This document shows positions 1 through 53,181 of a stretch of DNA of 53,181 bases, in pieces (the first letter of the stretch is position 1; each line of letters begins with the position of its first letter). Where the stretch lies: positions 1 to 53,181 of the IMG/VR virus record IMGVR_UViG_3300005573_001133. One strand, 5' to 3'. Origin of the DNA: a virus. Taxonomy: Duplodnaviria; Caudoviricetes. The position numbers and the translations under genes were made by a program. The notes beneath the pieces were generated by a model. That model did not search any database and was not told the DNA's origin. It saw only the letters and a program-made list of their open reading frames with translations.

Positions 1-71
1 TATGCTTCGGGCTTTGTTTAGATGGGGAAAAAGAAGTTTTGAAACTCAAAACAAATTAAAGGAGGTGAAAG

Positions 72-173
72 ATGGAAACAATTTTCGAAATGAAGGAAAA
101 GAAGGGTTTGAATTTAAGGGCGTATTTTTTAAAAAACGGGGAAACAAAAAATGTGGGGAAACATCAAAGTTGA
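72..173 (+). CDS. Small hypothetical protein, 33 aa (METIFEMKEK...)
   Basis: GGAGGTG RBS at 61-67 before ATG 72; overlaps the start of the MTase gene; too short for the ORF track. Confidence 0.35.
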   Translation: METIFEMKEKKGLNLRAYFLKNGETKNVGKHQS

Positions 174-1329
174 ATATGTTGATATAAACGAACTACGACC
201 ATCCGAATACAACCCTCGAAAAGCGTCGAAAAAAGAGTATGAAGATTTAAAAAAGTCGATAGAACGCTTTGGACTGGTTGACCCAATAATTGTAAATTCT
301 GCTGAAAACAGAAAAAATATTGTTGTAGGCGGGCATTTCCGATTGCGGGTGGCAAAAGACCTAGGCATTAAACAGGTTCCTGTTGTTTACGTAAACATCC
401 CAGATATCGAACGGGAAAAAGAACTCAACCTTCGTTTGAATAAGGACTTGGGTGAGTGGGACTTCGACTTACTTGCGAATTTTGATGAAGATTTACTAAA
501 AAGTGTAGGGTTTGAAAGTGAAGAACTTGATAAAGTGTTTGATTTAGATTCCGAACAAAACCCGAAAGAAGACGAAGTCCCAGAACTCCGAAAAGAAACC
601 CATATTAAATATGGGGATATTTTCCAATTAGGGCAGCATCGTTTAATGTGTGGGGATGCGACAAAAAAGGAGGATGTAGAGAAGTTAATGAAGGGCGAAA
701 AAGCGGATATGGTGTTTACTGACCCGCCTTATGCTGTTTATGGTAGCTCGACCGCTTTACAAAATAAAATTGTAGACGATAAAATGATAAGACCTTTTTT
801 CCGTGACGTTTTAGAAATGAGCAAAACGTTCTCCAAACTTTTTTCTCATATTTATGTTTTTTCAGATTGGCGAAGTTATGCTGCGTGGTGGGAAGCAAGC
901 AAGACCGTAAAATTGCCGATTAAAAATTGTATTGTTTGGGATAAAGGCGGCGGATTGGGAACCTTGTATATGCTATGTCACGAATTTATTATCTTCCTGA
1001 TAAATATTCCTGAGCAAAAAAAATTGACAGAAAAAAGAAAATCGGGGATTAAAACAATAATAGGGAAACCAAATGTTTGGCGATTTAATCGAGAAAGTAA
1101 AAGAGAACATTTATCAGCGAAGCCAATAGAATTGTGTGAATATGGAATACAAAATTCTTCGGAGAGAGGGCATATTGTCTTAGATTTATTCGGGGGTTCA
1201 GGTTCAACCTTGATCGCCTGTGAAAAACTAAACCGCCGATGTTATATGATGGAAATAGAACCAATTTATTGTGAGATTATCTGTGAACGTTTTGAGAAAT
1301 TTACTGGCAAAAAAAAGAAAAAAGATTGA
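151..1329 (+). CDS. ParB-like N-terminal domain fused to an N6A/N4C DNA methyltransferase
   Basis: YNPR..GLVDPIIVN..VGGHFRL ParB motif; HRLMCGD, FTDPPY catalytic motif, LDLFGGSGSTL SAM-binding motif. Confidence 0.92.
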   Translation: MWGNIKVEYVDINELRPSEYNPRKASKKEYEDLKKSIERFGLVDPIIVNSAENRKNIVVGGHFRLRVAKDLGIKQVPVVYVNIPDIEREKELNLRLNKDLGEWDFDLLANFDEDLLKSVGFESEELDKVFDLDSEQNPKEDEVPELRKETHIKYGDIFQLGQHRLMCGDATKKEDVEKLMKGEKADMVFTDPPYAVYGSSTALQNKIVDDKMIRPFFRDVLEMSKTFSKLFSHIYVFSDWRSYAAWWEASKTVKLPIKNCIVWDKGGGLGTLYMLCHEFIIFLINIPEQKKLTEKRKSGIKTIIGKPNVWRFNRESKREHLSAKPIELCEYGIQNSSERGHIVLDLFGGSGSTLIACEKLNRRCYMMEIEPIYCEIICERFEKFTGKKKKKD

Positions 1330-1332
1330 AAT

Positions 1333-1995
1333 ATGACCTACGATATTAAAATAAAGAACAGAAAAGATAATAAAAAAGGTGGAAATAGAAAACCACAGAC
1401 CTATAGGCATTGTGTTATTTGTGGGAAAGTTTTTGGACCATTAAAAAGATTATCGCAAATATGTTGTTCAAAAGAATGTGGATATAAATTAAGGTCACAA
1501 AATGGTTCAAAAAAGAAAGGAAAACACTACCTGCATCTAAAGAGAGCGGAGCGAAGAGTCTGCCCAATATGTGAAAAGGTTTTTTGGGGTAAAAATGATA
1601 GAAATGGAAGATTTGGAAGTGAGAAGATAAGAATTCAAAGGTATTGTTCACACGGCTGTTATATGAAATCAAGATTAGAAACTACTATTGAAAGGCTAAT
1701 GAAAGAATTTTTAATTAAACAGGGAATAAAATTTGAACAAGAATATAAAATAGGAAAATATTGGGTAGATTTTTATGTCCCCGAAATGAATTTGTGCATA
1801 GAAGTAGATGGAAATTATTGGCACTCATTAGAAAAACAGGTAGAAAGAGACAAAAGAAAAGATGATTTTTTAAGAGAATTAGGATATAATATTTTAAGAA
1901 TAAAAGAAGATGAAATCCTAAACCAAGTTATAATAGATAGATGGGAACAATTTACAGGGAAAAAAGCGGAAAGGGTTGATTATGGCACAAGGTAA
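1333..1995 (+). CDS. Zn-finger repeat + DUF559/Vsr-like endonuclease (putative homing endonuclease)
   Basis: Two CxxC...CSxxC repeats; VDF..IEVDGNYWH..DKRKD..L..LGYNILRI motif. Confidence 0.85.
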   Translation: MTYDIKIKNRKDNKKGGNRKPQTYRHCVICGKVFGPLKRLSQICCSKECGYKLRSQNGSKKKGKHYLHLKRAERRVCPICEKVFWGKNDRNGRFGSEKIRIQRYCSHGCYMKSRLETTIERLMKEFLIKQGIKFEQEYKIGKYWVDFYVPEMNLCIEVDGNYWHSLEKQVERDKRKDDFLRELGYNILRIKEDEILNQVIIDRWEQFTGKKAERVDYGTR

Positions 1996-2356
1996 AAAAA
2001 CAATAATCGACTACGAACTCGTTGAAATGTATGCAGGCATTGGTATGACCGACGCCGATATTGCTATTCTTTTAGGCATTGTTCCTGATACCTTTTCCCG
2101 TTTGAAGCAAAAAGACCCCGAACTTGTCGAGGCAATAAAAAGAGGCAAATCAAAAGCGAAAGTGAGCATAGCAAAAGCACTTTTCAATAAAGCGAGGGAC
2201 GGGAACGTGACCGCAATGATTTTCTGGCTCTGCAATCGTGCACCAGAAGAGTGGAAAAACATTCAGAAGGTTGAGGGGCATATCGAGAGCAAAGACTTCC
2301 AAATCGAAATTGTTCGTGTTCGTGATGATAAACAAGAGAAAAAGGGACAAAGTTGA
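1982..2356 (+). CDS. terS: Terminase small subunit (HTH)
   Basis: GMTDADIAILLGI HTH and GNVTAMIFWLCNR motif; directly upstream of terL. Confidence 0.8.
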   Translation: MAQGKKTIIDYELVEMYAGIGMTDADIAILLGIVPDTFSRLKQKDPELVEAIKRGKSKAKVSIAKALFNKARDGNVTAMIFWLCNRAPEEWKNIQKVEGHIESKDFQIEIVRVRDDKQEKKGQS

Positions 2357-3579
2357 ACGATATGGGTATCCAGTGGAAGGCAACACGGGTATTCTTTGAA
2401 AACCTACGGACAAAGAAGCCTGTTGTAATCAATATCGGCGGGGCTCGAAGTAGTAAAACATATTCTATTTGCCAACTCTTTTTGATGCGGTTCCTCAACG
2501 AAAGTAACAAGAAGTTTTTGATTTGCCGAAAATCTTTACCTTCCCTTAAAAAAAGTGTTCTTGTTACTTGGCGGGAACTTTTGGAACAAACAGGGGCAGT
2601 TCGTGACTTAATACAAGAGAACAGGCAGGATTTTACTTTTCGGTTCAAAAAGAATTACCTTGTCTTCGCTTCTATTGACGAAACTGAAAAAATAAAGTCT
2701 ACCGAATTTAACTACATTTTTATGGAGGAGGCAAACGAATTCGATTATGAAGACTACCGCATCCTCAAACTTCGTCTTTCGGCTCCGCACGGAAAAAACG
2801 AAGTCAACCAAATCTTTTTGGCTCTTAACCCTGAACCCTGCTGGGTAAACGAAAAAGTTCTCCCCAATGAAAATTGCGAGGTAATCAGGTCGAATTACCT
2901 CGACGCTATCGAATTCTTGCCAGAAGACTATGTCAGGGAACTCGAAGCGCTACAACATATTGACCCCGAATACTGGATTAAATATGGATTGGGCGAATAT
3001 GTCAAACTTTCTAATATTATTTACGACAATTACGAAATTATCGATGATGCTGTTTACGAAACAATCAGTGCAGATGATATTTTTTACGGGTTAGACTTTG
3101 GTTATAACAACCCCACTGCTCTTGTAGAAGTGAAAATGCGAGATAAGGTTTTTTACCTTCGGGAATTATTATATCAAACTAACCTGAAAAACAACGAACT
3201 AATTGAGTTCCTTAAAGAAAATGTTAAACGAAACAAACCGATATATGCCGATGCAGAAGAGCCACGCTTCATTGAGGAAATCGCTCTTGCGGGTTTGAAT
3301 ATATTTCCCGCCGATAAAGGGAAAGGAAGCGTCAAAAATGGCATAGATTTCGTTAAACGCTTCCAACTCAAAATCGCTCGTAGTAGTTCGAACTTAATCA
3401 AGGAAATCAAAGCCTATAAATGGAAAACGGATAAGAATGGCAATGTTTTAGATGAACCCGTTAAGTTCAATGACCACCTGATGGACGCAATGCGATATGC
3501 AATATTTTCTCACGCAGGAAAAGTGCAAGGCTTTGTTTTTGTTCCGAAAAAGAGGTTGAGTTTAATAGATAGGTTTTAG
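2353..3579 (+). CDS. terL: PBSX-family terminase large subunit (start may be ATG 2362)
   Basis: GGARSSKT Walker A, FMEEANE Walker B, GLDFGYNNPT and NDHLMDAMRYA nuclease motifs. Confidence 0.93.
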   Translation: MNDMGIQWKATRVFFENLRTKKPVVINIGGARSSKTYSICQLFLMRFLNESNKKFLICRKSLPSLKKSVLVTWRELLEQTGAVRDLIQENRQDFTFRFKKNYLVFASIDETEKIKSTEFNYIFMEEANEFDYEDYRILKLRLSAPHGKNEVNQIFLALNPEPCWVNEKVLPNENCEVIRSNYLDAIEFLPEDYVRELEALQHIDPEYWIKYGLGEYVKLSNIIYDNYEIIDDAVYETISADDIFYGLDFGYNNPTALVEVKMRDKVFYLRELLYQTNLKNNELIEFLKENVKRNKPIYADAEEPRFIEEIALAGLNIFPADKGKGSVKNGIDFVKRFQLKIARSSSNLIKEIKAYKWKTDKNGNVLDEPVKFNDHLMDAMRYAIFSHAGKVQGFVFVPKKRLSLIDRF

Positions 3580-3583
3580 GGTT

Positions 3584-4798
3584 ATGGGCGGACTCCCGCT
3601 AAATGCAATTATCAAAGGCGATTGTATGGAGGTTCTAAAACGATTCCCCGATAATTGTATAGATACAATTATAACTGACCCGCCGTATGGATTATCTTTT
3701 ATGGGGCTGGAGTGGGATAGTTTTGGGACTGATTTACAAAAATTTCAAGAATGGACAAGGAGTTGGGCTTCGGAAGTTTTAAGAGTAGCAAAGCCTGGGG
3801 CTACCCTTTTAGTCTTTGGTGGCACACGAACTTGGCACAGGCTTGCTTGTGGGATAGAGGATGCGGGCTGGAAGATAAGAGATACATTGATGTGGGTATA
3901 TGGGCAAGGCTTTACAAAGTCATTAAATATTGGTAAGGCTCTTGGTGATGCATATCCAGAATGGAAAAACTACGGCACTGCATTGAAACCCGCCTATGAA
4001 CCAATTATCCTTGCAATGAAACCCCTTGACGGCACCTTTGTTGAAAACGCCCTAAAATGGGGCGTAGCGGGACTAAATATAGATGGGGCGAGGATACCTA
4101 CGAACGAGACTTGGGTGAAATGGGAACGTGAAGGGGGAACGAGCTTTTTTTTACGTTATAAACAGAAGGGTAGACTTAAAAAAAGCCATCCATTGGGTCG
4201 CTTCCCTGCAAACCTTTTATTAGACGAGGCGAGCGCCGAGATATTAGACGAGCAGAGCGGGAAAAGTAGGTCTTCTTTTGGATTAAGCGAGGATAAAGAT
4301 ATTCAAAGAGCAACGTGGACGCTTAACAGAGAAGGTATGACTCCGAGAGGACATAAAGATGCTGGTGGAGCTTCCCGCTTCTTTTATGTCGCAAAAGCAA
4401 GCAGGTCGGAACGAAATGCAGGGCTGGAGGGTATGCCCGAAAAAGTAGGTGGCGGACTTAATGCAAACGTTTGTGGAGATAGTAGAAACGGCAGGGTTAC
4501 TATGAAACAGAACAACCATCCCACAGTCAAACCACTCAGGCTAATGGAATATCTTGTGCGACTCACTTTAATGCCCAACGAAAACCAAATATACCTTGAC
4601 CCTTTTTTGGGAAGCGGAACCACGGCGATGGCGTGTAAAAAACTGGGGAGGTTCTTTATTGGGATTGAAATAAATCAGGAATATGTTGAAATTGCAAAAA
4701 AACGCATCGAGGCGGTAGAAAATGGTATATTCCAAAAAGAAGTTGTTGTTTTGGAAAATTTAGATTATATTGCAAAAGTTAAAACGGAGGGGAAATGA
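3584..4798 (+). CDS. Orphan N6A/N4C DNA methyltransferase
   Basis: IITDPPY, GRFPAN, NNHPTVKP and LDPFLGSGTT motifs. Confidence 0.92.
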   Translation: MGGLPLNAIIKGDCMEVLKRFPDNCIDTIITDPPYGLSFMGLEWDSFGTDLQKFQEWTRSWASEVLRVAKPGATLLVFGGTRTWHRLACGIEDAGWKIRDTLMWVYGQGFTKSLNIGKALGDAYPEWKNYGTALKPAYEPIILAMKPLDGTFVENALKWGVAGLNIDGARIPTNETWVKWEREGGTSFFLRYKQKGRLKKSHPLGRFPANLLLDEASAEILDEQSGKSRSSFGLSEDKDIQRATWTLNREGMTPRGHKDAGGASRFFYVAKASRSERNAGLEGMPEKVGGGLNANVCGDSRNGRVTMKQNNHPTVKPLRLMEYLVRLTLMPNENQIYLDPFLGSGTTAMACKKLGRFFIGIEINQEYVEIAKKRIEAVENGIFQKEVVVLENLDYIAKVKTEGK

Positions 4799-6183
4799 TA
4801 AGTGAAGTTGACAAACTTATAGTTCAAATGCAAAATGTTGCTGACGCAGGCGACCGATTGGCTCAATACCTTTCTTTGCTTCCACCTACGGAAAAGTATC
4901 TTGCTTCAATCGGGGTTCGAGGCTTCGAGGTTTTGTATCGCATAGCAAACGAACCTTTTGTCTCTGGATGTATTTCCGCTCGAAAATCACCCGTTCTTTC
5001 CCGAGACTGGGAAATACAAGGCAACCACGCTGACGAAATACAGCAATGGCTTTCACGATTGAACCTAAATCGACTTTTTGCTCAAATGCTTGACACAATC
5101 TTTTTCGGGTTCCAAGTCTTTGAAATAAACTGGAATGAAAACTTTGAACCTGTTGAAATAATACAACGCCCACCCGAAAACTTCCGCATCAAACAGGGAC
5201 AACTTGTGTATGTCGGTGGTGGCGGGGAACAAGTTTTCCCAGAAGAGAAATTTTTGGTTTGCAAATTCGGAGATACTCTACGGGAACAATATGGGCAAGC
5301 ATTACTGACAAAAATCTTTTGGTATTGGGAGTTCCTTCGAATGGCGGTTAAGGTTTGGGTAAAGTATGTTGAAAAGTTTGGCATTCCCGTTGCCGATGTT
5401 TCCACCACAATGCCCCGAGAGGAAATGCAGAACTTGGGTCTCGATTTGAGTGCGATGGTAAGCGAAGGTATCGTGGTTCACGACCCTAACACACAAATAA
5501 AGTATATCGTGAGCAATGCTGGGCAAATCGATAGTATCGAAAAGTTGATTGAGGAATGTAAGAAAGCAATCGCCGTCGCTATACTGGGGCACGAGCGGGC
5601 GGTAACTACTACCGAAGGAAAACTCGGGAACGAATGGGGTGCGATACAAACAAGAGAAGATATTACACGAGCCGATTGCCGTTTCATTGAAGCACAAATG
5701 GAAACACTTATTGGTTACTGGATGCGGTTCCATTATCCTAATGAAACTGACCGCTCCTTCTTTGTTCTCCGTGAGCCAACGGCTCTTAATCTTGACCGAG
5801 CCAAACGAGACCAAATACTAGCTCAAATTGGCGTGCCTTTCTCACCCGTATACTGGAAAAAGAATTATGACCTCGCAGACGAGGATGTTCTTTTCGAAGC
5901 GACTGAATTTTCAAAACTTCGGAAAAATCAACTTTCTGCGGTATTCAAACAGCAAAGACTTCTGGATGCCTTCTTTAATTTGGGTAACGAAACACTCCCG
6001 CCGATTACCAAACAAGCGATAGAAAAAATTAAATCTTGGTTGGATGGAAAGATGAGTTTAGAAGATGCATTGAACAATGTTCAGGAACTTTTGCCCGAAC
6101 TTCCAACAAAACAATTCCTTGATACTTTTCAAAACCTCGTCGATTTGGCTATGTTTGTGGGTTTTGCCAACTTAAAGGAATAG
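4795..6183 (+). CDS. Portal protein, Mu gp29/DUF935-like
   Basis: FFGFQVFEINW, YVEKFGIP and IAVAILG motifs; position after the terminase. Confidence 0.85.
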   Translation: MISEVDKLIVQMQNVADAGDRLAQYLSLLPPTEKYLASIGVRGFEVLYRIANEPFVSGCISARKSPVLSRDWEIQGNHADEIQQWLSRLNLNRLFAQMLDTIFFGFQVFEINWNENFEPVEIIQRPPENFRIKQGQLVYVGGGGEQVFPEEKFLVCKFGDTLREQYGQALLTKIFWYWEFLRMAVKVWVKYVEKFGIPVADVSTTMPREEMQNLGLDLSAMVSEGIVVHDPNTQIKYIVSNAGQIDSIEKLIEECKKAIAVAILGHERAVTTTEGKLGNEWGAIQTREDITRADCRFIEAQMETLIGYWMRFHYPNETDRSFFVLREPTALNLDRAKRDQILAQIGVPFSPVYWKKNYDLADEDVLFEATEFSKLRKNQLSAVFKQQRLLDAFFNLGNETLPPITKQAIEKIKSWLDGKMSLEDALNNVQELLPELPTKQFLDTFQNLVDLAMFVGFANLKE

Positions 6184-6187
6184 AACG

Positions 6188-6982
6188 ATGCCAGAAGACT
6201 TAAAACTCGACTTTCGAGACAAGAGCAAAATGCGACGGCAATTGCGAACACTTCTCAACGAAGTTCGTAAAAATAGTTTTTGGCAATATTGGATACGGAG
6301 GGAATTGGTTCCGAGCGATACAATGATGCGAACCGCAGAAGCATCTCGCCGTCTCGCTTTTGCTGTTACTCATATTACAAACACCAGAATTTTGGAAACG
6401 CTACGGGATATACTTGGTGAGGCGATTAAGGAGGGACGCTCAATTGACGAAGTAAAAGGAAACATCACAGAAGCGTTTCGTCAAAAGGGTTGGTATGAAG
6501 ATGGCTATCAATGGAACACAATTATTCGAACCAACTTTGCCAACCACTTTAACCGAGTGCATTATGAGATGATGGAGTTGACCAGCAAAGAAATGTTTCC
6601 ATATCGGGAATTCGTTGCCGTCGACGATGAGCGAACGACCGACCTTTGCCGTGAACTCAACGGGTTGGTTGTTCCTGCGGATAGTATCGAATATCAGACC
6701 TTACAACCTCCGTTACATTTCAATTGCCGTAGTCAGTGGGTCGTTGCACCAGAAGATGCTTATAATCCAAAAACTTCAACCGAAAAGTTGCGTAACCTCG
6801 AACAACAAGGGTTAAAACCGCAGGAAGGGTTTGGGAGTTTTGAGGGGGCGTATCAGACTTACACGGAGCGACTTGACGAGTGGCAAAAGGAGTTTGGCAT
6901 TAGCAAAGAGTATGCGATGGCTCAACTCTCGAACTATGTTGCCGAAGGTTTATCAAAACTGGCGGAGTGGCTAAATGAATGA
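6188..6982 (+). CDS. Minor head protein, Mu F/SPP1 gp7-like
   Basis: TIIRTN, AVDDERTTDLCRELNG and PPLHFNCRS motifs. Confidence 0.9.
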   Translation: MPEDLKLDFRDKSKMRRQLRTLLNEVRKNSFWQYWIRRELVPSDTMMRTAEASRRLAFAVTHITNTRILETLRDILGEAIKEGRSIDEVKGNITEAFRQKGWYEDGYQWNTIIRTNFANHFNRVHYEMMELTSKEMFPYREFVAVDDERTTDLCRELNGLVVPADSIEYQTLQPPLHFNCRSQWVVAPEDAYNPKTSTEKLRNLEQQGLKPQEGFGSFEGAYQTYTERLDEWQKEFGISKEYAMAQLSNYVAEGLSKLAEWLNE

Positions 6983-7415
6983 ACTTGATTTGTTAACTGG
7001 TGTTCTCAATTATCCACCCTTCCTTGCCGATATCGGCGAAGGTGCAAGGCGAGAAATTGTCAAAAACTTCCAAGTCGGCGGGCGATATGGCGACGGACTT
7101 TTCGGTGGCGGGAATAAGAAGTGGAAACCGAGCCAAAGAGTATTGAAAAAGGGTGGGCAAACATTAATCGATACGGGAAACTTGTATCGAAATATCACCA
7201 TCGGGGTCAAACCTGATGCAAAAGGTATTACAATCGAAGTCGAAAGTATGGCGTATGGTGTTGACCACCAAACAGGAACTCGGAAGTTTCCCGCAAGACC
7301 TTGGGCTACTTTGCCCGATAGTTTTGTGCAAGATGTAATACTTCGTGCGTTTCAAATACACTTAACACCAGACAAAGTCGTCTCGAAATTAGAAAAATTA
7401 ATGGGGTTACAATGA
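6975..7415 (+). CDS. Virion morphogenesis protein, Mu gpG-like
   Basis: KWKP..TLIDTGNL..YG..HQTG..FPARPW motifs. Confidence 0.82.
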   Translation: MNELDLLTGVLNYPPFLADIGEGARREIVKNFQVGGRYGDGLFGGGNKKWKPSQRVLKKGGQTLIDTGNLYRNITIGVKPDAKGITIEVESMAYGVDHQTGTRKFPARPWATLPDSFVQDVILRAFQIHLTPDKVVSKLEKLMGLQ

Positions 7416-8017
7416 AATACCTTAACAATCCTTTCGATTTTCCTGAACTTTCTGGTGTTTTTGATGACCTCAATTGGAACGAATATACAATGGTGCCTTT
7501 TAATTGGATATTAAGCAAAAAGGAATTAGCAAAGCGTTCTATAACACACTTCTTTATCTACGATTACCAATTCGAGCGGGTTTGGAAGCGACCCGACCTG
7601 TATGTCAAACCTTTGAGAAAAACAGCATTCGTCCTTTCCCCAGACTTCTCTTTGTATTACAATTTGCCACTCGCACAGCAAATATGGAATACTTATCGCA
7701 ACAGAGCGGTAGGAAAATATTGGGAAAATCAAGGGCTTTGGGTAATCCCGACTGTATCGTGGAGTGACGAACGGAGTTATTCGTTTTGTTTTGCGGGCAT
7801 ACCCCGAAATAGTGTCGTAGCAATTTCGAGCGTAGGTGTTAAGGATTTTGAGATGTTCGAGCGGGGACTTGCGGAAATGATACATCGTTTGTCTCCGAAA
7901 ACTATATTATGTTACGGGACGGATTATCTCGTCAACTTTCCAAAGACTTACTACTTCTTTTCTCACATTCAGTTCATTCGAAAAATTTCAAAACAAAAGA
8001 AAAAACAGGAGGTGTAA
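7412..8017 (+). CDS. DUF4417-family protein
   Basis: HFFIYDYQFERVW, LSPDFSLY, QIWNTYRNR and VIPTVSW motifs. Confidence 0.85.
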   Translation: MKYLNNPFDFPELSGVFDDLNWNEYTMVPFNWILSKKELAKRSITHFFIYDYQFERVWKRPDLYVKPLRKTAFVLSPDFSLYYNLPLAQQIWNTYRNRAVGKYWENQGLWVIPTVSWSDERSYSFCFAGIPRNSVVAISSVGVKDFEMFERGLAEMIHRLSPKTILCYGTDYLVNFPKTYYFFSHIQFIRKISKQKKKQEV

Positions 8018-8515
8018 ATGGGTGGTCGAGGTGGAGCGGGAACACTAGGTCGTGGAGGTGGTGCTGGCGGGATAAAAGCACCATCGCCTTTTGAAAAACA
8101 GATACAAAAAGCACTCGAAAGTGGGAAAATGACTATTTATTACAACGAACAAGCAAAAGAATATAGAATAGGCTTAACAAAAGATGCCCCAGAAAGTCTT
8201 GTTAATTGGGCCAAAGAAAATGCGTCTCAAATTAAGCGTGTTTGGAATATAATTCAGAGCCATAATGCAAAGGTAGAAAAGGAATATCAGCAGGTCAAAA
8301 ACTTTTTGAGCGTAGATGCAGAAAAGGGACAAGTTTACGAATACAAACTCAAACAGGAAGGACTTCGGAAAAGTTTAACCCCCGAGAGAATTTATTCCTA
8401 CAAACCACCTCTCGGGACACCGATATCAAAAGATGCAATTTTAGAGAACTTTGGGAAAAAGGGGGAAAGTGTTTTAGTCTCGAAAGGTGAAATTATAAAG
8501 AAACTTGGAAGGTGA
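8018..8515 (+). CDS. Hypothetical protein with MGGRGG N-terminus
   Basis: GGAGG RBS; Gly-rich N-terminus of the kind often found after DUF4417 genes. Confidence 0.7.
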   Translation: MGGRGGAGTLGRGGGAGGIKAPSPFEKQIQKALESGKMTIYYNEQAKEYRIGLTKDAPESLVNWAKENASQIKRVWNIIQSHNAKVEKEYQQVKNFLSVDAEKGQVYEYKLKQEGLRKSLTPERIYSYKPPLGTPISKDAILENFGKKGESVLVSKGEIIKKLGR

Positions 8516-8568
8516 AAAATTTTTTATGTCAAACGGGCGTTTTTTGTATCAATTTTGAAAAATATTAT

Positions 8569-8576
8569 TAAGTTTG
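8569..8576 (+). promoter_or_regulatory. Candidate Bacteroidota/Chlorobi-type -7 promoter element (TAAGTTTG)
   Basis: Matches TAnnTTTG in the AT-rich gap before the protease-capsid genes. Confidence 0.4.
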
Positions 8577-8598
8577 TAATTGAAAAGAGGGGGGGATT

Positions 8599-9741
8599 AT
8601 GGCAGTAAAAATTAATCCAGTAGGCGTGCGAAACGCTGTTGCCCTGATTAAAGAAGGCAAAGTCGATACGAAGTCGTCTTGGGAAATGACACCAGAAGAC
8701 GAAAACGCAATTCTCGGCGATGGCAATTGGAAAGAGTATGCAAAATGGTTCCTTGCCATTGACGACGAGGCAAATGAAGAGACAAAGGCCCATTACAAGT
8801 TTCCGTTTGGGAAAAATGGCAAAGTGTATCGTTCCGCTCTTATTGCCATCCGTCAACGAGCGGGACAATTCGGGTATCAAGACGTTTTTGACGAAGCGGG
8901 AACCTTGTTAGCAAAAGTAGACGCAAGCAATTTCGAAAGTGTGAAAAGTAAGTGGTTCACAATCTTCTGGAACGGCAAGCATAACAACAGCGGGGCGAAA
9001 AAAGAATGGACACCTGAAGATGTTGAGCGGATTTATGAGGCGAACAAAGATAGGGAAATTCCTTTGACAATCCGCCATCCAGAAGATGACCTTCCTATCG
9101 TTGGCTTTGCGAAGGGAATACGAAAGAAGATACAGGACGGGAAAGTTGTTCTGGAAGCACAACTTAAAAAGATTTCAAAACCAATTTTAGAGCGATTGAA
9201 ACAATTGAACTTTGATAAAGTCTCAATTGCATTAGAACCCGATTTAGCAACCATTCGCCATATCGGGTTTGTGGAAAATCCTGCAATCGAAGGACTTCCG
9301 CCAGTTCAGTTCGAAAATTCAGTAGAAATAGATGTTTCACAATTATTAGAGGAGTTCAAAATGCAAGAGGAATTCGAAAAGGTCTCGAAAGAGAAAGCAG
9401 AACTCGAAAAGGAACTCGAAGCGTTGAAAGAAGAATTGAGAAAAACGAAGCGTGAGAATGCCAAAATTCGGTTCGAAGCCGAGACAAAGGAACTAACCCG
9501 TGACCTTCCGCCAGCCGTGAAAGAGAAGGCAACAAAAGTCTTGGAGGCGGTTTTCGAAAGAAGCACGGATTACGAATTTGAGAAGGATACACTTTTTGAA
9601 GCAATTACAGAACTAATCAAAGTTATACCGAAGCCTGATTTAAGACCCAATGTTGCAGTGGGAACAACAACAGACTTTGAGAATAAACTTAACGAAATCG
9701 AAAAGAAAGTAGATATGTTCAACAAAAAATTGAGGGGATAA
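8599..9741 (+). CDS. Prohead protease/scaffold, Mu gpI-like, with an N-terminal extra domain
   Basis: PLTIRHP, KVSIAL and HIGFVENPAIEGL motifs; C-terminal coiled coil; precedes the capsid genes. Confidence 0.8.
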   Translation: MAVKINPVGVRNAVALIKEGKVDTKSSWEMTPEDENAILGDGNWKEYAKWFLAIDDEANEETKAHYKFPFGKNGKVYRSALIAIRQRAGQFGYQDVFDEAGTLLAKVDASNFESVKSKWFTIFWNGKHNNSGAKKEWTPEDVERIYEANKDREIPLTIRHPEDDLPIVGFAKGIRKKIQDGKVVLEAQLKKISKPILERLKQLNFDKVSIALEPDLATIRHIGFVENPAIEGLPPVQFENSVEIDVSQLLEEFKMQEEFEKVSKEKAELEKELEALKEELRKTKRENAKIRFEAETKELTRDLPPAVKEKATKVLEAVFERSTDYEFEKDTLFEAITELIKVIPKPDLRPNVAVGTTTDFENKLNEIEKKVDMFNKKLRG

Positions 9742-9742
9742 A

Positions 9743-10090
9743 ATGGGAAGCTTGACAAGTATTGCACAAGCACTCGGGACGTTCGCCGATTTTGACGATA
9801 TTTTGGCGACCTTTGACAATACCCGAATGGCACCAATTACAGTCGCAAGTGAGCAGGGTGCTCTGAAAAGAGGAACACTTTTGCAGAAAAACGCCAACGG
9901 GAAGTATGTAGTTTGCACAAGCCTAACGAATCTTGTGGGCGTGTTGGCAGAAGATGTTGATACTTCGGGCGGAGACGTTAATAGTCTAATGTATGTTGAG
10001 GGAACATTCAAAAAAGACAAACTCGTTGCGGGCGAAGGTGTAACCATCTCCGCAGGAATTTATTATTATGGAAATATTGTAATCATTTAA
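9743..10090 (+). CDS. Head decoration protein, lambda D-like
   Basis: LKRGTLL..GVLAEDVDT..YVEGTF motifs; just upstream of the capsid gene. Confidence 0.8.
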   Translation: MGSLTSIAQALGTFADFDDILATFDNTRMAPITVASEQGALKRGTLLQKNANGKYVVCTSLTNLVGVLAEDVDTSGGDVNSLMYVEGTFKKDKLVAGEGVTISAGIYYYGNIVII

Positions 10091-10104
10091 GGGGGGGGTG
10101 AACG

Positions 10105-11127
10105 ATGGCAATCAACATTTATGATTGGGTCGAATTGACGGTAGCGGTTCAAAAAATAGAGGGGAAACCGCAGTTTTTGATGCAAAATGTTTTCAAAAAC
10201 AAGATTCAACACGCAACCGAAAAAATCGCTTGGGAAGAGATTGTGCAAGGTAAAAACCTTTCCAAGTTTCGAGGCAAATACGCAGACCCGTCGCCAGTTG
10301 CAAGTGAGGTTGGGAAAAATACAAAATCGTTTTCTTTGCCCCGTATCTATGAATCAAAGGCTCTTAATGTTCGTGATTTGGCGACCGTCTCGAATTCGGT
10401 GCAAGTCGTTCCTTCGAGCGTTAATGACGTCATCAGCAATGCCGATGCTATTATTCTCGGCGAACTCAAAGCACTGAAAGACCGAGTGACGAATACTATC
10501 GAATGGATGTGTGCACAAGCCATATCGAAAGGGGAAATTGTAGTAACTGGTGACGATGTAACATACGAATACAATTTCGGGTTTGAAACAGACAAACACT
10601 TTGTCACACCAACGACGGCGTGGAGTTCTACTTCGGCAAAGCCTTTGAACGACTTAATTAAATGGAAGCAGGCAATATGGCGAAGGACGGGAACATCACC
10701 AACAATAGTTCTAATGGGGGCTGACGCCCTCGATGCCTTCGTTTCCAATGAAGCAGTTTTGAAAGCCTTAAATAATTTGAATTACCAAGTTGGAAAATTA
10801 AACCTGAATAATACTATCGACTCAGGGGCTTTGTATGTTGGAACATTCAGTGGACTGGATGTTTACGGATATTCAAACGTATACGGAACCAGTGATGCCT
10901 TTGCTTCTGACAAAGTTGTTTTGATTGCCCCGAGTGATGACCTTGCTATACACTTCGGACCGATAGTGCGAGTTGACGATACAGGGAAAACACAGGTATT
11001 TGCACAGGATATGCTGGTTGAGACTATCCCTGGGCGATACAAAGAAAAAGTGGAAGTCACTATTGAAAGTTGGCCGTTGCCAATTGTTCCTAATCCAGAC
11101 TTGATTATAGTTGCGGATGTAGTGTAA
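10105..11127 (+). CDS. Major capsid protein, lambda E-like
   Basis: 340 aa; TIEWMCAQAI..G, WS..AKPLNDL and ESWPLP motifs. Confidence 0.87.
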   Translation: MAINIYDWVELTVAVQKIEGKPQFLMQNVFKNKIQHATEKIAWEEIVQGKNLSKFRGKYADPSPVASEVGKNTKSFSLPRIYESKALNVRDLATVSNSVQVVPSSVNDVISNADAIILGELKALKDRVTNTIEWMCAQAISKGEIVVTGDDVTYEYNFGFETDKHFVTPTTAWSSTSAKPLNDLIKWKQAIWRRTGTSPTIVLMGADALDAFVSNEAVLKALNNLNYQVGKLNLNNTIDSGALYVGTFSGLDVYGYSNVYGTSDAFASDKVVLIAPSDDLAIHFGPIVRVDDTGKTQVFAQDMLVETIPGRYKEKVEVTIESWPLPIVPNPDLIIVADVV

Positions 11128-11132
11128 GGGAT

Positions 11133-11540
11133 ATGGCAACTACAAACGAAATACTTGATTTAGTTTTCACAATCCGAGCCAAAGATGAACTGGGGCAATA
11201 TCTCGATGACGAACAGGTGTGGCAAGAGGGGTTGGAGTGGACACAACAGATGATGCAAAGGGCAACAACTTGTGTTTCGATGGCAAAGAGGTATATTGAT
11301 ACGATGTTAACGGGAAAGATAGACGATGAGTTGTATAACGATATATGGGCGGAGGCGACGGTGGTTTTTATCCTACGGAGGCGTGGGGGAGATGACTTCC
11401 GCACGATGGCGGAAATGTTGAAAAGTAAGATAGATGGAGTGGTGAACCGCCGAACCTCCGCCTATTTTGTATCGAGCCGTAGTGGACTTTGGCGTAGTGA
11501 CTGGTTTGATATCTTTGGGAAAGGTGACGAAAATGCTTGA
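11133..11540 (+). CDS. Putative head-tail connector, Mu gp36-like
   Basis: Position after the capsid gene, size and helical character. Confidence 0.5.
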   Translation: MATTNEILDLVFTIRAKDELGQYLDDEQVWQEGLEWTQQMMQRATTCVSMAKRYIDTMLTGKIDDELYNDIWAEATVVFILRRRGGDDFRTMAEMLKSKIDGVVNRRTSAYFVSSRSGLWRSDWFDIFGKGDENA

Positions 11541-11922
11541 AATAGTTAAGCAAATCGGGGAGACGATACAACAGAATGTTCGAGGTGTGCAAGTTGCCTA
11601 TTCGAAAATACCAACAAGTGTTGCCGACCTCAAAGCACTGGTCAGTATTCGGCTCGGAAAGATTACACCGATAGACGAGACTTCGGCTGGTGTTCCATAC
11701 AAGTTCCGCTATGACTTTCGGGTAGAAGTCTGGACACGGCAAGATAACATACTTCTTTGGTATGATATCGCAGACCAAGTCGTGAATGCTTTGCATTTGC
11801 AAACATTTTTGGAAGGTTTCACTTCCTTGATGCTAAACGACTTAACCTTCCTCGAATATCGGGGTGAATATGTATACGGATATATGGATTTTGTCTGTTT
11901 CAAGATAGGGGAAAAAATATGA
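11533..11922 (+). CDS. Putative tail completion/terminator-like protein
   Basis: ATG 11533 overlaps the upstream gene; FRVEVWT..IADQVVNAL pattern. Confidence 0.45.
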   Translation: MLEIVKQIGETIQQNVRGVQVAYSKIPTSVADLKALVSIRLGKITPIDETSAGVPYKFRYDFRVEVWTRQDNILLWYDIADQVVNALHLQTFLEGFTSLMLNDLTFLEYRGEYVYGYMDFVCFKIGEKI

Positions 11923-12251
11923 ACTGGCTCAAAAGGTATTGGTTCTATTTCGTTATCGTTGGACTTGTGGCGGTTATAGCAGGCACAATGTTCTACGAAT
12001 ATTTCAAAGTCTTTATCGGGGCATTGTTCTTTTGTGTAATTGGCGAGTTCGTTGCCGTTGTTCTTTCTGAATTGTCTTTGTATGCTTATACAAGGCTTAT
12101 GTTCACGAAACAACTTATTTACGGAGATGACGAATTGCTTTCTGATGAGGAACGGGCAAAGGCTATCGAGTTTGCGGGAAAAGTTTTTGTGGGTGTTCAT
12201 TTGTTGGTTGGTTTGATTATTGCAGGGGTTTATTTTGTCTATGTTTCGTAG
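11919..12251 (+). CDS. Putative holin (about 3 TM segments)
   Basis: Hydrophobic helices; directly upstream of the endolysin. Confidence 0.6.
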   Translation: MNWLKRYWFYFVIVGLVAVIAGTMFYEYFKVFIGALFFCVIGEFVAVVLSELSLYAYTRLMFTKQLIYGDDELLSDEERAKAIEFAGKVFVGVHLLVGLIIAGVYFVYVS

Positions 12252-12804
12252 TGTTGTTACAATTGTAATTCTTTCTGCTTTTCTTTGCACGGCAAAACCT
12301 CTGTCGAAGTATATTTACTACATTCAAACTCCACTGGTCGAGCGTAGTGAGTGGTATTGCCAGAAGGAAATGGGAAAATACGAACTCGGTAAAAATACAG
12401 GATTTTGTCGAATATACCAAGACGCAGTCGGTATCCCTGCGGGTGCATCATATTGTTACGCAGGGCAATACTGGTGTTATGAACAGGCGAGCCGTGAGTT
12501 GGGAATACAGAACCCGTTGCCACGAACGGGTATAGCAAATGTAATTTTTGACCTTGCGAAACTACGTGGGGAAAAAGGGAAAAAGATACAGCGACACGAT
12601 TTTGTGATTTGGCGAGTTCCGAAGGGTTGGGAAGGACATATTGAAAGAGTGAAAAAAGTATTAGGTGGCGGGTGGGTGGAAACTTATGCATTTAATGTTT
12701 CAGTTGGCAACCGAGAGGGTTCGGCAATCAAAAAACGGAACATCTTCTATCCGTTGGGGCGAAAAGCTTTTCGGGGTTTAGTAGGAGTGCAATATGAAAA
12801 GTAA
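12241..12804 (+). CDS. Putative CHAP-like endolysin with an N-terminal hydrophobic signal
   Basis: GIPAGASYC..GHIERV..ETYAFN pattern; similar to 16826-17347. Confidence 0.65.
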   Translation: MFRSVVTIVILSAFLCTAKPLSKYIYYIQTPLVERSEWYCQKEMGKYELGKNTGFCRIYQDAVGIPAGASYCYAGQYWCYEQASRELGIQNPLPRTGIANVIFDLAKLRGEKGKKIQRHDFVIWRVPKGWEGHIERVKKVLGGGWVETYAFNVSVGNREGSAIKKRNIFYPLGRKAFRGLVGVQYEK

Positions 12805-13291
12805 CGGAACAACTTTGATTGCAATTCTTTTGCTTTTGCTTTTTGTCTTGGTGTTTTGGCTTCGGTATTGTGGAAATGAACCGAGTGGGAAAAATCCAGA
12901 ACAACGATACCAGACCCCAGAAATTGTTCTGAAAGTAGATACGCTTGTTAAAGTCGATACATTGATTATTCAAAAAACAAAAATTGTGCCAAAGGTTATT
13001 AAAGATACTATTTTCATAACAAACGATACCGAACAAGTCGAAGGTTTCCGAGCCTGCTATGATACAAGTTTTGCTGGTGGCGGATTAGAAGTTTGCTTTA
13101 ATTTTCCTATTTCGACTTTCGATATTTCCCTAAAAATTCCAAGAGATACAATTTTGGTGCGACAAACAATTTTCCAAATCCTTGACCAATCGAAGGAAAG
13201 GAAATGGTATGAAAAGGGCTGGGAAGGTTGGATTTGGGGTGGAGCGGGACTTGTTACTGGTGTATTAATCGGGGTGGCAGTAGCAAAATGA
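12794..13291 (+). CDS. Putative spanin-like membrane protein
   Basis: N-terminal TM, repeated xDTx beta segments, C-terminal Gly-rich hydrophobic tail; follows the endolysin. Confidence 0.5.
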   Translation: MKSNGTTLIAILLLLLFVLVFWLRYCGNEPSGKNPEQRYQTPEIVLKVDTLVKVDTLIIQKTKIVPKVIKDTIFITNDTEQVEGFRACYDTSFAGGGLEVCFNFPISTFDISLKIPRDTILVRQTIFQILDQSKERKWYEKGWEGWIWGGAGLVTGVLIGVAVAK

Positions 13292-13617
13292 AAAAGACTA
13301 CTCACATAGCAGGGGATACTTTGGATTTAGTGATTAGCGTCAGTAATGAGGGGATAACACAGAACCTCAATGGGTGGGTTTTTTGGTGGACTTTGAAAGA
13401 AAACATAGAAGATAGTGATGCAAACGCCGTGATAAAGAAAAGATTTGTAGCGGGGAATGATACAAAAGTAGCGTTAGAGTTGACGGCAAACGAAACGGCT
13501 AATCTTTTGGGAACTTATTGGAGCGAAATCAAATTCGAGATGCCTTCGGGTTGGGTTGGTAGTTCGATTTTCCAGATTGAGTTCGTAAAACCAGTTTTGA
13601 GAACACGATGGACTTAA
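13288..13617 (+). CDS. BppU-N-like virion protein
   Basis: GDT..NLNGW..LTANETANL.G.YW.EI pattern. Confidence 0.55.
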   Translation: MKKTTHIAGDTLDLVISVSNEGITQNLNGWVFWWTLKENIEDSDANAVIKKRFVAGNDTKVALELTANETANLLGTYWSEIKFEMPSGWVGSSIFQIEFVKPVLRTRWT

Positions 13618-14099
13618 CACTTGAAATCAAAAAAGAGCAAATGGATATCGAAATAGCAAAAGAAGAGTTGGCGGTTGAAATTGCACAAGCAATAGTTTTA
13701 CAAGGAATGAACCCGAATATTTATGACTCCAACCTCGACGGCATTGTTGACAAAAGTGAAATTGTTGCAAGGTATTATGTATGTGGAGAGCAAATCAATA
13801 GTCTCAAAGTCGTTTTTGTCAGCAATGGCAAGATATACAAAGCGGATAGTTTGGACTGGTCAAGTATTGAAAAACTTGTTGGGATTACACTTCAAGCGGG
13901 GAACGAAAACGAAAGTGTATTGGTCTGTGTTCGAGGCGAGGTTCGAAACACAGGCTGGGGGTTAACAGAAGGTGCAAAGTATTTTCTCGGAACAAACGGG
14001 GATATTACTACTAATCCAACGGGAAATATTTGTGAAATAGGTTTTGCAAGTGATATAAATACATTAATTTTTGAAAAAGGTTTAACAATTCGGAGGTAA
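13608..14099 (+). CDS. Virion structural (fibre/cement-like) protein; 3' part shared with the gene at 52881
   Basis: YKAD..VGI..GEV..WGLTEGAKYFLGTNG motif; similar to the next gene. Confidence 0.6.
   Translation: MDLTLEIKKEQMDIEIAKEELAVEIAQAIVLQGMNPNIYDSNLDGIVDKSEIVARYYVCGEQINSLKVVFVSNGKIYKADSLDWSSIEKLVGITLQAGNENESVLVCVRGEVRNTGWGLTEGAKYFLGTNGDITTNPTGNICEIGFASDINTLIFEKGLTIRR
13722..13884 (+). repeat. Copy 1 of a 163-bp repeat (copy 2 at 53019-53181)
   Basis: Direct comparison shows 3 synonymous mismatches, then 121 identical nt (13764-13884). Confidence 0.95.
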
Positions 14100-14102
14100 G
14101 AA

Positions 14103-14618
14103 ATGGCAGACAAGTATTTGAAATTTGACGATACTTCCAAAGCACTGAAAGAACAAGAAGCAACCACAACAAGTTCTGGTGCGGGTGATGCGGGGAAAAT
14201 CGTAGCGTTGAATACAGACGGCAAGTTGCATTCTTCTTTGCTTCCAACGGGTATCGGGGCGGATACCATTGTTTTACCCGCTTATGAAAATCTTTCGGCG
14301 GGGAACTTTGTGAATATCTTCTCTGATGCAGGAACACCGAAGGTTCGAAAAGCAGACGCTACAAGCATTTCCAAAATGGCTCACGGGTTCGTTCTGGATA
14401 ATATCACACAGGGAAGTAATGCAACTGTGTATTTCGAAGGCTCAAATACGCAATTGAGCGGGCTAACACCTGGTGCAACATATTTCCTCTCGGCAACGGC
14501 GGGAGCGGTGACTACTACCCCTCCTACAACTTCTGGCTATATCGTGCAAGCGGTCGGTGTTGCTACAAATACAACTACCATCAATGTTGAGTTTGAACAA
14601 CCAATAATTCGGGCATAA
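14103..14618 (+). CDS. Virion structural (fibre/cement-like) protein
   Basis: ENLSAGNFVNI..RKADA..AHGFV..GLTPGATYFLS..QAVGVA motifs. Confidence 0.65.
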   Translation: MADKYLKFDDTSKALKEQEATTTSSGAGDAGKIVALNTDGKLHSSLLPTGIGADTIVLPAYENLSAGNFVNIFSDAGTPKVRKADATSISKMAHGFVLDNITQGSNATVYFEGSNTQLSGLTPGATYFLSATAGAVTTTPPTTSGYIVQAVGVATNTTTINVEFEQPIIRA

Positions 14619-14619
14619 T

Positions 14620-15657
14620 ATGGCAAAGGTTCTTACTTGGAGTGATACGAACAAAACAATAACCGAACAGGACATCGCAACTGGTGGCGAGGCGGTGAAT
14701 ATCGAAAACTTGACGGTGGACAAGTATCTCACCGCCAGCGATGCGCCAATACAGATGTATACCTGTTCTGCTAACCAAAATATATATCTTCCTACGACAG
14801 GCTTATCTTCTGGGCAAAAGTTTGTGATTTGGAATAAAAACGCATACGATTCAACCTATTATTTGATAATCCGAACAACAAGCACAATTTACTACCACCT
14901 TGACCCGCAATGCAAGATAGAATTGCGTTGGGATGGGACCGATTGGGTGGCTGAATGGGGGGAAAATGTTGCGATTGGGAAAAATACTTATAACAACAAT
15001 TACTATGGTGTTGGTGTTGGGAATTATGCTTTCAACAACTATAACTATGGTGTAGGTGTTGGGTTTGATGCTTTCAACAACTATAACTATGGTGTGGGTG
15101 TTGGGTATTTTGCTGGCAACAACTATAACTTTGGTGTTGGTGTTGGGAATTATGCGACATCAAATACAAAACAATACAATACCGTCGCCATCGGGACTTA
15201 CTCACAAGCAGAACGAAATCGAGAAATTGTAAGCACGGCAACGGACGCACTCAACAACAAAGCACAACTCACTATCCAAAAATATGTCGAAGAAGATTTA
15301 GCCAGCAACAGCGGGGCGTGGCAAGAGTTGTTCATTGACGGAAGTTCGGCGAGGTTGACTATCGTAGCAAGTTCCGTGTATCAGTTCTTAATACAAATCA
15401 ACGCAATCGACAAAACAAACTTCACTTGCAAGACTTGGAAAATCGAGGGGGCAATTAAGCGGGACGCTTCGAATAACACTACTCTAATAGGAACACCAAC
15501 CAAGACCGTCACAGGAGCGGATACAGGAACAACGAACTGGGACGTGCGAGTTTCGGCTGACGATACTAACGAAGCGTTGAAAATTGAGGTGAAGCACGAC
15601 TCAACAAATCAGGTTCGGTTTTCGCTGAACATTTTCGCAACAGAAACAAGGGTGTAA
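14620..15657 (+). CDS. Tail fibre/adhesin-like protein with YadA-head-like repeats
   Basis: Thr/Asn-rich; 14-aa NNYNYGVGVG repeats flanked by VAIG motifs. Confidence 0.65.
   Translation: MAKVLTWSDTNKTITEQDIATGGEAVNIENLTVDKYLTASDAPIQMYTCSANQNIYLPTTGLSSGQKFVIWNKNAYDSTYYLIIRTTSTIYYHLDPQCKIELRWDGTDWVAEWGENVAIGKNTYNNNYYGVGVGNYAFNNYNYGVGVGFDAFNNYNYGVGVGYFAGNNYNFGVGVGNYATSNTKQYNTVAIGTYSQAERNREIVSTATDALNNKAQLTIQKYVEEDLASNSGAWQELFIDGSSARLTIVASSVYQFLIQINAIDKTNFTCKTWKIEGAIKRDASNNTTLIGTPTKTVTGADTGTTNWDVRVSADDTNEALKIEVKHDSTNQVRFSLNIFATETRV
14992..15155 (+). repeat. About four 42-bp in-frame tandem repeats
   Basis: AACAAC(T/A)AT(A/T)ACT(A/T)TGGTGTnGGTGTTGGG starting at 14992, 15034, 15076 and 15118. Confidence 0.9.
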
Positions 15658-15658
15658 T

Positions 15659-15958
15659 ATGGCTTTAAGAAATCCCAACACGGGCGAATATCTCAAAATC
15701 GTAAGTTTCCAGTTTGACTTTCAACACGGCAACCATCATATCACCTATCTTATTTTTCGAGACCAAGAGCAGAGGGAAAGGTTTGAGCAAGGGCTTGGGG
15801 ATTACGAAAAATACCAGTGGGGGATGTATAATGGGATGGGTGTGATAGAAGAGAAGTTGAGGCAAGAGTTGGTAAACACAACCCCCTTTGATGCGATTTA
15901 CAAGGCTTGCTACGATAGTTTGAAGGCGGATGTTTTTGCGGGTTGGGAGAATGCCTGA
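15659..15958 (+). CDS. Hypothetical protein (possible fibre chaperone)
   Basis: Tightly coupled ORF after the fibre gene. Confidence 0.6.
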   Translation: MALRNPNTGEYLKIVSFQFDFQHGNHHITYLIFRDQEQRERFEQGLGDYEKYQWGMYNGMGVIEEKLRQELVNTTPFDAIYKACYDSLKADVFAGWENA

Positions 15959-16280
15959 TACGAAGATAAAAATTAACGGGAAGGAAGTTGAATTGATTTT
16001 TGTTGAACCTACGAGGTTTGACAGAGGGACTTATGGGGAGGCGGATGTTCGGGGATGTAAGATTTGGATATCAACAGAGGGGACACCAAAAGGCAAAACT
16101 GTTACTCTTCTTCACGAAATACTGCATTTCATAGCTGATGATTGGATTATAGAACTAGACGAAGACCAAATCCAAAGGCTTGCACAGGCTATCTTCCTTG
16201 TGTTACAAGAAAATGGAATTGATTTGACGAAGCTTTTACGAGGTGGACAAAATGGAAAAAGAGCAACCAAACGGATTTGA
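15951..16280 (+). CDS. Small HExxH zincin-like protein
   Basis: TLLHEILH motif. Confidence 0.7.
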   Translation: MPDTKIKINGKEVELIFVEPTRFDRGTYGEADVRGCKIWISTEGTPKGKTVTLLHEILHFIADDWIIELDEDQIQRLAQAIFLVLQENGIDLTKLLRGGQNGKRATKRI

Positions 16281-16482
16281 GGAGCTGAAATATTACATTA
16301 TGAGTAGTATTCAGGAAATCAAGGATAAGTTAGACAAACTTGAAGAGCGGGTAAATCTTTGGCGTCAGCAATCTCTTGCTGAAACAATCGAAATGAAAAC
16401 AAAGATTAGCGTTTTCGCTGGGATTATTGCCTTCATTGTGAGCTTAGGAGTTACAATAGTTTCAATATTATTTGCAAAGTGA
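16252..16482 (+). CDS. Coiled-coil protein with a C-terminal TM segment
   Basis: GAGGTG RBS; hydrophobic C-terminus. Confidence 0.6.
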   Translation: MEKEQPNGFEELKYYIMSSIQEIKDKLDKLEERVNLWRQQSLAETIEMKTKISVFAGIIAFIVSLGVTIVSILFAK

Positions 16483-16483
16483 T

Positions 16484-16630
16484 ATGCCTTGCGGGAAAGG
16501 AAAATCAAGTAAAGCAATATCGGAAAATATTAGAAGGCTTGTTCATAAAGGCTATCCACAAAAACAAGCAATTGCGATAGCCTATTCTGAATCAGGTTTA
16601 TCAAAGAAAATAAAAAAGGGGAAAAAATGA
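16484..16630 (+). CDS. Small basic phage protein, 48 aa (MPCGKGKSSKAISENIRRLVHKGYPQKQAIAIAYS...)
   Basis: Hand-translated and absent from the ORF track; fills the gap, has an ATGA overlap with the next gene and matches a common phage motif (ISENI..G.PQKQAIAIA). Confidence 0.75.
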   Translation: MPCGKGKSSKAISENIRRLVHKGYPQKQAIAIAYSESGLSKKIKKGKK

Positions 16631-16887
16631 AAAAGTTCACCATAAGTTTAGGTCTTCTAGGATTAATTCTTTTGGTTCTTTTGCTGGTATTTTTCCCAGC
16701 ATTTGGCACTTTTGGTGAAAGTTTGTTATTTCTATCGATTTTTCTTGCGGTGTTCTATCTTTTTGACCGCTATGTTATGAAAGAAATTGACACAATCGAG
16801 GAGTTAAAGTCCGGGAATGTGGCTTATGCGATATTTTTGGTGGCTATTGCTATTCTTTTTCTTGCAGTCGCCATTCTTGTTGGCTGA
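16627..16887 (+). CDS. Putative holin (DUF350-like, 3 TM)
   Basis: IDTIEELKSGNVAYAI between TM helices; upstream of the endolysin. Confidence 0.65.
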   Translation: MKKFTISLGLLGLILLVLLLVFFPAFGTFGESLLFLSIFLAVFYLFDRYVMKEIDTIEELKSGNVAYAIFLVAIAILFLAVAILVG

Positions 16888-17347
16888 TTTAGTGTCGACT
16901 GCGGAAAAATATGTTGGTGTCCGTGAAAGCGGACATAATCGTGGCTATTGGGTTGAAAAATTTCAGGCTTTCGTAGGAATACCCAAAGGTTCGCCGTGGT
17001 GTGCAGCGTTTGTCTCGTGGGTTCTTGAAGAAGCAAAGGCGAAATATCCGCCTATTCGTAGTGGTTTAGCAATGGATTTTGTGACGAAGCGAAGTATAAA
17101 GGCAAAGCACGTTGCCAAAGGTTACAAGCAGGTAGGGCGAAACTTTTTGGTGATTTGGAAGCGGGGAGATACTTGGAAAGGACATATAGGAATTGTAGTG
17201 AATTGGAACAAAATCAGCGGAGAGACGATAGAAGGAAATACAGGCGATGGTAATCTTCGAGATGGTGATGGAGTTTATAGGAAAAAGCGTTCAATTATTG
17301 ATTCACAAAGTTTTAGAATAGAATATTTTACACCAACAGAAGAATGA
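16826..17347 (+). CDS. CHAP-domain endolysin with a signal peptide
   Basis: YVGVRE..N, PWCAAFVSW, GHIGIV and TIEGNT motifs. Confidence 0.87.
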   Translation: MRYFWWLLLFFFLQSPFLLADLVSTAEKYVGVRESGHNRGYWVEKFQAFVGIPKGSPWCAAFVSWVLEEAKAKYPPIRSGLAMDFVTKRSIKAKHVAKGYKQVGRNFLVIWKRGDTWKGHIGIVVNWNKISGETIEGNTGDGNLRDGDGVYRKKRSIIDSQSFRIEYFTPTEE

Positions 17348-17787
17348 AAGACTTTTTATACATACTTGTAATTCTAATTTTCCTGCTTTTGTGGGGATAT
17401 GAAAGGTTTTTTGATACTCCGCAAGTGCAAACAATAGTGAAGCAAGATACAATTTTAGTTCGAGACACAATTCGTATTGAAAAGGTTAAGGGCAAAATCG
17501 CCTATCGAATAAAGGAACAAAGAGATACAATTGTAGTTTATGACTCAACACGATATATCGCTTGTTTTGATACATCAATCAGCAAAAGTTATATTTCTGT
17601 TTGTTATAATTATCCTGAGAATTTTTTCTCAACATCTATTGTTTTTAAACCGGATACTATTCAGAAATTTACAATTATTGAGAAACCTATATTGAAGGTA
17701 GAAACCCGAAAAGACCCGTGGTATATAGATGCTGCAAAAATTGGCGGTGGAATTATTTTAGGTTTTATGATTGGGCGAGTAAGATGA
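17344..17787 (+). CDS. Putative spanin-like membrane protein
   Basis: Same architecture as 12794-13291, including a shared ACxDTS motif. Confidence 0.5.
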   Translation: MKDFLYILVILIFLLLWGYERFFDTPQVQTIVKQDTILVRDTIRIEKVKGKIAYRIKEQRDTIVVYDSTRYIACFDTSISKSYISVCYNYPENFFSTSIVFKPDTIQKFTIIEKPILKVETRKDPWYIDAAKIGGGIILGFMIGRVR

Positions 17788-17788
17788 G

Positions 17789-18160
17789 ATGGATTTCAGC
17801 ACAATCATACAAGGATGGGGAAAGAAACCCAAAAGCCAAGAGGCTTTACAGGTTCATAAACTTTTGGGCGAAATTTTACGAAGTTTTTTCGAGGGGGAGG
17901 AGATTCCTTTTCTTTGGGAGGCTTTTTGGTTATATCAAGGCATTTCACTCGCCCAGTTGGAAAAATGGGAGCGAAAATTCGGCAATCAAGTTTGGTTCAA
18001 AAATGCAATGCAGGATATGAAAATGCTTTTCGCAAATAAAATTGCCGAACGGTCGAAGTTTTTGGGTCCAGAAAATACCAAAAAGCTATTAGAAAGAGTT
18101 TTAGAGCAACAAACAGAAAAAGCAATTCATATAAGCGAGACAATTGAGATAAAGCAATGA
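17789..18160 (+). CDS. Putative terminase small subunit
   Basis: Position and ATGA overlap with terL; no motif recognised. Confidence 0.5.
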   Translation: MDFSTIIQGWGKKPKSQEALQVHKLLGEILRSFFEGEEIPFLWEAFWLYQGISLAQLEKWERKFGNQVWFKNAMQDMKMLFANKIAERSKFLGPENTKKLLERVLEQQTEKAIHISETIEIKQ

Positions 18161-19392
18161 AGCGGGTGGAGTTTTTTACATATCTTTCAAAACCGCAATA
18201 TCAAGTATATGCAGATGATAACCGTTTCATTCTGCTGATTGCAGGACGGCGTTTTGGTAAAACCTTTTTGTCTGCATATAAGATGCGCCAATGGGCAAAG
18301 AAACCAAACTCACTTTTCGGATATGTAGCTCCATCGTATCGTATGGCAAAAGGAATTTTCTGGGCAATTCTGCTTTCGATTATACCACAAAGTATGATAG
18401 AAGCTTGCGAAAAAAACTCACTGATTATAAAATTGATAAACAATGCCGAGATTCGCCTTTTCGGTGCTCAAAATTATGATTCAATACGGGGTTTAGGTTT
18501 CGATGGTGTTATAATTGACGAAACGAAAGATATTCCACGAGAAGCGTGGTATGAAGTAATTCGTCCTGCACTTTCTGACCGAAACGGAAAAGCACTTGTA
18601 ATAGGAACGCCAAGAGGTAGAAGTGATTTGCTTTTTGATATTTATAGTTCTGAGCAGTTCAAGAAGTATCATTTCCGCACGATTGATGGCGGATGGGTTT
18701 CGCAAGAAGAAATAGAACAGGCGAAGCGGGAACTTGATGAACGGACGTTCAAGCAGGAATACGAAGCGGAATTTGTTGACGAAACTGGAATGGTTTATTA
18801 TGCTTTTTCGGACGAAAATCTTACAGAATATGAACCACAGAAAAATCTTCCTATCTTTCTTACTTGGGATTTCAATGTTGGCGAGCGTCCAATGAGCTGT
18901 ATATTACTACAAGAGAAAGAAGGGAAAGTATATGCTTTCAAAGAGTTTGTATATTTCAACTCAAATACACATTACACGGCCGAAGCAATAGGGGAATACT
19001 TACGAAAAGAGAAGTTCAAAGGCGAGATTTGGGTTACAGGGGATTACACGGGCAACGCAATGAAGAGCAGTGCTACGAAAAGCGATTACGAAGTGATATT
19101 ACAAACTCTTCGAGGCTTTGGATTTTCGCCAAGATTGAAAATTAGACCCGTAAAATCAATCAAAAATCGGGTTGCAATGCTGAATGGTTTGTTCTGCAAT
19201 ACTCTTGGTGAGCGGAGACTTTTTGTTGACAAGCAAAAATGCAAGCGACTGATAGATGATTTACGACGGGTAGTTTGGCGTGAGGATGGCGTTTCGCTCG
19301 ATGACCGCAATCCAGAGCGAACACACCCAAGCGATGCTCTTTCGTATTATGCTTATAATTTTTCAAAGTCAGTAATAGTTGATGTGATATGA
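18157..19392 (+). CDS. terL: Terminase large subunit (terminase_6 type)
   Basis: AGRRFGKT, VIIDE, IGTPRG, FKQEYEAEF, TWDFN and HPSDALSY motifs. Confidence 0.93.
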   Translation: MKRVEFFTYLSKPQYQVYADDNRFILLIAGRRFGKTFLSAYKMRQWAKKPNSLFGYVAPSYRMAKGIFWAILLSIIPQSMIEACEKNSLIIKLINNAEIRLFGAQNYDSIRGLGFDGVIIDETKDIPREAWYEVIRPALSDRNGKALVIGTPRGRSDLLFDIYSSEQFKKYHFRTIDGGWVSQEEIEQAKRELDERTFKQEYEAEFVDETGMVYYAFSDENLTEYEPQKNLPIFLTWDFNVGERPMSCILLQEKEGKVYAFKEFVYFNSNTHYTAEAIGEYLRKEKFKGEIWVTGDYTGNAMKSSATKSDYEVILQTLRGFGFSPRLKIRPVKSIKNRVAMLNGLFCNTLGERRLFVDKQKCKRLIDDLRRVVWREDGVSLDDRNPERTHPSDALSYYAYNFSKSVIVDVI

Positions 19393-20951
19393 TAAATTTC
19401 TATCAAAAAGCCTTCGATTCAAGTTTTATGGCGATATGGGGAAAGACAAAGTTCATTAATGAGGTGCCATTGCTATCTTTTGTAAGGGCAATGACCTGTT
19501 TTCTTCACAATAGTGATTTAGGAGTTGAGGACAGAAAGAAACTAATCTATACCTATTTGTCTGCTTGGTTTTCAACCCAAAAAGAAACAGACCAGCTGAA
19601 TAAAATAATGCAGAATATACCCACCGAAAACGAAGTTGTGATGAGGGTAGTTGAAAATGTATGCAATTTATATAAAGAAGCACCAAACCGTGAGTATTTA
19701 GGGCTTACAGCAAAACAAAAGGCTTATGTTGAAGATATAATCAAGAAATCGGGTTTCAATTTGGCGATTGACCAAGCATTTAAGATTATGTGGCTAGCTG
19801 GGGAGTGCATAATGCGACCCCGCCAGAAGGAAGGGAAATGGTGGTGGGAGGTGATACCACCCGATTTATATCGAATAGAGCAAGATGAAAACGGCAAAAT
19901 TTTAGAAATTTGGCTACCATTTATGAAAGAAGTCGACATTTCCCAGAATCGAAAAGATTATTACACCTATTTTCATTACTGGACACCTGAAACATACCAA
20001 CAATTAGATAGCAATTTAGAACCAGTTGAGTTTGAATACAATGGGAAGATAGTAACTGTTGTTGAACATAAATATGTGGACGCCGAAGGTAATCCATCCG
20101 TGCCGTGGGTTCTTTTACGAAGCAGTGAGAACGCAGATGTATTTGGAGGCGGGCAATGGGAACTCATTCGAGCTCAATTACAAATCAATTTGCTGAATTA
20201 TTTGATTGAGGAAAATTTAGTTTATGGCACAGTTGGTTTTTGGCTTGCAAGAAATCTCGGCGATTATGTTAAAGGCGAGACTTTTTCCCTTTCGCCCAGT
20301 AAATTAATTCACATAACCAATCAGAGTATAGATGATGTTCAGAGCGATATTGAGCATAAATCTGCACAAGCAATGTTTTTAGAGCTTATCGATGCAAAAC
20401 AGAGATTAACAGAAATAGTTTTAAGAAACTACTCTCTCCCCTTCTCTGCGATATCGTCTAATCCGAATTTCCCGAGCGGAGTGGCAATGCTTGTTGACCG
20501 CTGGGAGCTTATAGAAAAGCGGGCGAAATTTATTGATATGATGCAGAAATACGAAAATCAATTATTCCAATCGCTTGTAATGGTTAATAACGCAGAGATA
20601 GTAGAACCAAAACTACCTTTCTTTGAGATAAATGTTGATTATGCAGATTTTGAGTTACCCTACGATACAGACAAAGAAATCGAGATATATCAAACCAAGG
20701 CGGAACTTGGCGTTATCACTCCTCTCACCTTTGTTCGCAAACTCTCGGGGAATGAGTTTCTTAATACAGATGAGGAAGCAATAGAATTTGTTAAACAAAA
20801 CAAGAGAAAGTTCAATGAACTCGGACTATCTAAATCAAGTGGTTCAAGCAGCGAACCATACAGCAATCCGCTTACAGGAGCGTTCGCAAATACAGGAAAT
20901 ATGGACTCAAATCAATCTCCTTCATCAACAGATGAAGGAATTACGCAGTGA
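19389..20951 (+). CDS. Portal protein
   Basis: 520 aa directly after terL; LYKEAPNRE and SGVAM motifs. Confidence 0.75.
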   Translation: MINFYQKAFDSSFMAIWGKTKFINEVPLLSFVRAMTCFLHNSDLGVEDRKKLIYTYLSAWFSTQKETDQLNKIMQNIPTENEVVMRVVENVCNLYKEAPNREYLGLTAKQKAYVEDIIKKSGFNLAIDQAFKIMWLAGECIMRPRQKEGKWWWEVIPPDLYRIEQDENGKILEIWLPFMKEVDISQNRKDYYTYFHYWTPETYQQLDSNLEPVEFEYNGKIVTVVEHKYVDAEGNPSVPWVLLRSSENADVFGGGQWELIRAQLQINLLNYLIEENLVYGTVGFWLARNLGDYVKGETFSLSPSKLIHITNQSIDDVQSDIEHKSAQAMFLELIDAKQRLTEIVLRNYSLPFSAISSNPNFPSGVAMLVDRWELIEKRAKFIDMMQKYENQLFQSLVMVNNAEIVEPKLPFFEINVDYADFELPYDTDKEIEIYQTKAELGVITPLTFVRKLSGNEFLNTDEEAIEFVKQNKRKFNELGLSKSSGSSSEPYSNPLTGAFANTGNMDSNQSPSSTDEGITQ

Positions 20952-21000
20952 ACTTGAACAATTAAAAAAGTATGTTGAAAAAAATAGGAAAGAAAAATGA
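20815..21000 (+). CDS. Small coiled-coil protein overlapping the portal 3' end
   Basis: ATG 20815; stop overlaps the scaffold ATG (ATGA). Confidence 0.45.
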   Translation: MNSDYLNQVVQAANHTAIRLQERSQIQEIWTQINLLHQQMKELRSELEQLKKYVEKNRKEK

Positions 21001-21521
21001 GTGCAGAAGCACAAGAAACAATGGAACTTCGGGATGAACCCGAAACAACCGAATCCAAAGGGAAAGAATCCCGTATCAGTGATTTACCCGAAAACATTCG
21101 GGACTATATCCGGGCACTTCGCCGTGAGAACAAAGAATATCGGGAGCGATTAAAGATGGCATTAGAAGAAGTGCAAAAGCTGAAACCATTAGCAGAAAAA
21201 GCGGGCGAAATTGAAGAGAAGTATAACAAGATAGTCGAAAAGCAACGGGAAAAACTACTTGCAAAGCTTCCCGAAGACAAGCGAGATAAGTATAAGGACT
21301 GGGACGTTATGCAATTAGAAACCATTGTCGAGGACTTTTTAGCTGAACAGGAAAAACGGCAAAGCAGTCCCGGGGTGGTTCAAGGTCGACCCTTGCCACA
21401 GAAGGATTTTGCACAGATGACCCAAGACGAACTCTTGGAGTTAAAACTGCAAAATCCAGAAGTTTATGAACGTATGAAGAATGAATTTTTTAACAAGAAG
21501 TATAACATTTTAGGAGGCTAA
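20997..21521 (+). CDS. Capsid scaffolding protein
   Basis: Acidic coiled coil with LRRENKEYR and a C-terminal MT..E...L...NPEVY motif; precedes the capsid gene. Confidence 0.75.
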   Translation: MSAEAQETMELRDEPETTESKGKESRISDLPENIRDYIRALRRENKEYRERLKMALEEVQKLKPLAEKAGEIEEKYNKIVEKQREKLLAKLPEDKRDKYKDWDVMQLETIVEDFLAEQEKRQSSPGVVQGRPLPQKDFAQMTQDELLELKLQNPEVYERMKNEFFNKKYNILGG

Positions 21522-21524
21522 AAA

Positions 21525-22487
21525 ATGGCATTAACAGTTCAACCGCAAATCTGGGGCGATTGGGTCGTTACCGAAATGGTAAAAATCGCCAATATAGTTA
21601 CCTCGCCTTATATCGAGTTTGATACAGGCGTGAATATTAAAGAAGGAGAGATTTTACTGCGAATACCAAAATTGAAATCGCTCGATGTAATCGGCGATGA
21701 CGTGCGTGTTACGAAAACCACTCAGCTAACTCCTAACGAATTAGAGGATTATGCTGAGCTTGCTCCAATTCTGCGAACAGGTAATGCAATTCAAGTAACA
21801 GATGTCGAAATTGTTTCTAAGGGAATTGACCCATTGCAGGCTTTGGCTCCGCAAATTGCACAATATAATATCAACCAAATACAGAAAAAAGTCAAAGCTG
21901 TTTTCGATGGAGTATTCGCAAGTGCGCTTGCTACATCGCATACCTACGATGCATCAGGTAGTGGAGATGGTAAAATCGATGCGGGACCGATTGAAGATGC
22001 ATTACAAAGCGTGCTTGGGGAAACCAGCGAGGGTATGACCGCAATGATTATGCACTCCAAAGTTGCTGCGGATTTAAAGAAAAAGGGGTTGACTTATACG
22101 ATTTTAGCACCTGTTTTCACCGATGGTCTTCTCACGCAGGGACAAATCCCAACCTATTGGGGCAAGCGAATCATTGTGAATGATACTATTTGTGCCCCGT
22201 GGCAAGACACTGATGTGTGGTATTATCCGACCTATATTTTAGGTGGGCAACCTGCTTATGTTGGATTTCAGAAAGCATTGAATATTTTTTCCCAGTTTGA
22301 CCCTTCTGTAGGTGGAGGCACGAATAAATTATACTGGTATTCGCACTTTGCTGTGGGTTTCCGGGGTGTAAGTTTCACTGCTGGAATTGATAACCCAACA
22401 ACTGCTCAATTAGCAACAGGAAGCAATTGGACAAAAGTTGCACCAGATGACAAATTAATTCGAGTCGTAAGGTTAATCACAAAATAA
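21525..22487 (+). CDS. Major capsid protein
   Basis: GGAGG RBS; MIMHSKVAADLKK, GQIPTYWGKRIIVND and NPTTAQLATGSNW motifs. Confidence 0.87.
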   Translation: MALTVQPQIWGDWVVTEMVKIANIVTSPYIEFDTGVNIKEGEILLRIPKLKSLDVIGDDVRVTKTTQLTPNELEDYAELAPILRTGNAIQVTDVEIVSKGIDPLQALAPQIAQYNINQIQKKVKAVFDGVFASALATSHTYDASGSGDGKIDAGPIEDALQSVLGETSEGMTAMIMHSKVAADLKKKGLTYTILAPVFTDGLLTQGQIPTYWGKRIIVNDTICAPWQDTDVWYYPTYILGGQPAYVGFQKALNIFSQFDPSVGGGTNKLYWYSHFAVGFRGVSFTAGIDNPTTAQLATGSNWTKVAPDDKLIRVVRLITK

Positions 22488-22488
22488 A

Positions 22489-22878
22489 ATGAACTGGGAC
22501 AGCTTTTTCGCAGAGCCTAAATATTTACGAGCCAAAGAGGGCGAGCTTTTGCAAGCTCTAACCGATACAGATTGTAAAAATCTAAAAGCCGTGCAAGCAA
22601 AAAACGATATGCGTTGGGATTTAGAGGAAGTGCTTGGGGTAAGCCCCGATGATACACAATTCAGCAACTTCCTCCAATCAAATGAGGAATACCTCAAAGA
22701 AATGCTTGCACTTCGGCAATTATATTGGTTTTTCGCAGAAAAAAATCAAGGAGAGGGTTCGGTAAGTTACGCAAAGATGCACCTCTACGACAAGCTGTAT
22801 CGAGAGCGGAAAGCTCGCCTTGGCTCACTTATTTCGAATAAATCTCCAAGTATAACAGCGTTAATCATAACACGATGA
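22489..22878 (+). CDS. Putative head-tail adaptor
   Basis: Position and size. Confidence 0.5.
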   Translation: MNWDSFFAEPKYLRAKEGELLQALTDTDCKNLKAVQAKNDMRWDLEEVLGVSPDDTQFSNFLQSNEEYLKEMLALRQLYWFFAEKNQGEGSVSYAKMHLYDKLYRERKARLGSLISNKSPSITALIITR

Positions 22879-23456
22879 AGCCACAAGAGTTTCAGAATTT
22901 AGAGATAGCAATAGTAAAAAAAGCAACGGCTTTATTTGCCAACCCAAATGTTTTTAGGGACATAGGCAATAGGCTTTGTCAATTTATTCTGAAACTCATT
23001 ATTCAGCGAATTTTAGCAGGTTATGACCTTTTTAGTAGGAAGTTTGGAGGCTATAACGAAAGTTACAACAAAGAAAAAGCCTACAAGTATGCTGTGAGGA
23101 AATATGGAAGCACGGAATGGGCATCCAAAAGCAAAAAGGATAAGCTTCGATTAACAGGTAATCTTCTTTCTTCGCTGGATGTGAAACTTGTAGGCATACA
23201 AACAGGATTACGAAAAGTAGTTTTTCGGATTTTGATTTCAACCAAAGACCCAACGCAGATACCGAAAATCTTAGGTTTGCAATCGGAAACAGGAGTGGCT
23301 CGAAACCGAAGGACTTATGCAAAAAAGGCTTACTATTTTATGGGACTGGCTCTTTCCGGAGAGTGGAAAATACGAGAGGAACGAGAAATTAGGAACTTTT
23401 TGGTCTCGGAACTCGAAAATATTATTTCCAAAAAAATAGAGGTGAAACGTGCGTAA
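22875..23456 (+). CDS. Putative neck/virion morphogenesis protein
   Basis: Basic protein with LRLTGNLLSSL and FMGL motifs. Confidence 0.55.
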   Translation: MKPQEFQNLEIAIVKKATALFANPNVFRDIGNRLCQFILKLIIQRILAGYDLFSRKFGGYNESYNKEKAYKYAVRKYGSTEWASKSKKDKLRLTGNLLSSLDVKLVGIQTGLRKVVFRILISTKDPTQIPKILGLQSETGVARNRRTYAKKAYYFMGLALSGEWKIREEREIRNFLVSELENIISKKIEVKRA

Positions 23457-23853
23457 TTTTAGTAGCATTTTTGAGGGTGCAGAGATTACACTTTCGGAGG
23501 CATTCAATCTCCAAGTGAATTTTGGTCTTATGGGCGACCTTATGAGCTGGATTGATACTTCGAGTTCGATGGTGGATGCATTTCTTCTTTATTCAGGTTT
23601 CGAGCGTGGAATGGCATTAGATGGCGGTTATGTGGGAATAATCCACAAATTTGAGCTATATCTCCGCAAAATCAAATTAGAAAATACCGAAGTTCCGCAG
23701 GAAATTTTACGATGCATAGAAATAGCAGAAGATGTAGGTTTCTTGGAGTTTAATGTGCGAAATAAAACTTGGAAAATGTATTTCGATGCACTTTATGGAG
23801 AAGTAGTGCACGGGGAATATCTTCTTAAAATTCCAATCGAGGTTATAGGATGA
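23449..23853 (+). CDS. Hypothetical protein (possible tail completion)
   Basis: GAGGTG RBS, GTG start; position. Confidence 0.5.
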   Translation: MRNFSSIFEGAEITLSEAFNLQVNFGLMGDLMSWIDTSSSMVDAFLLYSGFERGMALDGGYVGIIHKFELYLRKIKLENTEVPQEILRCIEIAEDVGFLEFNVRNKTWKMYFDALYGEVVHGEYLLKIPIEVIG

Positions 23854-24536
23854 AAGTAACAGCAATCATACTTTTTTCGACGATTGACAATGAATTTTTA
23901 CCTGATTGCTTACTTTCTTTGCCCAAATGGGTGAAACCTTTGATTTTTAAAACAGACCAAGGAGAGAAAGAAGAAGTGCGGGAACTTCGCAATGATGAGC
24001 ATTTACAACTTTATGAATATAAATTTACCGGAATGTTGGATTTTTCTCGTGCTCGAAATATCGCCAAAGGTCTTTGTGATGCTGATTGGATAATTTCGAT
24101 TGATGCTGACGAAAGATTAGACCCATTTCAACACGAATGGTTATGGAATTTGCTGCACGAGGTTCCAGAAGATATTGGCGGTATAGCTGGCACGCAATGG
24201 TCTTTTTGTGCGAATATACCAAATCCAGAAAATAAAGAAAGGGCTCTGCGATTAGCTGTCCCAACCGTGCGTGTTTTTCGTAACCTTCCGCCATTTCAAT
24301 GGCGGTTCCCGATTCACGAGGTTATTGACCCCGCCATTGTTGAGAGCGGATATCGAATCCTTGACACAAAACTCAACATACTACACGAAGGGTATTCTCT
24401 TCCTGTCGAGCGTATGAAGGAAAAACTATGGCGAAATATTCGAGGCATAGTAGAAAACCCAGAAATACTCGAACAAAAACGATATCAAGATTATTTAATT
24501 AATAGTTGTGTTATGTTAAAACATTTAGGAGGTTAA
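23850..24536 (+). CDS. Glycosyltransferase family 2
   Basis: LPDCLLSL, DFSRARN, WIISIDADE (DxD), IHE and ILHEGY motifs. Confidence 0.88.
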   Translation: MKVTAIILFSTIDNEFLPDCLLSLPKWVKPLIFKTDQGEKEEVRELRNDEHLQLYEYKFTGMLDFSRARNIAKGLCDADWIISIDADERLDPFQHEWLWNLLHEVPEDIGGIAGTQWSFCANIPNPENKERALRLAVPTVRVFRNLPPFQWRFPIHEVIDPAIVESGYRILDTKLNILHEGYSLPVERMKEKLWRNIRGIVENPEILEQKRYQDYLINSCVMLKHLGG

Positions 24537-24537
24537 A

Positions 24538-25104
24538 ATGGCACGAACAATCTCAATCCACTCTCCTGTTGGAGGTGGTAATCTAATCGAGGTATTCGCT
24601 TTGGGAACCAATGCATTTGCAACCAAAGTGTATACTTTTGATAACATCGCAAGCGTAAAATCAACCGGACACCCCACGAAAAAATCACTAAGTTGGGAGG
24701 TCGACCAAATAGCATCGGACGAAGCGTTTTTCACGCATTTAAGCACCTATCTTTCCGAAAAAGTTATCGAGGAAGTTAAATATGATTGCGAAGATGGAAC
24801 ACAGCTCTCTTATGCGAATATCGACACATCTAAGCTTTTTGGTTATGCGGTTTATTTCGGAACTTTGAGCGGGAAACGAAAAGTCTTTGTTGGCGTCGGG
24901 ACATATTCAGGTGAAACAGGTTCGAGCCAAACTGCCAACAAGCAGTTCGAGAAGACGACTGTAAACATTTTGGCCGTTGCCGCACCTGCGACATATACAC
25001 TCCCAACGACAATTTGGAATACTGATATGATTGCAACTAATGGAGCTCCAACTCAATTAGCTCAGAATAGCTATGGAACCTACTGGTTTGCAACAGCAGT
25101 ATAA
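24538..25104 (+). CDS. Putative major tail (tube) protein
   Basis: Strong GGAGG RBS, Thr/Ala-rich, 188 aa, upstream of the chaperone and tape measure genes. Confidence 0.6.
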   Translation: MARTISIHSPVGGGNLIEVFALGTNAFATKVYTFDNIASVKSTGHPTKKSLSWEVDQIASDEAFFTHLSTYLSEKVIEEVKYDCEDGTQLSYANIDTSKLFGYAVYFGTLSGKRKVFVGVGTYSGETGSSQTANKQFEKTTVNILAVAAPATYTLPTTIWNTDMIATNGAPTQLAQNSYGTYWFATAV

Positions 25105-25693
25105 TTCTGATATTGCGGTGCCCAGCAAGTCTTTGCTGGGCTACCGTGATATTTTCGGTTGGTTCGATGCAGAAAAAATATACCAACAGATTTTTGATTT
25201 CATTCCGAATGATGGTTGGTTTTGCGAGATTGGTGTATTTTTAGGAAAAAGCACGGCATTTTTTCAAGAAATTTGCAGAAAAAATCCAGATAAACAGGTT
25301 AATCATATTGTGATTGATACTTTTGAAGGAACAAAAGGCGAACACGAAAGGATTTTAGAGCAATTAGGAAAGCCTTTAAAAGAGGCTTTTATAGAAAATA
25401 TGCGGAAATGCGGCTTTAATTTAGACAAAATTTTTATAAAGGTTGGTAAATCACAGGAAATTCTCTTACGAGATTTTCCACATCATTTTTTTGATGCAAT
25501 TTATATTGATGGAGAACATTCTTACGAAGCGTTTAAATTGGATTTGAAACTTGCCCGTTTGAAAGTGAAAAAGGGTGGAATAATTGCAGGACACGATATC
25601 GATATACCTTCGGTTTGGCGTGTGCTACGAGAAGAAGTGAAAAATTTTGAGTGGGATAAATTACAACGGTCTTTTATTTTTATTAACAAATAG
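25073..25693 (+). CDS. Class I SAM-dependent methyltransferase (Methyltransf_24-like); start uncertain
   Basis: EIGVFLGKST, IDTFEG, IYIDGEHSYE and GGIIAGHD motifs. Confidence 0.88.
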   Translation: MEPTGLQQQYNSDIAVPSKSLLGYRDIFGWFDAEKIYQQIFDFIPNDGWFCEIGVFLGKSTAFFQEICRKNPDKQVNHIVIDTFEGTKGEHERILEQLGKPLKEAFIENMRKCGFNLDKIFIKVGKSQEILLRDFPHHFFDAIYIDGEHSYEAFKLDLKLARLKVKKGGIIAGHDIDIPSVWRVLREEVKNFEWDKLQRSFIFINK

Positions 25694-25702
25694 AGGGGAA
25701 TT

Positions 25703-26116
25703 ATGTTTCTTGAATATCAAAATCAGAAAAAGGAAGTCCATCTTGTCAGCAAAATCACTCCAAAACTTAAAGTGGAGTTTGCAAAGAAATACTCGGAATT
25801 ACAATTTGACGAGGTGGACGAGGCAAAACTAAAAGCCTTGCAAACTTTTGACCCTACCGATGAGAACGGAATAAAAAATATCAAACCACTTGTGGAATTT
25901 TCAATTTTACAAAAACGAATCGGAAATCCTGAAACTATTGCTCATAATGATAAAGTCATAGTGGAGCTTTTCAAAATGATTGTTGACCGTTCGGGTTGGG
26001 ATAATCAATGGAATGAATGGTTCAATCAAGATTTCGAGGGTGATTTTTGGCAAAATCAAGATATAGTTTTAATCTCTGAACAGGTGCAACTTTTTCGTTC
26101 AAAAACTGGAATCTAA
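25703..26116 (+). CDS. Tail assembly chaperone (G-like)
   Basis: Position before the tape measure gene; followed by an open +1 frame. Confidence 0.65.
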   Translation: MFLEYQNQKKEVHLVSKITPKLKVEFAKKYSELQFDEVDEAKLKALQTFDPTDENGIKNIKPLVEFSILQKRIGNPETIAHNDKVIVELFKMIVDRSGWDNQWNEWFNQDFEGDFWQNQDIVLISEQVQLFRSKTGI

Positions 26117-26375
26117 ATTAAATGAAATCACTCTTTTACAGCAATATTTTGACATTTTCAGTATTGAATCGCAGGAAAATACTTGGGATGTCTGGTCAAT
26201 TATGCCCTATTCAGAAGAGCGGCAATGGTGGTCAATCTGTTGGAATCTTTCCGCAGGTCGAATTGAAATTGCACAAAATATTTTCGAGACGATGGACATA
26301 GTAGACATTTTTGAGAAATATGCAATTAAACTGAGTTTAGAATACATACCACGGGAGGAAACCGATGGCAGCTGA
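26094..26375 (+). CDS. Putative frameshift extension of the tail chaperone (T-like), +1 frame
   Basis: Frame is open from 26073 to TGA 26375 with no ATG before 26202; fills the gap up to the tape measure gene. Confidence 0.6.
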   Translation, partial: FVQKLESKLNEITLLQQYFDIFSIESQENTWDVWSIMPYSEERQWWSICWNLSAGRIEIAQNIFETMDIVDIFEKYAIKLSLEYIPREETDGS

Positions 26376-29300
26376 TGCTCTTGTTAGCATAGGATTGGAT
26401 GTTGAGGGAATTACCGCCGATGCAAAAAAGGCGGTTATTGCCATTCAAAACGAATTAAAAAATCTCCCTACAAATATATTATCCAAAAATTTCCAAGAAG
26501 TTTCTAATGAAGCTCGCCGAATGGCTACCGATATCAAAAACTCAATGGCAATGCTCATAGTAAGCGGGAAACAAGGTTCAGAAGAATATAAAAAGTTAGA
26601 AGAGGAACTTAAAAAGGTAACTGCTGAATCCAAAAAGTTTGAAGAGGCTTTAAAAGAAGTTGATAAAAGTTTAGAAGATGTAGGCGAAAGTGGGAAAAAA
26701 CTTGGGGAAAACACAGGGAAAGGCTTTTTAGAAAAGTTTAAAGAGCAAATACAATCCGGTAATTTCAATTTAGGTAGCATCCTTTCGGGCGGGGGTAAGC
26801 TTGGGGTAGGCATTGCAGCAGCAACGGGGATAATCGAAGGAATCAAAGGAATTGCAAATGCTTTCCAAGACCTTTATAAAAGAGGAGCTGAAATCGACGA
26901 GATGAATGATTCGCTGACTCGTTCATTTATGCAAGCTGGGGTTTCAACGGAATATCTCGATACTCAGATTGAAAGAGCAAATAAATTCGCAACAGAATTA
27001 GCATTTCAATATGGATTCTCAAAGCAACAAATAAAAGAATACACGGCACAGGTAGCGAGTCTTGGGGGACTAGTTGGACCCGAAAACGAAAAGTTGACCA
27101 AACTTGCATTGGGAGTTGAGAAAGTAACAGAGGGAATGGTAAGTGGTGAAGAAGTTATTCGTGCATTTACTCGTGGAATGGCGGACCCCGAAGCTGCTTC
27201 GGCAATGGAAAGACTAACTAAAAGGTTCCCTGCCCTTTCAAATGTATTGCGGGATAATGTTTCGACAACTGAGAAGCTCAACAATGCTCTCCAAACTCTT
27301 TCCCCAACCTTTAAACAATTAGAGGAAGATTTTGCAGGAAGCGATAGCACATTCGAACGTTTTTCGATGACCTTAAACGAAATAAAAGATAAAATAGCAT
27401 CAGGATTTTTCGATTTGGTAAACGAAGCAATAAAACCATTGAACGAAGCACTAAAAAAGATAGACTTTTCCGCAATCGGCGAAGGAATAAAATCGGCTAT
27501 GAACGTAATAAAAGAATATTCCCAGGCTTTGTTTTCATATTTCAAAATGATATATGAACCAATAGGAAATATTTTAAAAAATCTTTTCAATGGCATAAAA
27601 GAAGGTTGGGGTAATGCACTAAGTTCTACTAAAAGTTCTTTAGCTTCCTTTTTTAACTCAATAGGTTCTATCTTTAATTTTGTCAAAAATCTCATAAATG
27701 GAATAATTGAATTTTTAAGACCTTTATTAGAAGGAATAGGAAAATTGGTTGGTGATATTCTTTCAGGAGTTGTAGAATTTATAAGTAACACCGTGGGAAC
27801 TATTATTCAATCTTTTAAATCTATTTTTGATGAAATATCTAAATTGTTTTCAGATTTATTTGGCGAGCAAGTAGGGGAATCAATAAATGTGTTAGATATT
27901 CTTAAATCCATCCTGAGTGAAATCGGAAATGTTATAAAATCTATTCTGCAAATTACAACCCAAGTTTTGAACATCACAACAAAAATTGCAGTTTCACTTG
28001 TTAAAGAAGTATTTGCTGCTATCCGCCAAATCGTTAATTGGCTAAAAACTGCCTACAATTTTCTTGCGGAAAATATCGCAAAAGCTATTAGTTATGTTGC
28101 TAACTTGTTTGCTTCCGTTTATAACTGGATTTCCAATAGCATCACATCGTTTCTGAAATGGTTAGGATTATTGGAAACTGTTAAATCCGTTATCAACGCA
28201 ATTTATGAAGGAATTAAGGCAGCAGTGCAGTGGATAGTTGACCTTGCAAATAAAGTAGGGAATCTATTTGGTTCAGTTGAGAAATTTTTAGGGTTTCGTC
28301 CAGATGAAGCAAAAAAAGAAGGTGAAAAAACAGGAGCAAAAGTAGCAGAAGGAATAATTGATTCATTACGCCAACAAGGAAAGTATTTGCAAGATGCTTT
28401 GGGACGCTATCTTTCGATGTCGGATGAAGATTTAAAAAGGAATAAGGCAAAAATCCAGAAATTAATCTCTGAATCTAATCAATTTTTGGAAAGCATAAAA
28501 GGAAAAAGTCAATATTCAGATCTTTATCAGGGTATTTCAGCCTCTATTCAGCAATTACAAACAAAACTGGGTTCTTTAAAAAAGGAAAAAATTGAGAAAA
28601 ATGAGTTAAGTTCTGCGTTTGAAAAATTGTCCAGTGCCTTAGAAACCTCAAACCAAAGTTTAGAATCGTTCAAAAAGCAATATCAGGAAACAATTGCATC
28701 GCTGACCAAATCAATCGAAGAGACCCAATTAGAAACACAAAAAATCGTTTCCGAGCGAATTTATGAGGAAAGAATAGCAGTCTTAGAGGCTCAAAAAGAT
28801 AAAATCAAAGAGAGTGGTGCTGACGAAATTCAAATGCAATACCAATTACTGGAAATTGAAAAGCAAATCATTTTAGAGAAACAAAAACAAAAGGAAAATG
28901 AACTTCAAGTTGAATTTGAGCAAAAGAAAAAATCTTTGGAATTGGCTCGTGAAGAAGCAAAAACGAAAATTGAGTATGCAGCCAAAGAAATGAAGGAAAA
29001 AATCCGCTATGCATTGGAGGAAGCACGAACCAAAAAACAAATTGAAAAAGCTACAACAGAAGAAGATTTGGAGCGGGTTGAAAAAGAATTGCAAACCCGG
29101 ATGGTAAAAATTGACGAGGAAACCCAAAGACAAAAAGCCGAGATTGACGAAAAATACAATCAATATATTTTTGCAGTCGAGACTCAATATCAAGAAAAAA
29201 GAAAATCACTTCAAGAATCAACCAATCGGGAAATAGAACGGAAAGCCAAAGAAGTAACCCAAAACGTTTCAAAAGCAATTACGGGCGAAGCAAAAGATGT

Positions 29301-30684
29301 ACGAAAAGCTTACGAAGATATGACAAAAACAATTCTCTCGGCTTTCGAGGCAATTTTCTCGCAAAGCAAGAAAATTGCAGAAGAACAAAGAAAACTCGAA
29401 GAAGACAAACGCAAGGGAATGGACGAACTTCTTTCAGATGCAGTTCGGAACAATATTTCCTACAATGAATATATGAAACGACGGCTGGAAATTGAAAAAA
29501 AATATGCAGAGCAATCCAAAGAGCTACAAAAGCAAATGATAAGCGGTTGGAAAGCCGTCGGAATGGGTATTTCAGGAGTTGCCGAGGGGCTGAAAGGTGC
29601 TATAACAGAAAAATACAACGAAACTCTTGCTAATGCCAAAGGAAGCACGGAAGATTTTGCAAAATCTGCCGAGCAAGCCGGTATAATTTTGGGTCTCTCT
29701 TTGATGGAAGGTGCAGCAAAAGGACAAAAGGCTACAAAAGTTTTAGCCCAAACTCTTTTGCAAATGCTACCGAAATTCGTTGCAACATATGCAACGCAAA
29801 TTTGGGGTGCTTTTACTTCGCTCGGTCCTTGGATGATACCAGTTGCATTGGCTACTATGGGCACTTTGTATGCTTTGATGCGAGAAGCATATGCAGCAGA
29901 AGAAGGATATATGGAAGGTGTTAAGGAACGAAAGAAGAAAGGTCCAAGAGATACCCGTTTAATTTGGATAAATCCGAAGGAAGTAGTTTTAACAGAGGAA
30001 ATGGCGAAAAAGAATAAAGAAGTTTTAGAATTTATGTTCAAAACTGGACGGAGTGCAGAAGAATATTTTGAAAGTAAACCCCAATCTCGAAAAGAAGTTT
30101 ATATTCCATCACCTGCAAATCTCCAAAATGAAGAGATGATAAAAAAGAACCGAGAAGTTTTGGAATATATGTTTAAGACTTATCGAACAGCAAGACAATT
30201 TTATGAATCTAAATTATCACAAGGAAAAGAATTTATCTGGATAAATCCCAAAGAAGTTGTTCTGAATGAAGAGATGATAAAAAAGAACCGAGAAGTTTTG
30301 GAATATATGTTTAAGACTAATCGAACAGCAAGACAATTTTATGAATCTAAATTATCACAAGGAAAAGAATTTATCTGGATAAATCCCAAAGAAGTTGTTC
30401 TGAATGAAGATATGATAAAAAAGAACCGAGAAGTTTTGGAATATATGTTTAAGACTAATCGAACAGCAAGAGAATTTTATGAGGAAAAGATTAAAGAACG
30501 AAAAATAACAAGCTCTCCAATGAAAAATACCATAATAAATATTCCTTTTAATGACACCCGTATAGTTCAAAGACTGGAAAGAATCGAAAATGCTCTGCAA
30601 TCGGCAAGGTTATTAGAAGTGCGAAATAGGGTATATATCGAAGATAATCGTAAACCGGTGGTAAATCAATGGATTGGACGGTAA
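26365..30684 (+). CDS. Tape measure protein
   Basis: 1439 aa, helical, with amphipathic repeats and coiled coils. Confidence 0.92.
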   Translation: MAADALVSIGLDVEGITADAKKAVIAIQNELKNLPTNILSKNFQEVSNEARRMATDIKNSMAMLIVSGKQGSEEYKKLEEELKKVTAESKKFEEALKEVDKSLEDVGESGKKLGENTGKGFLEKFKEQIQSGNFNLGSILSGGGKLGVGIAAATGIIEGIKGIANAFQDLYKRGAEIDEMNDSLTRSFMQAGVSTEYLDTQIERANKFATELAFQYGFSKQQIKEYTAQVASLGGLVGPENEKLTKLALGVEKVTEGMVSGEEVIRAFTRGMADPEAASAMERLTKRFPALSNVLRDNVSTTEKLNNALQTLSPTFKQLEEDFAGSDSTFERFSMTLNEIKDKIASGFFDLVNEAIKPLNEALKKIDFSAIGEGIKSAMNVIKEYSQALFSYFKMIYEPIGNILKNLFNGIKEGWGNALSSTKSSLASFFNSIGSIFNFVKNLINGIIEFLRPLLEGIGKLVGDILSGVVEFISNTVGTIIQSFKSIFDEISKLFSDLFGEQVGESINVLDILKSILSEIGNVIKSILQITTQVLNITTKIAVSLVKEVFAAIRQIVNWLKTAYNFLAENIAKAISYVANLFASVYNWISNSITSFLKWLGLLETVKSVINAIYEGIKAAVQWIVDLANKVGNLFGSVEKFLGFRPDEAKKEGEKTGAKVAEGIIDSLRQQGKYLQDALGRYLSMSDEDLKRNKAKIQKLISESNQFLESIKGKSQYSDLYQGISASIQQLQTKLGSLKKEKIEKNELSSAFEKLSSALETSNQSLESFKKQYQETIASLTKSIEETQLETQKIVSERIYEERIAVLEAQKDKIKESGADEIQMQYQLLEIEKQIILEKQKQKENELQVEFEQKKKSLELAREEAKTKIEYAAKEMKEKIRYALEEARTKKQIEKATTEEDLERVEKELQTRMVKIDEETQRQKAEIDEKYNQYIFAVETQYQEKRKSLQESTNREIERKAKEVTQNVSKAITGEAKDVRKAYEDMTKTILSAFEAIFSQSKKIAEEQRKLEEDKRKGMDELLSDAVRNNISYNEYMKRRLEIEKKYAEQSKELQKQMISGWKAVGMGISGVAEGLKGAITEKYNETLANAKGSTEDFAKSAEQAGIILGLSLMEGAAKGQKATKVLAQTLLQMLPKFVATYATQIWGAFTSLGPWMIPVALATMGTLYALMREAYAAEEGYMEGVKERKKKGPRDTRLIWINPKEVVLTEEMAKKNKEVLEFMFKTGRSAEEYFESKPQSRKEVYIPSPANLQNEEMIKKNREVLEYMFKTYRTARQFYESKLSQGKEFIWINPKEVVLNEEMIKKNREVLEYMFKTNRTARQFYESKLSQGKEFIWINPKEVVLNEDMIKKNREVLEYMFKTNRTAREFYEEKIKERKITSSPMKNTIINIPFNDTRIVQRLERIENALQSARLLEVRNRVYIEDNRKPVVNQWIGR
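30127..30482 (+). repeat. About 2.6 near-identical 138-bp (46-aa) tandem repeats in the tape measure C-terminus
   Basis: AATGAAGA(G/T)ATGATAAAAAAGAACCGAGAAG at 30127, 30265 and 30403. Confidence 0.92.
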
Positions 30685-30685
30685 T

Positions 30686-31126
30686 ATGACCTACACGATT
30701 ACAATTTATGGAACAAACATAGTTTTAAACAATAAAACCCCAGCTATAAGCACTTTACAGGGATTAAGCGATATTGTATATGCCAATTTTGAGGTGCTCG
30801 GAATATATGGAACCTCAAAAATCGAGGGGGAAGAACAAACCTATTTTAACAATTCAATTATCAAACGTCCAATTGTTCGCAATACTTATACTATAAAAGT
30901 AGCTCCAAAACCTTTTGATTCAACTCATCTTGACCAATTACTTTCGGAAAATCTCTGGTCAAAAAAATATCATTATCTTGATTTTGGCAACTTTCCTTAT
31001 CGTGTTTCCTACTGCTCACAAACACAGGCATTGTGGATTACTATCGATGAGATTACCAAGGAAGATAAAAATGGACTGCGAAGCATAACTATTACGGTCA
31101 AAGAGGTTATGCCTTATGGCAGTTAA
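30686..31126 (+). CDS. Putative distal tail protein
   Basis: First gene after the tape measure; beta-rich. Confidence 0.5.
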   Translation: MTYTITIYGTNIVLNNKTPAISTLQGLSDIVYANFEVLGIYGTSKIEGEEQTYFNNSIIKRPIVRNTYTIKVAPKPFDSTHLDQLLSENLWSKKYHYLDFGNFPYRVSYCSQTQALWITIDEITKEDKNGLRSITITVKEVMPYGS

Positions 31127-32747
31127 TCGAAATGCAATATATCGCTATCAAACCTCACGAGTTCGCCTCGAATTTGTTCTTGGTGATACAACCTATCTTT
31201 CTAATCCATCAATAATTGACTTACCTTTTGATAGCATACTCAATACAATTAATCTGAAAAGAGCTTTTGATAACGATTTCCCATTTGGTATGCAGCTTTC
31301 GGATGTTCTGGAATTAGAATTCGACTTCTTAACACTCAGACAATGGAATTCCGATTTTGCAAATGCTTTGGAAAATGGTTTCGGAGATTCGTATCTTTTC
31401 AATCTTGGCTGGGATGGACAAGTTCAGAAAATTTTTGATATTCCTAACAGCATAAAAGTTTATGTCGATAATTCACTGGTTTTCTGGGGATTCCAAGAAA
31501 GAAAACCTGAGACCGAATATTCTATAAAAAACGATAAAATTACACTTAAAATTACATTCATTGACGCTTTTCGAGCAGTTTTAGAGAAATTTGCTATTGG
31601 TGAAGTCATCTGGGATTTCGACGATGTTTCTGTGAAAAATGAATGTCGAATCATTGATTATTATTATGAAAGCAATGTAGATTTAATGTATGTGCAGCGA
31701 TGGAATAAAAGAGTTGCGTTTATTTCGTGGAACAAATTAAAAGAATTAATTGATTATACTGCCTCTTATATTTTTAAAATTTTTTCACGGCAAAATTCTA
31801 TTGGAATAGCACTAAATTGGAACGTCTCGACCGATTTCCTACCAGGTTGGAACTTCTATTCCTTTAAGACGGACTCGAAAAGAATGGAAAAAGACCAATT
31901 GAAGCAACAAAACGAGCTCCAAATTGTTTGGGAAATATACGACAATAATCTAATCATAGGTGGATTAGCAAAGCAAACTGTTTCCACTTGGGACTTTTTG
32001 AAAAAGCTTGCCGAAAATTTCCTACAAAAAGTCTCTTTTGCCTATAATTCATCAGGGAATTTAGAAATACTTTTTGAGCCTTTCCCGAAAAATCAAATTT
32101 GGTCTCAATTTGATTCCGCAAAAATAGGCAAGGAAATAACAATCCGAAAAAATAAGAACTGGATAGGCTCAATAAAACAGCAGAATGAAGACGCTTTTGA
32201 GTTTGATTTTCAAACAATTGAGCATCAAAACTCAAATACCGAGGCAGAGAAATCAATCGAAATAGAAATTCTTTTCTCAAATGCTTGTCTTGGAAATACA
32301 TCGGAAACCCAATCGGTTGTAAACGATATCCAACTTTTCTATGCTCGAAACTTAATCAATCCCAAAGGTATCTATTTCTTTTCTGGGGAAGATTTTTACA
32401 AAGTTTCAGACCAATGTTATTTTTCCTATTATGGAGATTCTACACTTCCCGATGAATTAGTATTCGGTTCTGACCGTGAATTTATGGAGAAAGTTTCCTT
32501 TCGCTACCAAAAGTCTATGCACGAAATAATTCAAAAAGTAATCGAACAAAAAATGATGAAGGTGGGAAATTTTGAGATGGAGTTCGAGTATATGGACATT
32601 ATCCCAGTGCTTGGACATAAAGTTGAACTCACAATCCCACATTTAAACTGGGGAACTCAATATCCTGTAGTCGTGAACACCGAAATAGATTTATACAAAG
32701 AAACAACGAAAGTTAAACTATTTTGCTGGAAAGATGCCACTGATTGA
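31116..32747 (+). CDS. Putative tail hub/baseplate protein
   Basis: 543 aa, second gene after the tape measure. Confidence 0.5.
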   Translation: MAVNRNAIYRYQTSRVRLEFVLGDTTYLSNPSIIDLPFDSILNTINLKRAFDNDFPFGMQLSDVLELEFDFLTLRQWNSDFANALENGFGDSYLFNLGWDGQVQKIFDIPNSIKVYVDNSLVFWGFQERKPETEYSIKNDKITLKITFIDAFRAVLEKFAIGEVIWDFDDVSVKNECRIIDYYYESNVDLMYVQRWNKRVAFISWNKLKELIDYTASYIFKIFSRQNSIGIALNWNVSTDFLPGWNFYSFKTDSKRMEKDQLKQQNELQIVWEIYDNNLIIGGLAKQTVSTWDFLKKLAENFLQKVSFAYNSSGNLEILFEPFPKNQIWSQFDSAKIGKEITIRKNKNWIGSIKQQNEDAFEFDFQTIEHQNSNTEAEKSIEIEILFSNACLGNTSETQSVVNDIQLFYARNLINPKGIYFFSGEDFYKVSDQCYFSYYGDSTLPDELVFGSDREFMEKVSFRYQKSMHEIIQKVIEQKMMKVGNFEMEFEYMDIIPVLGHKVELTIPHLNWGTQYPVVVNTEIDLYKETTKVKLFCWKDATD

Positions 32748-33390
32748 AGCTAAACCAAGAAGCATTTCGCAAAGACACTACTTTGGACTGAAAAACCAAG
32801 TCATAACAACGACGGAAATCCAAACAGCGAAGAAGAATACAATCCCAAAATTTTCACTACCTATCAACCATTGGCATCCAGTAGCCACCTCAAACTTTAA
32901 GATTTATGGTAGTTTCAGCGGAAATTATCCGGTAGGCATCAACCACAAAGTAACTTTCACCAACATCCAGCTTGATAATAGAGAAAATGGTTACATTCAA
33001 TATTTCCCCAATCGAAAAGAATTCCAACTTTTTCCCAAAGGGATATATCAAATAGATGTTCATTTAGATTTGTGGCTTAATAATGCATCTTTACGGAAGT
33101 TAACAACTTTTGAGCTAAAATTGATAAAATTTTCACCTTACCAAATACAACCTATATCTTCTTATCACCTCAATGTTATCCCTATGTTTGTTGAAATTTT
33201 ATACGGGGAAACACAAAGATATTTTTTCCCCTTTGCTTGTGTGCAAGGTTCAATAATAATAGAAGTAACCCCTGATGATTTTATTTATCCAGTTTTTAAT
33301 TATCAAAGAATGCTAGATGGGACAGATATTGACATCAATGATTCATTTGAAGCATATATAAATTTTTCATATATAAAGGAGGTTTTATGA
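32734..33390 (+). CDS. Putative tail tip/receptor-binding protein
   Basis: GIYQIDVHL jelly-roll-like pattern; position. Confidence 0.45.
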   Translation: MPLIEAKPRSISQRHYFGLKNQVITTTEIQTAKKNTIPKFSLPINHWHPVATSNFKIYGSFSGNYPVGINHKVTFTNIQLDNRENGYIQYFPNRKEFQLFPKGIYQIDVHLDLWLNNASLRKLTTFELKLIKFSPYQIQPISSYHLNVIPMFVEILYGETQRYFFPFACVQGSIIIEVTPDDFIYPVFNYQRMLDGTDIDINDSFEAYINFSYIKEVL

Positions 33391-33938
33391 GAGCAAAAAC
33401 AATTGAGTATATCTATCAAAAAGGAATAATTGACATAGTTGATTCAGGAACTTTAACCGTCGATACAACAAATTCTTATGCAGAAGGTGATTATCTTCAC
33501 GATGGCGTAATTGTTTGGAACAATATTTTTCCCGAGCTAGTTGATTCTTTTATTCATCTCGAAAAAATTGAGGTTTTCGAGGAAATTCGGGGAACAGGTA
33601 GCCTCGTAAAACCAGCATTCGATTTGTATATCTTTAATAATTGTAAGGCTCAACCAAATGTTTCCAAAAACAATCCGTTTGTTTATTCCGATATTTTCAG
33701 CGATACTTATCCAATGGAAAATAATCTTGTAAAAGTCTCATTTCAAACTGCTGATTGGTTTGAGCATACCGAAGCATCTAATAATATTGCCGACGCAAAG
33801 GCTATAAAATCAGTTGATTTTTATCTTCGCAGCAACAATAGTCAACATTTGTTTGGCATTGCCATTGCAACCAAAGCTACCATCCCATTTGCCTCTTCTG
33901 CACGCTTTAAAATAGTATTATGGGCAACGTTGCTATGA
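33387..33938 (+). CDS. Hypothetical virion protein
   Basis: GGAGG RBS; coupled ORF. Confidence 0.55.
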   Translation: MRAKTIEYIYQKGIIDIVDSGTLTVDTTNSYAEGDYLHDGVIVWNNIFPELVDSFIHLEKIEVFEEIRGTGSLVKPAFDLYIFNNCKAQPNVSKNNPFVYSDIFSDTYPMENNLVKVSFQTADWFEHTEASNNIADAKAIKSVDFYLRSNNSQHLFGIAIATKATIPFASSARFKIVLWATLL

Positions 33939-33939
33939 T

Positions 33940-34887
33940 ATGGAAGAAAAAATCAAGGAATATATTGCTAAAAACCCATTCCTTTCAAATCGTAAACTTG
34001 CTGAGCTTATTTTAGAGAGAGAAAATTTCCCTTATACTCACGGAACTATGCGGCAAATTATAGGGCGATTAAGAAGCAAAATCGCTGAAAAATACGAAGA
34101 TTTTGAAACCGAAACCGCTCTTGAACTACCAGAAAGTTGGTATCACGAAGAAAAGGATTACGAAGTTCCAAGCCGAGAAAATAGAATTGCGGTTATAAAC
34201 GATATCCACATTCCCTTTCATTCAGTTGAAAATTTAAAAATTGCTCTGGATTATATTTACAACTGGCAACCTACTACTATAATTCTAAATGGCGATATAT
34301 TGGATTGCTACGCTATTTCTAGCTTTGCCCGAAATCCAAAGTATAGAGATTTCAACAAAGAAATTGAGCTGGGACGAAAATTTTTAGAATACATCCGCAA
34401 ACGTTTTGAAAATGTGCATATAGTTTATAAGTTTGGTAACCACGAACAGCGTTTACAATTCTATCTCTGGCGAAAAGCAGAGGAACTAAGTGAAGTTCAA
34501 GAAATACAACTCGAAAATCTTTTGCGATTATATCAATACGATATTACTTTTGTCAATGAAAACCAGTTAATTAAAATTGACAAATTATATGTCCTTCACG
34601 GACACGAAATTCCTTCTGGCGGCGGTTTGGTAAACATTGCTAGAAACATTCGTTTAAAATCAGCTGAGAATGTCCTTTGTGGGCATTTCCATCGCTCACA
34701 AGAAGATATTGTAACAACACTTAGTGGAAAAGCTATTGGAGGCTGGGCTGTTGGAGCTTTATGTGGCTTACGTCCACCCTATCGACCAGTTTCTTTTTGG
34801 AACGCAGGTTTTGCGCTCATTGAAAGAACAGATGATAGAACTTTCTCTATTGAGAATAAAAAGATTATTTTAGGGAAAGTTCTATGA
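33940..34887 (+). CDS. Calcineurin-like metallophosphoesterase with an N-terminal HTH-like segment
   Basis: DIHIP, NGDILD, GNHE, HGHE and GHFH motifs. Confidence 0.9.
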   Translation: MEEKIKEYIAKNPFLSNRKLAELILERENFPYTHGTMRQIIGRLRSKIAEKYEDFETETALELPESWYHEEKDYEVPSRENRIAVINDIHIPFHSVENLKIALDYIYNWQPTTIILNGDILDCYAISSFARNPKYRDFNKEIELGRKFLEYIRKRFENVHIVYKFGNHEQRLQFYLWRKAEELSEVQEIQLENLLRLYQYDITFVNENQLIKIDKLYVLHGHEIPSGGGLVNIARNIRLKSAENVLCGHFHRSQEDIVTTLSGKAIGGWAVGALCGLRPPYRPVSFWNAGFALIERTDDRTFSIENKKIILGKVL

Positions 34888-35146
34888 GGTTCGATTTTGT
34901 AAATTGCAGAATCATTGCGAAATAAATTTACCTTCGAGGTTCGATTTCGCACGTTGCAAAATCATTGCGAAATCATTACAAAAAAGAAAACAATTATAAA
35001 CAATTATGAACAATTTCTCTTTTCGATTTCCCTTGATTTTCTTGAATTTGAAGAGCTTAAAAAATGGGGTTGTGACCCTAACGGGGTCACTCACTCACCG
35101 CATCAAATCTTCATTTCCGCTGGTTCGTTGCAAAATCGTTGCTAAA
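34886..35146. other. Putative attP: arm-type repeats around a palindromic core
   Basis: 38-bp direct repeats at 34886 and 34936, (A)AATC(A/G)TTGC motifs on both sides, core GTGACCCTAACGGGGTCAC at 35072-35090 next to the integrase stop. Confidence 0.65.
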
Positions 35147-36150
35147 TGTTTCTCGAAATACTCAAAATCGGGGTTCCGCATATATTCCTTGAACTGAACA
35201 TTTACGCTTTGACCTGCAAGACGGGCACGAATATCAACTGGTATCCCTAACTGACTCCATCGATTGATAGCAGTCTTGCGAATCGTATGGAAATTCTTTC
35301 TTGGGTCAATGTCCAATTTCTTTCGTAATTCCCTAAAATCCTTTGCAAGCATTGCCCCACTGGGATATGGCACAGGTTTGGGAAAACCATTTTGTTTTGC
35401 TTCTTCTAATAACTGAATAACCTCCGGAAAAAGTTTATAAGGAAATAATCTAATCCGCCCCATTTTCCCGTGTATTATAAAACTATTCTCTTCTATATCC
35501 TGCCATTCCAATTTCACAAGCTCAGAAAGTCGCATTGCGGTGTAATATGCCAATTCCAAAGAAATCCGTAGGCGTTTATTCTTTTGTGCTGCTTCTATGA
35601 TTTTTGCCCATTCTTCATTGCTATATGTTCTTGGAGGCGGAGCTTGATATTTCGGTCGAATATCTTTGGTAATAGGATTCTTTTCTATCCATCCTTTTTC
35701 AACGCAAAAGTTGAAAAAATAATGGAGAGAACGCATTTTCCCATCCATCGAGTTATTACTAATCGGAAGTGTATTTCGCACTTCGATTATATGCTGTCGA
35801 ATAGCCTCATAATCATCAATAAACATATCATCAGCAGATAAAAATTGTCTAAATATCGAAAAATATTTCTTTTGTGTGCCTTTATTTCGTGTAACCAGCA
35901 CTTCTTTATAAAAAACTTCTTTTGCTTCTTGTAAAGTTACAGGGTGCATCCGATATTTTTTGAATTCCTGTATTCTTTCTGTAAGAATTTGCATTGCAAT
36001 GGTTCTATTTTGCGGAACCCATCGCAAATTTGTGGCTTTACGAACCCCATTTACAGAGGTGTATACCTTTCCGTTATGTGGATAACAGAAAGCACGCACA
36101 TACAGTGGATGCACCCACCTATTTTTCGACGGCTTGGCGTAACGGGGCAT
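35095..36150 (-). CDS. int: Tyrosine integrase
   Basis: TAMRLSEL (R), HGKMG (K), FHTIRK (HxxR), AGQ and C-terminal Y; SAM-like core-binding domain. Confidence 0.92.
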   Translation of the reverse strand: MPRYAKPSKNRWVHPLYVRAFCYPHNGKVYTSVNGVRKATNLRWVPQNRTIAMQILTERIQEFKKYRMHPVTLQEAKEVFYKEVLVTRNKGTQKKYFSIFRQFLSADDMFIDDYEAIRQHIIEVRNTLPISNNSMDGKMRSLHYFFNFCVEKGWIEKNPITKDIRPKYQAPPPRTYSNEEWAKIIEAAQKNKRLRISLELAYYTAMRLSELVKLEWQDIEENSFIIHGKMGRIRLFPYKLFPEVIQLLEEAKQNGFPKPVPYPSGAMLAKDFRELRKKLDIDPRKNFHTIRKTAINRWSQLGIPVDIRARLAGQSVNVQFKEYMRNPDFEYFEKHLATILQRTSGNEDLMR

Positions 36151-36153
36151 TAC

Positions 36154-36471
36154 TTACAAATATTTCTGAATTATTGCTTGATTGTATTCTTCTGCTTTCT
36201 TTTGATAATTAACAATATCTTTAATCCACCATATAAAATAACCGATGATAACTAGGTAAATAATACTAAACCAAAATAAAAATTGCTTACCTATCTGTTT
36301 TAAGTAAAGATAATGCACGCCCAAAATAGTGCAAATCAAAAGCATCGTTGGATTAATTTTTTGCCTCCAAAAGTCATAAATAAATTGCTGTTGCTCGAAT
36401 TCCGTCAATTCGTTAAATCGCTTAAATTGTGCTGGGGTTAAATAGCCCCGAATTTCAATTGGTAATTCCAT
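36154..36471 (-). CDS. TM2-domain membrane protein (possible superinfection exclusion)
   Basis: LGVHYLYLKQIGKQFLFW..IWWIKD motif; lies in the lysogeny operon. Confidence 0.75.
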   Translation of the reverse strand: MELPIEIRGYLTPAQFKRFNELTEFEQQQFIYDFWRQKINPTMLLICTILGVHYLYLKQIGKQFLFWFSIIYLVIIGYFIWWIKDIVNYQKKAEEYNQAIIQKYL

Positions 36472-36502
36472 AGAACCTCCTTTGATTTAGTTTAACATAA
36501 AA

Positions 36503-37132
36503 TCACGGAATCCATTCGACTTTGCGAACGACTCCGATAACTTTTAATTCTCGAAATCCATTGATTCTTTCGGGTTCATATTTAGGATTTATACTTTCAA
36601 GCCAAATTTCTTTCCCTTTAATTCGAAAAACTTTGCAAACAAGTATTCCATCAAGAACACCAACAATAATTTGCCCATCCCGTGGTTCAATATTCTCTTC
36701 AACGATAATTCTTGCACCATTTGGAATTTTAGGCTCCATACAATCTCCATTAACCTCAAAGGCAATAAATTTGGGGGAATATAAACGAATTGGTTCTTTA
36801 ATATATTCTTCCATAAATTCTGGTGTATAACCTTTTCCCGCATTAACTGGCACTCTTGAATGACGAAGAATAAGCATCTCGGGATATTCAACAGGTTTTA
36901 ATTGATTTTCCTTTGATAAGTATGGCTCACCATTGCCATATAAAAGCCAACCAATATTAATTCCTAATTCTTTTAATTTTCTTAAATTTTTTTGCGAAAT
37001 TCCCTTCCCACCCGATAACCATCGTGAAACATACTCAGGATAAACACCCAAAGTATCTGCGAACTTCTTTTTCTTCCCTTCAAACTTATCATCAATGATT
37101 TTTTTTAATCTTTCAGAAAAATTTTTTTCCAC
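36503..37132 (-). CDS. cI: CI/LexA-like repressor (HTH + S24 peptidase domain)
   Basis: N-terminal HTH, INIGWLLYGNGE, V.AG cleavage site, VNGDCMEP (Cys where Ser is usual), CK and VIGVV motifs. Confidence 0.9.
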   Translation of the reverse strand: MEKNFSERLKKIIDDKFEGKKKKFADTLGVYPEYVSRWLSGGKGISQKNLRKLKELGINIGWLLYGNGEPYLSKENQLKPVEYPEMLILRHSRVPVNAGKGYTPEFMEEYIKEPIRLYSPKFIAFEVNGDCMEPKIPNGARIIVEENIEPRDGQIIVGVLDGILVCKVFRIKGKEIWLESINPKYEPERINGFRELKVIGVVRKVEWIP

Positions 37133-37160
37133 TTAAACACCTTGATTTTATTAGACTTAC

Positions 37161-37244
37161 AAATTTGTCAAAAATTTTTTTTATAAATTTGTCAAAAAAG
37201 ACTTGACATTTTTGTTTTTTTTTATTAATTTTGTATTTGGTATT
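37161..37244. promoter_or_regulatory. Immunity switch: operator repeats and rightward promoter
   Basis: AAATTTGTCAAAAA at 37161 and 37185; TGTCAA-N7-TTGACA at 37190-37208; TAATTTTG at 37226. Confidence 0.6.
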
Positions 37245-37268
37245 ATTCATAACTTTTATAAACTTATT

Positions 37269-37451
37269 ATGCATAACAAAATTAAACAAAAAAATCCAAA
37301 AAACAAAACCTTCCGCAATATCGCATTAATAAAAGAAGAAGAGACTTTACTAATCGATTATTTGAAGCAAAAATTGAATTTACCATCTCGCCGTGAAGCA
37401 ATTCTTTTTGCGGTAAAAAAAGCAATTGCGGAACTGGAAAATGGAAAATAA
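37269..37451 (+). CDS. Small Cro-position regulator (RHH-like)
   Basis: First gene divergent from cI; NIAL..LKQKLNLPSRREAILFAV pattern. Confidence 0.6.
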   Translation: MHNKIKQKNPKNKTFRNIALIKEEETLLIDYLKQKLNLPSRREAILFAVKKAIAELENGK

Positions 37452-37650
37452 GTATCAAAGGTTATCAATTAATAAATTATCAAAGCTCACGGGAATCTCC
37501 CGCATTACTCTTATGACTTGGCGTGAACTGGGTTGGCTGCGTCCTTCTTGCCGCATCGGTTCACGCTTTCTTTATTCTTGGGAAGATTTCCGTAGAGCTG
37601 AAAAATTGTCTCTTATCAATGGAGGTTGTTATGATACGAAGTCCGCCTGA
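37441..37650 (+). CDS. MerR-like HTH protein/excisionase
   Basis: SINKLSKLTGISRITLMTWRELGWL..R..Y..ED motif. Confidence 0.75.
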   Translation: MENKYQRLSINKLSKLTGISRITLMTWRELGWLRPSCRIGSRFLYSWEDFRRAEKLSLINGGCYDTKSA

Positions 37651-37705
37651 ATAACTTATTTGAATTACTTTCTTGAAATTTTTATTAACAAATAAAAGGA
37701 TTAAA

Positions 37706-37915
37706 ATGCTCAATGAAGATTTAATAAAAATATTAACAAAGATAAAGGAAATACTTGACCTAACGAATCAACATCTTGGGGAAAATTTTGCTGAAAGAAT
37801 AAGGAACAGCGAGCCTACCACTGACTTTCTCGGCAAACTTCTTGATATTAAAAAACAAATCTGGGATTTACAATCCTTGATAAAAAACGCTAATAGACCA
37901 CTTTATTATGATTAA
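37706..37915 (+). CDS. Hypothetical protein
   Basis: AAGGA RBS, in the early operon. Confidence 0.55.
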   Translation: MLNEDLIKILTKIKEILDLTNQHLGENFAERIRNSEPTTDFLGKLLDIKKQIWDLQSLIKNANRPLYYD

Positions 37916-37926
37916 ATGGGGGATTT

Positions 37927-38256
37927 ATGACTGAAAAAATTGAAAATGTATTTAACTTCCTTGACTTCTTCGCAATCAGAAGAAGTTTATATAAACAACT
38001 CGTTGCTTTTCAAGAATCGCTTGATAGCAAATTCTCGGAATACAATGAAGGTGATATTTCATCTTCAGAAGCTATTCAATTTGCATTCCAAATAATCTCT
38101 CAAATTCTCTCTCCCGCAGAATTGGAAAAATTTATAACCGATTTTTACAAAGATATTTCTCAAATGCTGCAAAAACGCATATCGGACATCGAAAATTCTC
38201 TTCTCAATATTCAAATAATTTACAAGGAGAATAACAATGAACGAAAATCTAATTAA
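37927..38256 (+). CDS. Hypothetical protein
   Basis: ORF with RBS in the early operon. Confidence 0.6.
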   Translation: MTEKIENVFNFLDFFAIRRSLYKQLVAFQESLDSKFSEYNEGDISSSEAIQFAFQIISQILSPAELEKFITDFYKDISQMLQKRISDIENSLLNIQIIYKENNNERKSN

Positions 38257-38485
38257 AAAGAAAATCGAGGAGTATCAACTCCTCATAGGTCAATTAGCAA
38301 TCCTTTGTAATAACTTGCGAGCAATACATACTGATTTTATCACTTATCGAAGCCCTGAACAAAGAATAAAGGAATTTGAATCGAAAGAAGCTCGAACTTT
38401 CGATTATATGCGTCGTTTATTGGAAACTTACACTGACTACAAAATACTTACCCCACAATCGGAGGCTTACTATGAACAACTTTGA
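38237..38485 (+). CDS. Hypothetical protein
   Basis: AAGGAG RBS. Confidence 0.6.
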   Translation: MNENLIKKKIEEYQLLIGQLAILCNNLRAIHTDFITYRSPEQRIKEFESKEARTFDYMRRLLETYTDYKILTPQSEAYYEQL

Positions 38486-39476
38486 GCTTATCCAACCGCT
38501 CCTAAACCTCTCGGGAACTACTATCCCGAAGGTTTATCGCTCGAAAATTGAGCGGGAACGTTATTACTTCGCTTACATTGATAACCAATTCGTGCGATTC
38601 CCTTCTGTTACCACTATCTTGCAGCACGTTATGCCAATGGAGACGTGGCTTATACAATGGATTGCACGCTGGGGCTACGAACGGGCGATGGAACGCCGTC
38701 AGCAAGCTGCTCATTATGGGACGCTTTTCTCAATCTGCGTGGCTGATTTCCTGAAAAAAGGTGAATTTAATCTAGACACTCTCGAAATTTACATCGATAA
38801 TTATCGCTTCGCAAACAAGATTGACTTCCCAACAGACTTTTGGGAAACTCGGCTCCGTGAAGACCTTTTCGCTTTGCACGAATTTCTCTGCGATTATCAA
38901 TTTGAACCTTTGTTTGCTGAACTTCCCCTTATCTCGAAACAATACAAATTCGCTGGAACAATCGACGCAATTGGTCTTCTCACGATTGGCTCAGGACAAA
39001 ATGGAAAAATCTTGCAGCGTGACATTAAAAAAGATAAAGATGGGAATGTTGTTGAAAATAAAACCCGCAGAGTGCTTGCGATTCTGGACTGGAAATCAGG
39101 AAAACACGGTTTTTACAAAAGCCACGAAGCACAATTGCATATGTATCGCCTTTTAGTTGAGGAAAATTTTCCACAACTTGTGCAAGATTATGATGTTCGA
39201 CTATTCAACTGGGCTCCGAAGGATTGGGACGAAGAAGAGGACCTGAAATACTACCTCAAAGACCAAACAGAAAGTAAAGAGAAAGAGAAAATTCAAAACT
39301 ATCTCGCAATTTTCAATATTGACCATAAAGACATCGAGCCTAAGATTAAAATCATATCTGGCACACTTACGCTTAACCAAAAGAACGGTAATCTTCGCAT
39401 TGTTCCTTACTCGGAAATACTTGCAGAAAGAAAACTTCCTGAACCATCCAAGATTGAAACAATTTTCGAGGGTTAA
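38472..39476 (+). CDS. PD-(D/E)XK exonuclease (phage recombination type)
   Basis: PSVTTIL, GT, FAGTIDA, ILDWKSG and QLHMY motifs. Confidence 0.85.
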   Translation: MNNFELIQPLLNLSGTTIPKVYRSKIERERYYFAYIDNQFVRFPSVTTILQHVMPMETWLIQWIARWGYERAMERRQQAAHYGTLFSICVADFLKKGEFNLDTLEIYIDNYRFANKIDFPTDFWETRLREDLFALHEFLCDYQFEPLFAELPLISKQYKFAGTIDAIGLLTIGSGQNGKILQRDIKKDKDGNVVENKTRRVLAILDWKSGKHGFYKSHEAQLHMYRLLVEENFPQLVQDYDVRLFNWAPKDWDEEEDLKYYLKDQTESKEKEKIQNYLAIFNIDHKDIEPKIKIISGTLTLNQKNGNLRIVPYSEILAERKLPEPSKIETIFEG

Positions 39477-39599
39477 AATGTTCGAGCGAAACAACTATAA
39501 AAACAACAGAGCCCTTCCGAATTACTCTCGGAAGGGCTCCAAGCCGCCACGAAATCAAAATAAAACAAATACAAAATTAATAAAAATGAGGGTAAAAAT

Positions 39600-39887
39600 A
39601 TGGAATATATCATAATTAAAAATTCCGACCTTGCCTCACCTTTTCGCTACCGGGATTTGGAAAAATTTTTTGAAAATGACCCAGATTTAAAGGAATGGCT
39701 TATTAGATGGGGTGTATTACCCAGTAAATATAATCCTGAGAATATAATCCCGGGTGAACTCTGCATCTTTGAAGATGGCGAAATTTACCTTTGGGACTCG
39801 AAAAATGAATGTATGGTTGATACCCCACCGCTTGGTTATGGTTCCTTTGAGGAATTTGCAGAAATTTATGAATCATTGGAGGTTTGA
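39600..39887 (+). CDS. Hypothetical protein, paralog of the N-terminal domain of 50076-50504
   Basis: Shared PE.IIPG.LCI.E.G.IY.WD...VDTPP motif. Confidence 0.7.
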   Translation: MEYIIIKNSDLASPFRYRDLEKFFENDPDLKEWLIRWGVLPSKYNPENIIPGELCIFEDGEIYLWDSKNECMVDTPPLGYGSFEEFAEIYESLEV

Positions 39888-40099
39888 TAATGAAATCAAC
39901 CGACATTCTTCCTACTGAAACTTTACAATTCTTACTCAAAGCTATCGATTTGCTTATCGAAATTCTCGATACTAACCACCAACGACATTCGAGCGTGAAA
40001 AATTATGGCTATCTTCTTACTCTTAAACAAATTAAAGCAAATTTTTCTGAAATTATTTCAAATTATTTGGAGGTTAAAAATGGGACTCGGAAAAATTGA
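39884..40099 (+). CDS. Hypothetical protein
   Basis: GGAGG RBS; coupled ORF. Confidence 0.55.
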   Translation: MIMKSTDILPTETLQFLLKAIDLLIEILDTNHQRHSSVKNYGYLLTLKQIKANFSEIISNYLEVKNGTRKN

Positions 40100-40601
40100 T
40101 TCTCAAAGATTTCATTATGTTTCTTTTGATAACGAAAATGGAAAATTCGAGTATCAAAACGAATTTTTTGATTATATCGAGGGTGAATTCCTCGGCGTTG
40201 GCTCTCACGAATTTACTTTTAAAAATCGCTCACAAAAGAAATTTGATATCTTTCTTTTCGATGAAGGAAAAATCTTTCAAGTTCAATTCGGCTTTTATAC
40301 TTGGCTTACTTATCGCTTAATGAATCAGCTTCTTAATATCTCTAAAAAGAACACTCGTATTCGCATAATCTTGCAAAAAGACCCTGACGGTAACCAAAAG
40401 GTTTTTGTTAGGGAAAATGGCACATTCTTGAAATGGAAACATAAGGAGCTAAATAAAAAACTGAAAGAACTTCCACCTGCAAAAAAAGAGGAGAACCGCA
40501 ACAAAATTATCGAAACTTGGTTCGAGACTATGCTTCTGAATTTCCCGTTCGACCCGGATACAATATCAGCTCCTGAAATCGAAGAAGATATGCCATTCTA
40601 A
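40080..40601 (+). CDS. Putative single-stranded DNA-binding protein
   Basis: Aromatic beta-rich body and acidic EEDMPF tail; upstream of the primase. Confidence 0.6.
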   Translation: MGLGKIDSQRFHYVSFDNENGKFEYQNEFFDYIEGEFLGVGSHEFTFKNRSQKKFDIFLFDEGKIFQVQFGFYTWLTYRLMNQLLNISKKNTRIRIILQKDPDGNQKVFVRENGTFLKWKHKELNKKLKELPPAKKEENRNKIIETWFETMLLNFPFDPDTISAPEIEEDMPF

Positions 40602-40622
40602 ATTTTTCGCAGGGGGGAAATT

Positions 40623-42764
40623 ATGGATAAGAACCAAATTTTAGACCTTTACCGCAAGACAAAACTAAATTTGTTTCCCGCTAGTGGAAAAGCCCCGGTC
40701 TCATCTTGGCGAAAATATCAGAATATTAAAATCACAGAACCTGAACTTGATACTCTACTTTCCCTGAAAAACCTGAAACGAGAAATAACTGGCATCGGAA
40801 TAATCTGTGGGGGCACGGATAATATTGAATGCCTTGACCTTGATAATAAAGGGAATATGGCATCGAAAATTCTCGAAAAACTCCGAAAACTTACCACGAA
40901 GGAATTTTGGGATTCACTTTACATTGAATCTACACCCTCCGGAGGTTACCATATAATTTACTCTTGCGAAAAAATCTCTGGTAATACGATTCTTGCCCGA
41001 AATAAAAACAATGAGACTATCGCCGAGACACGGGGCATTGGTGGGTTCGTTGTTATCGCTCCCACACCGGGGTATACCCCAATACAGGGCACGCTCGAAA
41101 AAATCCCCAGAATTTCCCCCCACGAGCGTGCCCTTCTTTTTTCTATTTGCTCTTCTTTCGATGCGAATTTCTCTCTCTCTACTCGCACTCGACCGGGAGA
41201 TGAGTTCAACCAAAAAGCAAATATCGAGGATATTCTTATTCCTTTGGGTTGGAAAAAAACTGGGGGGAATAGTTTTGTTGAATATTGGCTCCGCCCGGGA
41301 AAAGAATATGCACCTAGCTCCTGCTCTGCTACTTGGAACCCTCACTTGCGAAAATTTTATGTCTTTTCAACTAATGTCCCTGAACTGAAAGAAAATCAAG
41401 CTTATGACCTTTTTGGCCTCTTTACTCACTTATATCATCACGGGGATTTCCAAAAGGCTACAAAGGAGCTGCTAAAACTTGGCTATGGCACTAACGGTCA
41501 CGAAGAAAAAGTTATAGCAAAACAAAAGGAGGCTTTTGAGATTGCAGTCGACTTTTTAAAATCAAAAGCATCCTTCCGCCGAAACCTGGTCACTGGCTTG
41601 ATAGAGTTTAAAACTGATGAGGATTGGGATAACTTACGAGACCAACATCTTGATGCTTGGTGGACTGAATTTAAACTGCAAGGTCATAGGGTTCCTTACG
41701 AATATTTTAGTAAAATTATTTCAGGACAACTCGCAACTGATTACCACCCCTTCCGAGAATATTTTTACTCTTTGCCACCTTGGGATGGCTTCGATTATAT
41801 TCAAGAATACCTCGATTGCTTTGAAACAGAAATCCCGGAACAATTCGCTAATCTTTTTAAAAAATGGGTCGTCGGCGTTGTTGCAAATGCCCTTGAAAAA
41901 GATTTAAATCAGCACTGCTTAACTCTTGTGGGCCCACAAGGTATCGGTAAAACTTCAATGCTGCGTCTTCTTTGCCCTCCTTCACTTTCTAAATATTATG
42001 CTGAAACTTCTATCCCTTCCACAGCCGATAAGGATTCGTTGCTCTTAGTTGCTGAAAATATTCTTATCAATCTGGACGAGATGGAAACTTCTACAAATGA
42101 GGAAATTGGTTTCCTCAAATCGCTCATTACTCGAAAAGATATTAAAATCCGTCGACCTTATGCTCGATATGCAGAGGTTCTGCCTCGACACGCTTCTTTT
42201 ATGGGTAGCTTAAACCGAAACCTTTTCCTAAATGACCCAACAGGAAGTCGACGCTTTTTTGTTATCCCAATTAAGTCGATTTCTTTCCCGAGTAATTTTT
42301 CTGCCGACGGTCTTATGGCTCAGGCTTACAAAATGTTTCAGGAAGGGCATAGCTTTAAACTCTCACCGGAAGAAATTGAGGAAATAACTGATTACAATGA
42401 GAATTTCACCTTACCTTCGATTGAACTAGAATTGGTTCAAAAATATTTTGAACCTGTTGAGATACCAGAAAATTGGACTCCAAGAGATATTCAAGCTGTT
42501 GCTTGGGCAAAGGGTTGGGTTTTGATGACCGCTACTGAAATTTTTCAAGAATTAACAGAAGCCGCTAGCAAAATTAAACTTAGCTTACGAATGCTTGGGT
42601 TAAATCTACAAAAATTCAATGCTAAACAGATTTTAATCTGGGATAATGGAGCTAAAAAAAGAGTTTATGTCCTTAAACGCAAATCTAATTCTCCAAATTC
42701 CTCCACTGTTGTTCAACCTAAACCTACAAAGGAAGAGGAAGAAGATGAAGAAATGCCGTTTTGA
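40623..42764 (+). CDS. Bifunctional primase-polymerase fused to a VirE/VapE-like helicase
   Basis: GIGIICG, CLDLD, TPSGGYH and ETRG.GG prim-pol motifs; GPQGIGKT, INLDE, RRPY and DPTGSRRF helicase motifs. Confidence 0.9.
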   Translation: MDKNQILDLYRKTKLNLFPASGKAPVSSWRKYQNIKITEPELDTLLSLKNLKREITGIGIICGGTDNIECLDLDNKGNMASKILEKLRKLTTKEFWDSLYIESTPSGGYHIIYSCEKISGNTILARNKNNETIAETRGIGGFVVIAPTPGYTPIQGTLEKIPRISPHERALLFSICSSFDANFSLSTRTRPGDEFNQKANIEDILIPLGWKKTGGNSFVEYWLRPGKEYAPSSCSATWNPHLRKFYVFSTNVPELKENQAYDLFGLFTHLYHHGDFQKATKELLKLGYGTNGHEEKVIAKQKEAFEIAVDFLKSKASFRRNLVTGLIEFKTDEDWDNLRDQHLDAWWTEFKLQGHRVPYEYFSKIISGQLATDYHPFREYFYSLPPWDGFDYIQEYLDCFETEIPEQFANLFKKWVVGVVANALEKDLNQHCLTLVGPQGIGKTSMLRLLCPPSLSKYYAETSIPSTADKDSLLLVAENILINLDEMETSTNEEIGFLKSLITRKDIKIRRPYARYAEVLPRHASFMGSLNRNLFLNDPTGSRRFFVIPIKSISFPSNFSADGLMAQAYKMFQEGHSFKLSPEEIEEITDYNENFTLPSIELELVQKYFEPVEIPENWTPRDIQAVAWAKGWVLMTATEIFQELTEAASKIKLSLRMLGLNLQKFNAKQILIWDNGAKKRVYVLKRKSNSPNSSTVVQPKPTKEEEEDEEMPF

Positions 42765-42767
42765 TTT

Positions 42768-43056
42768 TTGGAACAGATAAAAGGTTGGAACAGATATGGA
42801 ACAGATATGGAACAGAAGGAAAAATTTTATAAATATTTTAAAAATCAAGGATTTACCGAATTTTGGAACAGGAACAGATAATTTTGCCTATAGAGGACGT
42901 ATTTTACTCCCCATTATACCCCATATTATTCCTTATATATATTTTTTCTCTTCTTTTTTTTATAATATCTGTTCCATACTGTTCCATATACCTTTGTTCC
43001 GCTATACATCAGCGGAACAGAACGGAACAGATATTCGGAACACATCGGAACGGAGA
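42768..43056. repeat. Putative replication origin with GGAACAG(ATA) iterons in both orientations
   Basis: Non-coding gap after the primase with about a dozen GGAACA/TGTTCC copies around an AT-rich core. Confidence 0.75.
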
Positions 43057-43062
43057 TGATTT

Positions 43063-44313
43063 ATGCTTTGGGAACATCAAATAGAATTAGCACGGCAAGC
43101 CTTTGAGATACTTCGGGATAAACACATTGTTTACCTCGTAATGGAGATGCGGGTAGGCAAAACCCTTATCGCATTAGAAACAGCAAGATTGATTGGGGTA
43201 AGAAAAATTTTATTCGTCACAAAAAAGAAAGCCCTCCCCTCTGTGCTAATGGATTACCAGAGGGAAGGCTACGCCAAACACTTCCAGCTGGATGTGACTA
43301 ACTACGAGCAAACACACAAATTTCGTTCTGGCTACGATTTAGTAGTCATAGACGAAGCACATCTCATTGGAGGCTTCCCAAAGCCTACACTCCGAGCGAA
43401 ACGCTTAAAACGAATCGTGCAAGATGCATACCTTATTCTCATTTCTGGGACGCCGACACCCGAGAGCTACTCTCAAATTTTCCATCAGTTTTGGATTTCC
43501 GACTTCTCACCATTTCCACATAAGAATTTTTATCGCTGGGCTGATGAGTATGTAAAAGTCTACACTATGCAGCTCAACGGCGTCTCCGTGCGGAAGTATG
43601 AGAAAGCAGACGAAGCGAAAATCCAAGCCGTCATATCCCCCTACCTTGTAAGCTATACACGAAAGCAGGCGGGTTTCGAGGTGACCGATGTTGACGAACA
43701 AATCCTCGAAGTTCCTATGCAAGAGAAGACCTATCGCTTTGTGAAGGAACTATTACGCAATCGAATTTTTAAATTCCCTGACGGCGAGGTCGTTCGAGTG
43801 GATAATCCAAGTAAAATGCTCTGGAAAGTGCATCAAGTATATTCAGGAACAATTATTTGCGAGAGCGGAAGCAGAAAGATTATTGATACCTCGAAAGCAA
43901 AAGCAATTTGGCGTTGGTTTTATGGGCGAAAAATTGCAATTTTCTACAAATATATTTCTGAATTCGAGTTACTCACCAAAGTTTTCCCCAATTACACCAC
44001 CGACCCACAAGTTTTTGCTCGTAGTTCCAATGCCATTTTGCTTTTGCAGGTTGCTTCGGGTTCGATGGGGATTGACCTTTCCAGTGCAGAAGCAATTGTT
44101 TTTTACAACATCGACTTTTCCGCAACAAACTATTGGCAAGCACGAAGCAGACTTTTCCATAAAGATAGAAAAAGCGAGGCAAAAGTATATTGGGTTTTTG
44201 CACAAAACGGGATAGAGAAAAAAATTTATTCCGTTGTGCAAAAAAAGAAAGATTACACAGCTCGATATTTTCAGAAAGATTTTATGTTCAACAAAGTCAA
44301 GGATTTAAAATGA
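43063..44313 (+). CDS. SNF2-like (SF2) helicase
   Basis: MRVGKT, IDEAH, SGTP, GIDL and QARSR motifs. Confidence 0.87.
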   Translation: MLWEHQIELARQAFEILRDKHIVYLVMEMRVGKTLIALETARLIGVRKILFVTKKKALPSVLMDYQREGYAKHFQLDVTNYEQTHKFRSGYDLVVIDEAHLIGGFPKPTLRAKRLKRIVQDAYLILISGTPTPESYSQIFHQFWISDFSPFPHKNFYRWADEYVKVYTMQLNGVSVRKYEKADEAKIQAVISPYLVSYTRKQAGFEVTDVDEQILEVPMQEKTYRFVKELLRNRIFKFPDGEVVRVDNPSKMLWKVHQVYSGTIICESGSRKIIDTSKAKAIWRWFYGRKIAIFYKYISEFELLTKVFPNYTTDPQVFARSSNAILLLQVASGSMGIDLSSAEAIVFYNIDFSATNYWQARSRLFHKDRKSEAKVYWVFAQNGIEKKIYSVVQKKKDYTARYFQKDFMFNKVKDLK

Positions 44314-45074
44314 GAGGACTACTTGAAACTTATTACGACATTCAGCGAGTTCGGATTGCCCTTAACAATCAGCTCTTTGCAAAAAATAGCGGGCTTTCCG
44401 AACAGACGCAAGTGCATCTCAAAGAAAAAGTTCTGCACTTTTTGCTTCAAAGCGAAAGGAATTTGCAGAGCTTTATGAAAATTTCGCTGCGTTATGAACC
44501 AATCTGGAAAGAGTGGCTCAAAGATGTCAAAGGGATTGGACCCGTTTTAGGTTCGGTGTTAATATCTTACCTCGAACCAATCGAGCGTTTTCCCACAATC
44601 TCCAAGCTTTGGCGATATTCAGGATATGCTTGCATTAATGGGAAAATTGAGAGACGGCAAAAAGGTGAGAAGCTGCACTATAATCCACGCCTAAAAACAT
44701 TACTTTGGCTTTTAGGTGAAAGTTTTGTTAAATCGAAGGGGTTCTATCGTGAGTTATACGAACAGATGCGAGCGAAATATGATGCCAAATGGAAAACCCC
44801 AGACGATTGCGGGAGTGCAGCTTGCAAGCGTTTCGGGAAATGCCTTGATGCACATCGCTATGCAGCAGCAAAGCGAAAAGTTGTAAAAACATTTCTTGCG
44901 CATTACTGGATGGTTTCTCGACAGCTCAAAGGCTTATCAGTCGAGAAGCCATACATTTTGCAATATTCCGATAAGCATACGCATTTAATTCCACCGCCCG
45001 GATTTGATATCAAATTTGATTATGGGCGTCCAGAATTACCACCAGAATTAGAAAGGTTAATCGAAGCAATATGA
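44310..45074 (+). CDS. tasA: TasA-like Nop-domain protein (IS110-related RNA-binding domain, no nuclease domain)
   Basis: YYDIQRVRIALNNQ coiled coil, WLKDVKGIGPVL, RFPTISKLWRYSG, YNPRLKT, YRELY and H..AKRKVVKTFL motifs; no N-terminal DEDD/RuvC domain; followed by a 36-nt array. Confidence 0.82.
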   Translation: MRGLLETYYDIQRVRIALNNQLFAKNSGLSEQTQVHLKEKVLHFLLQSERNLQSFMKISLRYEPIWKEWLKDVKGIGPVLGSVLISYLEPIERFPTISKLWRYSGYACINGKIERRQKGEKLHYNPRLKTLLWLLGESFVKSKGFYRELYEQMRAKYDAKWKTPDDCGSAACKRFGKCLDAHRYAAAKRKVVKTFLAHYWMVSRQLKGLSVEKPYILQYSDKHTHLIPPPGFDIKFDYGRPELPPELERLIEAI

Positions 45075-45081
45075 TGCGTTT

Positions 45082-45514
45082 AGCCACTTTGAGCATTGTA
45101 ACTAATGGATTTGTGCGAGGCACCTTTTTTATGGTTCCCATATGGAAACTTCGAGCTATTTTAGTCCAGTTGTTCAAGAAATGTGTGCGAGGCAGATTAG
45201 GTGTGTTATCCATTTATCGCATTCGAGCCAGGCGGGAGATGGTTCTTATAATCAGTTTTCGAGGCAGGTTTTACATGTTCCCTATCAAAATTTTTCGAGC
45301 CAGACTAAATTCTCTAAACAAAAAACATATGCGAGCCATAGACCATATGATTTACTTTGCATTATTGCGAGCTTTAAGCAGTATTCTGTTTATGATTTGT
45401 TTGCGAGGCTGTCGAACAATGTTCCCTATTCCATCTTTTCGAGGCATACGAGGGATGTTCCCTATTAAATTTTTTCGAGCCAGACCAGAACTTATATTCA
45501 CAGGCGGTCTTGCG
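45082..45514 (+). ncRNA. TIGR-like dual-repeat guide array, 12 units of 36 nt
   Basis: CGAG recurs every 36 nt from 45116 to 45476; unit = AG(C/G)(C/T)(A/T) + 9 nt + 9-nt loop (e.g. TGTTCCCTA x3, TGGTTCCCA) + 9 nt + T(G/T)CG. Confidence 0.88.
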
Positions 45515-45515
45515 T

Positions 45516-45610
45516 TTCAACCCTCCGGGGTTGAAGATAGTCATTAATAAGTTAAACTTATAAGTTTAATGCGTTTTGGAGCCGAAGACCGCATATCTTC
45601 GGCTCCTTTG
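45516..45610 (+). terminator. Hairpin cluster ending the array
   Basis: TTCAACCC-tccg-GGGTTGAA (45516-45535), palindrome TTAAACTTATAAGTTTAA (45552-45569), GGAGCCGAAGA-7nt-TCTTCGGCTCC followed by TTTG (45578-45610). Confidence 0.65.
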
Positions 45611-45648
45611 TATTATTTTAGTATGTGTTACAAATCAACAATTCTCAA

Positions 45649-45954
45649 ATGCGAGAGAGCGACATACAGCGAAAAATTTTAAAATACCTTGAATCACAGG
45701 GGGGATATGCAGTCAAGGTAGTGGTAGCAAATCGAAGTGGAGTTCCGGATATCTTATATTGTCTTGATGGGGAGTTCTGGGCTTTTGAGGTGAAAAGCCC
45801 GAAAGGTAAACAATCGCCTTTGCAGGCTTGGAACCAAGAGCAAATTGAAAAAGCTGGGGGGAAATATTTTGTAATATGCAGCATCGAGGAAGTAAAACAA
45901 ATTTTGGGTGAATATGCCAAAAGAAAAGGAAATCTTCAACCAACTCCAAATTGA
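45649..45954 (+). CDS. VRR-NUC domain nuclease (Holliday junction resolvase-like)
   Basis: ESDIQ..GVPDI..FEVKSPKGKQSPLQ motif. Confidence 0.9.
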   Translation: MRESDIQRKILKYLESQGGYAVKVVVANRSGVPDILYCLDGEFWAFEVKSPKGKQSPLQAWNQEQIEKAGGKYFVICSIEEVKQILGEYAKRKGNLQPTPN

Positions 45955-46189
45955 TGACCTCACAGATGATACCCGAGAGGTAGCAGAACGAATAGGTATT
46001 GAAAATTTCAGGAAATTGGTGCAGGAATTTGGAGGCACCAATCTTTATATCCCTTTCTTGCGTTCCTTCCCGAAATTTTTATCTCGCATTATTCCACAGT
46101 TATTAACGAATGGATATTCAATCCGTCAAGTCTCGCAACTTCTTAATGTTTCGCAAAATACTGTCAGGAGGTATAGTGGAGGAAATTAA
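45914..46189 (+). CDS. Mor/C-family transcription activator
   Basis: AERIGIENFRKLVQEFGGTNLYIP plus a C-terminal HTH. Confidence 0.85.
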   Translation: MPKEKEIFNQLQIDDLTDDTREVAERIGIENFRKLVQEFGGTNLYIPFLRSFPKFLSRIIPQLLTNGYSIRQVSQLLNVSQNTVRRYSGGN

Positions 46190-46802
46190 GGCAATTTCGT
46201 ATCTATTGCCCTCTGAAATGCGGAGTGCAAAAGGTGAAGAAGCAGGAACTTGTATTCTCTGTGGTGTTGAAACAGAAGAAGGTTTCCCGGTGGAATTTTC
46301 GAGCACTTTTACAGCATTTTCTTATCTTGCATATGGCAACGTTTTGTGTCCATCGTGCAATGCATTTTTCAGAAACCAAGACTTTCGACGACGCAGTTGG
46401 AAAATTACGCCCAGTGGAGTTGAGTTTTTAAAAAGAGAGCAGGTTTTGGAATTTCTTACAACAGAAGAGAAGCCAATTCCTTTTGCGGTATACATTACTT
46501 CCACTGGGCAGAAGCAAGGATGGTTACAGGGTTTTCGTTATGTAAGTTTCTCGAAGCAAAAGTTTTTCATTCATACCGACTTTGTGGGCTGTATTTTAGC
46601 GGAATACAAGCAAGTTGTTGAATTTGCTGAACTAATCAAGTTTTTGCGGGAAAGAAAAGTCTCCAAAACAGAACTTACGAGCGGTGAATTTTCAATGTAT
46701 ACTTATCGACGCAGCATAGAGAACAATTTCGAGTTAGAACTTCGCAAAGCAAAAGAGTTTGTTTCACAACCTTTATGGGAGGTTATGGTATATGTCTGCT
46801 GA
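46176..46802 (+). CDS. csf1: Type IV Csf1 (Cas8-like large subunit)
   Basis: GGAGG RBS with GTG start; CILC..FT...CPSC Zn finger, PFAVYI..GQK motif; first gene of the csf operon. Confidence 0.75.
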   Translation: MEEIKAISYLLPSEMRSAKGEEAGTCILCGVETEEGFPVEFSSTFTAFSYLAYGNVLCPSCNAFFRNQDFRRRSWKITPSGVEFLKREQVLEFLTTEEKPIPFAVYITSTGQKQGWLQGFRYVSFSKQKFFIHTDFVGCILAEYKQVVEFAELIKFLRERKVSKTELTSGEFSMYTYRRSIENNFELELRKAKEFVSQPLWEVMVYVC

Positions 46803-47196
46803 TTATAACGAATTAGAGCAAAAGCTTGTAGATTTTCTTGCTATTCTCTATTCACGAATTAATTGGGGGAAGATGCATACTTCCAAGAATGCACACGATA
46901 TTTTTAACCATCGAGTTCGAGCGGCAGCACGGCGAGAGAATCTGTATGCTTTTGCATCGAAACTATGCAATTATTTCGGGTTACAAAGTTTACCCGAGGA
47001 AGCGCAAGTTGTTTTAGACGAAATTCGACCGCATCAGTATTGGATTTTAAATACACTTTCGACCGAGCATATACCTTTTTGTGTGCGTGCGATTATGAAA
47101 GCAAAACAGATTAAGAGTGAGCGTTTACAAGAAAAGAAAAAGATTGAAAATGTGGAAAATTCTTTGTTTAACAAATTAGAGGTTCAAAATGATTAA
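46792..47196 (+). CDS. Type IV-B small subunit (Cas11-like)
   Basis: Small helical protein between csf1 and csf2 (RVRAAA..FASKLC). Confidence 0.65.
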   Translation: MSADYNELEQKLVDFLAILYSRINWGKMHTSKNAHDIFNHRVRAAARRENLYAFASKLCNYFGLQSLPEEAQVVLDEIRPHQYWILNTLSTEHIPFCVRAIMKAKQIKSERLQEKKKIENVENSLFNKLEVQND

Positions 47197-48025
47197 GAAG
47201 TATGAAGGCTATATGATTGCAAAAACAACTATTCATCACGGTGGCAATGAAAAAACAGGAAGCACACCGATTTTGCGTTCAATTTTTATGTTCGTGGATG
47301 GACTTGGGGAAGTGCAGATTCCTTATATTAACGGCAATGCTATTCGAGGAAAACTTCGCAGAATGCTTATGAAGGATTTCTTTACGAATTTGGATTACAA
47401 TGTTGAGGAACTCAATCCGAAGCTGTATCACGTGTTTTTCAGTGGTGGTGCTTTGGAAAGCACAGAAGCGACTGTGGGAGTTATTGATTTAGAATTGCGT
47501 CGCAAGATTCGGAAAATGTTCCCACCACTTGCTTTAATGGGTGGGGCTATTGGGAATCAAATGATACAGGGGAAACTAAAAGTAGGACACGCTTTTCCAG
47601 TTTGCCGTGAATATTCAGATTTCTTGCCTGAATTTTTGCGAAGCGACCCCAGGGCAAATAAATTCGTTCGAAGCTTTACTGACGAAGCATTTAATACTCG
47701 TCGAGATGATTTACGAGCTGATAGAGAAGAAGATGAACAAGCTGTGCAAATGAAGGTTGATTTTGAATGTTTTATACCTGGAACAAAGTTCTTTCATTGG
47801 TTTGTCACCGAATATACAAATGAGTTAGAAGATGCAACATTCGGGCGTATGATGGAGTTATTCCGTCAATCTCCTTATGTTGGCGGAATGGCTTCGGTAG
47901 GTTCCGGGGAAGTATTCTTTGAATATTCGCCCAACTTTCCGTCCTCGGAAAAATATTTTACTTTCATTGATGAGAACAAACAAGGGATTTTAGAATTATT
48001 ACAAGAAGTCGGGTCACGACTATGA
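47189..48025 (+). CDS. csf2: Type IV Csf2 (Cas7 backbone RAMP)
   Basis: IHHG, IPYINGNAIRGKLRR, FSGGAL, P.LALMGG, GKLKVG, TRRDD, QM..E..IPGT and VGGMASVGSGEV G-loop motifs. Confidence 0.9.
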   Translation: MIKKYEGYMIAKTTIHHGGNEKTGSTPILRSIFMFVDGLGEVQIPYINGNAIRGKLRRMLMKDFFTNLDYNVEELNPKLYHVFFSGGALESTEATVGVIDLELRRKIRKMFPPLALMGGAIGNQMIQGKLKVGHAFPVCREYSDFLPEFLRSDPRANKFVRSFTDEAFNTRRDDLRADREEDEQAVQMKVDFECFIPGTKFFHWFVTEYTNELEDATFGRMMELFRQSPYVGGMASVGSGEVFFEYSPNFPSSEKYFTFIDENKQGILELLQEVGSRL

Positions 48026-48789
48026 GTGAAGAGAAAGAATATCTTTATTTTGCTGATAAAATTCTCAATGGAGTTTCTGAAAGGTGGGGAAAGAAATGGA
48101 ATTATGAGCCGTTAGAAGTTAGAATATATCTCGCAACGCCTTTGGTTTTAAACCATCCTTGGGTGCATCTTGATGGTGTTCTTTCCCACCTTGCACTTCG
48201 CAAAGCATTGAGTCAAGATTACTATCTTTTGCCTGCGAAATATCCAATATCGAAAATCACCAAAGGATTAGAACTTCCCAATTTCCCGATTCGCTATGCT
48301 GGGGCAATTCCACAAGCCTCAATTTCATTCTTTGAGAATGTAAAGCCTCGAACCGAAGTAGTTTATAAGAAATTAGAAGATAGGTGGCTGGGAATCGTAA
48401 AAAAACTATATCACGGTTCAGGGTATTTCAAAGATTACGCAATGAAGCATATTTATATACCTACCCCACTAGTAAAATTCTATGTAGTTGGAGATAAAGA
48501 AGGATTATTAGAGATACTTTCCGAGCTGGTTTCACTTGGAGATAATTCCCGTTTAGGCTGGGGCTATATCAGCAGAATCGGGATAACTACAATTAATGAA
48601 GACAAGAGCATAGTTCACGAAGGGAAAGCGATGCGTCCCATACCTGTGAGATTTTGCAAAAGTTGGGCTGACTCTTTTCTTCTTGCTTGGCGTCCGCCCT
48701 ATTGGTCAACCGATATGGTAGAAGAATGTGTTCCACCGGGTTCAGAAGTTGAGCTTTTACCAGAAACTATCGAAAAGATGAGGTTATGA
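48022..48789 (+). CDS. csf3: Type IV Csf3 (Cas5-like RAMP)
   Basis: L.TP..HLDGVL, SGYFKDY, FYVVGD, LGDNSRLGWG G-loop, MRPIP and RPPYW motifs. Confidence 0.87.
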   Translation: MSEEKEYLYFADKILNGVSERWGKKWNYEPLEVRIYLATPLVLNHPWVHLDGVLSHLALRKALSQDYYLLPAKYPISKITKGLELPNFPIRYAGAIPQASISFFENVKPRTEVVYKKLEDRWLGIVKKLYHGSGYFKDYAMKHIYIPTPLVKFYVVGDKEGLLEILSELVSLGDNSRLGWGYISRIGITTINEDKSIVHEGKAMRPIPVRFCKSWADSFLLAWRPPYWSTDMVEECVPPGSEVELLPETIEKMRL

Positions 48790-49490
48790 ACAAACGCTGG
48801 CGTGAAACATTTTCCTTGTGGGGTCAAAGTGAGGAATTCACTCAGAAAGTTGCTGAGGCAAAACAAATAATTAAAGATGCGTTGAATGATTTTCAAAAGC
48901 CATATTGCTCATTTTCGGGCGGGAAAGATAGTCTCGTGATGACTCATCTTGTTTGGCAAATAAAGCCAGACATTGAAGTAATAACATTGGACTATTCGAG
49001 GAACTTTTTGCCGTTGCGATATCTTATAGAAATTAAAGATATTGCTAAAAAATTAGGATGGAATCATCGAGTAATTCGCAGCCGAATTTTAGAAAAAGAT
49101 GAAAATGACGGGATACCTCGAATGATGCAAGTTTTGAACCGAGAAGTTACACCATATTTATTGCGTGAAGGTTTTGACCTTGCCTTTGTTGGAATAAGGA
49201 AAGAAGAGTCATCGGCAAGGAAACATCGAATTGAGGGGCATAGTAATCTTACAAAAATACCCGAAGTGCATCCGGTTGCTAATTTTACTTGGATGGATAT
49301 TTGGGCTTATATTATTTCACGAGATTTGCCATATATGAGGTTTTACGATATCTATGGAAAAGTTGTAGGTTGGGAAAACGTAAGATTTTCCACCTTTTTT
49401 GATAAGGAGCTTGAAAGTTTAGGTGGTTCTAATCTTGATGGGTATTTTTCTTATAGGTATCGTTACAAGTCTCCGCAAAAGCGAGACTAG
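48786..49490 (+). CDS. cysH: CysH-like PAPS-reductase family protein (type IV-B accessory)
   Basis: SFSGGKDS PP-loop, FVGIRKEES..R, HPVANFTWMDIWAYI motifs. Confidence 0.9.
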   Translation: MNKRWRETFSLWGQSEEFTQKVAEAKQIIKDALNDFQKPYCSFSGGKDSLVMTHLVWQIKPDIEVITLDYSRNFLPLRYLIEIKDIAKKLGWNHRVIRSRILEKDENDGIPRMMQVLNREVTPYLLREGFDLAFVGIRKEESSARKHRIEGHSNLTKIPEVHPVANFTWMDIWAYIISRDLPYMRFYDIYGKVVGWENVRFSTFFDKELESLGGSNLDGYFSYRYRYKSPQKRD

Positions 49491-49509
49491 GAATATTTTG
49501 AGTATTATT

Positions 49510-49971
49510 TCACTTTCTAAAATATCTTTTTCTGTTTATAACTTTTGCGCAAAAGGCTTCCAACGAATCAGCCAAAAAATATCCATCGACCCAAACCTTT
49601 CGCAACAGCCTACCATAAACATCAAAATTGTTCTGGGTATAATCCTTGAAAAGTAAAACCTTCTTGTTTTCAATCTTATCTCTTACAAATCTCAAAGCCT
49701 GCCATCCCAAATAATATGCTTTATCAATGTCAATTCCCGCCTCATCAGCTTGCTTTTGCAATCGGTTATTCCTATGAATTTCAAAACAATCAATTCCTAC
49801 CAACCGTATCTTATACCGCTGGGAATCGTAATAAAACTCATAAGTATCTCCGTCAATAACCCGGGTTATAGTAACCCAACAAGAGTCATCGTAAACAGGA
49901 TTTTTTGTCTGAGCTTGTGCTACCCCTATTAAGGTTATAGAAAGAACAATAAGAGAAACAAACTTATTCAT
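49510..49971 (-). CDS. Secreted thermonuclease (SNase family)
   Basis: Signal peptide; RVIDGDT, IRLVGIDCFE and DVYGRLL motifs. Confidence 0.88.
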   Translation of the reverse strand: MNKFVSLIVLSITLIGVAQAQTKNPVYDDSCWVTITRVIDGDTYEFYYDSQRYKIRLVGIDCFEIHRNNRLQKQADEAGIDIDKAYYLGWQALRFVRDKIENKKVLLFKDYTQNNFDVYGRLLRKVWVDGYFLADSLEAFCAKVINRKRYFRK

Positions 49972-50022
49972 TTTATTTCCTCAAAATACTACAATATTCG
50001 AAATTATAAAAAAAAAATAAAA

Positions 50023-50059
50023 ATCCCCCTTGTGAAAATAAAAATTTCACAAGAGGGAT
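50023..50059 (-). terminator. Intrinsic terminator of the leftward operon
   Basis: ATCCCCCTTGTGAAA/TTTCACAAGAGGGAT stem followed by a T-rich run on the minus strand. Confidence 0.7.
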
Positions 50060-50075
50060 AAAAAAAAGTGTGATT

Positions 50076-50504
50076 TTAATCTTCCGGGAACAGTCGGTCC
50101 CGAAGGTATTTCTCAACAATATGTTCTACCATCTTGGTTATGCTGCGTTTCGAATCTTTGGCAAACGCTACAAGTTTTTCGTAGATGTCCGGTGGCAGTA
50201 ATATTTGCACTGCCTTCCGGTCATAATCTGCGATTACTCGGGCGGATGGGCAACCTTTCGTGAGAAGATGTCGAGCCCAATCCTCCCATCGATTTTGGTC
50301 TATTGGTGGAGTGTCGACGATGATTCCCCGGTCGTTGTCCCAAGGATAGATATTCCCGGCCTCGTCAATACACAGCCAACCGGGAATAATTTTTTCAGGG
50401 TCGTAGTCTTTTGCAACGCCGACCCAAGTGTTGTGTTCCGAGTCCCATTGCTCATAGCAGTAGGGCTCGGCGAGTTCTTCATTTTTCGTAACGATGAGTT
50501 TCAT
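50076..50504 (-). CDS. Unknown domain fused to a C-terminal ribbon-helix-helix
   Basis: KAVQILLPPDIYEKLVAFAKDSKRSITKMVEHIVEKYL RHH pattern; N-domain paralogous to 39600-39887. Confidence 0.7.
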   Translation of the reverse strand: MKLIVTKNEELAEPYCYEQWDSEHNTWVGVAKDYDPEKIIPGWLCIDEAGNIYPWDNDRGIIVDTPPIDQNRWEDWARHLLTKGCPSARVIADYDRKAVQILLPPDIYEKLVAFAKDSKRSITKMVEHIVEKYLRDRLFPED

Positions 50505-51331
50505 TGTTCCTCCCTATAGTCATAACAATGACAAACAAAATTTTTGAACATCGAACATCTTGAACAGGGTGAGGGGAATTTCCCCTCAAAAACAACAACG
50601 TTCGTTTCGCTTATGTTTTCCTCCCAGTTTTTTTTGGGGTCAGCATCCCAGGGGTTGAGCAGGGATACATCGTATCCCTCAATCCCTATCTTCGTTGGCT
50701 CGTCAAGGGTGATGGAGATTGTATCTTCTTCACCCTCGGTCACAAGAGAATACAGCACCAGGCTGTATCGCTCTTGCTCTTCATTAAGTTGCCCTTCGCA
50801 TGGGTAGTGGCAGTGGCATTCAATTTGAATGCCATTTCTTTCCATCTCGGCGGGAGAGAGTTCACGCCCGTGATAACGCTTTTTAATATGCTTGGCTCCC
50901 CAATCTTCTTCGAAGCCAAGCACCGCAAATAATTTCTTCTTCTTCTTCTCTTCTTCGAGGCTGGGGAAAATTCTCCAACCAGAGAAATGGAATTCTCTTA
51001 CCCCATCTTCTCTAATAATGCGTTCGTTAATTGGGAAAGCGAAGTTGAAAGACTTCTTGCTTTCCAAAAGCAACCGAGTCAACATATATGTTAGAGAGAA
51101 TTCACCCTCTAACATAATGTAAATATATGTCTCCTCTCCAATACCTATCTTTTCCAGCTCCGCTGTGATTTGCTGGAAAAGTTTTTGTGCGAGCAGATAG
51201 ACATCTGCTTGGGACAATTTTGAACCGACGCTGGGGAAGGGGATATCAACTATAATATCCCATCCCTCTTTTTGTTCGTCCTCCCATTCTCGGGAGGGGT
51301 GATTGCTGATGTTAAGAAGTAGCTTTTTCAT
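50501..51331 (-). CDS. Csx15/16/20-like (ring-nuclease-like) N-domain plus an unknown Cys/His-rich C-domain
   Basis: LLNISNHPS.EW..EQ, IVDIPFP, EGEFSLTY, ER and F.F..WR motifs. Confidence 0.6.
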   Translation of the reverse strand: MKKLLLNISNHPSREWEDEQKEGWDIIVDIPFPSVGSKLSQADVYLLAQKLFQQITAELEKIGIGEETYIYIMLEGEFSLTYMLTRLLLESKKSFNFAFPINERIIREDGVREFHFSGWRIFPSLEEEKKKKKLFAVLGFEEDWGAKHIKKRYHGRELSPAEMERNGIQIECHCHYPCEGQLNEEQERYSLVLYSLVTEGEEDTISITLDEPTKIGIEGYDVSLLNPWDADPKKNWEENISETNVVVFEGKFPSPCSRCSMFKNFVCHCYDYREEQ

Positions 51332-51391
51332 TTTTAAATTTCCTTTTGTTTAAGATAGAGAAATAAGAAAACAGCCCGTATATTCCCCTCA

Positions 51392-51697
51392 TCAAACCAA
51401 TTTTGTATTTGAGGAGACCACGAATCCATCGCTTTTGAATTCGATGCATCGTGGCCTGTTTTCTATGCGGGGGACATACCCCGTCACATACCAACGAAAC
51501 ACGAAGCGGGTTCCCGCTTCTTGTTGGTCACTCGATAGTGTAAAGGTCACATCGACCTTTTTTTCACTATCGCTCGGGGGGATTATCCCCCTCAATAGTT
51601 CTGCTACCGACTGGGTGCCGTATTCCCAGTCTTTTTCCATCTCGGCAATGAATTCGCCGAGTGTCATTTCTCTGTTTTCTGCTGCTAATGTTCTCAT
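51392..51697 (-). CDS. Hypothetical protein
   Basis: AGGAG RBS; in the leftward operon. Confidence 0.65.
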   Translation of the reverse strand: MRTLAAENREMTLGEFIAEMEKDWEYGTQSVAELLRGIIPPSDSEKKVDVTFTLSSDQQEAGTRFVFRWYVTGYVPRIENRPRCIEFKSDGFVVSSNTKLV

Positions 51698-51754
51698 TTC
51701 AGAACTCCTTTTTTTTGTTTAACAATATTCCAAACCTTGTTCTTGTGGATGGAA

Positions 51755-51774
51755 GGGGCGGGGGAACCCGCCCC
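51755..51774. terminator. GC-rich intergenic hairpin
   Basis: GGGGCGGG-ggaa-CCCGCCCC. Confidence 0.5.
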
Positions 51775-51780
51775 GTTCTT

Positions 51781-52269
51781 TTAGCATACCCCTTCTCGGT
51801 GCAACCATTTCCAGAGTCGTGTTCTCATAGCATCCCACGGGGTTTCAGCATCACCTACATCAATCTTCCAAAACTCATTAAGTCGGTCAGCATCGACCTC
51901 AATCGCATTGAGAAGCATCTCGTAGGCGTCGAGGGTGCTTTTCAAAACCTTTTGGCTTCGGGGCTTCACGGTCTCAAAAACCGTGTAAGCTTCTCCCCAC
52001 ATCGGGCTCAGGTTGAAAACATACCAGTATCGCCTCCCTCTTGCCTCCGTATACTCGGAACAAAGTTCTTTCCCTATCAGTCCAGTTCCTTCGGTATTCA
52101 CATACGTTTCACTGTTAATGGTTCCCGAAAACTTCATTCCTTCTCGCCTAACTGCTTCTGGGAAAATGTTTTCCCCGATTTCGTAGATGTGCACGAGCCC
52201 GAAAGCCTTCGCAAAGGCTCGGAAGACTTTCTCTTGTGCTGCTGTCAAGTTCATTGTTCTTTTTTCCAT
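51781..52269 (-). CDS. Hypothetical protein, first gene of the leftward operon
   Basis: GGAGG RBS before ATG 52269. Confidence 0.7.
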   Translation of the reverse strand: MEKRTMNLTAAQEKVFRAFAKAFGLVHIYEIGENIFPEAVRREGMKFSGTINSETYVNTEGTGLIGKELCSEYTEARGRRYWYVFNLSPMWGEAYTVFETVKPRSQKVLKSTLDAYEMLLNAIEVDADRLNEFWKIDVGDAETPWDAMRTRLWKWLHREGVC

Positions 52270-52294
52270 TTCAAACCTCCCTTTTTTAAAAAAA

Positions 52295-52540
52295 TTGTTT
52301 AACAAAATTCGTTAAAGAACTCAATACAAAATTATAACAAAAAAATTAAAAATCCAAATATTTTTTAAAAAATTTTTAGAAATTTTTAGAAATTTTTAGA
52401 AAAAGTTAGTTTTGTATCCTGAATGTTGCAAATAAGGGGGTGCTCATAACAAAAAGTATGCCAGAATTATTTCTAAATTTTTGAACAAAAAGTATGCCAA
52501 TTTGTATTGAATTTTATTTTCCCATTTGTATTTGGTATTT
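52295..52540. promoter_or_regulatory. Divergent control region
   Basis: TAATTTTG on the minus strand (52327-52334), AATTTTTAGA x3 (52371-52400), AACAAAAAGTATGCCA x2 (52448, 52484), TTTGTATTTGGTATT (52525). Confidence 0.6.
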
Positions 52541-52575
52541 ATCCCGCATCCTCACAATTTCGAAATGCACATTGG

Positions 52576-52884
52576 ATGCGAAGAATGGAACCAGCACAAT
52601 ACAATGTAGTAGTTCGGCGATATGTGGACCACGCAATTTCATTTGGGTTCCCTTATGATATTGCACCCTATACCTTTTATGCTTTTGTGCTGGATTTCGA
52701 GGGAAACATAAAACTTTCCTATTCAGTGCAAAAAGATATAGTTAACAACAAAGTGCAAATCCGGGCAAGCCGAAACGATTTTGCCAATATGGAGGTAGGG
52801 AAATATCGCTGGACATTTTTACAAGAAGACTCCGCAGGCTATCGAGTTGAGCTTGTAAATGGCATTTGGGAGTTACAGAAATGA
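52576..52884 (+). CDS. BppU-N-like virion protein (positional analog of 13288-13617)
   Basis: Same position and size; GKYRW..LVNG.W pattern. Confidence 0.55.
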   Translation: MRRMEPAQYNVVVRRYVDHAISFGFPYDIAPYTFYAFVLDFEGNIKLSYSVQKDIVNNKVQIRASRNDFANMEVGKYRWTFLQEDSAGYRVELVNGIWELQK

Positions 52885-53181
52885 TGATAATTGAAGAAAA
52901 AGTGCAGTTAAATGTTATAGATGAAAAAGTTGATTTAGCTTTTCAGTCCCAACCAATTGTTTTAAATGTTTCCCCCCTACTTGTTGGCGGGAATTATGGC
53001 GATATGTGGAAAACTCAATATGACTCCAACCTCGATGGCATTGTTGACAAAAGCGAAATCGTTGCAAGGTATTATGTATGTGGAGAGCAAATCAATAGTC
53101 TCAAAGTCGTTTTTGTCAGCAATGGCAAGATATACAAAGCGGATAGTTTGGACTGGTCAAGTATTGAAAAACTTGTTGGGA
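52881..53181 (+). CDS. Partial structural gene that continues into the sequence at 13885; N-terminus differs from the gene at 13608
   Basis: Hand translation MMIIEEKVQL...QYDSNLDGIVDKSEIVARYY is in frame with the repeat. Confidence 0.8.
   Translation, partial: MMIIEEKVQLNVIDEKVDLAFQSQPIVLNVSPLLVGGNYGDMWKTQYDSNLDGIVDKSEIVARYYVCGEQINSLKVVFVSNGKIYKADSLDWSSIEKLVG
53019..53181 (+). repeat. Copy 2 of the 163-bp repeat, at the window end
   Basis: Offset of 39297 from copy 1. Confidence 0.95.

Follow-up and report, generated by a model that had tools for sequence, protein, structure and literature searches.

The gene at 44310-45074 and the repeat array directly 3' of it very probably constitute a TIGR-TasA system that a temperate phage carries in its early (replication) region. 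The window, which is the whole 53,181-nt stretch of viral DNA analysed here, carries terminases, portals, capsid proteins, a tape measure, an integrase and a CI-like repressor, in agreement with the phage-borne location proposed in the first-pass annotation. The locus is an ordinary member of the known TIGR-Tas family and no new kind of biology, and it is distinguished by the fast change of its array and by a stop-free reading frame. TIGR-TasA was described by Faure et al. 2025, and TasA homologues repress transcription under the guidance of the 36-nt tigRNAs that they bind (Xu et al. 2026 preprint); TasA systems are known from these two reports and from the 'Asymmetric DNA targeting' 2026 preprint. 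NCBI annotation models already have a name for this protein. Within IMG/VR, relatives are encoded in 234 of 304 candidate stretches, and 73 periodic arrays, of which 68 have period 36, lie beside tasA homologues in the collected viral loci. In species-representative genomes there are 22 TasA relatives, which show identities of 26-42%, are spread over many phyla and give no clue to the host. The window contains no tRNA gene.

The tasA gene (44310-45074, + strand) specifies a TIGR-associated solo Nop-domain protein of 254 aa, which has a coiled-coil hairpin at its N terminus and lacks a nuclease domain. Its ATG at 44310 overlaps the stop codon of an upstream SNF2-type helicase gene (43063-44313), and its TGA stop lies at 45072-45074. 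The protein matches the NCBIfam model NF052498.1, 'TIGR-Tas system RNA-guided endonuclease', at 176.6 bits (E 6.5e-52), above the curated cut-off of 100 bits. It also matches TasR (PDB 9mty_A, E 1.5e-36), with query residues 8-232 corresponding to chain residues 121-321, which cover the Nop part only, and TasH (21kl_A, E 9.2e-18). The AlphaFold2 model has a pLDDT of 90.0 and a pTM of 0.85. In the HMM and structure comparison that the first-pass annotation had proposed, TasR (TMq 0.68) and TasH are the best Foldseek matches to this model, followed by IS621, and the Tas structures span a TMq range of 0.62-0.70. A curated HMM, sequence matches to TasR and TasH, and the predicted fold together identify the product as a solo-Nop (TasA-type) Tas protein. 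The earlier description of an IS110/Nop-like, nuclease-less protein is upheld by the same matches: Pfam finds no nuclease domain, and only 7 residues precede the part that aligns from TasR residue 121. Pfam returns PF02371 (IS110 C-terminal domain) alone, at 22.9 bits over residues 69-140. Public records still name the protein 'transposase' or 'hypothetical'.

The catalytic H296 of SpTasH has H223 as its aligned residue in TasA, and 29 of the 30 relatives in the alignment keep this histidine. The SpTasH Y289, which completes the Y/H dyad for pre-tigRNA processing in the C-terminal loop, aligns with TasA I216, and Y215 sits one residue earlier; at position 215 the 30 relatives have Y (15), F (13) or W (2). 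Compared with TaTasR (9mty) and SpTasH (9w03, 21kl), the protein shares the Nop and coiled-coil part (TMq 0.68-0.70) and the dyad histidine (H223/H296), whereas it has no RuvC or HNH domain. Because this domain is absent, TasA would be expected to bind DNA but not to cut it. With IS110/IS621 bridge-RNA recombinases it shares the RNA-binding C-terminal domain (PF02371; Foldseek 8wt9_C, E 3.3e-4, TMq 0.51), but the tasA locus lacks the DEDD domain, the single two-loop bridge RNA and the transposon ends, and holds an array of guide units instead. A full IS110 transposase was rejected as an identity for TasA: there is no N-terminal DEDD (RuvC-like) domain, and the protein has 254 aa at a TMq of about 0.5, compared with 317-318 residues in IS621 chains. 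The archaeal and eukaryotic box C/D snoRNP (Nop5/Nop56/58) offers a further likeness in its Nop-domain dimer, pseudo-symmetric RNA, two guide stretches and box C/D-like flanks (Faure et al.). The present system differs from it in having no fibrillarin or L7Ae partner and, by analogy with other TasA proteins, in a target that would be DNA rather than RNA. No Nop5 structure appears among the Foldseek matches to the TasA model at E <=0.001.

The dual-repeat TIGR array spans 45082-45514 (+ strand) and comprises twelve units, recognized by their periodicity, their end pairing and unit families found also in 12 related arrays. The units start at 45082, 45118, 45154, 45190, 45226, 45262, 45298, 45334, 45370, 45406, 45442 and 45478. 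Each follows one plan, which fits all twelve: an edge of 5 nt (AG[C/G]CA), spacer A of 9 nt, a loop of 9 nt, spacer B of 9 nt and an edge of 4 nt (T[G/T]CG), with columns 1, 2, 18 and 33 invariant. Of the 12 x 36-nt array claimed in the first-pass annotation, the twelve units and their letter-for-letter parse hold, but the last unit is 37 nt long, with one extra base, and a partial edge repeat precedes unit 1. This leading sequence, TGCG plus TTT at 45075-45081 (+ strand), fills the 7 nt from the tasA stop codon to unit 1, and TGCGTTT recurs at the far end of the array (45511-45517); truncated edge repeats at TIGR array ends have been described (Faure et al.). The published TIGR anatomy, in which two repeats of 8-12 nt alternate between 9-nt spacers beside tas, is likewise recovered: edge and loop repeats measure about 9 nt, each 36-nt unit holds two 9-nt spacers, boxes of the UG...CCA type are present though part of the repeats deviate from them, and a terminator closes the array. 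Arrays beside TasA relatives of 38-53% identity have the edge repeat UGCGAGCCA in common with this one.

Across the 432 nt of the array, identity at lag 36 is 0.492, compared with a best lag of 20-60 in 2000 shuffles that averages 0.309 (sd 0.010) and reaches a maximum of 0.378. Elsewhere in the contig, over 1442 segments of 432 nt, only a 42-nt coding repeat at about 14.7-15.2 kb matches this level of periodicity. The array had been expected to escape CRISPR finders, and the results of repeat finders support this: Tandem Repeats Finder (48 rows) has no entry at 45082-45514, and the generic repeat finder yields only fragments of the array (families D3 and D6). Rfam holds no family for the array; its three weak matches fall below the gathering score and lie on other features.

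Two types of unit are mixed in the array, one with UUCG...AGGCA edges and UGUUCCCUA loops, the other with UGCG...AGCCA edges and A/T-rich degenerate loops. The loop repeat is well formed (TG..T..C.A) in six of the twelve units; in the other six it is degenerate, with no UG start and with variable box-C-like ends, and some units may be poor guides. The lineage set consists of 13 closely related natural arrays, the window array and 12 others, which together hold 54 distinct units. Among these, the loop begins with UG in 41/41 UUCG-type units versus 6/13 UGCG-type units. Like the FpTasA (Flavonifractor plautii), MbTasA and PlTasA systems, the locus pairs a solo Nop-domain, coiled-coil protein with a phage location. 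As in other TIGR-TasA systems, a dual-repeat array of 36-nt units with two 9-nt spacers and, in part of its repeats, box-D/box-C-like ends lies directly 3' of the gene and is followed by a terminator. The comparison with FpTasA, MbTasA and PlTasA is one of descriptions, TasA membership itself being established through the NCBIfam model and the TasR and TasH structures; the window array differs from those systems in mixing two unit types and in being open in one frame.

The two ends of a unit vary together. Unit positions 3 and 34 can pair in 11 of the 12 window units, whereas only 4 of the 11 combinations of neighbouring bases across a genomic edge repeat allow pairing. Over the 54 distinct units of the lineage, the combinations at positions 3 and 34 are G-U (37), C-G (13), C-U (2) and U-U (2), so that 50/54 can pair, and the change from G-C to U-G falls inside one unit in the same proportion of distinct units (50/54). 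Since the unit ends covary and the halves of the genomic repeat do not, the heritable module is, as judged from this pattern, the 36-nt unit with its borders within the edge-repeat CGAG.

Downstream of the array, a first hairpin at 45518-45538 (+ strand) appears in the minimum-free-energy fold directly 3' of the last (truncated) edge repeat. The fold of 45478-45625 reaches -48 kcal/mol with a z of -4.98, and none of 200 shuffles is as good. An intrinsic terminator follows at 45578-45616 (+ strand), with an 11-bp stem containing 7 G-C pairs and then TTTGTATTAT. A sigma-70-type scan reveals no sigma-70-like promoter 5' of the array; over 3.6 kb it scores 3 sites where 8.2 are expected. In two RNA libraries, contigs extend from the 3' part of tasA into the first array units, in variants 90-95% similar; the runs (X3, X5, X9 and X20) were examined as assembled contigs. 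These bridging contigs are a weak hint of transcription and may stem from contaminating DNA.

A mechanism can be proposed on this basis. A single transcript would cover the tasA gene and the array and stop at the terminator (45578-45616). TasA would dimerize via its N-terminal coiled coil, as suggested by the model and its homologues, and would bind the edge and loop repeats at their box-D-like U[G/U] and box-C-like [C/G]CA motifs. Cutting of the precursor inside the CGAG core of each edge repeat would release 36-nt tigRNAs, whose 5' and 3' ends would pair with each other, as the covariation indicates. [quoted passage not shown] By extension from other TasA proteins, binding would block transcription or another DNA transaction without cutting. 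FpTasA binds 36-nt RNAs; MbTasA represses both reporter genes and genes on the chromosome, and it shifts its target DNA; PlTasA unwinds a target to which both spacers pair. From these experiments with other TasA proteins, the window complex is likewise inferred to be a programmable DNA binder. Type IV and type V-M CRISPR-Cas are functional analogues, in that binding on mobile elements is guide-directed and proceeds without cleavage (Faure et al.); they differ in their unrelated proteins, their single-spacer guides and their long repeats.

A use against competing phages or host genes, as suggested in the first-pass annotation, would be a candidate role; searches for targets stay at the level of chance. 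With the array masked, the 12 spacer pairs have no site in the window at <=1 mismatch, in a scan that covered both half-site orders, gaps from 0 to 2 and as many as 4 mismatches. The best self-target has 2 mismatches and a gap of 2 bp and follows the less likely order; it was set aside, at least about 0.16 such sites being expected by chance by estimate. Exact 18-mers of spacer A plus the reverse complement of spacer B (gap 0-2) from units 4, 5 and 10 give 2, 0 and 10 matches in IMG/VR, a chance level; all are gapped by 1-2 bp and fall at 1 and 6 distinct unrelated sites. When all 54 units are compared with 2.1 Mb of collected sequence at <=1 mismatch, 3 distinct unseeded sites are found, with no enrichment over five control sets of re-paired spacers (2, 3, 0, 5 and 0 hits). 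The window site at 50103-50121 that resembles a unit of the related array L165, with 1 mismatch and a 1-bp gap, is treated as chance.

Unit exchange in the lineage is internal, between conserved anchor units, and occurs even between contigs that are 98.7-100% identical, whereas CRISPR turnover is polar. The exchanged cassettes are well-formed units. The degenerate-loop units form a conserved backbone, with the same order in up to 13 arrays. These observations bear on whether the array is a decaying relic whose degenerate loops have ended the supply of working guides. The loops that lack a UG start (6/12), the variable box-C-like ends and the chance-level target scans (window, IMG/VR and 2.1 Mb) are what such a relic would present, but tasA is intact at 92.7-100% nucleotide identity among relatives, the backbone keeps its order, and end-pairing covariation is seen in 50 of 54 distinct units. 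Exchange of well-formed units between near-identical contigs indicates ongoing turnover and not decay, and the relic reading is improbable.

At a distance of 0.5 kb downstream (46110-49490) comes a type IV-B CRISPR-Cas module that has no array and consists of Csf1, Cas11, Csf2, Csf3 and a CysH-like gene. PADLOC detects Csf1 (4.3e-40), Cas11 (6.2e-44), Csf2 (1.8e-72) and Csf3 (1.9e-51); the CysH-like gene matches NF002537 (1.8e-14), and the NCBIfam Csf models score below their cut-offs here. The composition agrees with the type IV-B definition in PMC8175902, namely csf1, cas11, csf2, csf3 and a cysH-like gene without array, cas6 or adaptation genes. A cysH-like gene stands beside Csf2 in 40 of 45 viral loci. 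Neither Tandem Repeats Finder nor the generic repeat finder detects a CRISPR array or CRISPR-like repeats in the window. The TIGR transcript could in principle be the missing guide RNA of this Csf complex, given the Csf gene set, the lack of a CRISPR array in the window, a native type IV-B RNA that PMC8175902 gives as unknown, and an adjacency kept in the close relative L001. Against this, the adjacency occurs in 1/80 TasA-seeded and 1/45 Csf2-seeded viral loci, both from the contig of L001, where at least 3 kb is available on both sides in only 45/80 and 22/45 of these loci, and in 0/22 genome loci; a strong terminator and two unrelated genes also separate the modules. A guide role for the Csf complex is thus very unlikely. 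A recurrent association of TasA with type IV-B was dropped, since it is not repeated in other loci; a link confined to this lineage is conceivable. Also rejected was the VRR-NUC gene (45625-45954) as a nuclease acting in trans, its homologues being present in only 4 of 103 TasA-seeded loci.

The TIGR-TasA array has one further property. A 158-codon open frame (45071-45547, + strand; predicted protein P0214) runs through the whole array, and its ATG overlaps the tasA stop (ATGA). The array is on record as a 158-aa protein. Among the 54 distinct lineage units, in-register stop triplets internal to the spacers number 0/216, versus 43/540 out of register, and the stop-free frame is kept on both sides of the frame-breaking 37-nt unit. 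In most units, a GAGG in the edge repeat is followed 10 nt later by A/G/U-UG at the junction of spacer A and loop, in the same frame. The stop-free frame is unexpected and statistically firm in this lineage. As a general TIGR property it was rejected: in 67 other period-36 arrays, permutation P ranges from 0.045 to 1.0, as by chance. The TIGR-Tas literature searched holds no report of an array kept open in one frame.

That the array is primarily protein-coding (a 12-residue repeat), with no guide-RNA function and with an IS110-type transposase remnant as its neighbour, would account for the open frame with its overlapping ATG, the absence of in-register stops, the gene callers' record of a protein and the IS110 C-terminal domain that Pfam reports alone, but is scarcely credible: the 9-nt blocks are fixed at all three codon positions and the stretches between them are unrelated across units, the reverse of a coding repeat; a 37-nt unit in 9 of 13 related arrays and a 35-nt unit in one break the continuous ORF; the ORF has no Pfam or PHROG family and only two proteins on record, the window's own and one relative; arrays beside the TasA relatives L061 and L062 have period 35 and cannot hold a frame; and the neighbouring protein, whose score exceeds the Tas model cut-off, has no DEDD catalytic domain. 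The coding-only reading is largely refuted already by the indel-bearing arrays.

In conclusion, the TIGR-TasA locus combines a known guide architecture with an array that changes quickly inside its borders. The fast internal turnover fits conflict with partners that change, for instance hosts or other mobile elements. How TIGR units are gained and lost, and what they target, are questions named as open in published TIGR work, and the 13-array set bears on gain and loss. For the stop-free frame, it is conceivable, at somewhat less than an even chance, that ribosomes read the guide array with a consequence for array function. Translation of the precursor may aid full transcription or stability, for example by shielding it against Rho-dependent polarity, or the array may have a second role as the gene of a hypervariable repeat peptide. 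Either reason, if true, would mean that guide-RNA production is coupled to translation, which is undescribed for arrays downstream of tas genes.

The tasA gene (44310-45074, plus strand; stop codon at 45072-45074) encodes 254 residues, and its ATG at 44310 shares bases with the stop codon of the preceding helicase gene (SNF2 type, 43063-44313). In Pfam, the sole match of the protein is PF02371, the C-terminal domain of IS110-family transposases (22.9 bits), and its PHROGs label is 'transposase'. With 176.6 bits, the protein exceeds the cut-off (100) of the NCBIfam equivalog NF052498.1, 'TIGR-Tas system RNA-guided endonuclease'. The best solved-structure match by sequence is 9mty, TIGR-TasR with tigRNA (the 36-nt guide RNA) and target DNA (E 1.5e-36); residues 8-232 align to chain positions 121-321, corresponding to all of the chain behind the RuvC domain. 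TasH is the second match (E 9.2e-18). An AlphaFold2 model with 30 relatives as input (pLDDT 90.0, pTM 0.85) displays a long N-terminal helical hairpin, and the HMM and structure comparison called for by the first-pass annotation ranks the protein with TasR (Foldseek TMq 0.68) and TasH (up to 0.70), ahead of the IS621 bridge-RNA recombinase (0.51). The NF052498.1 score, combined with the TasR and TasH matches in sequence and predicted fold, identifies a Tas protein that lacks a nuclease domain, the definition of TasA given by Faure et al., and bears out the annotation's proposal of a nuclease-less protein of TIGR-Tas type. Of the SpTasH processing dyad, reported as Y289 and H296 (PMC13421893), the histidine is conserved as H223 and found in 29/30 relatives; the tyrosine is one residue off, at Y215 (Y 15, F 13 and W 2 among the 30).

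After the tasA stop codon, TGCGTTT is followed by 12 head-to-tail 36-nt units from 45082, the last one base longer, with the array ending at 45514. The annotated unit parse (edge, spacer A, loop, spacer B, edge) is exact in all 12 units, and the strict 36-nt period lies far beyond chance: array identity at lag 36 is 0.492, against at most 0.378 at the best lag of 20-60 in 2000 same-base shuffles. Among 1442 other contig windows, comparable lag identity occurs only at a 42-nt coding repeat at ~14.7-15.2 kb. The array is missing from the Tandem Repeats Finder listings for the window, in line with the annotation's remark that CRISPR finders would overlook it, and an Rfam search returns no family covering it. 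The edge repeat reads UGCGAGCCA or UUCGAGGCA. UUCG-type units carry well-formed loops, typically UGUUCCCUA, 41/41 beginning with UG; the loops of UGCG-type units are mostly A/T-rich and degenerate (6/13 beginning with UG). Arrays adjoining TasA relatives of 50-53% identity have the UGCGAGCCA edge in common, but their loops read UUAAAACA and their period is 35 nt; a relative of 38% identity has the UGCGAGCCA edge with loops UGAGAACC. The last edge is truncated and is followed by a hairpin and a strong intrinsic terminator; Faure et al. likewise describe a terminator behind a truncated last edge for the TIGR family. The last unit (45478-45514) is conserved in related arrays that extend to their 3' end, and its partly complementary spacers (GACC...GGTC) fold into a hairpin immediately 5' of the terminator hairpins; this unit may have a structural role rather than act as a guide.

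In 11/12 window units, the variable base at position 3 (5' half) pairs with the one at position 34 (3' half) within the unit, while the two halves of one genomic edge repeat match in 4/11 cases only. The 54 distinct units of 13 related arrays combine these two bases as G-U (37), C-G (13), C-U (2) and U-U (2). Such within-unit covariation of the ends is a prediction of the TasR structure, in which the processed tigRNA ends pair via box D and box C. The covariation places the putative processing site inside CGAG, between the two covarying bases.

The related IMG/VR contig L001 has flanks of 92.7-93.9% nucleotide identity to the window, and its genes keep the window's order between the helicase and a point past a type IV-B module. 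Its array holds 19 units, six of which correspond to window units with their order kept; the array interiors align over 290 nt only, at 74.8%. Metagenome contigs were scanned with a pattern built from repeat positions only, leaving all spacer positions free, which yielded 12 loci; arrays of the window lineage are present in 11 of these. The lineage arrays total 209 units, which fall into 54 distinct clusters. The unit order map reveals a collinear conserved backbone (window units 5, 7, 8/9, 10 and 12), between which lie variable cassettes of UUCG-type units; 24/53 clusters are confined to one array. The closest contig, L168 (100% identity over 712 nt, 98.7% over 4,998 nt), has three units in place of window unit 6, and contigs of another sample also exhibit unit-sized differences within the array. 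Array turnover is therefore rapid and takes place internally, unlike the polar turnover of CRISPR arrays. A 37-nt unit with a 10-nt spacer A and a GGGG run is present in L001 (2902-2938), L161, L162, L164-L167, L169 and L171; its recurrence shows it to be a real unit rather than a sequencing slip. The L163 array contains one 35-nt unit.

The array is spanned in full by an open frame whose ATG, at 45071, overlaps the tasA stop. Stops per register were counted in the 54 distinct units and compared with column permutations preserving position-specific composition. Register 0 has 27 stops (31.6 expected), register 2 has 41 (35.7 expected), and register 1, the open frame, has 1 (13.3 expected), a count matched by 0/5000 permutations. 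The sole stop lies in a variant edge, outside the spacers. With clusters that include a window unit left out, the remaining 43 contain 1 open-register stop against 9.7 expected. Within spacers, stop triplets occur in register in 0/216 cases (10.8 expected from column composition) and out of register in 43/540 (Fisher P 6e-7). The stop-free register is not caused by array retrieval, since the scan pattern left spacers free. The frame is specific to the window lineage: the same test on 67 other period-36 arrays gives P from 0.045 to 1.0. The arrays do not conserve a continuous protein, with a 37-nt unit in 9/13 arrays and a 35-nt unit in one, although the register is open on either side of the break; the ORF from 45071 belongs to no family and has a single relative on record. 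In UUCG-type units, GAGG is followed after 10 nt by a triplet in the open-frame register, which is ATG, GTG or TTG in 52/54 units (first base A 28, G 14, T 10, C 2), and GGAG- or GAGG-like motifs precede the starts of several genes of this phage. We infer that ribosomes enter and traverse the array, with premature termination inside it selected against. A limited text search of the TIGR-Tas literature found no mention of such a frame; Xu et al. report arrays that lie within tas coding sequences and preserve the tas frame.

In published work, TasA binds 36-nt tigRNAs, the two spacers of which base-pair with adjoining 9-bp half-sites on opposite strands; TasA proteins also bind their target DNA, and their repression of transcription is reversible. 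By analogy with these homologues, the window system would work through tigRNA-guided binding and reversible repression. TasR is reported to leave 8-nt 3' overhangs and to tolerate 1-2 bp gaps; the overhangs fix a half-site order of spacer A, then the reverse complement of spacer B. Target searches with the spacer pairs gave no matches above chance, in agreement with a remark by the TIGR-Tas authors that short spacers yield many false matches.

The array is followed by a VRR-NUC-type nuclease gene and a small gene resembling a regulator and then, about 0.5 kb downstream, by a type IV-B CRISPR-Cas module that is complete but array-less (46110-49490): Csf1 (46110-46802), Cas11 (46759-47196), Csf2/Cas7 (47189-48025), Csf3/Cas5 (48022-48789) and a CysH-like gene (48786-49490), all on the plus strand. 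This is the composition, array-less, by which type IV-B is defined in PMC8175902. Csf2 relatives occur at 45 IMG/VR loci; the cysH-like gene is present in 40 of these, and csf1 likewise in 40. The adjacency with TIGR-TasA is kept in L001 and in no other locus, the single cases among TasA-seeded (1/80) and Csf2-seeded (1/45) viral loci both stemming from the L001 contig; genome loci give 0/22, and none of the papers searched mentions type IV-B together with TIGR-Tas. We take the adjacency as two accessory modules occupying one phage region.

The full record is a single contig of 53,181 bases without a terminal repeat. Terminase, portal, protease, capsid, tape measure, endolysin, integrase, CI-like repressor and primase-helicase genes establish the system as phage-borne, as annotated, and tasA lies within the early and replication block. 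Two separate head-gene sets are present, at 2353-17347 (TerL 2353, portal 4795, protease 8599, capsid 10105, endolysin 16817) and 18157-34887 (TerL 18157, portal 19389, capsid 21525, tape measure 26365); G+C by thirds is 0.409, 0.372 and 0.385. Possible explanations are tandem elements, a chimeric assembly, or a phage accompanied by a capsid-bearing satellite. In the related contig L171, a homologue of 51910-53181 abuts a homologue of 13722-15297. The stretch that separates the last tail-side gene from the integrase gene (35095-36150, minus strand) holds direct repeats of 22-38 nt (GAGGTTCGATTT..., TTGCAAAATCATTGCGAAAT) at 34886-35147, which could represent integrase arm sites or an attP region. 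Short perfect tandem repeats at 42786-43031 (TGGAACAGATA x2.8, CTGTTCCATA x2, CGGAACAGAA x1.9) resemble iterons or operators; they fall in the 300-nt gap that separates the primase-helicase gene from the SNF2 helicase gene. The tape-measure gene contains 138-nt tandem repeats at 30127-30540 (2.6 copies, 98% matches), and the 42-nt repeats at 14967-15155 fall within a 345-aa ORF without a PHROG match. A DNA methyltransferase fused to a ParB-like domain (151-1329, plus strand) does not adjoin tasA; ParB-like genes share operons with some tasA genes (Faure et al.).

In conclusion, the first-pass system call is correct, and the locus is a further member of the known TIGR-TasA family. Its base interest is modest, since NCBI's models already recognise the protein and the family has been in print since 2025. 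The added value, directly testable, lies in the lineage-wide stop-free frame, the unit-level covariation and the internal turnover of cassettes.

Follow-up and report, generated by a model that had tools for sequence, protein, structure and literature searches.

What role might a type IV-B CRISPR-Cas module play within the gene order of a phage? The window, i.e., the whole 53,181-nt stretch analysed here (IMG/VR record IMGVR_UViG_3300005573_001133, with a completeness rating of 66%), belongs to a siphovirus-like phage whose host is a Bacteroidetes/Chlorobi-group bacterium from a hot spring; an integrase and a CI-like repressor gene show the phage to be temperate. The genes are arranged in the order integrase and cI (both on the minus strand), exonuclease, primase-helicase, SNF2, Tas, array, the block considered here, convergent genes, endolysin and TerL, so that the IV-B module stands between the replication genes on one side and the lysis and packaging genes on the other. 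The SNF2 gene (43063–44313) is part of the replication block and not of the IV-B operon. The interval 45914–49490 extends from the ATG of a Mor-like gene to the stop codon of a cysH-like gene; the open reading frames were found at the coordinates given below, and all five IV-B frames are intact.

Gene Content and Identity of the Module

The first gene of the block (45625–45954, plus strand, as are all those up to cysH) encodes a VRR-NUC/Hjc-like PD-(D/E)XK nuclease (PHROG 93 endonuclease, 7.6e-29; Pfam Hjc, 1.8e-4; VRR_NUC, 9.3e-4). It is followed by a gene for a Mor-like late transcriptional activator (45914–46189), whose product joins a Mor-type N-terminal segment to an HTH at the C terminus (HTH_23, 4.8e-5); the match to PHROG 836, "late transcriptional activator", reaches 7.2e-10 over residues 11–47 only, and the match to Pfam Mor (5.6e-4) scores 20.3 bits, below the cut-off of 24.9. 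The protein shares with the Mor/C family of phage Mu (Pfam PF08765, PHROG 836) its small size, the N-terminal Mor-type segment, the C-terminal HTH and a gene position closing the early region, but the phage itself is not Mu-like, having an integrase and cI and no transposase, and with a partial Mor match the activator remains putative.

The next four genes are csf1, the type IV Cas8-like large subunit (46176–46802; PADLOC Csf1_0_IV, 3e-40), with a CxxC...CxxC zinc finger whose C26, C29, C58 and C61 are conserved in the alignment of homologues; cas11, the small subunit, between csf1 and csf2 (46792–47196; PADLOC Cas11_0_IV, 5.6e-44), whose alignment profile matches PDB Cas11c at 0.0036; csf2, the Cas7 backbone (47189–48025; PADLOC Csf2_0_IV, 1.8e-72; PDB 7jhy Csf2, 1.3e-12); and csf3, Cas5 (48022–48789; PADLOC Csf3_0_IV, 1.9e-51; NCBIfam cas5_csf3, 2.1e-16). 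The NCBIfam values for csf1, csf2 and csf3 are 7.8e-6, 9.7e-15 and 2.1e-16, respectively, all under the curated equivalog cut-offs. The grouping with Csf1/Csf2/Csf3 proposed in a preliminary description of this DNA is thus upheld by the PADLOC E-values of the four Csf/Cas11 proteins, from 3e-40 to 2e-72.

The fifth gene (48786–49490) encodes a CysH-like PP-loop ATP pyrophosphatase of the CasCysH type (Pfam PAPS_reduct, 2.8e-18), 24% identical (1e-12) to the protein encoded fifth in the IV-B set of Skermania phage SPI1. The SGGKDS motif of PP-loop ATP pyrophosphatases is intact, and S44-G-G-K-D-S49, G136, R138, E141 and R145 show no variation in any of the 10 homologues aligned. A bona fide PAPS/APS reductase (CysH) carries a C-terminal catalytic cysteine in an ECGLH-type motif. 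No cysteine is invariant among the 10 aligned homologues, the window protein has none at all in its C-terminal third, and the NCBIfam cysH scores are 49.9–53.9 bits against cut-offs of 154–165; the reductase assignment was therefore rejected in favour of a PP-loop relative. The block is closed by a convergent gene 19 nt past the cysH stop, at 49510–49971 on the minus strand; it encodes an SNase-like nuclease (Pfam SNase, 2.1e-5; NCBIfam EcnA, 2.4e-16, below cut-off).

Judged from these matches, 46176–49490 is almost certainly a canonical type IV-B CRISPR-Cas module without an array, in which csf1-cas11-csf2-csf3 are joined by a cysH-like PP-loop gene. No CRISPR array or mini-array was found in the window, no Rfam family matched it, and Pfam Cas6 and Cas1 are absent from the whole record at its rated completeness; there is no DinG/RecD helicase in the IV-B operon, and no room for such a gene, since the five genes fill 46176–49490. 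The IV-B set of Mycobacterium sp. JS623 (Csf complex, PDB 7JHY; PMC7937560) comprises the same five genes, also without array and Cas6, but is plasmid-borne and actinobacterial, whereas the window module is phage-borne in a Bacteroidetes/Chlorobi-group host, has low identity to it, is fused to the Mor-like activator and VRR-NUC genes and lies beside a TIGR array. The IV-B module of the Bathyarchaeia 'Fuxiviridae' is likewise viral and has a CysH-like gene; it differs in its archaeal host and in an adjacent mini-array (passages of PMC10848311). Type IV-A systems (CRISPRi-like, with DinG; PDB 7xfz, 8rc2) have homologous Csf1, Csf2 and Csf3, seen as weak PDB matches, and are nuclease-free like the window module; they possess DinG, Cas6/Csf5 and an array and lack Cas11 and CysH, whereas the window shows the reverse.

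Probable Transcription Unit and Expression

With gene starts chosen as the best supported ones with upstream Shine-Dalgarno-like motifs, csf1 begins at a GTG behind AGGAGG (46176) and overlaps the Mor-like gene by 14 nt, or by 80 nt if it begins at the alternative ATG 46110. The overlaps of csf1/cas11, cas11/csf2, csf2/csf3 and csf3/cysH are 11, 8, 4 and 4 nt, respectively, and the VRR-NUC and Mor-like genes overlap by 41 nt. The successive overlap of the five IV-B genes, and of csf1 with the Mor-like gene, had already been reported and holds; the Mor-like/csf1 junction is retained in diverged relatives with 70% (L025) and about 65% (L053) Csf2 identity. By their overlaps and Shine-Dalgarno-like motifs, the five IV-B genes are translationally coupled. 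Upstream, a terminator-like hairpin with a T-run (45578–45606, plus strand; 11 pairs, 7 of them GC; identical in the related phage L001) lies between the replication genes and the block, so that the unit consists of VRR-NUC, the Mor-like gene and IV-B rather than the replication operon, and the block is more than a read-through extension of the replication genes. The earlier proposal that IV-B is expressed with the replication/middle genes thus stands as far as the fusion with the Mor-like gene goes, but the terminator cuts off the replication genes.

No consensus sigma-70 promoter stands out, promoter-like sites being fewer than in shuffled sequences (31 versus 42). The comparison with RNA libraries covered the IV-B block alone. 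Contigs cover the block in four of four runs examined, their source being a 90–95% relative and DNA possibly being present; one contig of 3377 nt from this relative covers 45642–49016, 45642 is the start of contigs from two studies, and 49571–49610 the end of others. VRR-NUC, Mor and IV-B probably form a single co-transcribed block. Its expression in the lytic phase is plausible and rather likely, with the RNA-library contigs giving a hint of expression.

The module could instead be a moron expressed in lysogeny that serves prophage and host against other mobile elements, as type IV-A does. The phage is temperate, with integrase and CI-like repressor; type IV systems have been linked to inter-element conflict in passages of PMC7038947 and PMC13676074; and the block, set in an accessory hot-spot beside strain-variable genes, is flanked by a terminator on its upstream side and by convergent genes on its downstream side, and a separate start for it may lie near 45642. 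However, its first two genes, for a nuclease of the resolvase type and the Mor-like late activator, have lytic functions, every junction of the block overlaps, the module of one relative sits between terS and terL (L003), and it is not evident how IV-B, without array or Cas6, would by itself single out competitors. Expression as a moron is accordingly regarded as unlikely.

Conservation across Related Loci

The analysis covered 140 related IV-B loci: 13 viral, 17 genome, 80 metagenome and 30 further viral loci. The same five-gene order occurs in 12 of the 13 viral loci and is kept, contig permitting, by most of the other three sets; being repeated across related loci, it is far beyond chance. 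The dN/dS values against L001 are 0.02–0.07 for all five IV-B genes (0.06 for SNF2); the IV-B genes evidently evolve under strong purifying selection. The possibility that the module is a decaying, functionless remnant, which the missing array, nuclease and adaptation genes would suit, is nearly refuted by these values, by the five intact frames and by catalytic and zinc-finger motifs that are invariant in relatives of 25–55% identity; it is given next to no credence.

In six loci (L001, L002, L003, L004, L005, L010), IV-B lies at most 7 kb upstream of terL, and strain-variable genes adjoin the accessory hot-spot of the block. Two relatives (L007, L013) have a Cas6b gene within the IV-B operon and no CRISPR array across their whole 82-kb and 87-kb records, which suggests that CRISPR-type RNAs are provided in trans. 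In 21 of the 140 loci there is a ParB_N gene of the L006 type, often with a PAPS_reduct-DUF3440 protein and in 3 loci with a GNAT, between csf3 and cysH.

The ParB_N and DUF3440 partners, together with the repeated position just upstream of terminase genes, are compatible with a device for nucleic-acid modification or partition that has nothing to do with CRISPR RNAs, in which a Csf scaffold would assemble on any RNA and CysH and ParB-like partners would act on phage DNA near packaging time. The PP-loop fold family of the CysH-like protein also contains DndC and BrxP, and the only purified IV-B complex bound heterogeneous non-CRISPR RNA (PMC7937560; PMC8175902). The block itself, however, contains neither ParB nor DUF3440, the only ParB_N of the window lying in another phage segment (151–1329); the CysH-like family has no conserved cysteine for sulphur chemistry; and the retention of Cas5/Cas8-type RNA-handle machinery and the Cas6b of relatives are left unexplained. 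A device of this type is considered improbable.

Host CRISPR Conflict and Proposed Function

The likely host is represented by MAG G010, assigned on the basis of this one MAG's array and binning, which holds Cas1 (2.5e-81), Cas3 (1.8e-38) and a CRISPR array, as well as a contig (L024) with csf2 at 98%. Six of the nine readable spacers of the array match the phage, and one of them falls within csf3 (protospacer 48431–48465, a 34/35 match to the probable host spacer at L236 10715); the host type I CRISPR-Cas thus demonstrably targets the phage through its spacer matches. In the Fuxivirus, too, a host spacer targets an IV-B gene, there cas7 (passages of PMC10848311). It has been reported that IV-B correlates negatively with other CRISPR-Cas systems in hosts (passages of PMC7038947), whereas the host of the window phage does carry another one.

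In the explanation preferred here, the block would be a middle-type transcription unit of its own, starting just past the TIGR-array terminator and switched on in lytic development together with the late activator. Csf1, Cas11, Csf2 and Csf3 would assemble, as can be inferred from known IV-B systems, on small RNAs not encoded by the module, and the CysH-like enzyme, using the ATP alpha-phosphate and lacking the reductase cysteine, would provide the catalytic output, either adenylation or a nucleotide signal. The Csf RNP might then, as a guess, serve counter-defence against the host type I CRISPR-Cas by capturing crRNAs or other small RNAs that are produced in trans. Taken as a whole, from identity through counter-defence, this is the best overall explanation, and it is held with slightly better than even confidence; crRNA capture or a counter-CRISPR mechanism in particular is put forward as a guess that is less likely right than wrong. 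The guide-sponge and RNA-guided nucleotide-modifier ideas, both raised in the preliminary description, had already been published (passages of PMC7038947 and PMC8175902), and in the former Pinilla-Redondo et al. regard the sponge as unlikely because of its cost; a pure sponge leaves the strictly kept CysH active site unexplained.

The Neighbouring TIGR-TasA System

The gene at 44310–45074 (plus strand) encodes a Tas protein (NCBIfam TIGR_Tas_endo, NF052498, 9.9e-52, above cut-off); between its ATG and the stop codon of the SNF2 helicase gene there is a 4-nt overlap. The protein aligns to residues 121–321 of the 331-residue PDB chain 9mty_A and to 81–303 of the TasH chain; since the 9mty_A alignment begins at 121, the window Tas lacks an equivalent of the first ~120 residues of 9mty_A. 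Pfam gave no RuvC or HNH match in the window Tas, which together with the partial alignment makes it a nuclease-less Tas of the TasA type. The dual-repeat array (45114–45482, plus strand) has ten 36-nt units and a terminal edge repeat, with two 9-nt spacers per unit; the 11 edge repeats, T[T/G]CGAG[G/C]CA, stand in exact 36-nt register, and the loop repeat is near TGTTCCCTA. Its unit content differs from that of L001, a 96%-identical phage with 17 edge repeats, and no targets above background were found for its spacers. TIGR-Tas systems are recognised by a Nop-domain Tas, alternating edge and loop repeats and two ~9-nt spacers per 36-nt unit, and a typical array ends in a terminator (passages of PMC12045711; TasA is also treated in bioRxiv 10.64898/2026.09.09.750476); the sequence at 44310–45482 fits this description, with 45578–45606 as the predicted array terminator, and is a neighbour that lies outside the IV-B operon and was overlooked in the preliminary description.

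The end of the array lies about 0.7 kb upstream of csf1, and both have the same orientation. Tas occurs within 10 kb of IV-B genes in the window lineage (L001, L044, L046, L047), in L090/L094 and in L117, i.e., in 7/140 loci, in 3/41 Csf2 clusters (first 110 loci) and in 3/22 Csf2 clusters flanked by 5 kb or more on each side. In the reverse census, 3 of 80 Tas loci have IV-type genes (L140, L142 and the remnant L136), and L140 repeats the order of the window, csf1 following Tas and array after about 1.3 kb. Among 50,697 GenBank phage records, Tas is found in 88 and Csf2 in 1, and pattern scans of IMG/VR gave 81 Tas and 43 Csf2 loci. TIGR-Tas thus lies within 10 kb of IV-B in about five lineages, far above base rates.

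IV-B might accordingly act with the adjacent TIGR-TasA, with tigRNAs or TasA-bound sites giving Csf/CysH its specificity, or with both in one nuclease-free DNA-targeting pathway. The proximity on one strand, the lack of a nuclease in both modules, the recurrence against tiny base rates with L140 in the same order, and the scatter of IV-B-linked Tas proteins across the Tas tree are in its favour. However, no Tas occurs anywhere in 9 other IV-B viral records or in 30 further viral IV-B loci (0/9 and 0/30), which shows that most IV-B and most Tas loci stand alone; the spacing varies from 0.7 to 7 kb and IV-B may stand on either side, an arrangement more like that of accessory islands than of operons; array and block have a terminator between them, tas being coupled to the SNF2 gene instead; and for the spacers, as noted, no targets above background were found. 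In L140 and L136, csf2 is split and csf3 and cysH were not found, so that their IV-B modules look like decaying ones, and the L117 flank has no cysH. The two modules also share a preferred hot-spot near packaging genes, which alone could raise co-location. A partnership is therefore rated as quite unlikely, and counter-defence by the Csf RNP remains the preferred reading. The main texts of PMC12045711 and bioRxiv 10.64898/2026.09.09.750476 do not mention IV-B, Csf or CysH beside TIGR; the module itself is of a known kind, while its association with a TIGR-Tas neighbour is unreported and is worth testing.

Identity of the Type IV-B Genes

The phage carries a complete type IV-B gene set that is under selection, has no guides of its own and is coupled to a putative late-activator gene, and the phage itself is a target of host CRISPR. 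With gene starts chosen by preceding Shine-Dalgarno-like motifs, the genes are csf1 (46176–46802), cas11 (46792–47196), csf2 (47189–48025), csf3 (48022–48789) and a cysH-like gene (48786–49490), which overlap by 11, 8, 4 and 4 nt in turn, as the preliminary description had stated of five overlapping genes. Judged by the CRISPRCasTyper-derived sequence models of PADLOC, the assignment of the first four to Csf1, Cas11, Csf2 and Csf3 is firm (3e-40, 5.6e-44, 1.8e-72 and 1.9e-51, respectively), and the earlier grouping with the Csf1, Csf2 and Csf3 families is thus borne out; the NCBIfam models point in the same direction more weakly, every match being below the equivalog cut-off. Comparison with solved structures pairs Csf2 with the 7jhy IV-B chain (1.3e-12) and a Cas11 profile with Cas11c (0.0036); single-sequence PDB searches with Csf1 and Cas11 returned nothing meaningful, and a Csf1 profile reached the PDB Csf1 chains at E values of 0.15–0.55 only. 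The CxxC...CxxC zinc finger is kept in Csf1.

The fifth protein belongs to the PP-loop enzymes of the PAPS-reductase family (2.8e-18); SGGKDS and GxRxxES..R are invariant among the aligned homologues, and no cysteine is conserved. It is of the 'CasCysH' type described in PMC8175902 and not a sulphate-assimilation reductase. A complex prediction of Csf1 and Csf3 with the CysH-like protein as partner, run without controls, scored 0.00 against a mark of 0.32, which counts neither for nor against such a complex. No CRISPR array, mini-array, Rfam family, Cas6 or Cas1 was found anywhere in the record, which is rated 66% complete. As far as its sequence can be checked, the set shows every defining feature of subtype IV-B and is assigned to it.

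Structure of the Record and the Probable Host

The 53,181 bases of the window make up the whole virus record. By its ORF listing and family scans, the window is that of a temperate tailed phage, with an endolysin (16817–17347), a large terminase, TerL (18157–19392), a portal and a major head protein found by family scans, a tape measure (26365–30684) and, on the minus strand, an integrase (35095–36150) and a CI-like repressor (36503–37132). The rightward block begins with an exonuclease gene, followed by a primase-helicase (40623–42764) and an SNF2 helicase (43063–44313). The record is composite. Positions 13722–13884 recur at 53019–53181 (163 nt, 98% identity), and L001, a 96%-identical phage contig, joins window position ~53176 to ~13722–14090 and runs onward to 16136, then to the endolysin and TerL; from this repeat and this path it follows that the phage bearing the IV-B genes is a ~39.3-kb unit, 13722–53019, which closes on itself. 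Positions 1–13721 hold a second, unrelated packaging and head module (Terminase_3, Mu-type portal and capsid E), together with ParB-methylase genes.

A contig whose csf2 is 98% identical, L024, is part of a MAG (G010) with the title 'Bacteroidetes/Chlorobi group bacterium', which also carries other pieces of this phage at 89–95% identity. The CRISPR array of this MAG, with a 37-nt repeat, lies at 10383–11081 of L236, at the end of a 158-kb contig, and six of its nine readable spacers match the phage unit 13722–53019: at 25326–25356 (30/31), 25472–25506 (32/35), 37380–37411 (31/32), 43856–43886 in the SNF2 gene (30/31), 48431–48465 inside csf3 (34/35) and 52726–52762 (33/37). None of the nine matches window 1–13721. 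Cas1 (2.5e-81) and Cas3 (1.8e-38) are adjacent on one contig of the MAG, other than the array contig. The spacer matches therefore make this bacterium the likely host and show heavy type I CRISPR pressure on the phage; Cas1 and Cas3 were the two genes tested, and the system is left at type level. No RAMP-family match was found in the MAG, and a 288-aa ORF suspected of being Cas6 proved on testing not to be Cas6. Cas1 and Cas6 are both present in the Ignavibacteria MAG that holds a more distant IV-B contig, L025.

Two further features of the phage were observed. About 100 nt between the integrase and repressor genes (36433–36532) are 81% identical to a contig of the host MAG (G010:C15:17259–17354) and are possibly an attachment-site relic. 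At 50501–51331 on the minus strand, a 276-aa protein, p276, combines a Csx20/CARF-like domain at its N terminus (PADLOC 7.6e-11) with a Cys-rich C-terminal part; its gene shares an operon with an RHH protein and is a strain-specific insertion. It is missing from L001, from a second relative, L002, and from the variants in RNA runs (joint 50505 to 51756), and was found by tblastn in none of the other loci searched, an absence that rules p276 out as the sensor of a CysH-made signal.

Placement and Expression of the Block

The IV-B genes follow a VRR-NUC/Hjc-type nuclease gene (45625–45954) and a Mor-like gene (45914–46189), which overlap each other by 41 nt; the Mor-like gene overlaps csf1, as earlier claimed, by 14 nt, or by 80 nt with the ATG at 46110. 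For this second gene of the block, the PHROG match is to the family 'late transcriptional activator' (7.2e-10), with the Pfam Mor match below the cut-off. The block has the same orientation as the early and replication genes and lies between these and the lysis and packaging genes, the position occupied in lambdoid phages by late regulators. The same Mor-like/csf1 junction occurs in L025 (70% Csf2 identity; VRR-NUC, Mor-like, csf1 and onward) and in L053 (Csf2 ~65%); in other small phages the IV-B module is at most 7 kb upstream of terL, and in one of the relatives, L003, it sits between terS and terL. A less likely rival reading would have the genes serve competition between mobile elements during lysogeny; the phage is temperate, and its IV-B genes are arranged with the Mor-like gene.

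A strong terminator-like hairpin at 45578–45606, 19 nt before the block, is also the terminator of the upstream TIGR array, and it implies that the unit consists of VRR-NUC, the Mor-like gene and the IV-B genes rather than of the replication operon. The stretch occurs in hot-spring and microbial-mat runs, and in all four RNA libraries examined, which may contain DNA, assembled contigs of a 90–95% relative cover the block; one of them, of 3377 nt, corresponds to 45642–49016. Contigs from two different studies have clean starts at 45642, with no loose ends, and others stop at 49571–49610; the DNA contig L001 continues through both sites. Together these observations hint weakly at a transcript from ~45642 to ~49570, in libraries that possibly contain DNA. 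The motif TGTTACAAA at 45626–45634, read by eye as extended -10-like, lies just before the position 45642 where contigs start and is likewise no more than a weak hint. Cover in the RNA runs is low or absent over 49661–51688; it is not counted as evidence, since the relative lacks part of this interval (joint 50505 to 51756). The preliminary description had the operon wired into the phage lytic programme: the gene identities and the overlap and placement with the Mor-like gene hold, the terminator qualifies the joint expression with the replication and middle genes that it thought probable, and the timing is hinted at only.

Conservation and Relatives

The 140 related loci comprise 43 viral ones (sets of 13 and 30, together every relative that the patterns used detected in IMG/VR), 17 from species-representative genomes and, out of 195 metagenome relatives, the best 80. 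The order csf1-cas11-csf2-csf3-cysH is kept wherever the contig is long enough, except in L010, where csf3 and cysH are not recognisable, and in L030, L031, L115 and L216, where csf1 or cysH is displaced. Decay of the module is a rival explanation, and a very unlikely one; in the window, dN/dS against L001 is 0.02–0.07 per gene for all five genes, with 0.06 for the SNF2 helicase.

Many loci (L004, L005, L006, L008, L036, L054, L059, L081, L087–L089, L093, L115, L122 and others) have ParB_N and PAPS_reduct-DUF3440 genes between csf3 and cysH, and three also have GNAT; this type of ParB_N is found in 21/140 IV-B loci vs 0/80 Tas loci. A ParB-linked modification role is another, less likely rival for the system, and in the window csf3 overlaps the cysH-like gene directly. 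In six loci a Cas6b-like gene lies within the operon or next to it: in L007 (11563–12261) and L013 (11560–12258) it is inside (PADLOC 1e-74), and in L011, L012, L035 and L095 it was found by phmmer. The whole records of the two phages L007 and L013 (82 kb and 87 kb, the latter rated complete) contain no CRISPR array, and such Cas6b-bearing, array-less relatives point to guide RNAs supplied in trans.

No match to 44190–49490 was found by blastn among GenBank phages, and tblastn with Csf2 against 50,697 GenBank phage records found Skermania phage SPI1 alone (KR011061.1; L041, 4831–8464), in which PADLOC recognises orf40–43 as Csf1, Cas11, Csf2 and Csf3 and orf44 is a CysH-like homologue; the annotation calls each of the five hypothetical. 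SPI1 is an isolated, sequenced phage, and its IV-B set is ~2 kb upstream of the lysin and holin genes.

The TIGR-TasA Neighbour

A guide-RNA system of another kind, absent from the preliminary description, lies 0.7 kb upstream of csf1 (44310–45482). The Tas gene (44310–45074; NF052498, 9.9e-52) overlaps the SNF2 gene by 4 nt and is translationally coupled to it; its protein aligns only to the Nop part of the solved TasR and TasH chains and is therefore a nuclease-less TasA. The TIGR array (45114–45482) has 10 units, and its 11 edge repeats keep an exact 36-nt register; loop repeats are present, each unit holds two 9-nt spacers, and a terminator closes the array. The criteria for such dual-repeat arrays are those of PMC12045711. 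Units and spacers vary among near-identical phages (10 units here, 17 edge repeats in L001), and the RNA-run variants also differ at the array. For the 26 units of the window and L001, searched in both strand arrangements with gaps of 0–2 and at most two mismatches in 673,649 bases of window and loci, target matches were at the level of shuffled spacers (0–3 per window), with the same outcome when host cas and array contigs were added later.

In the first tests, Tas was held by 0/9 other IV-B viral records, and the sole other Tas locus then in hand was without IV-B. A four-sequence Tas HMM then detected, in three lineages, a Tas no farther than 10 kb from IV-B: that of the window (L001, L044, L046, L047), L090/L094 (Csf2 ~50%; order IV-B, 4 kb, Tas and array) and L117 (43% Csf2; Tas 6 kb apart). 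This amounts to 7 of the first 110 loci, 0/30 further viral loci and 3/41 Csf2 clusters, 22 of which are flanked by 5 kb or more on each side. In reverse, HMMs from our own alignments found IV-type genes in 3/80 Tas loci from IMG/VR: L140 (csf1, cas11 and csf2; order Tas, array, ~1.3 kb, csf1), L142 (cas11-csf2-cysH-csf3, 7 kb from Tas) and L136 (a csf1 remnant only), where L140 and L136 look like decaying IV-B. A FastTree of 69 Tas rows puts IV-B-linked Tas in at least four places. Among the 50,697 GenBank phage records, 88 have Tas, of which 83 are mycobacteriophages, and a single one has Csf2; pattern scans of IMG/VR gave 81 Tas and 43 Csf2 loci. In all, about five lineages have Tas no more than 10 kb from IV-B genes. 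This is far more than the base rate of either system would give, and those rates are so low that the excess is real in these samples.

A functional partnership, with the tigRNA or TasA giving specificity and CysH the catalytic output, is a rival reading that we consider improbable. The recurrence of the neighbourhood speaks for it; against it, most Tas loci and most IV-B loci stand alone, distances and orders vary in the style of an accessory island, and both systems favour the region before the packaging genes. If true, IV-B, the last CRISPR-Cas subtype with no known function, would gain a source of guides, one invisible to earlier surveys because CRISPR arrays alone were looked for.

Several details of L090 and L094 were observed. 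At 17437–19031 of L094, behind the TIGR array, are a 107-aa protein and then a TnpB (OrfB_IS605/Cas12f-like); the former is PD-(D/E)XK-like by eye, with no Pfam match, and an order of Tas, array and small nuclease would resemble the window. A 36-nt periodicity at 12.5 kb of L094, considered as an array, is an Asp/Glu-rich coding repeat. At 9419–9745 of L090, a five-repeat CRISPR array (37-nt repeat) lies inside tas, flanked by a duplicated 37-nt protospacer, and the start of tas in the sister contig L094 is matched by one of its spacers. Assembly has probably joined a host array into the gene, in which case tas would be a target of host spacers.

Possible Mechanism and Significance

By analogy with the family as described in PMC7937560, PMC8175902 and PMC13676074, Csf2 and Cas11 would form a filament on a small RNA, with Csf3 and Csf1 as caps, and CysH would use ATP at the alpha-phosphate. 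In the reading favoured here, the block would act as a middle-phase counter-defence device charged with RNAs produced in trans, of which host crRNAs are the likeliest, with CysH as the output. The involvement of crRNAs is favoured by the Cas6b-bearing, array-less relatives and by a host array aimed at the phage, and the strictly conserved CysH site speaks against a passive sponge, one of the roles proposed in the preliminary description. In the literature, the purified IV-B complex bound heterogeneous RNA (PMC7937560, PMC8175902), reservations concern the cost of such an anti-CRISPR and a negative correlation with host CRISPR-Cas (PMC7038947), and the role of type IV-B was still called unclear in 2026 (PMC13676074).

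The IV-B module is of a known type, and its Tas neighbourhood is recurrent and unreported in the papers searched. Because IV-B is paired here with a defined host array, RNA data and this neighbourhood, the locus is more useful than an ordinary one. An intact block joined to a putative late-activator gene, six spacers of the host array and metatranscriptome libraries all belong to one natural system, and by bringing block, array and RNA libraries together the locus makes the counter-CRISPR idea concretely testable; the recurrent Tas neighbourhood either adds a new case of counter-defence islands in phage genomes or gives a clue to the RNA source of IV-B.
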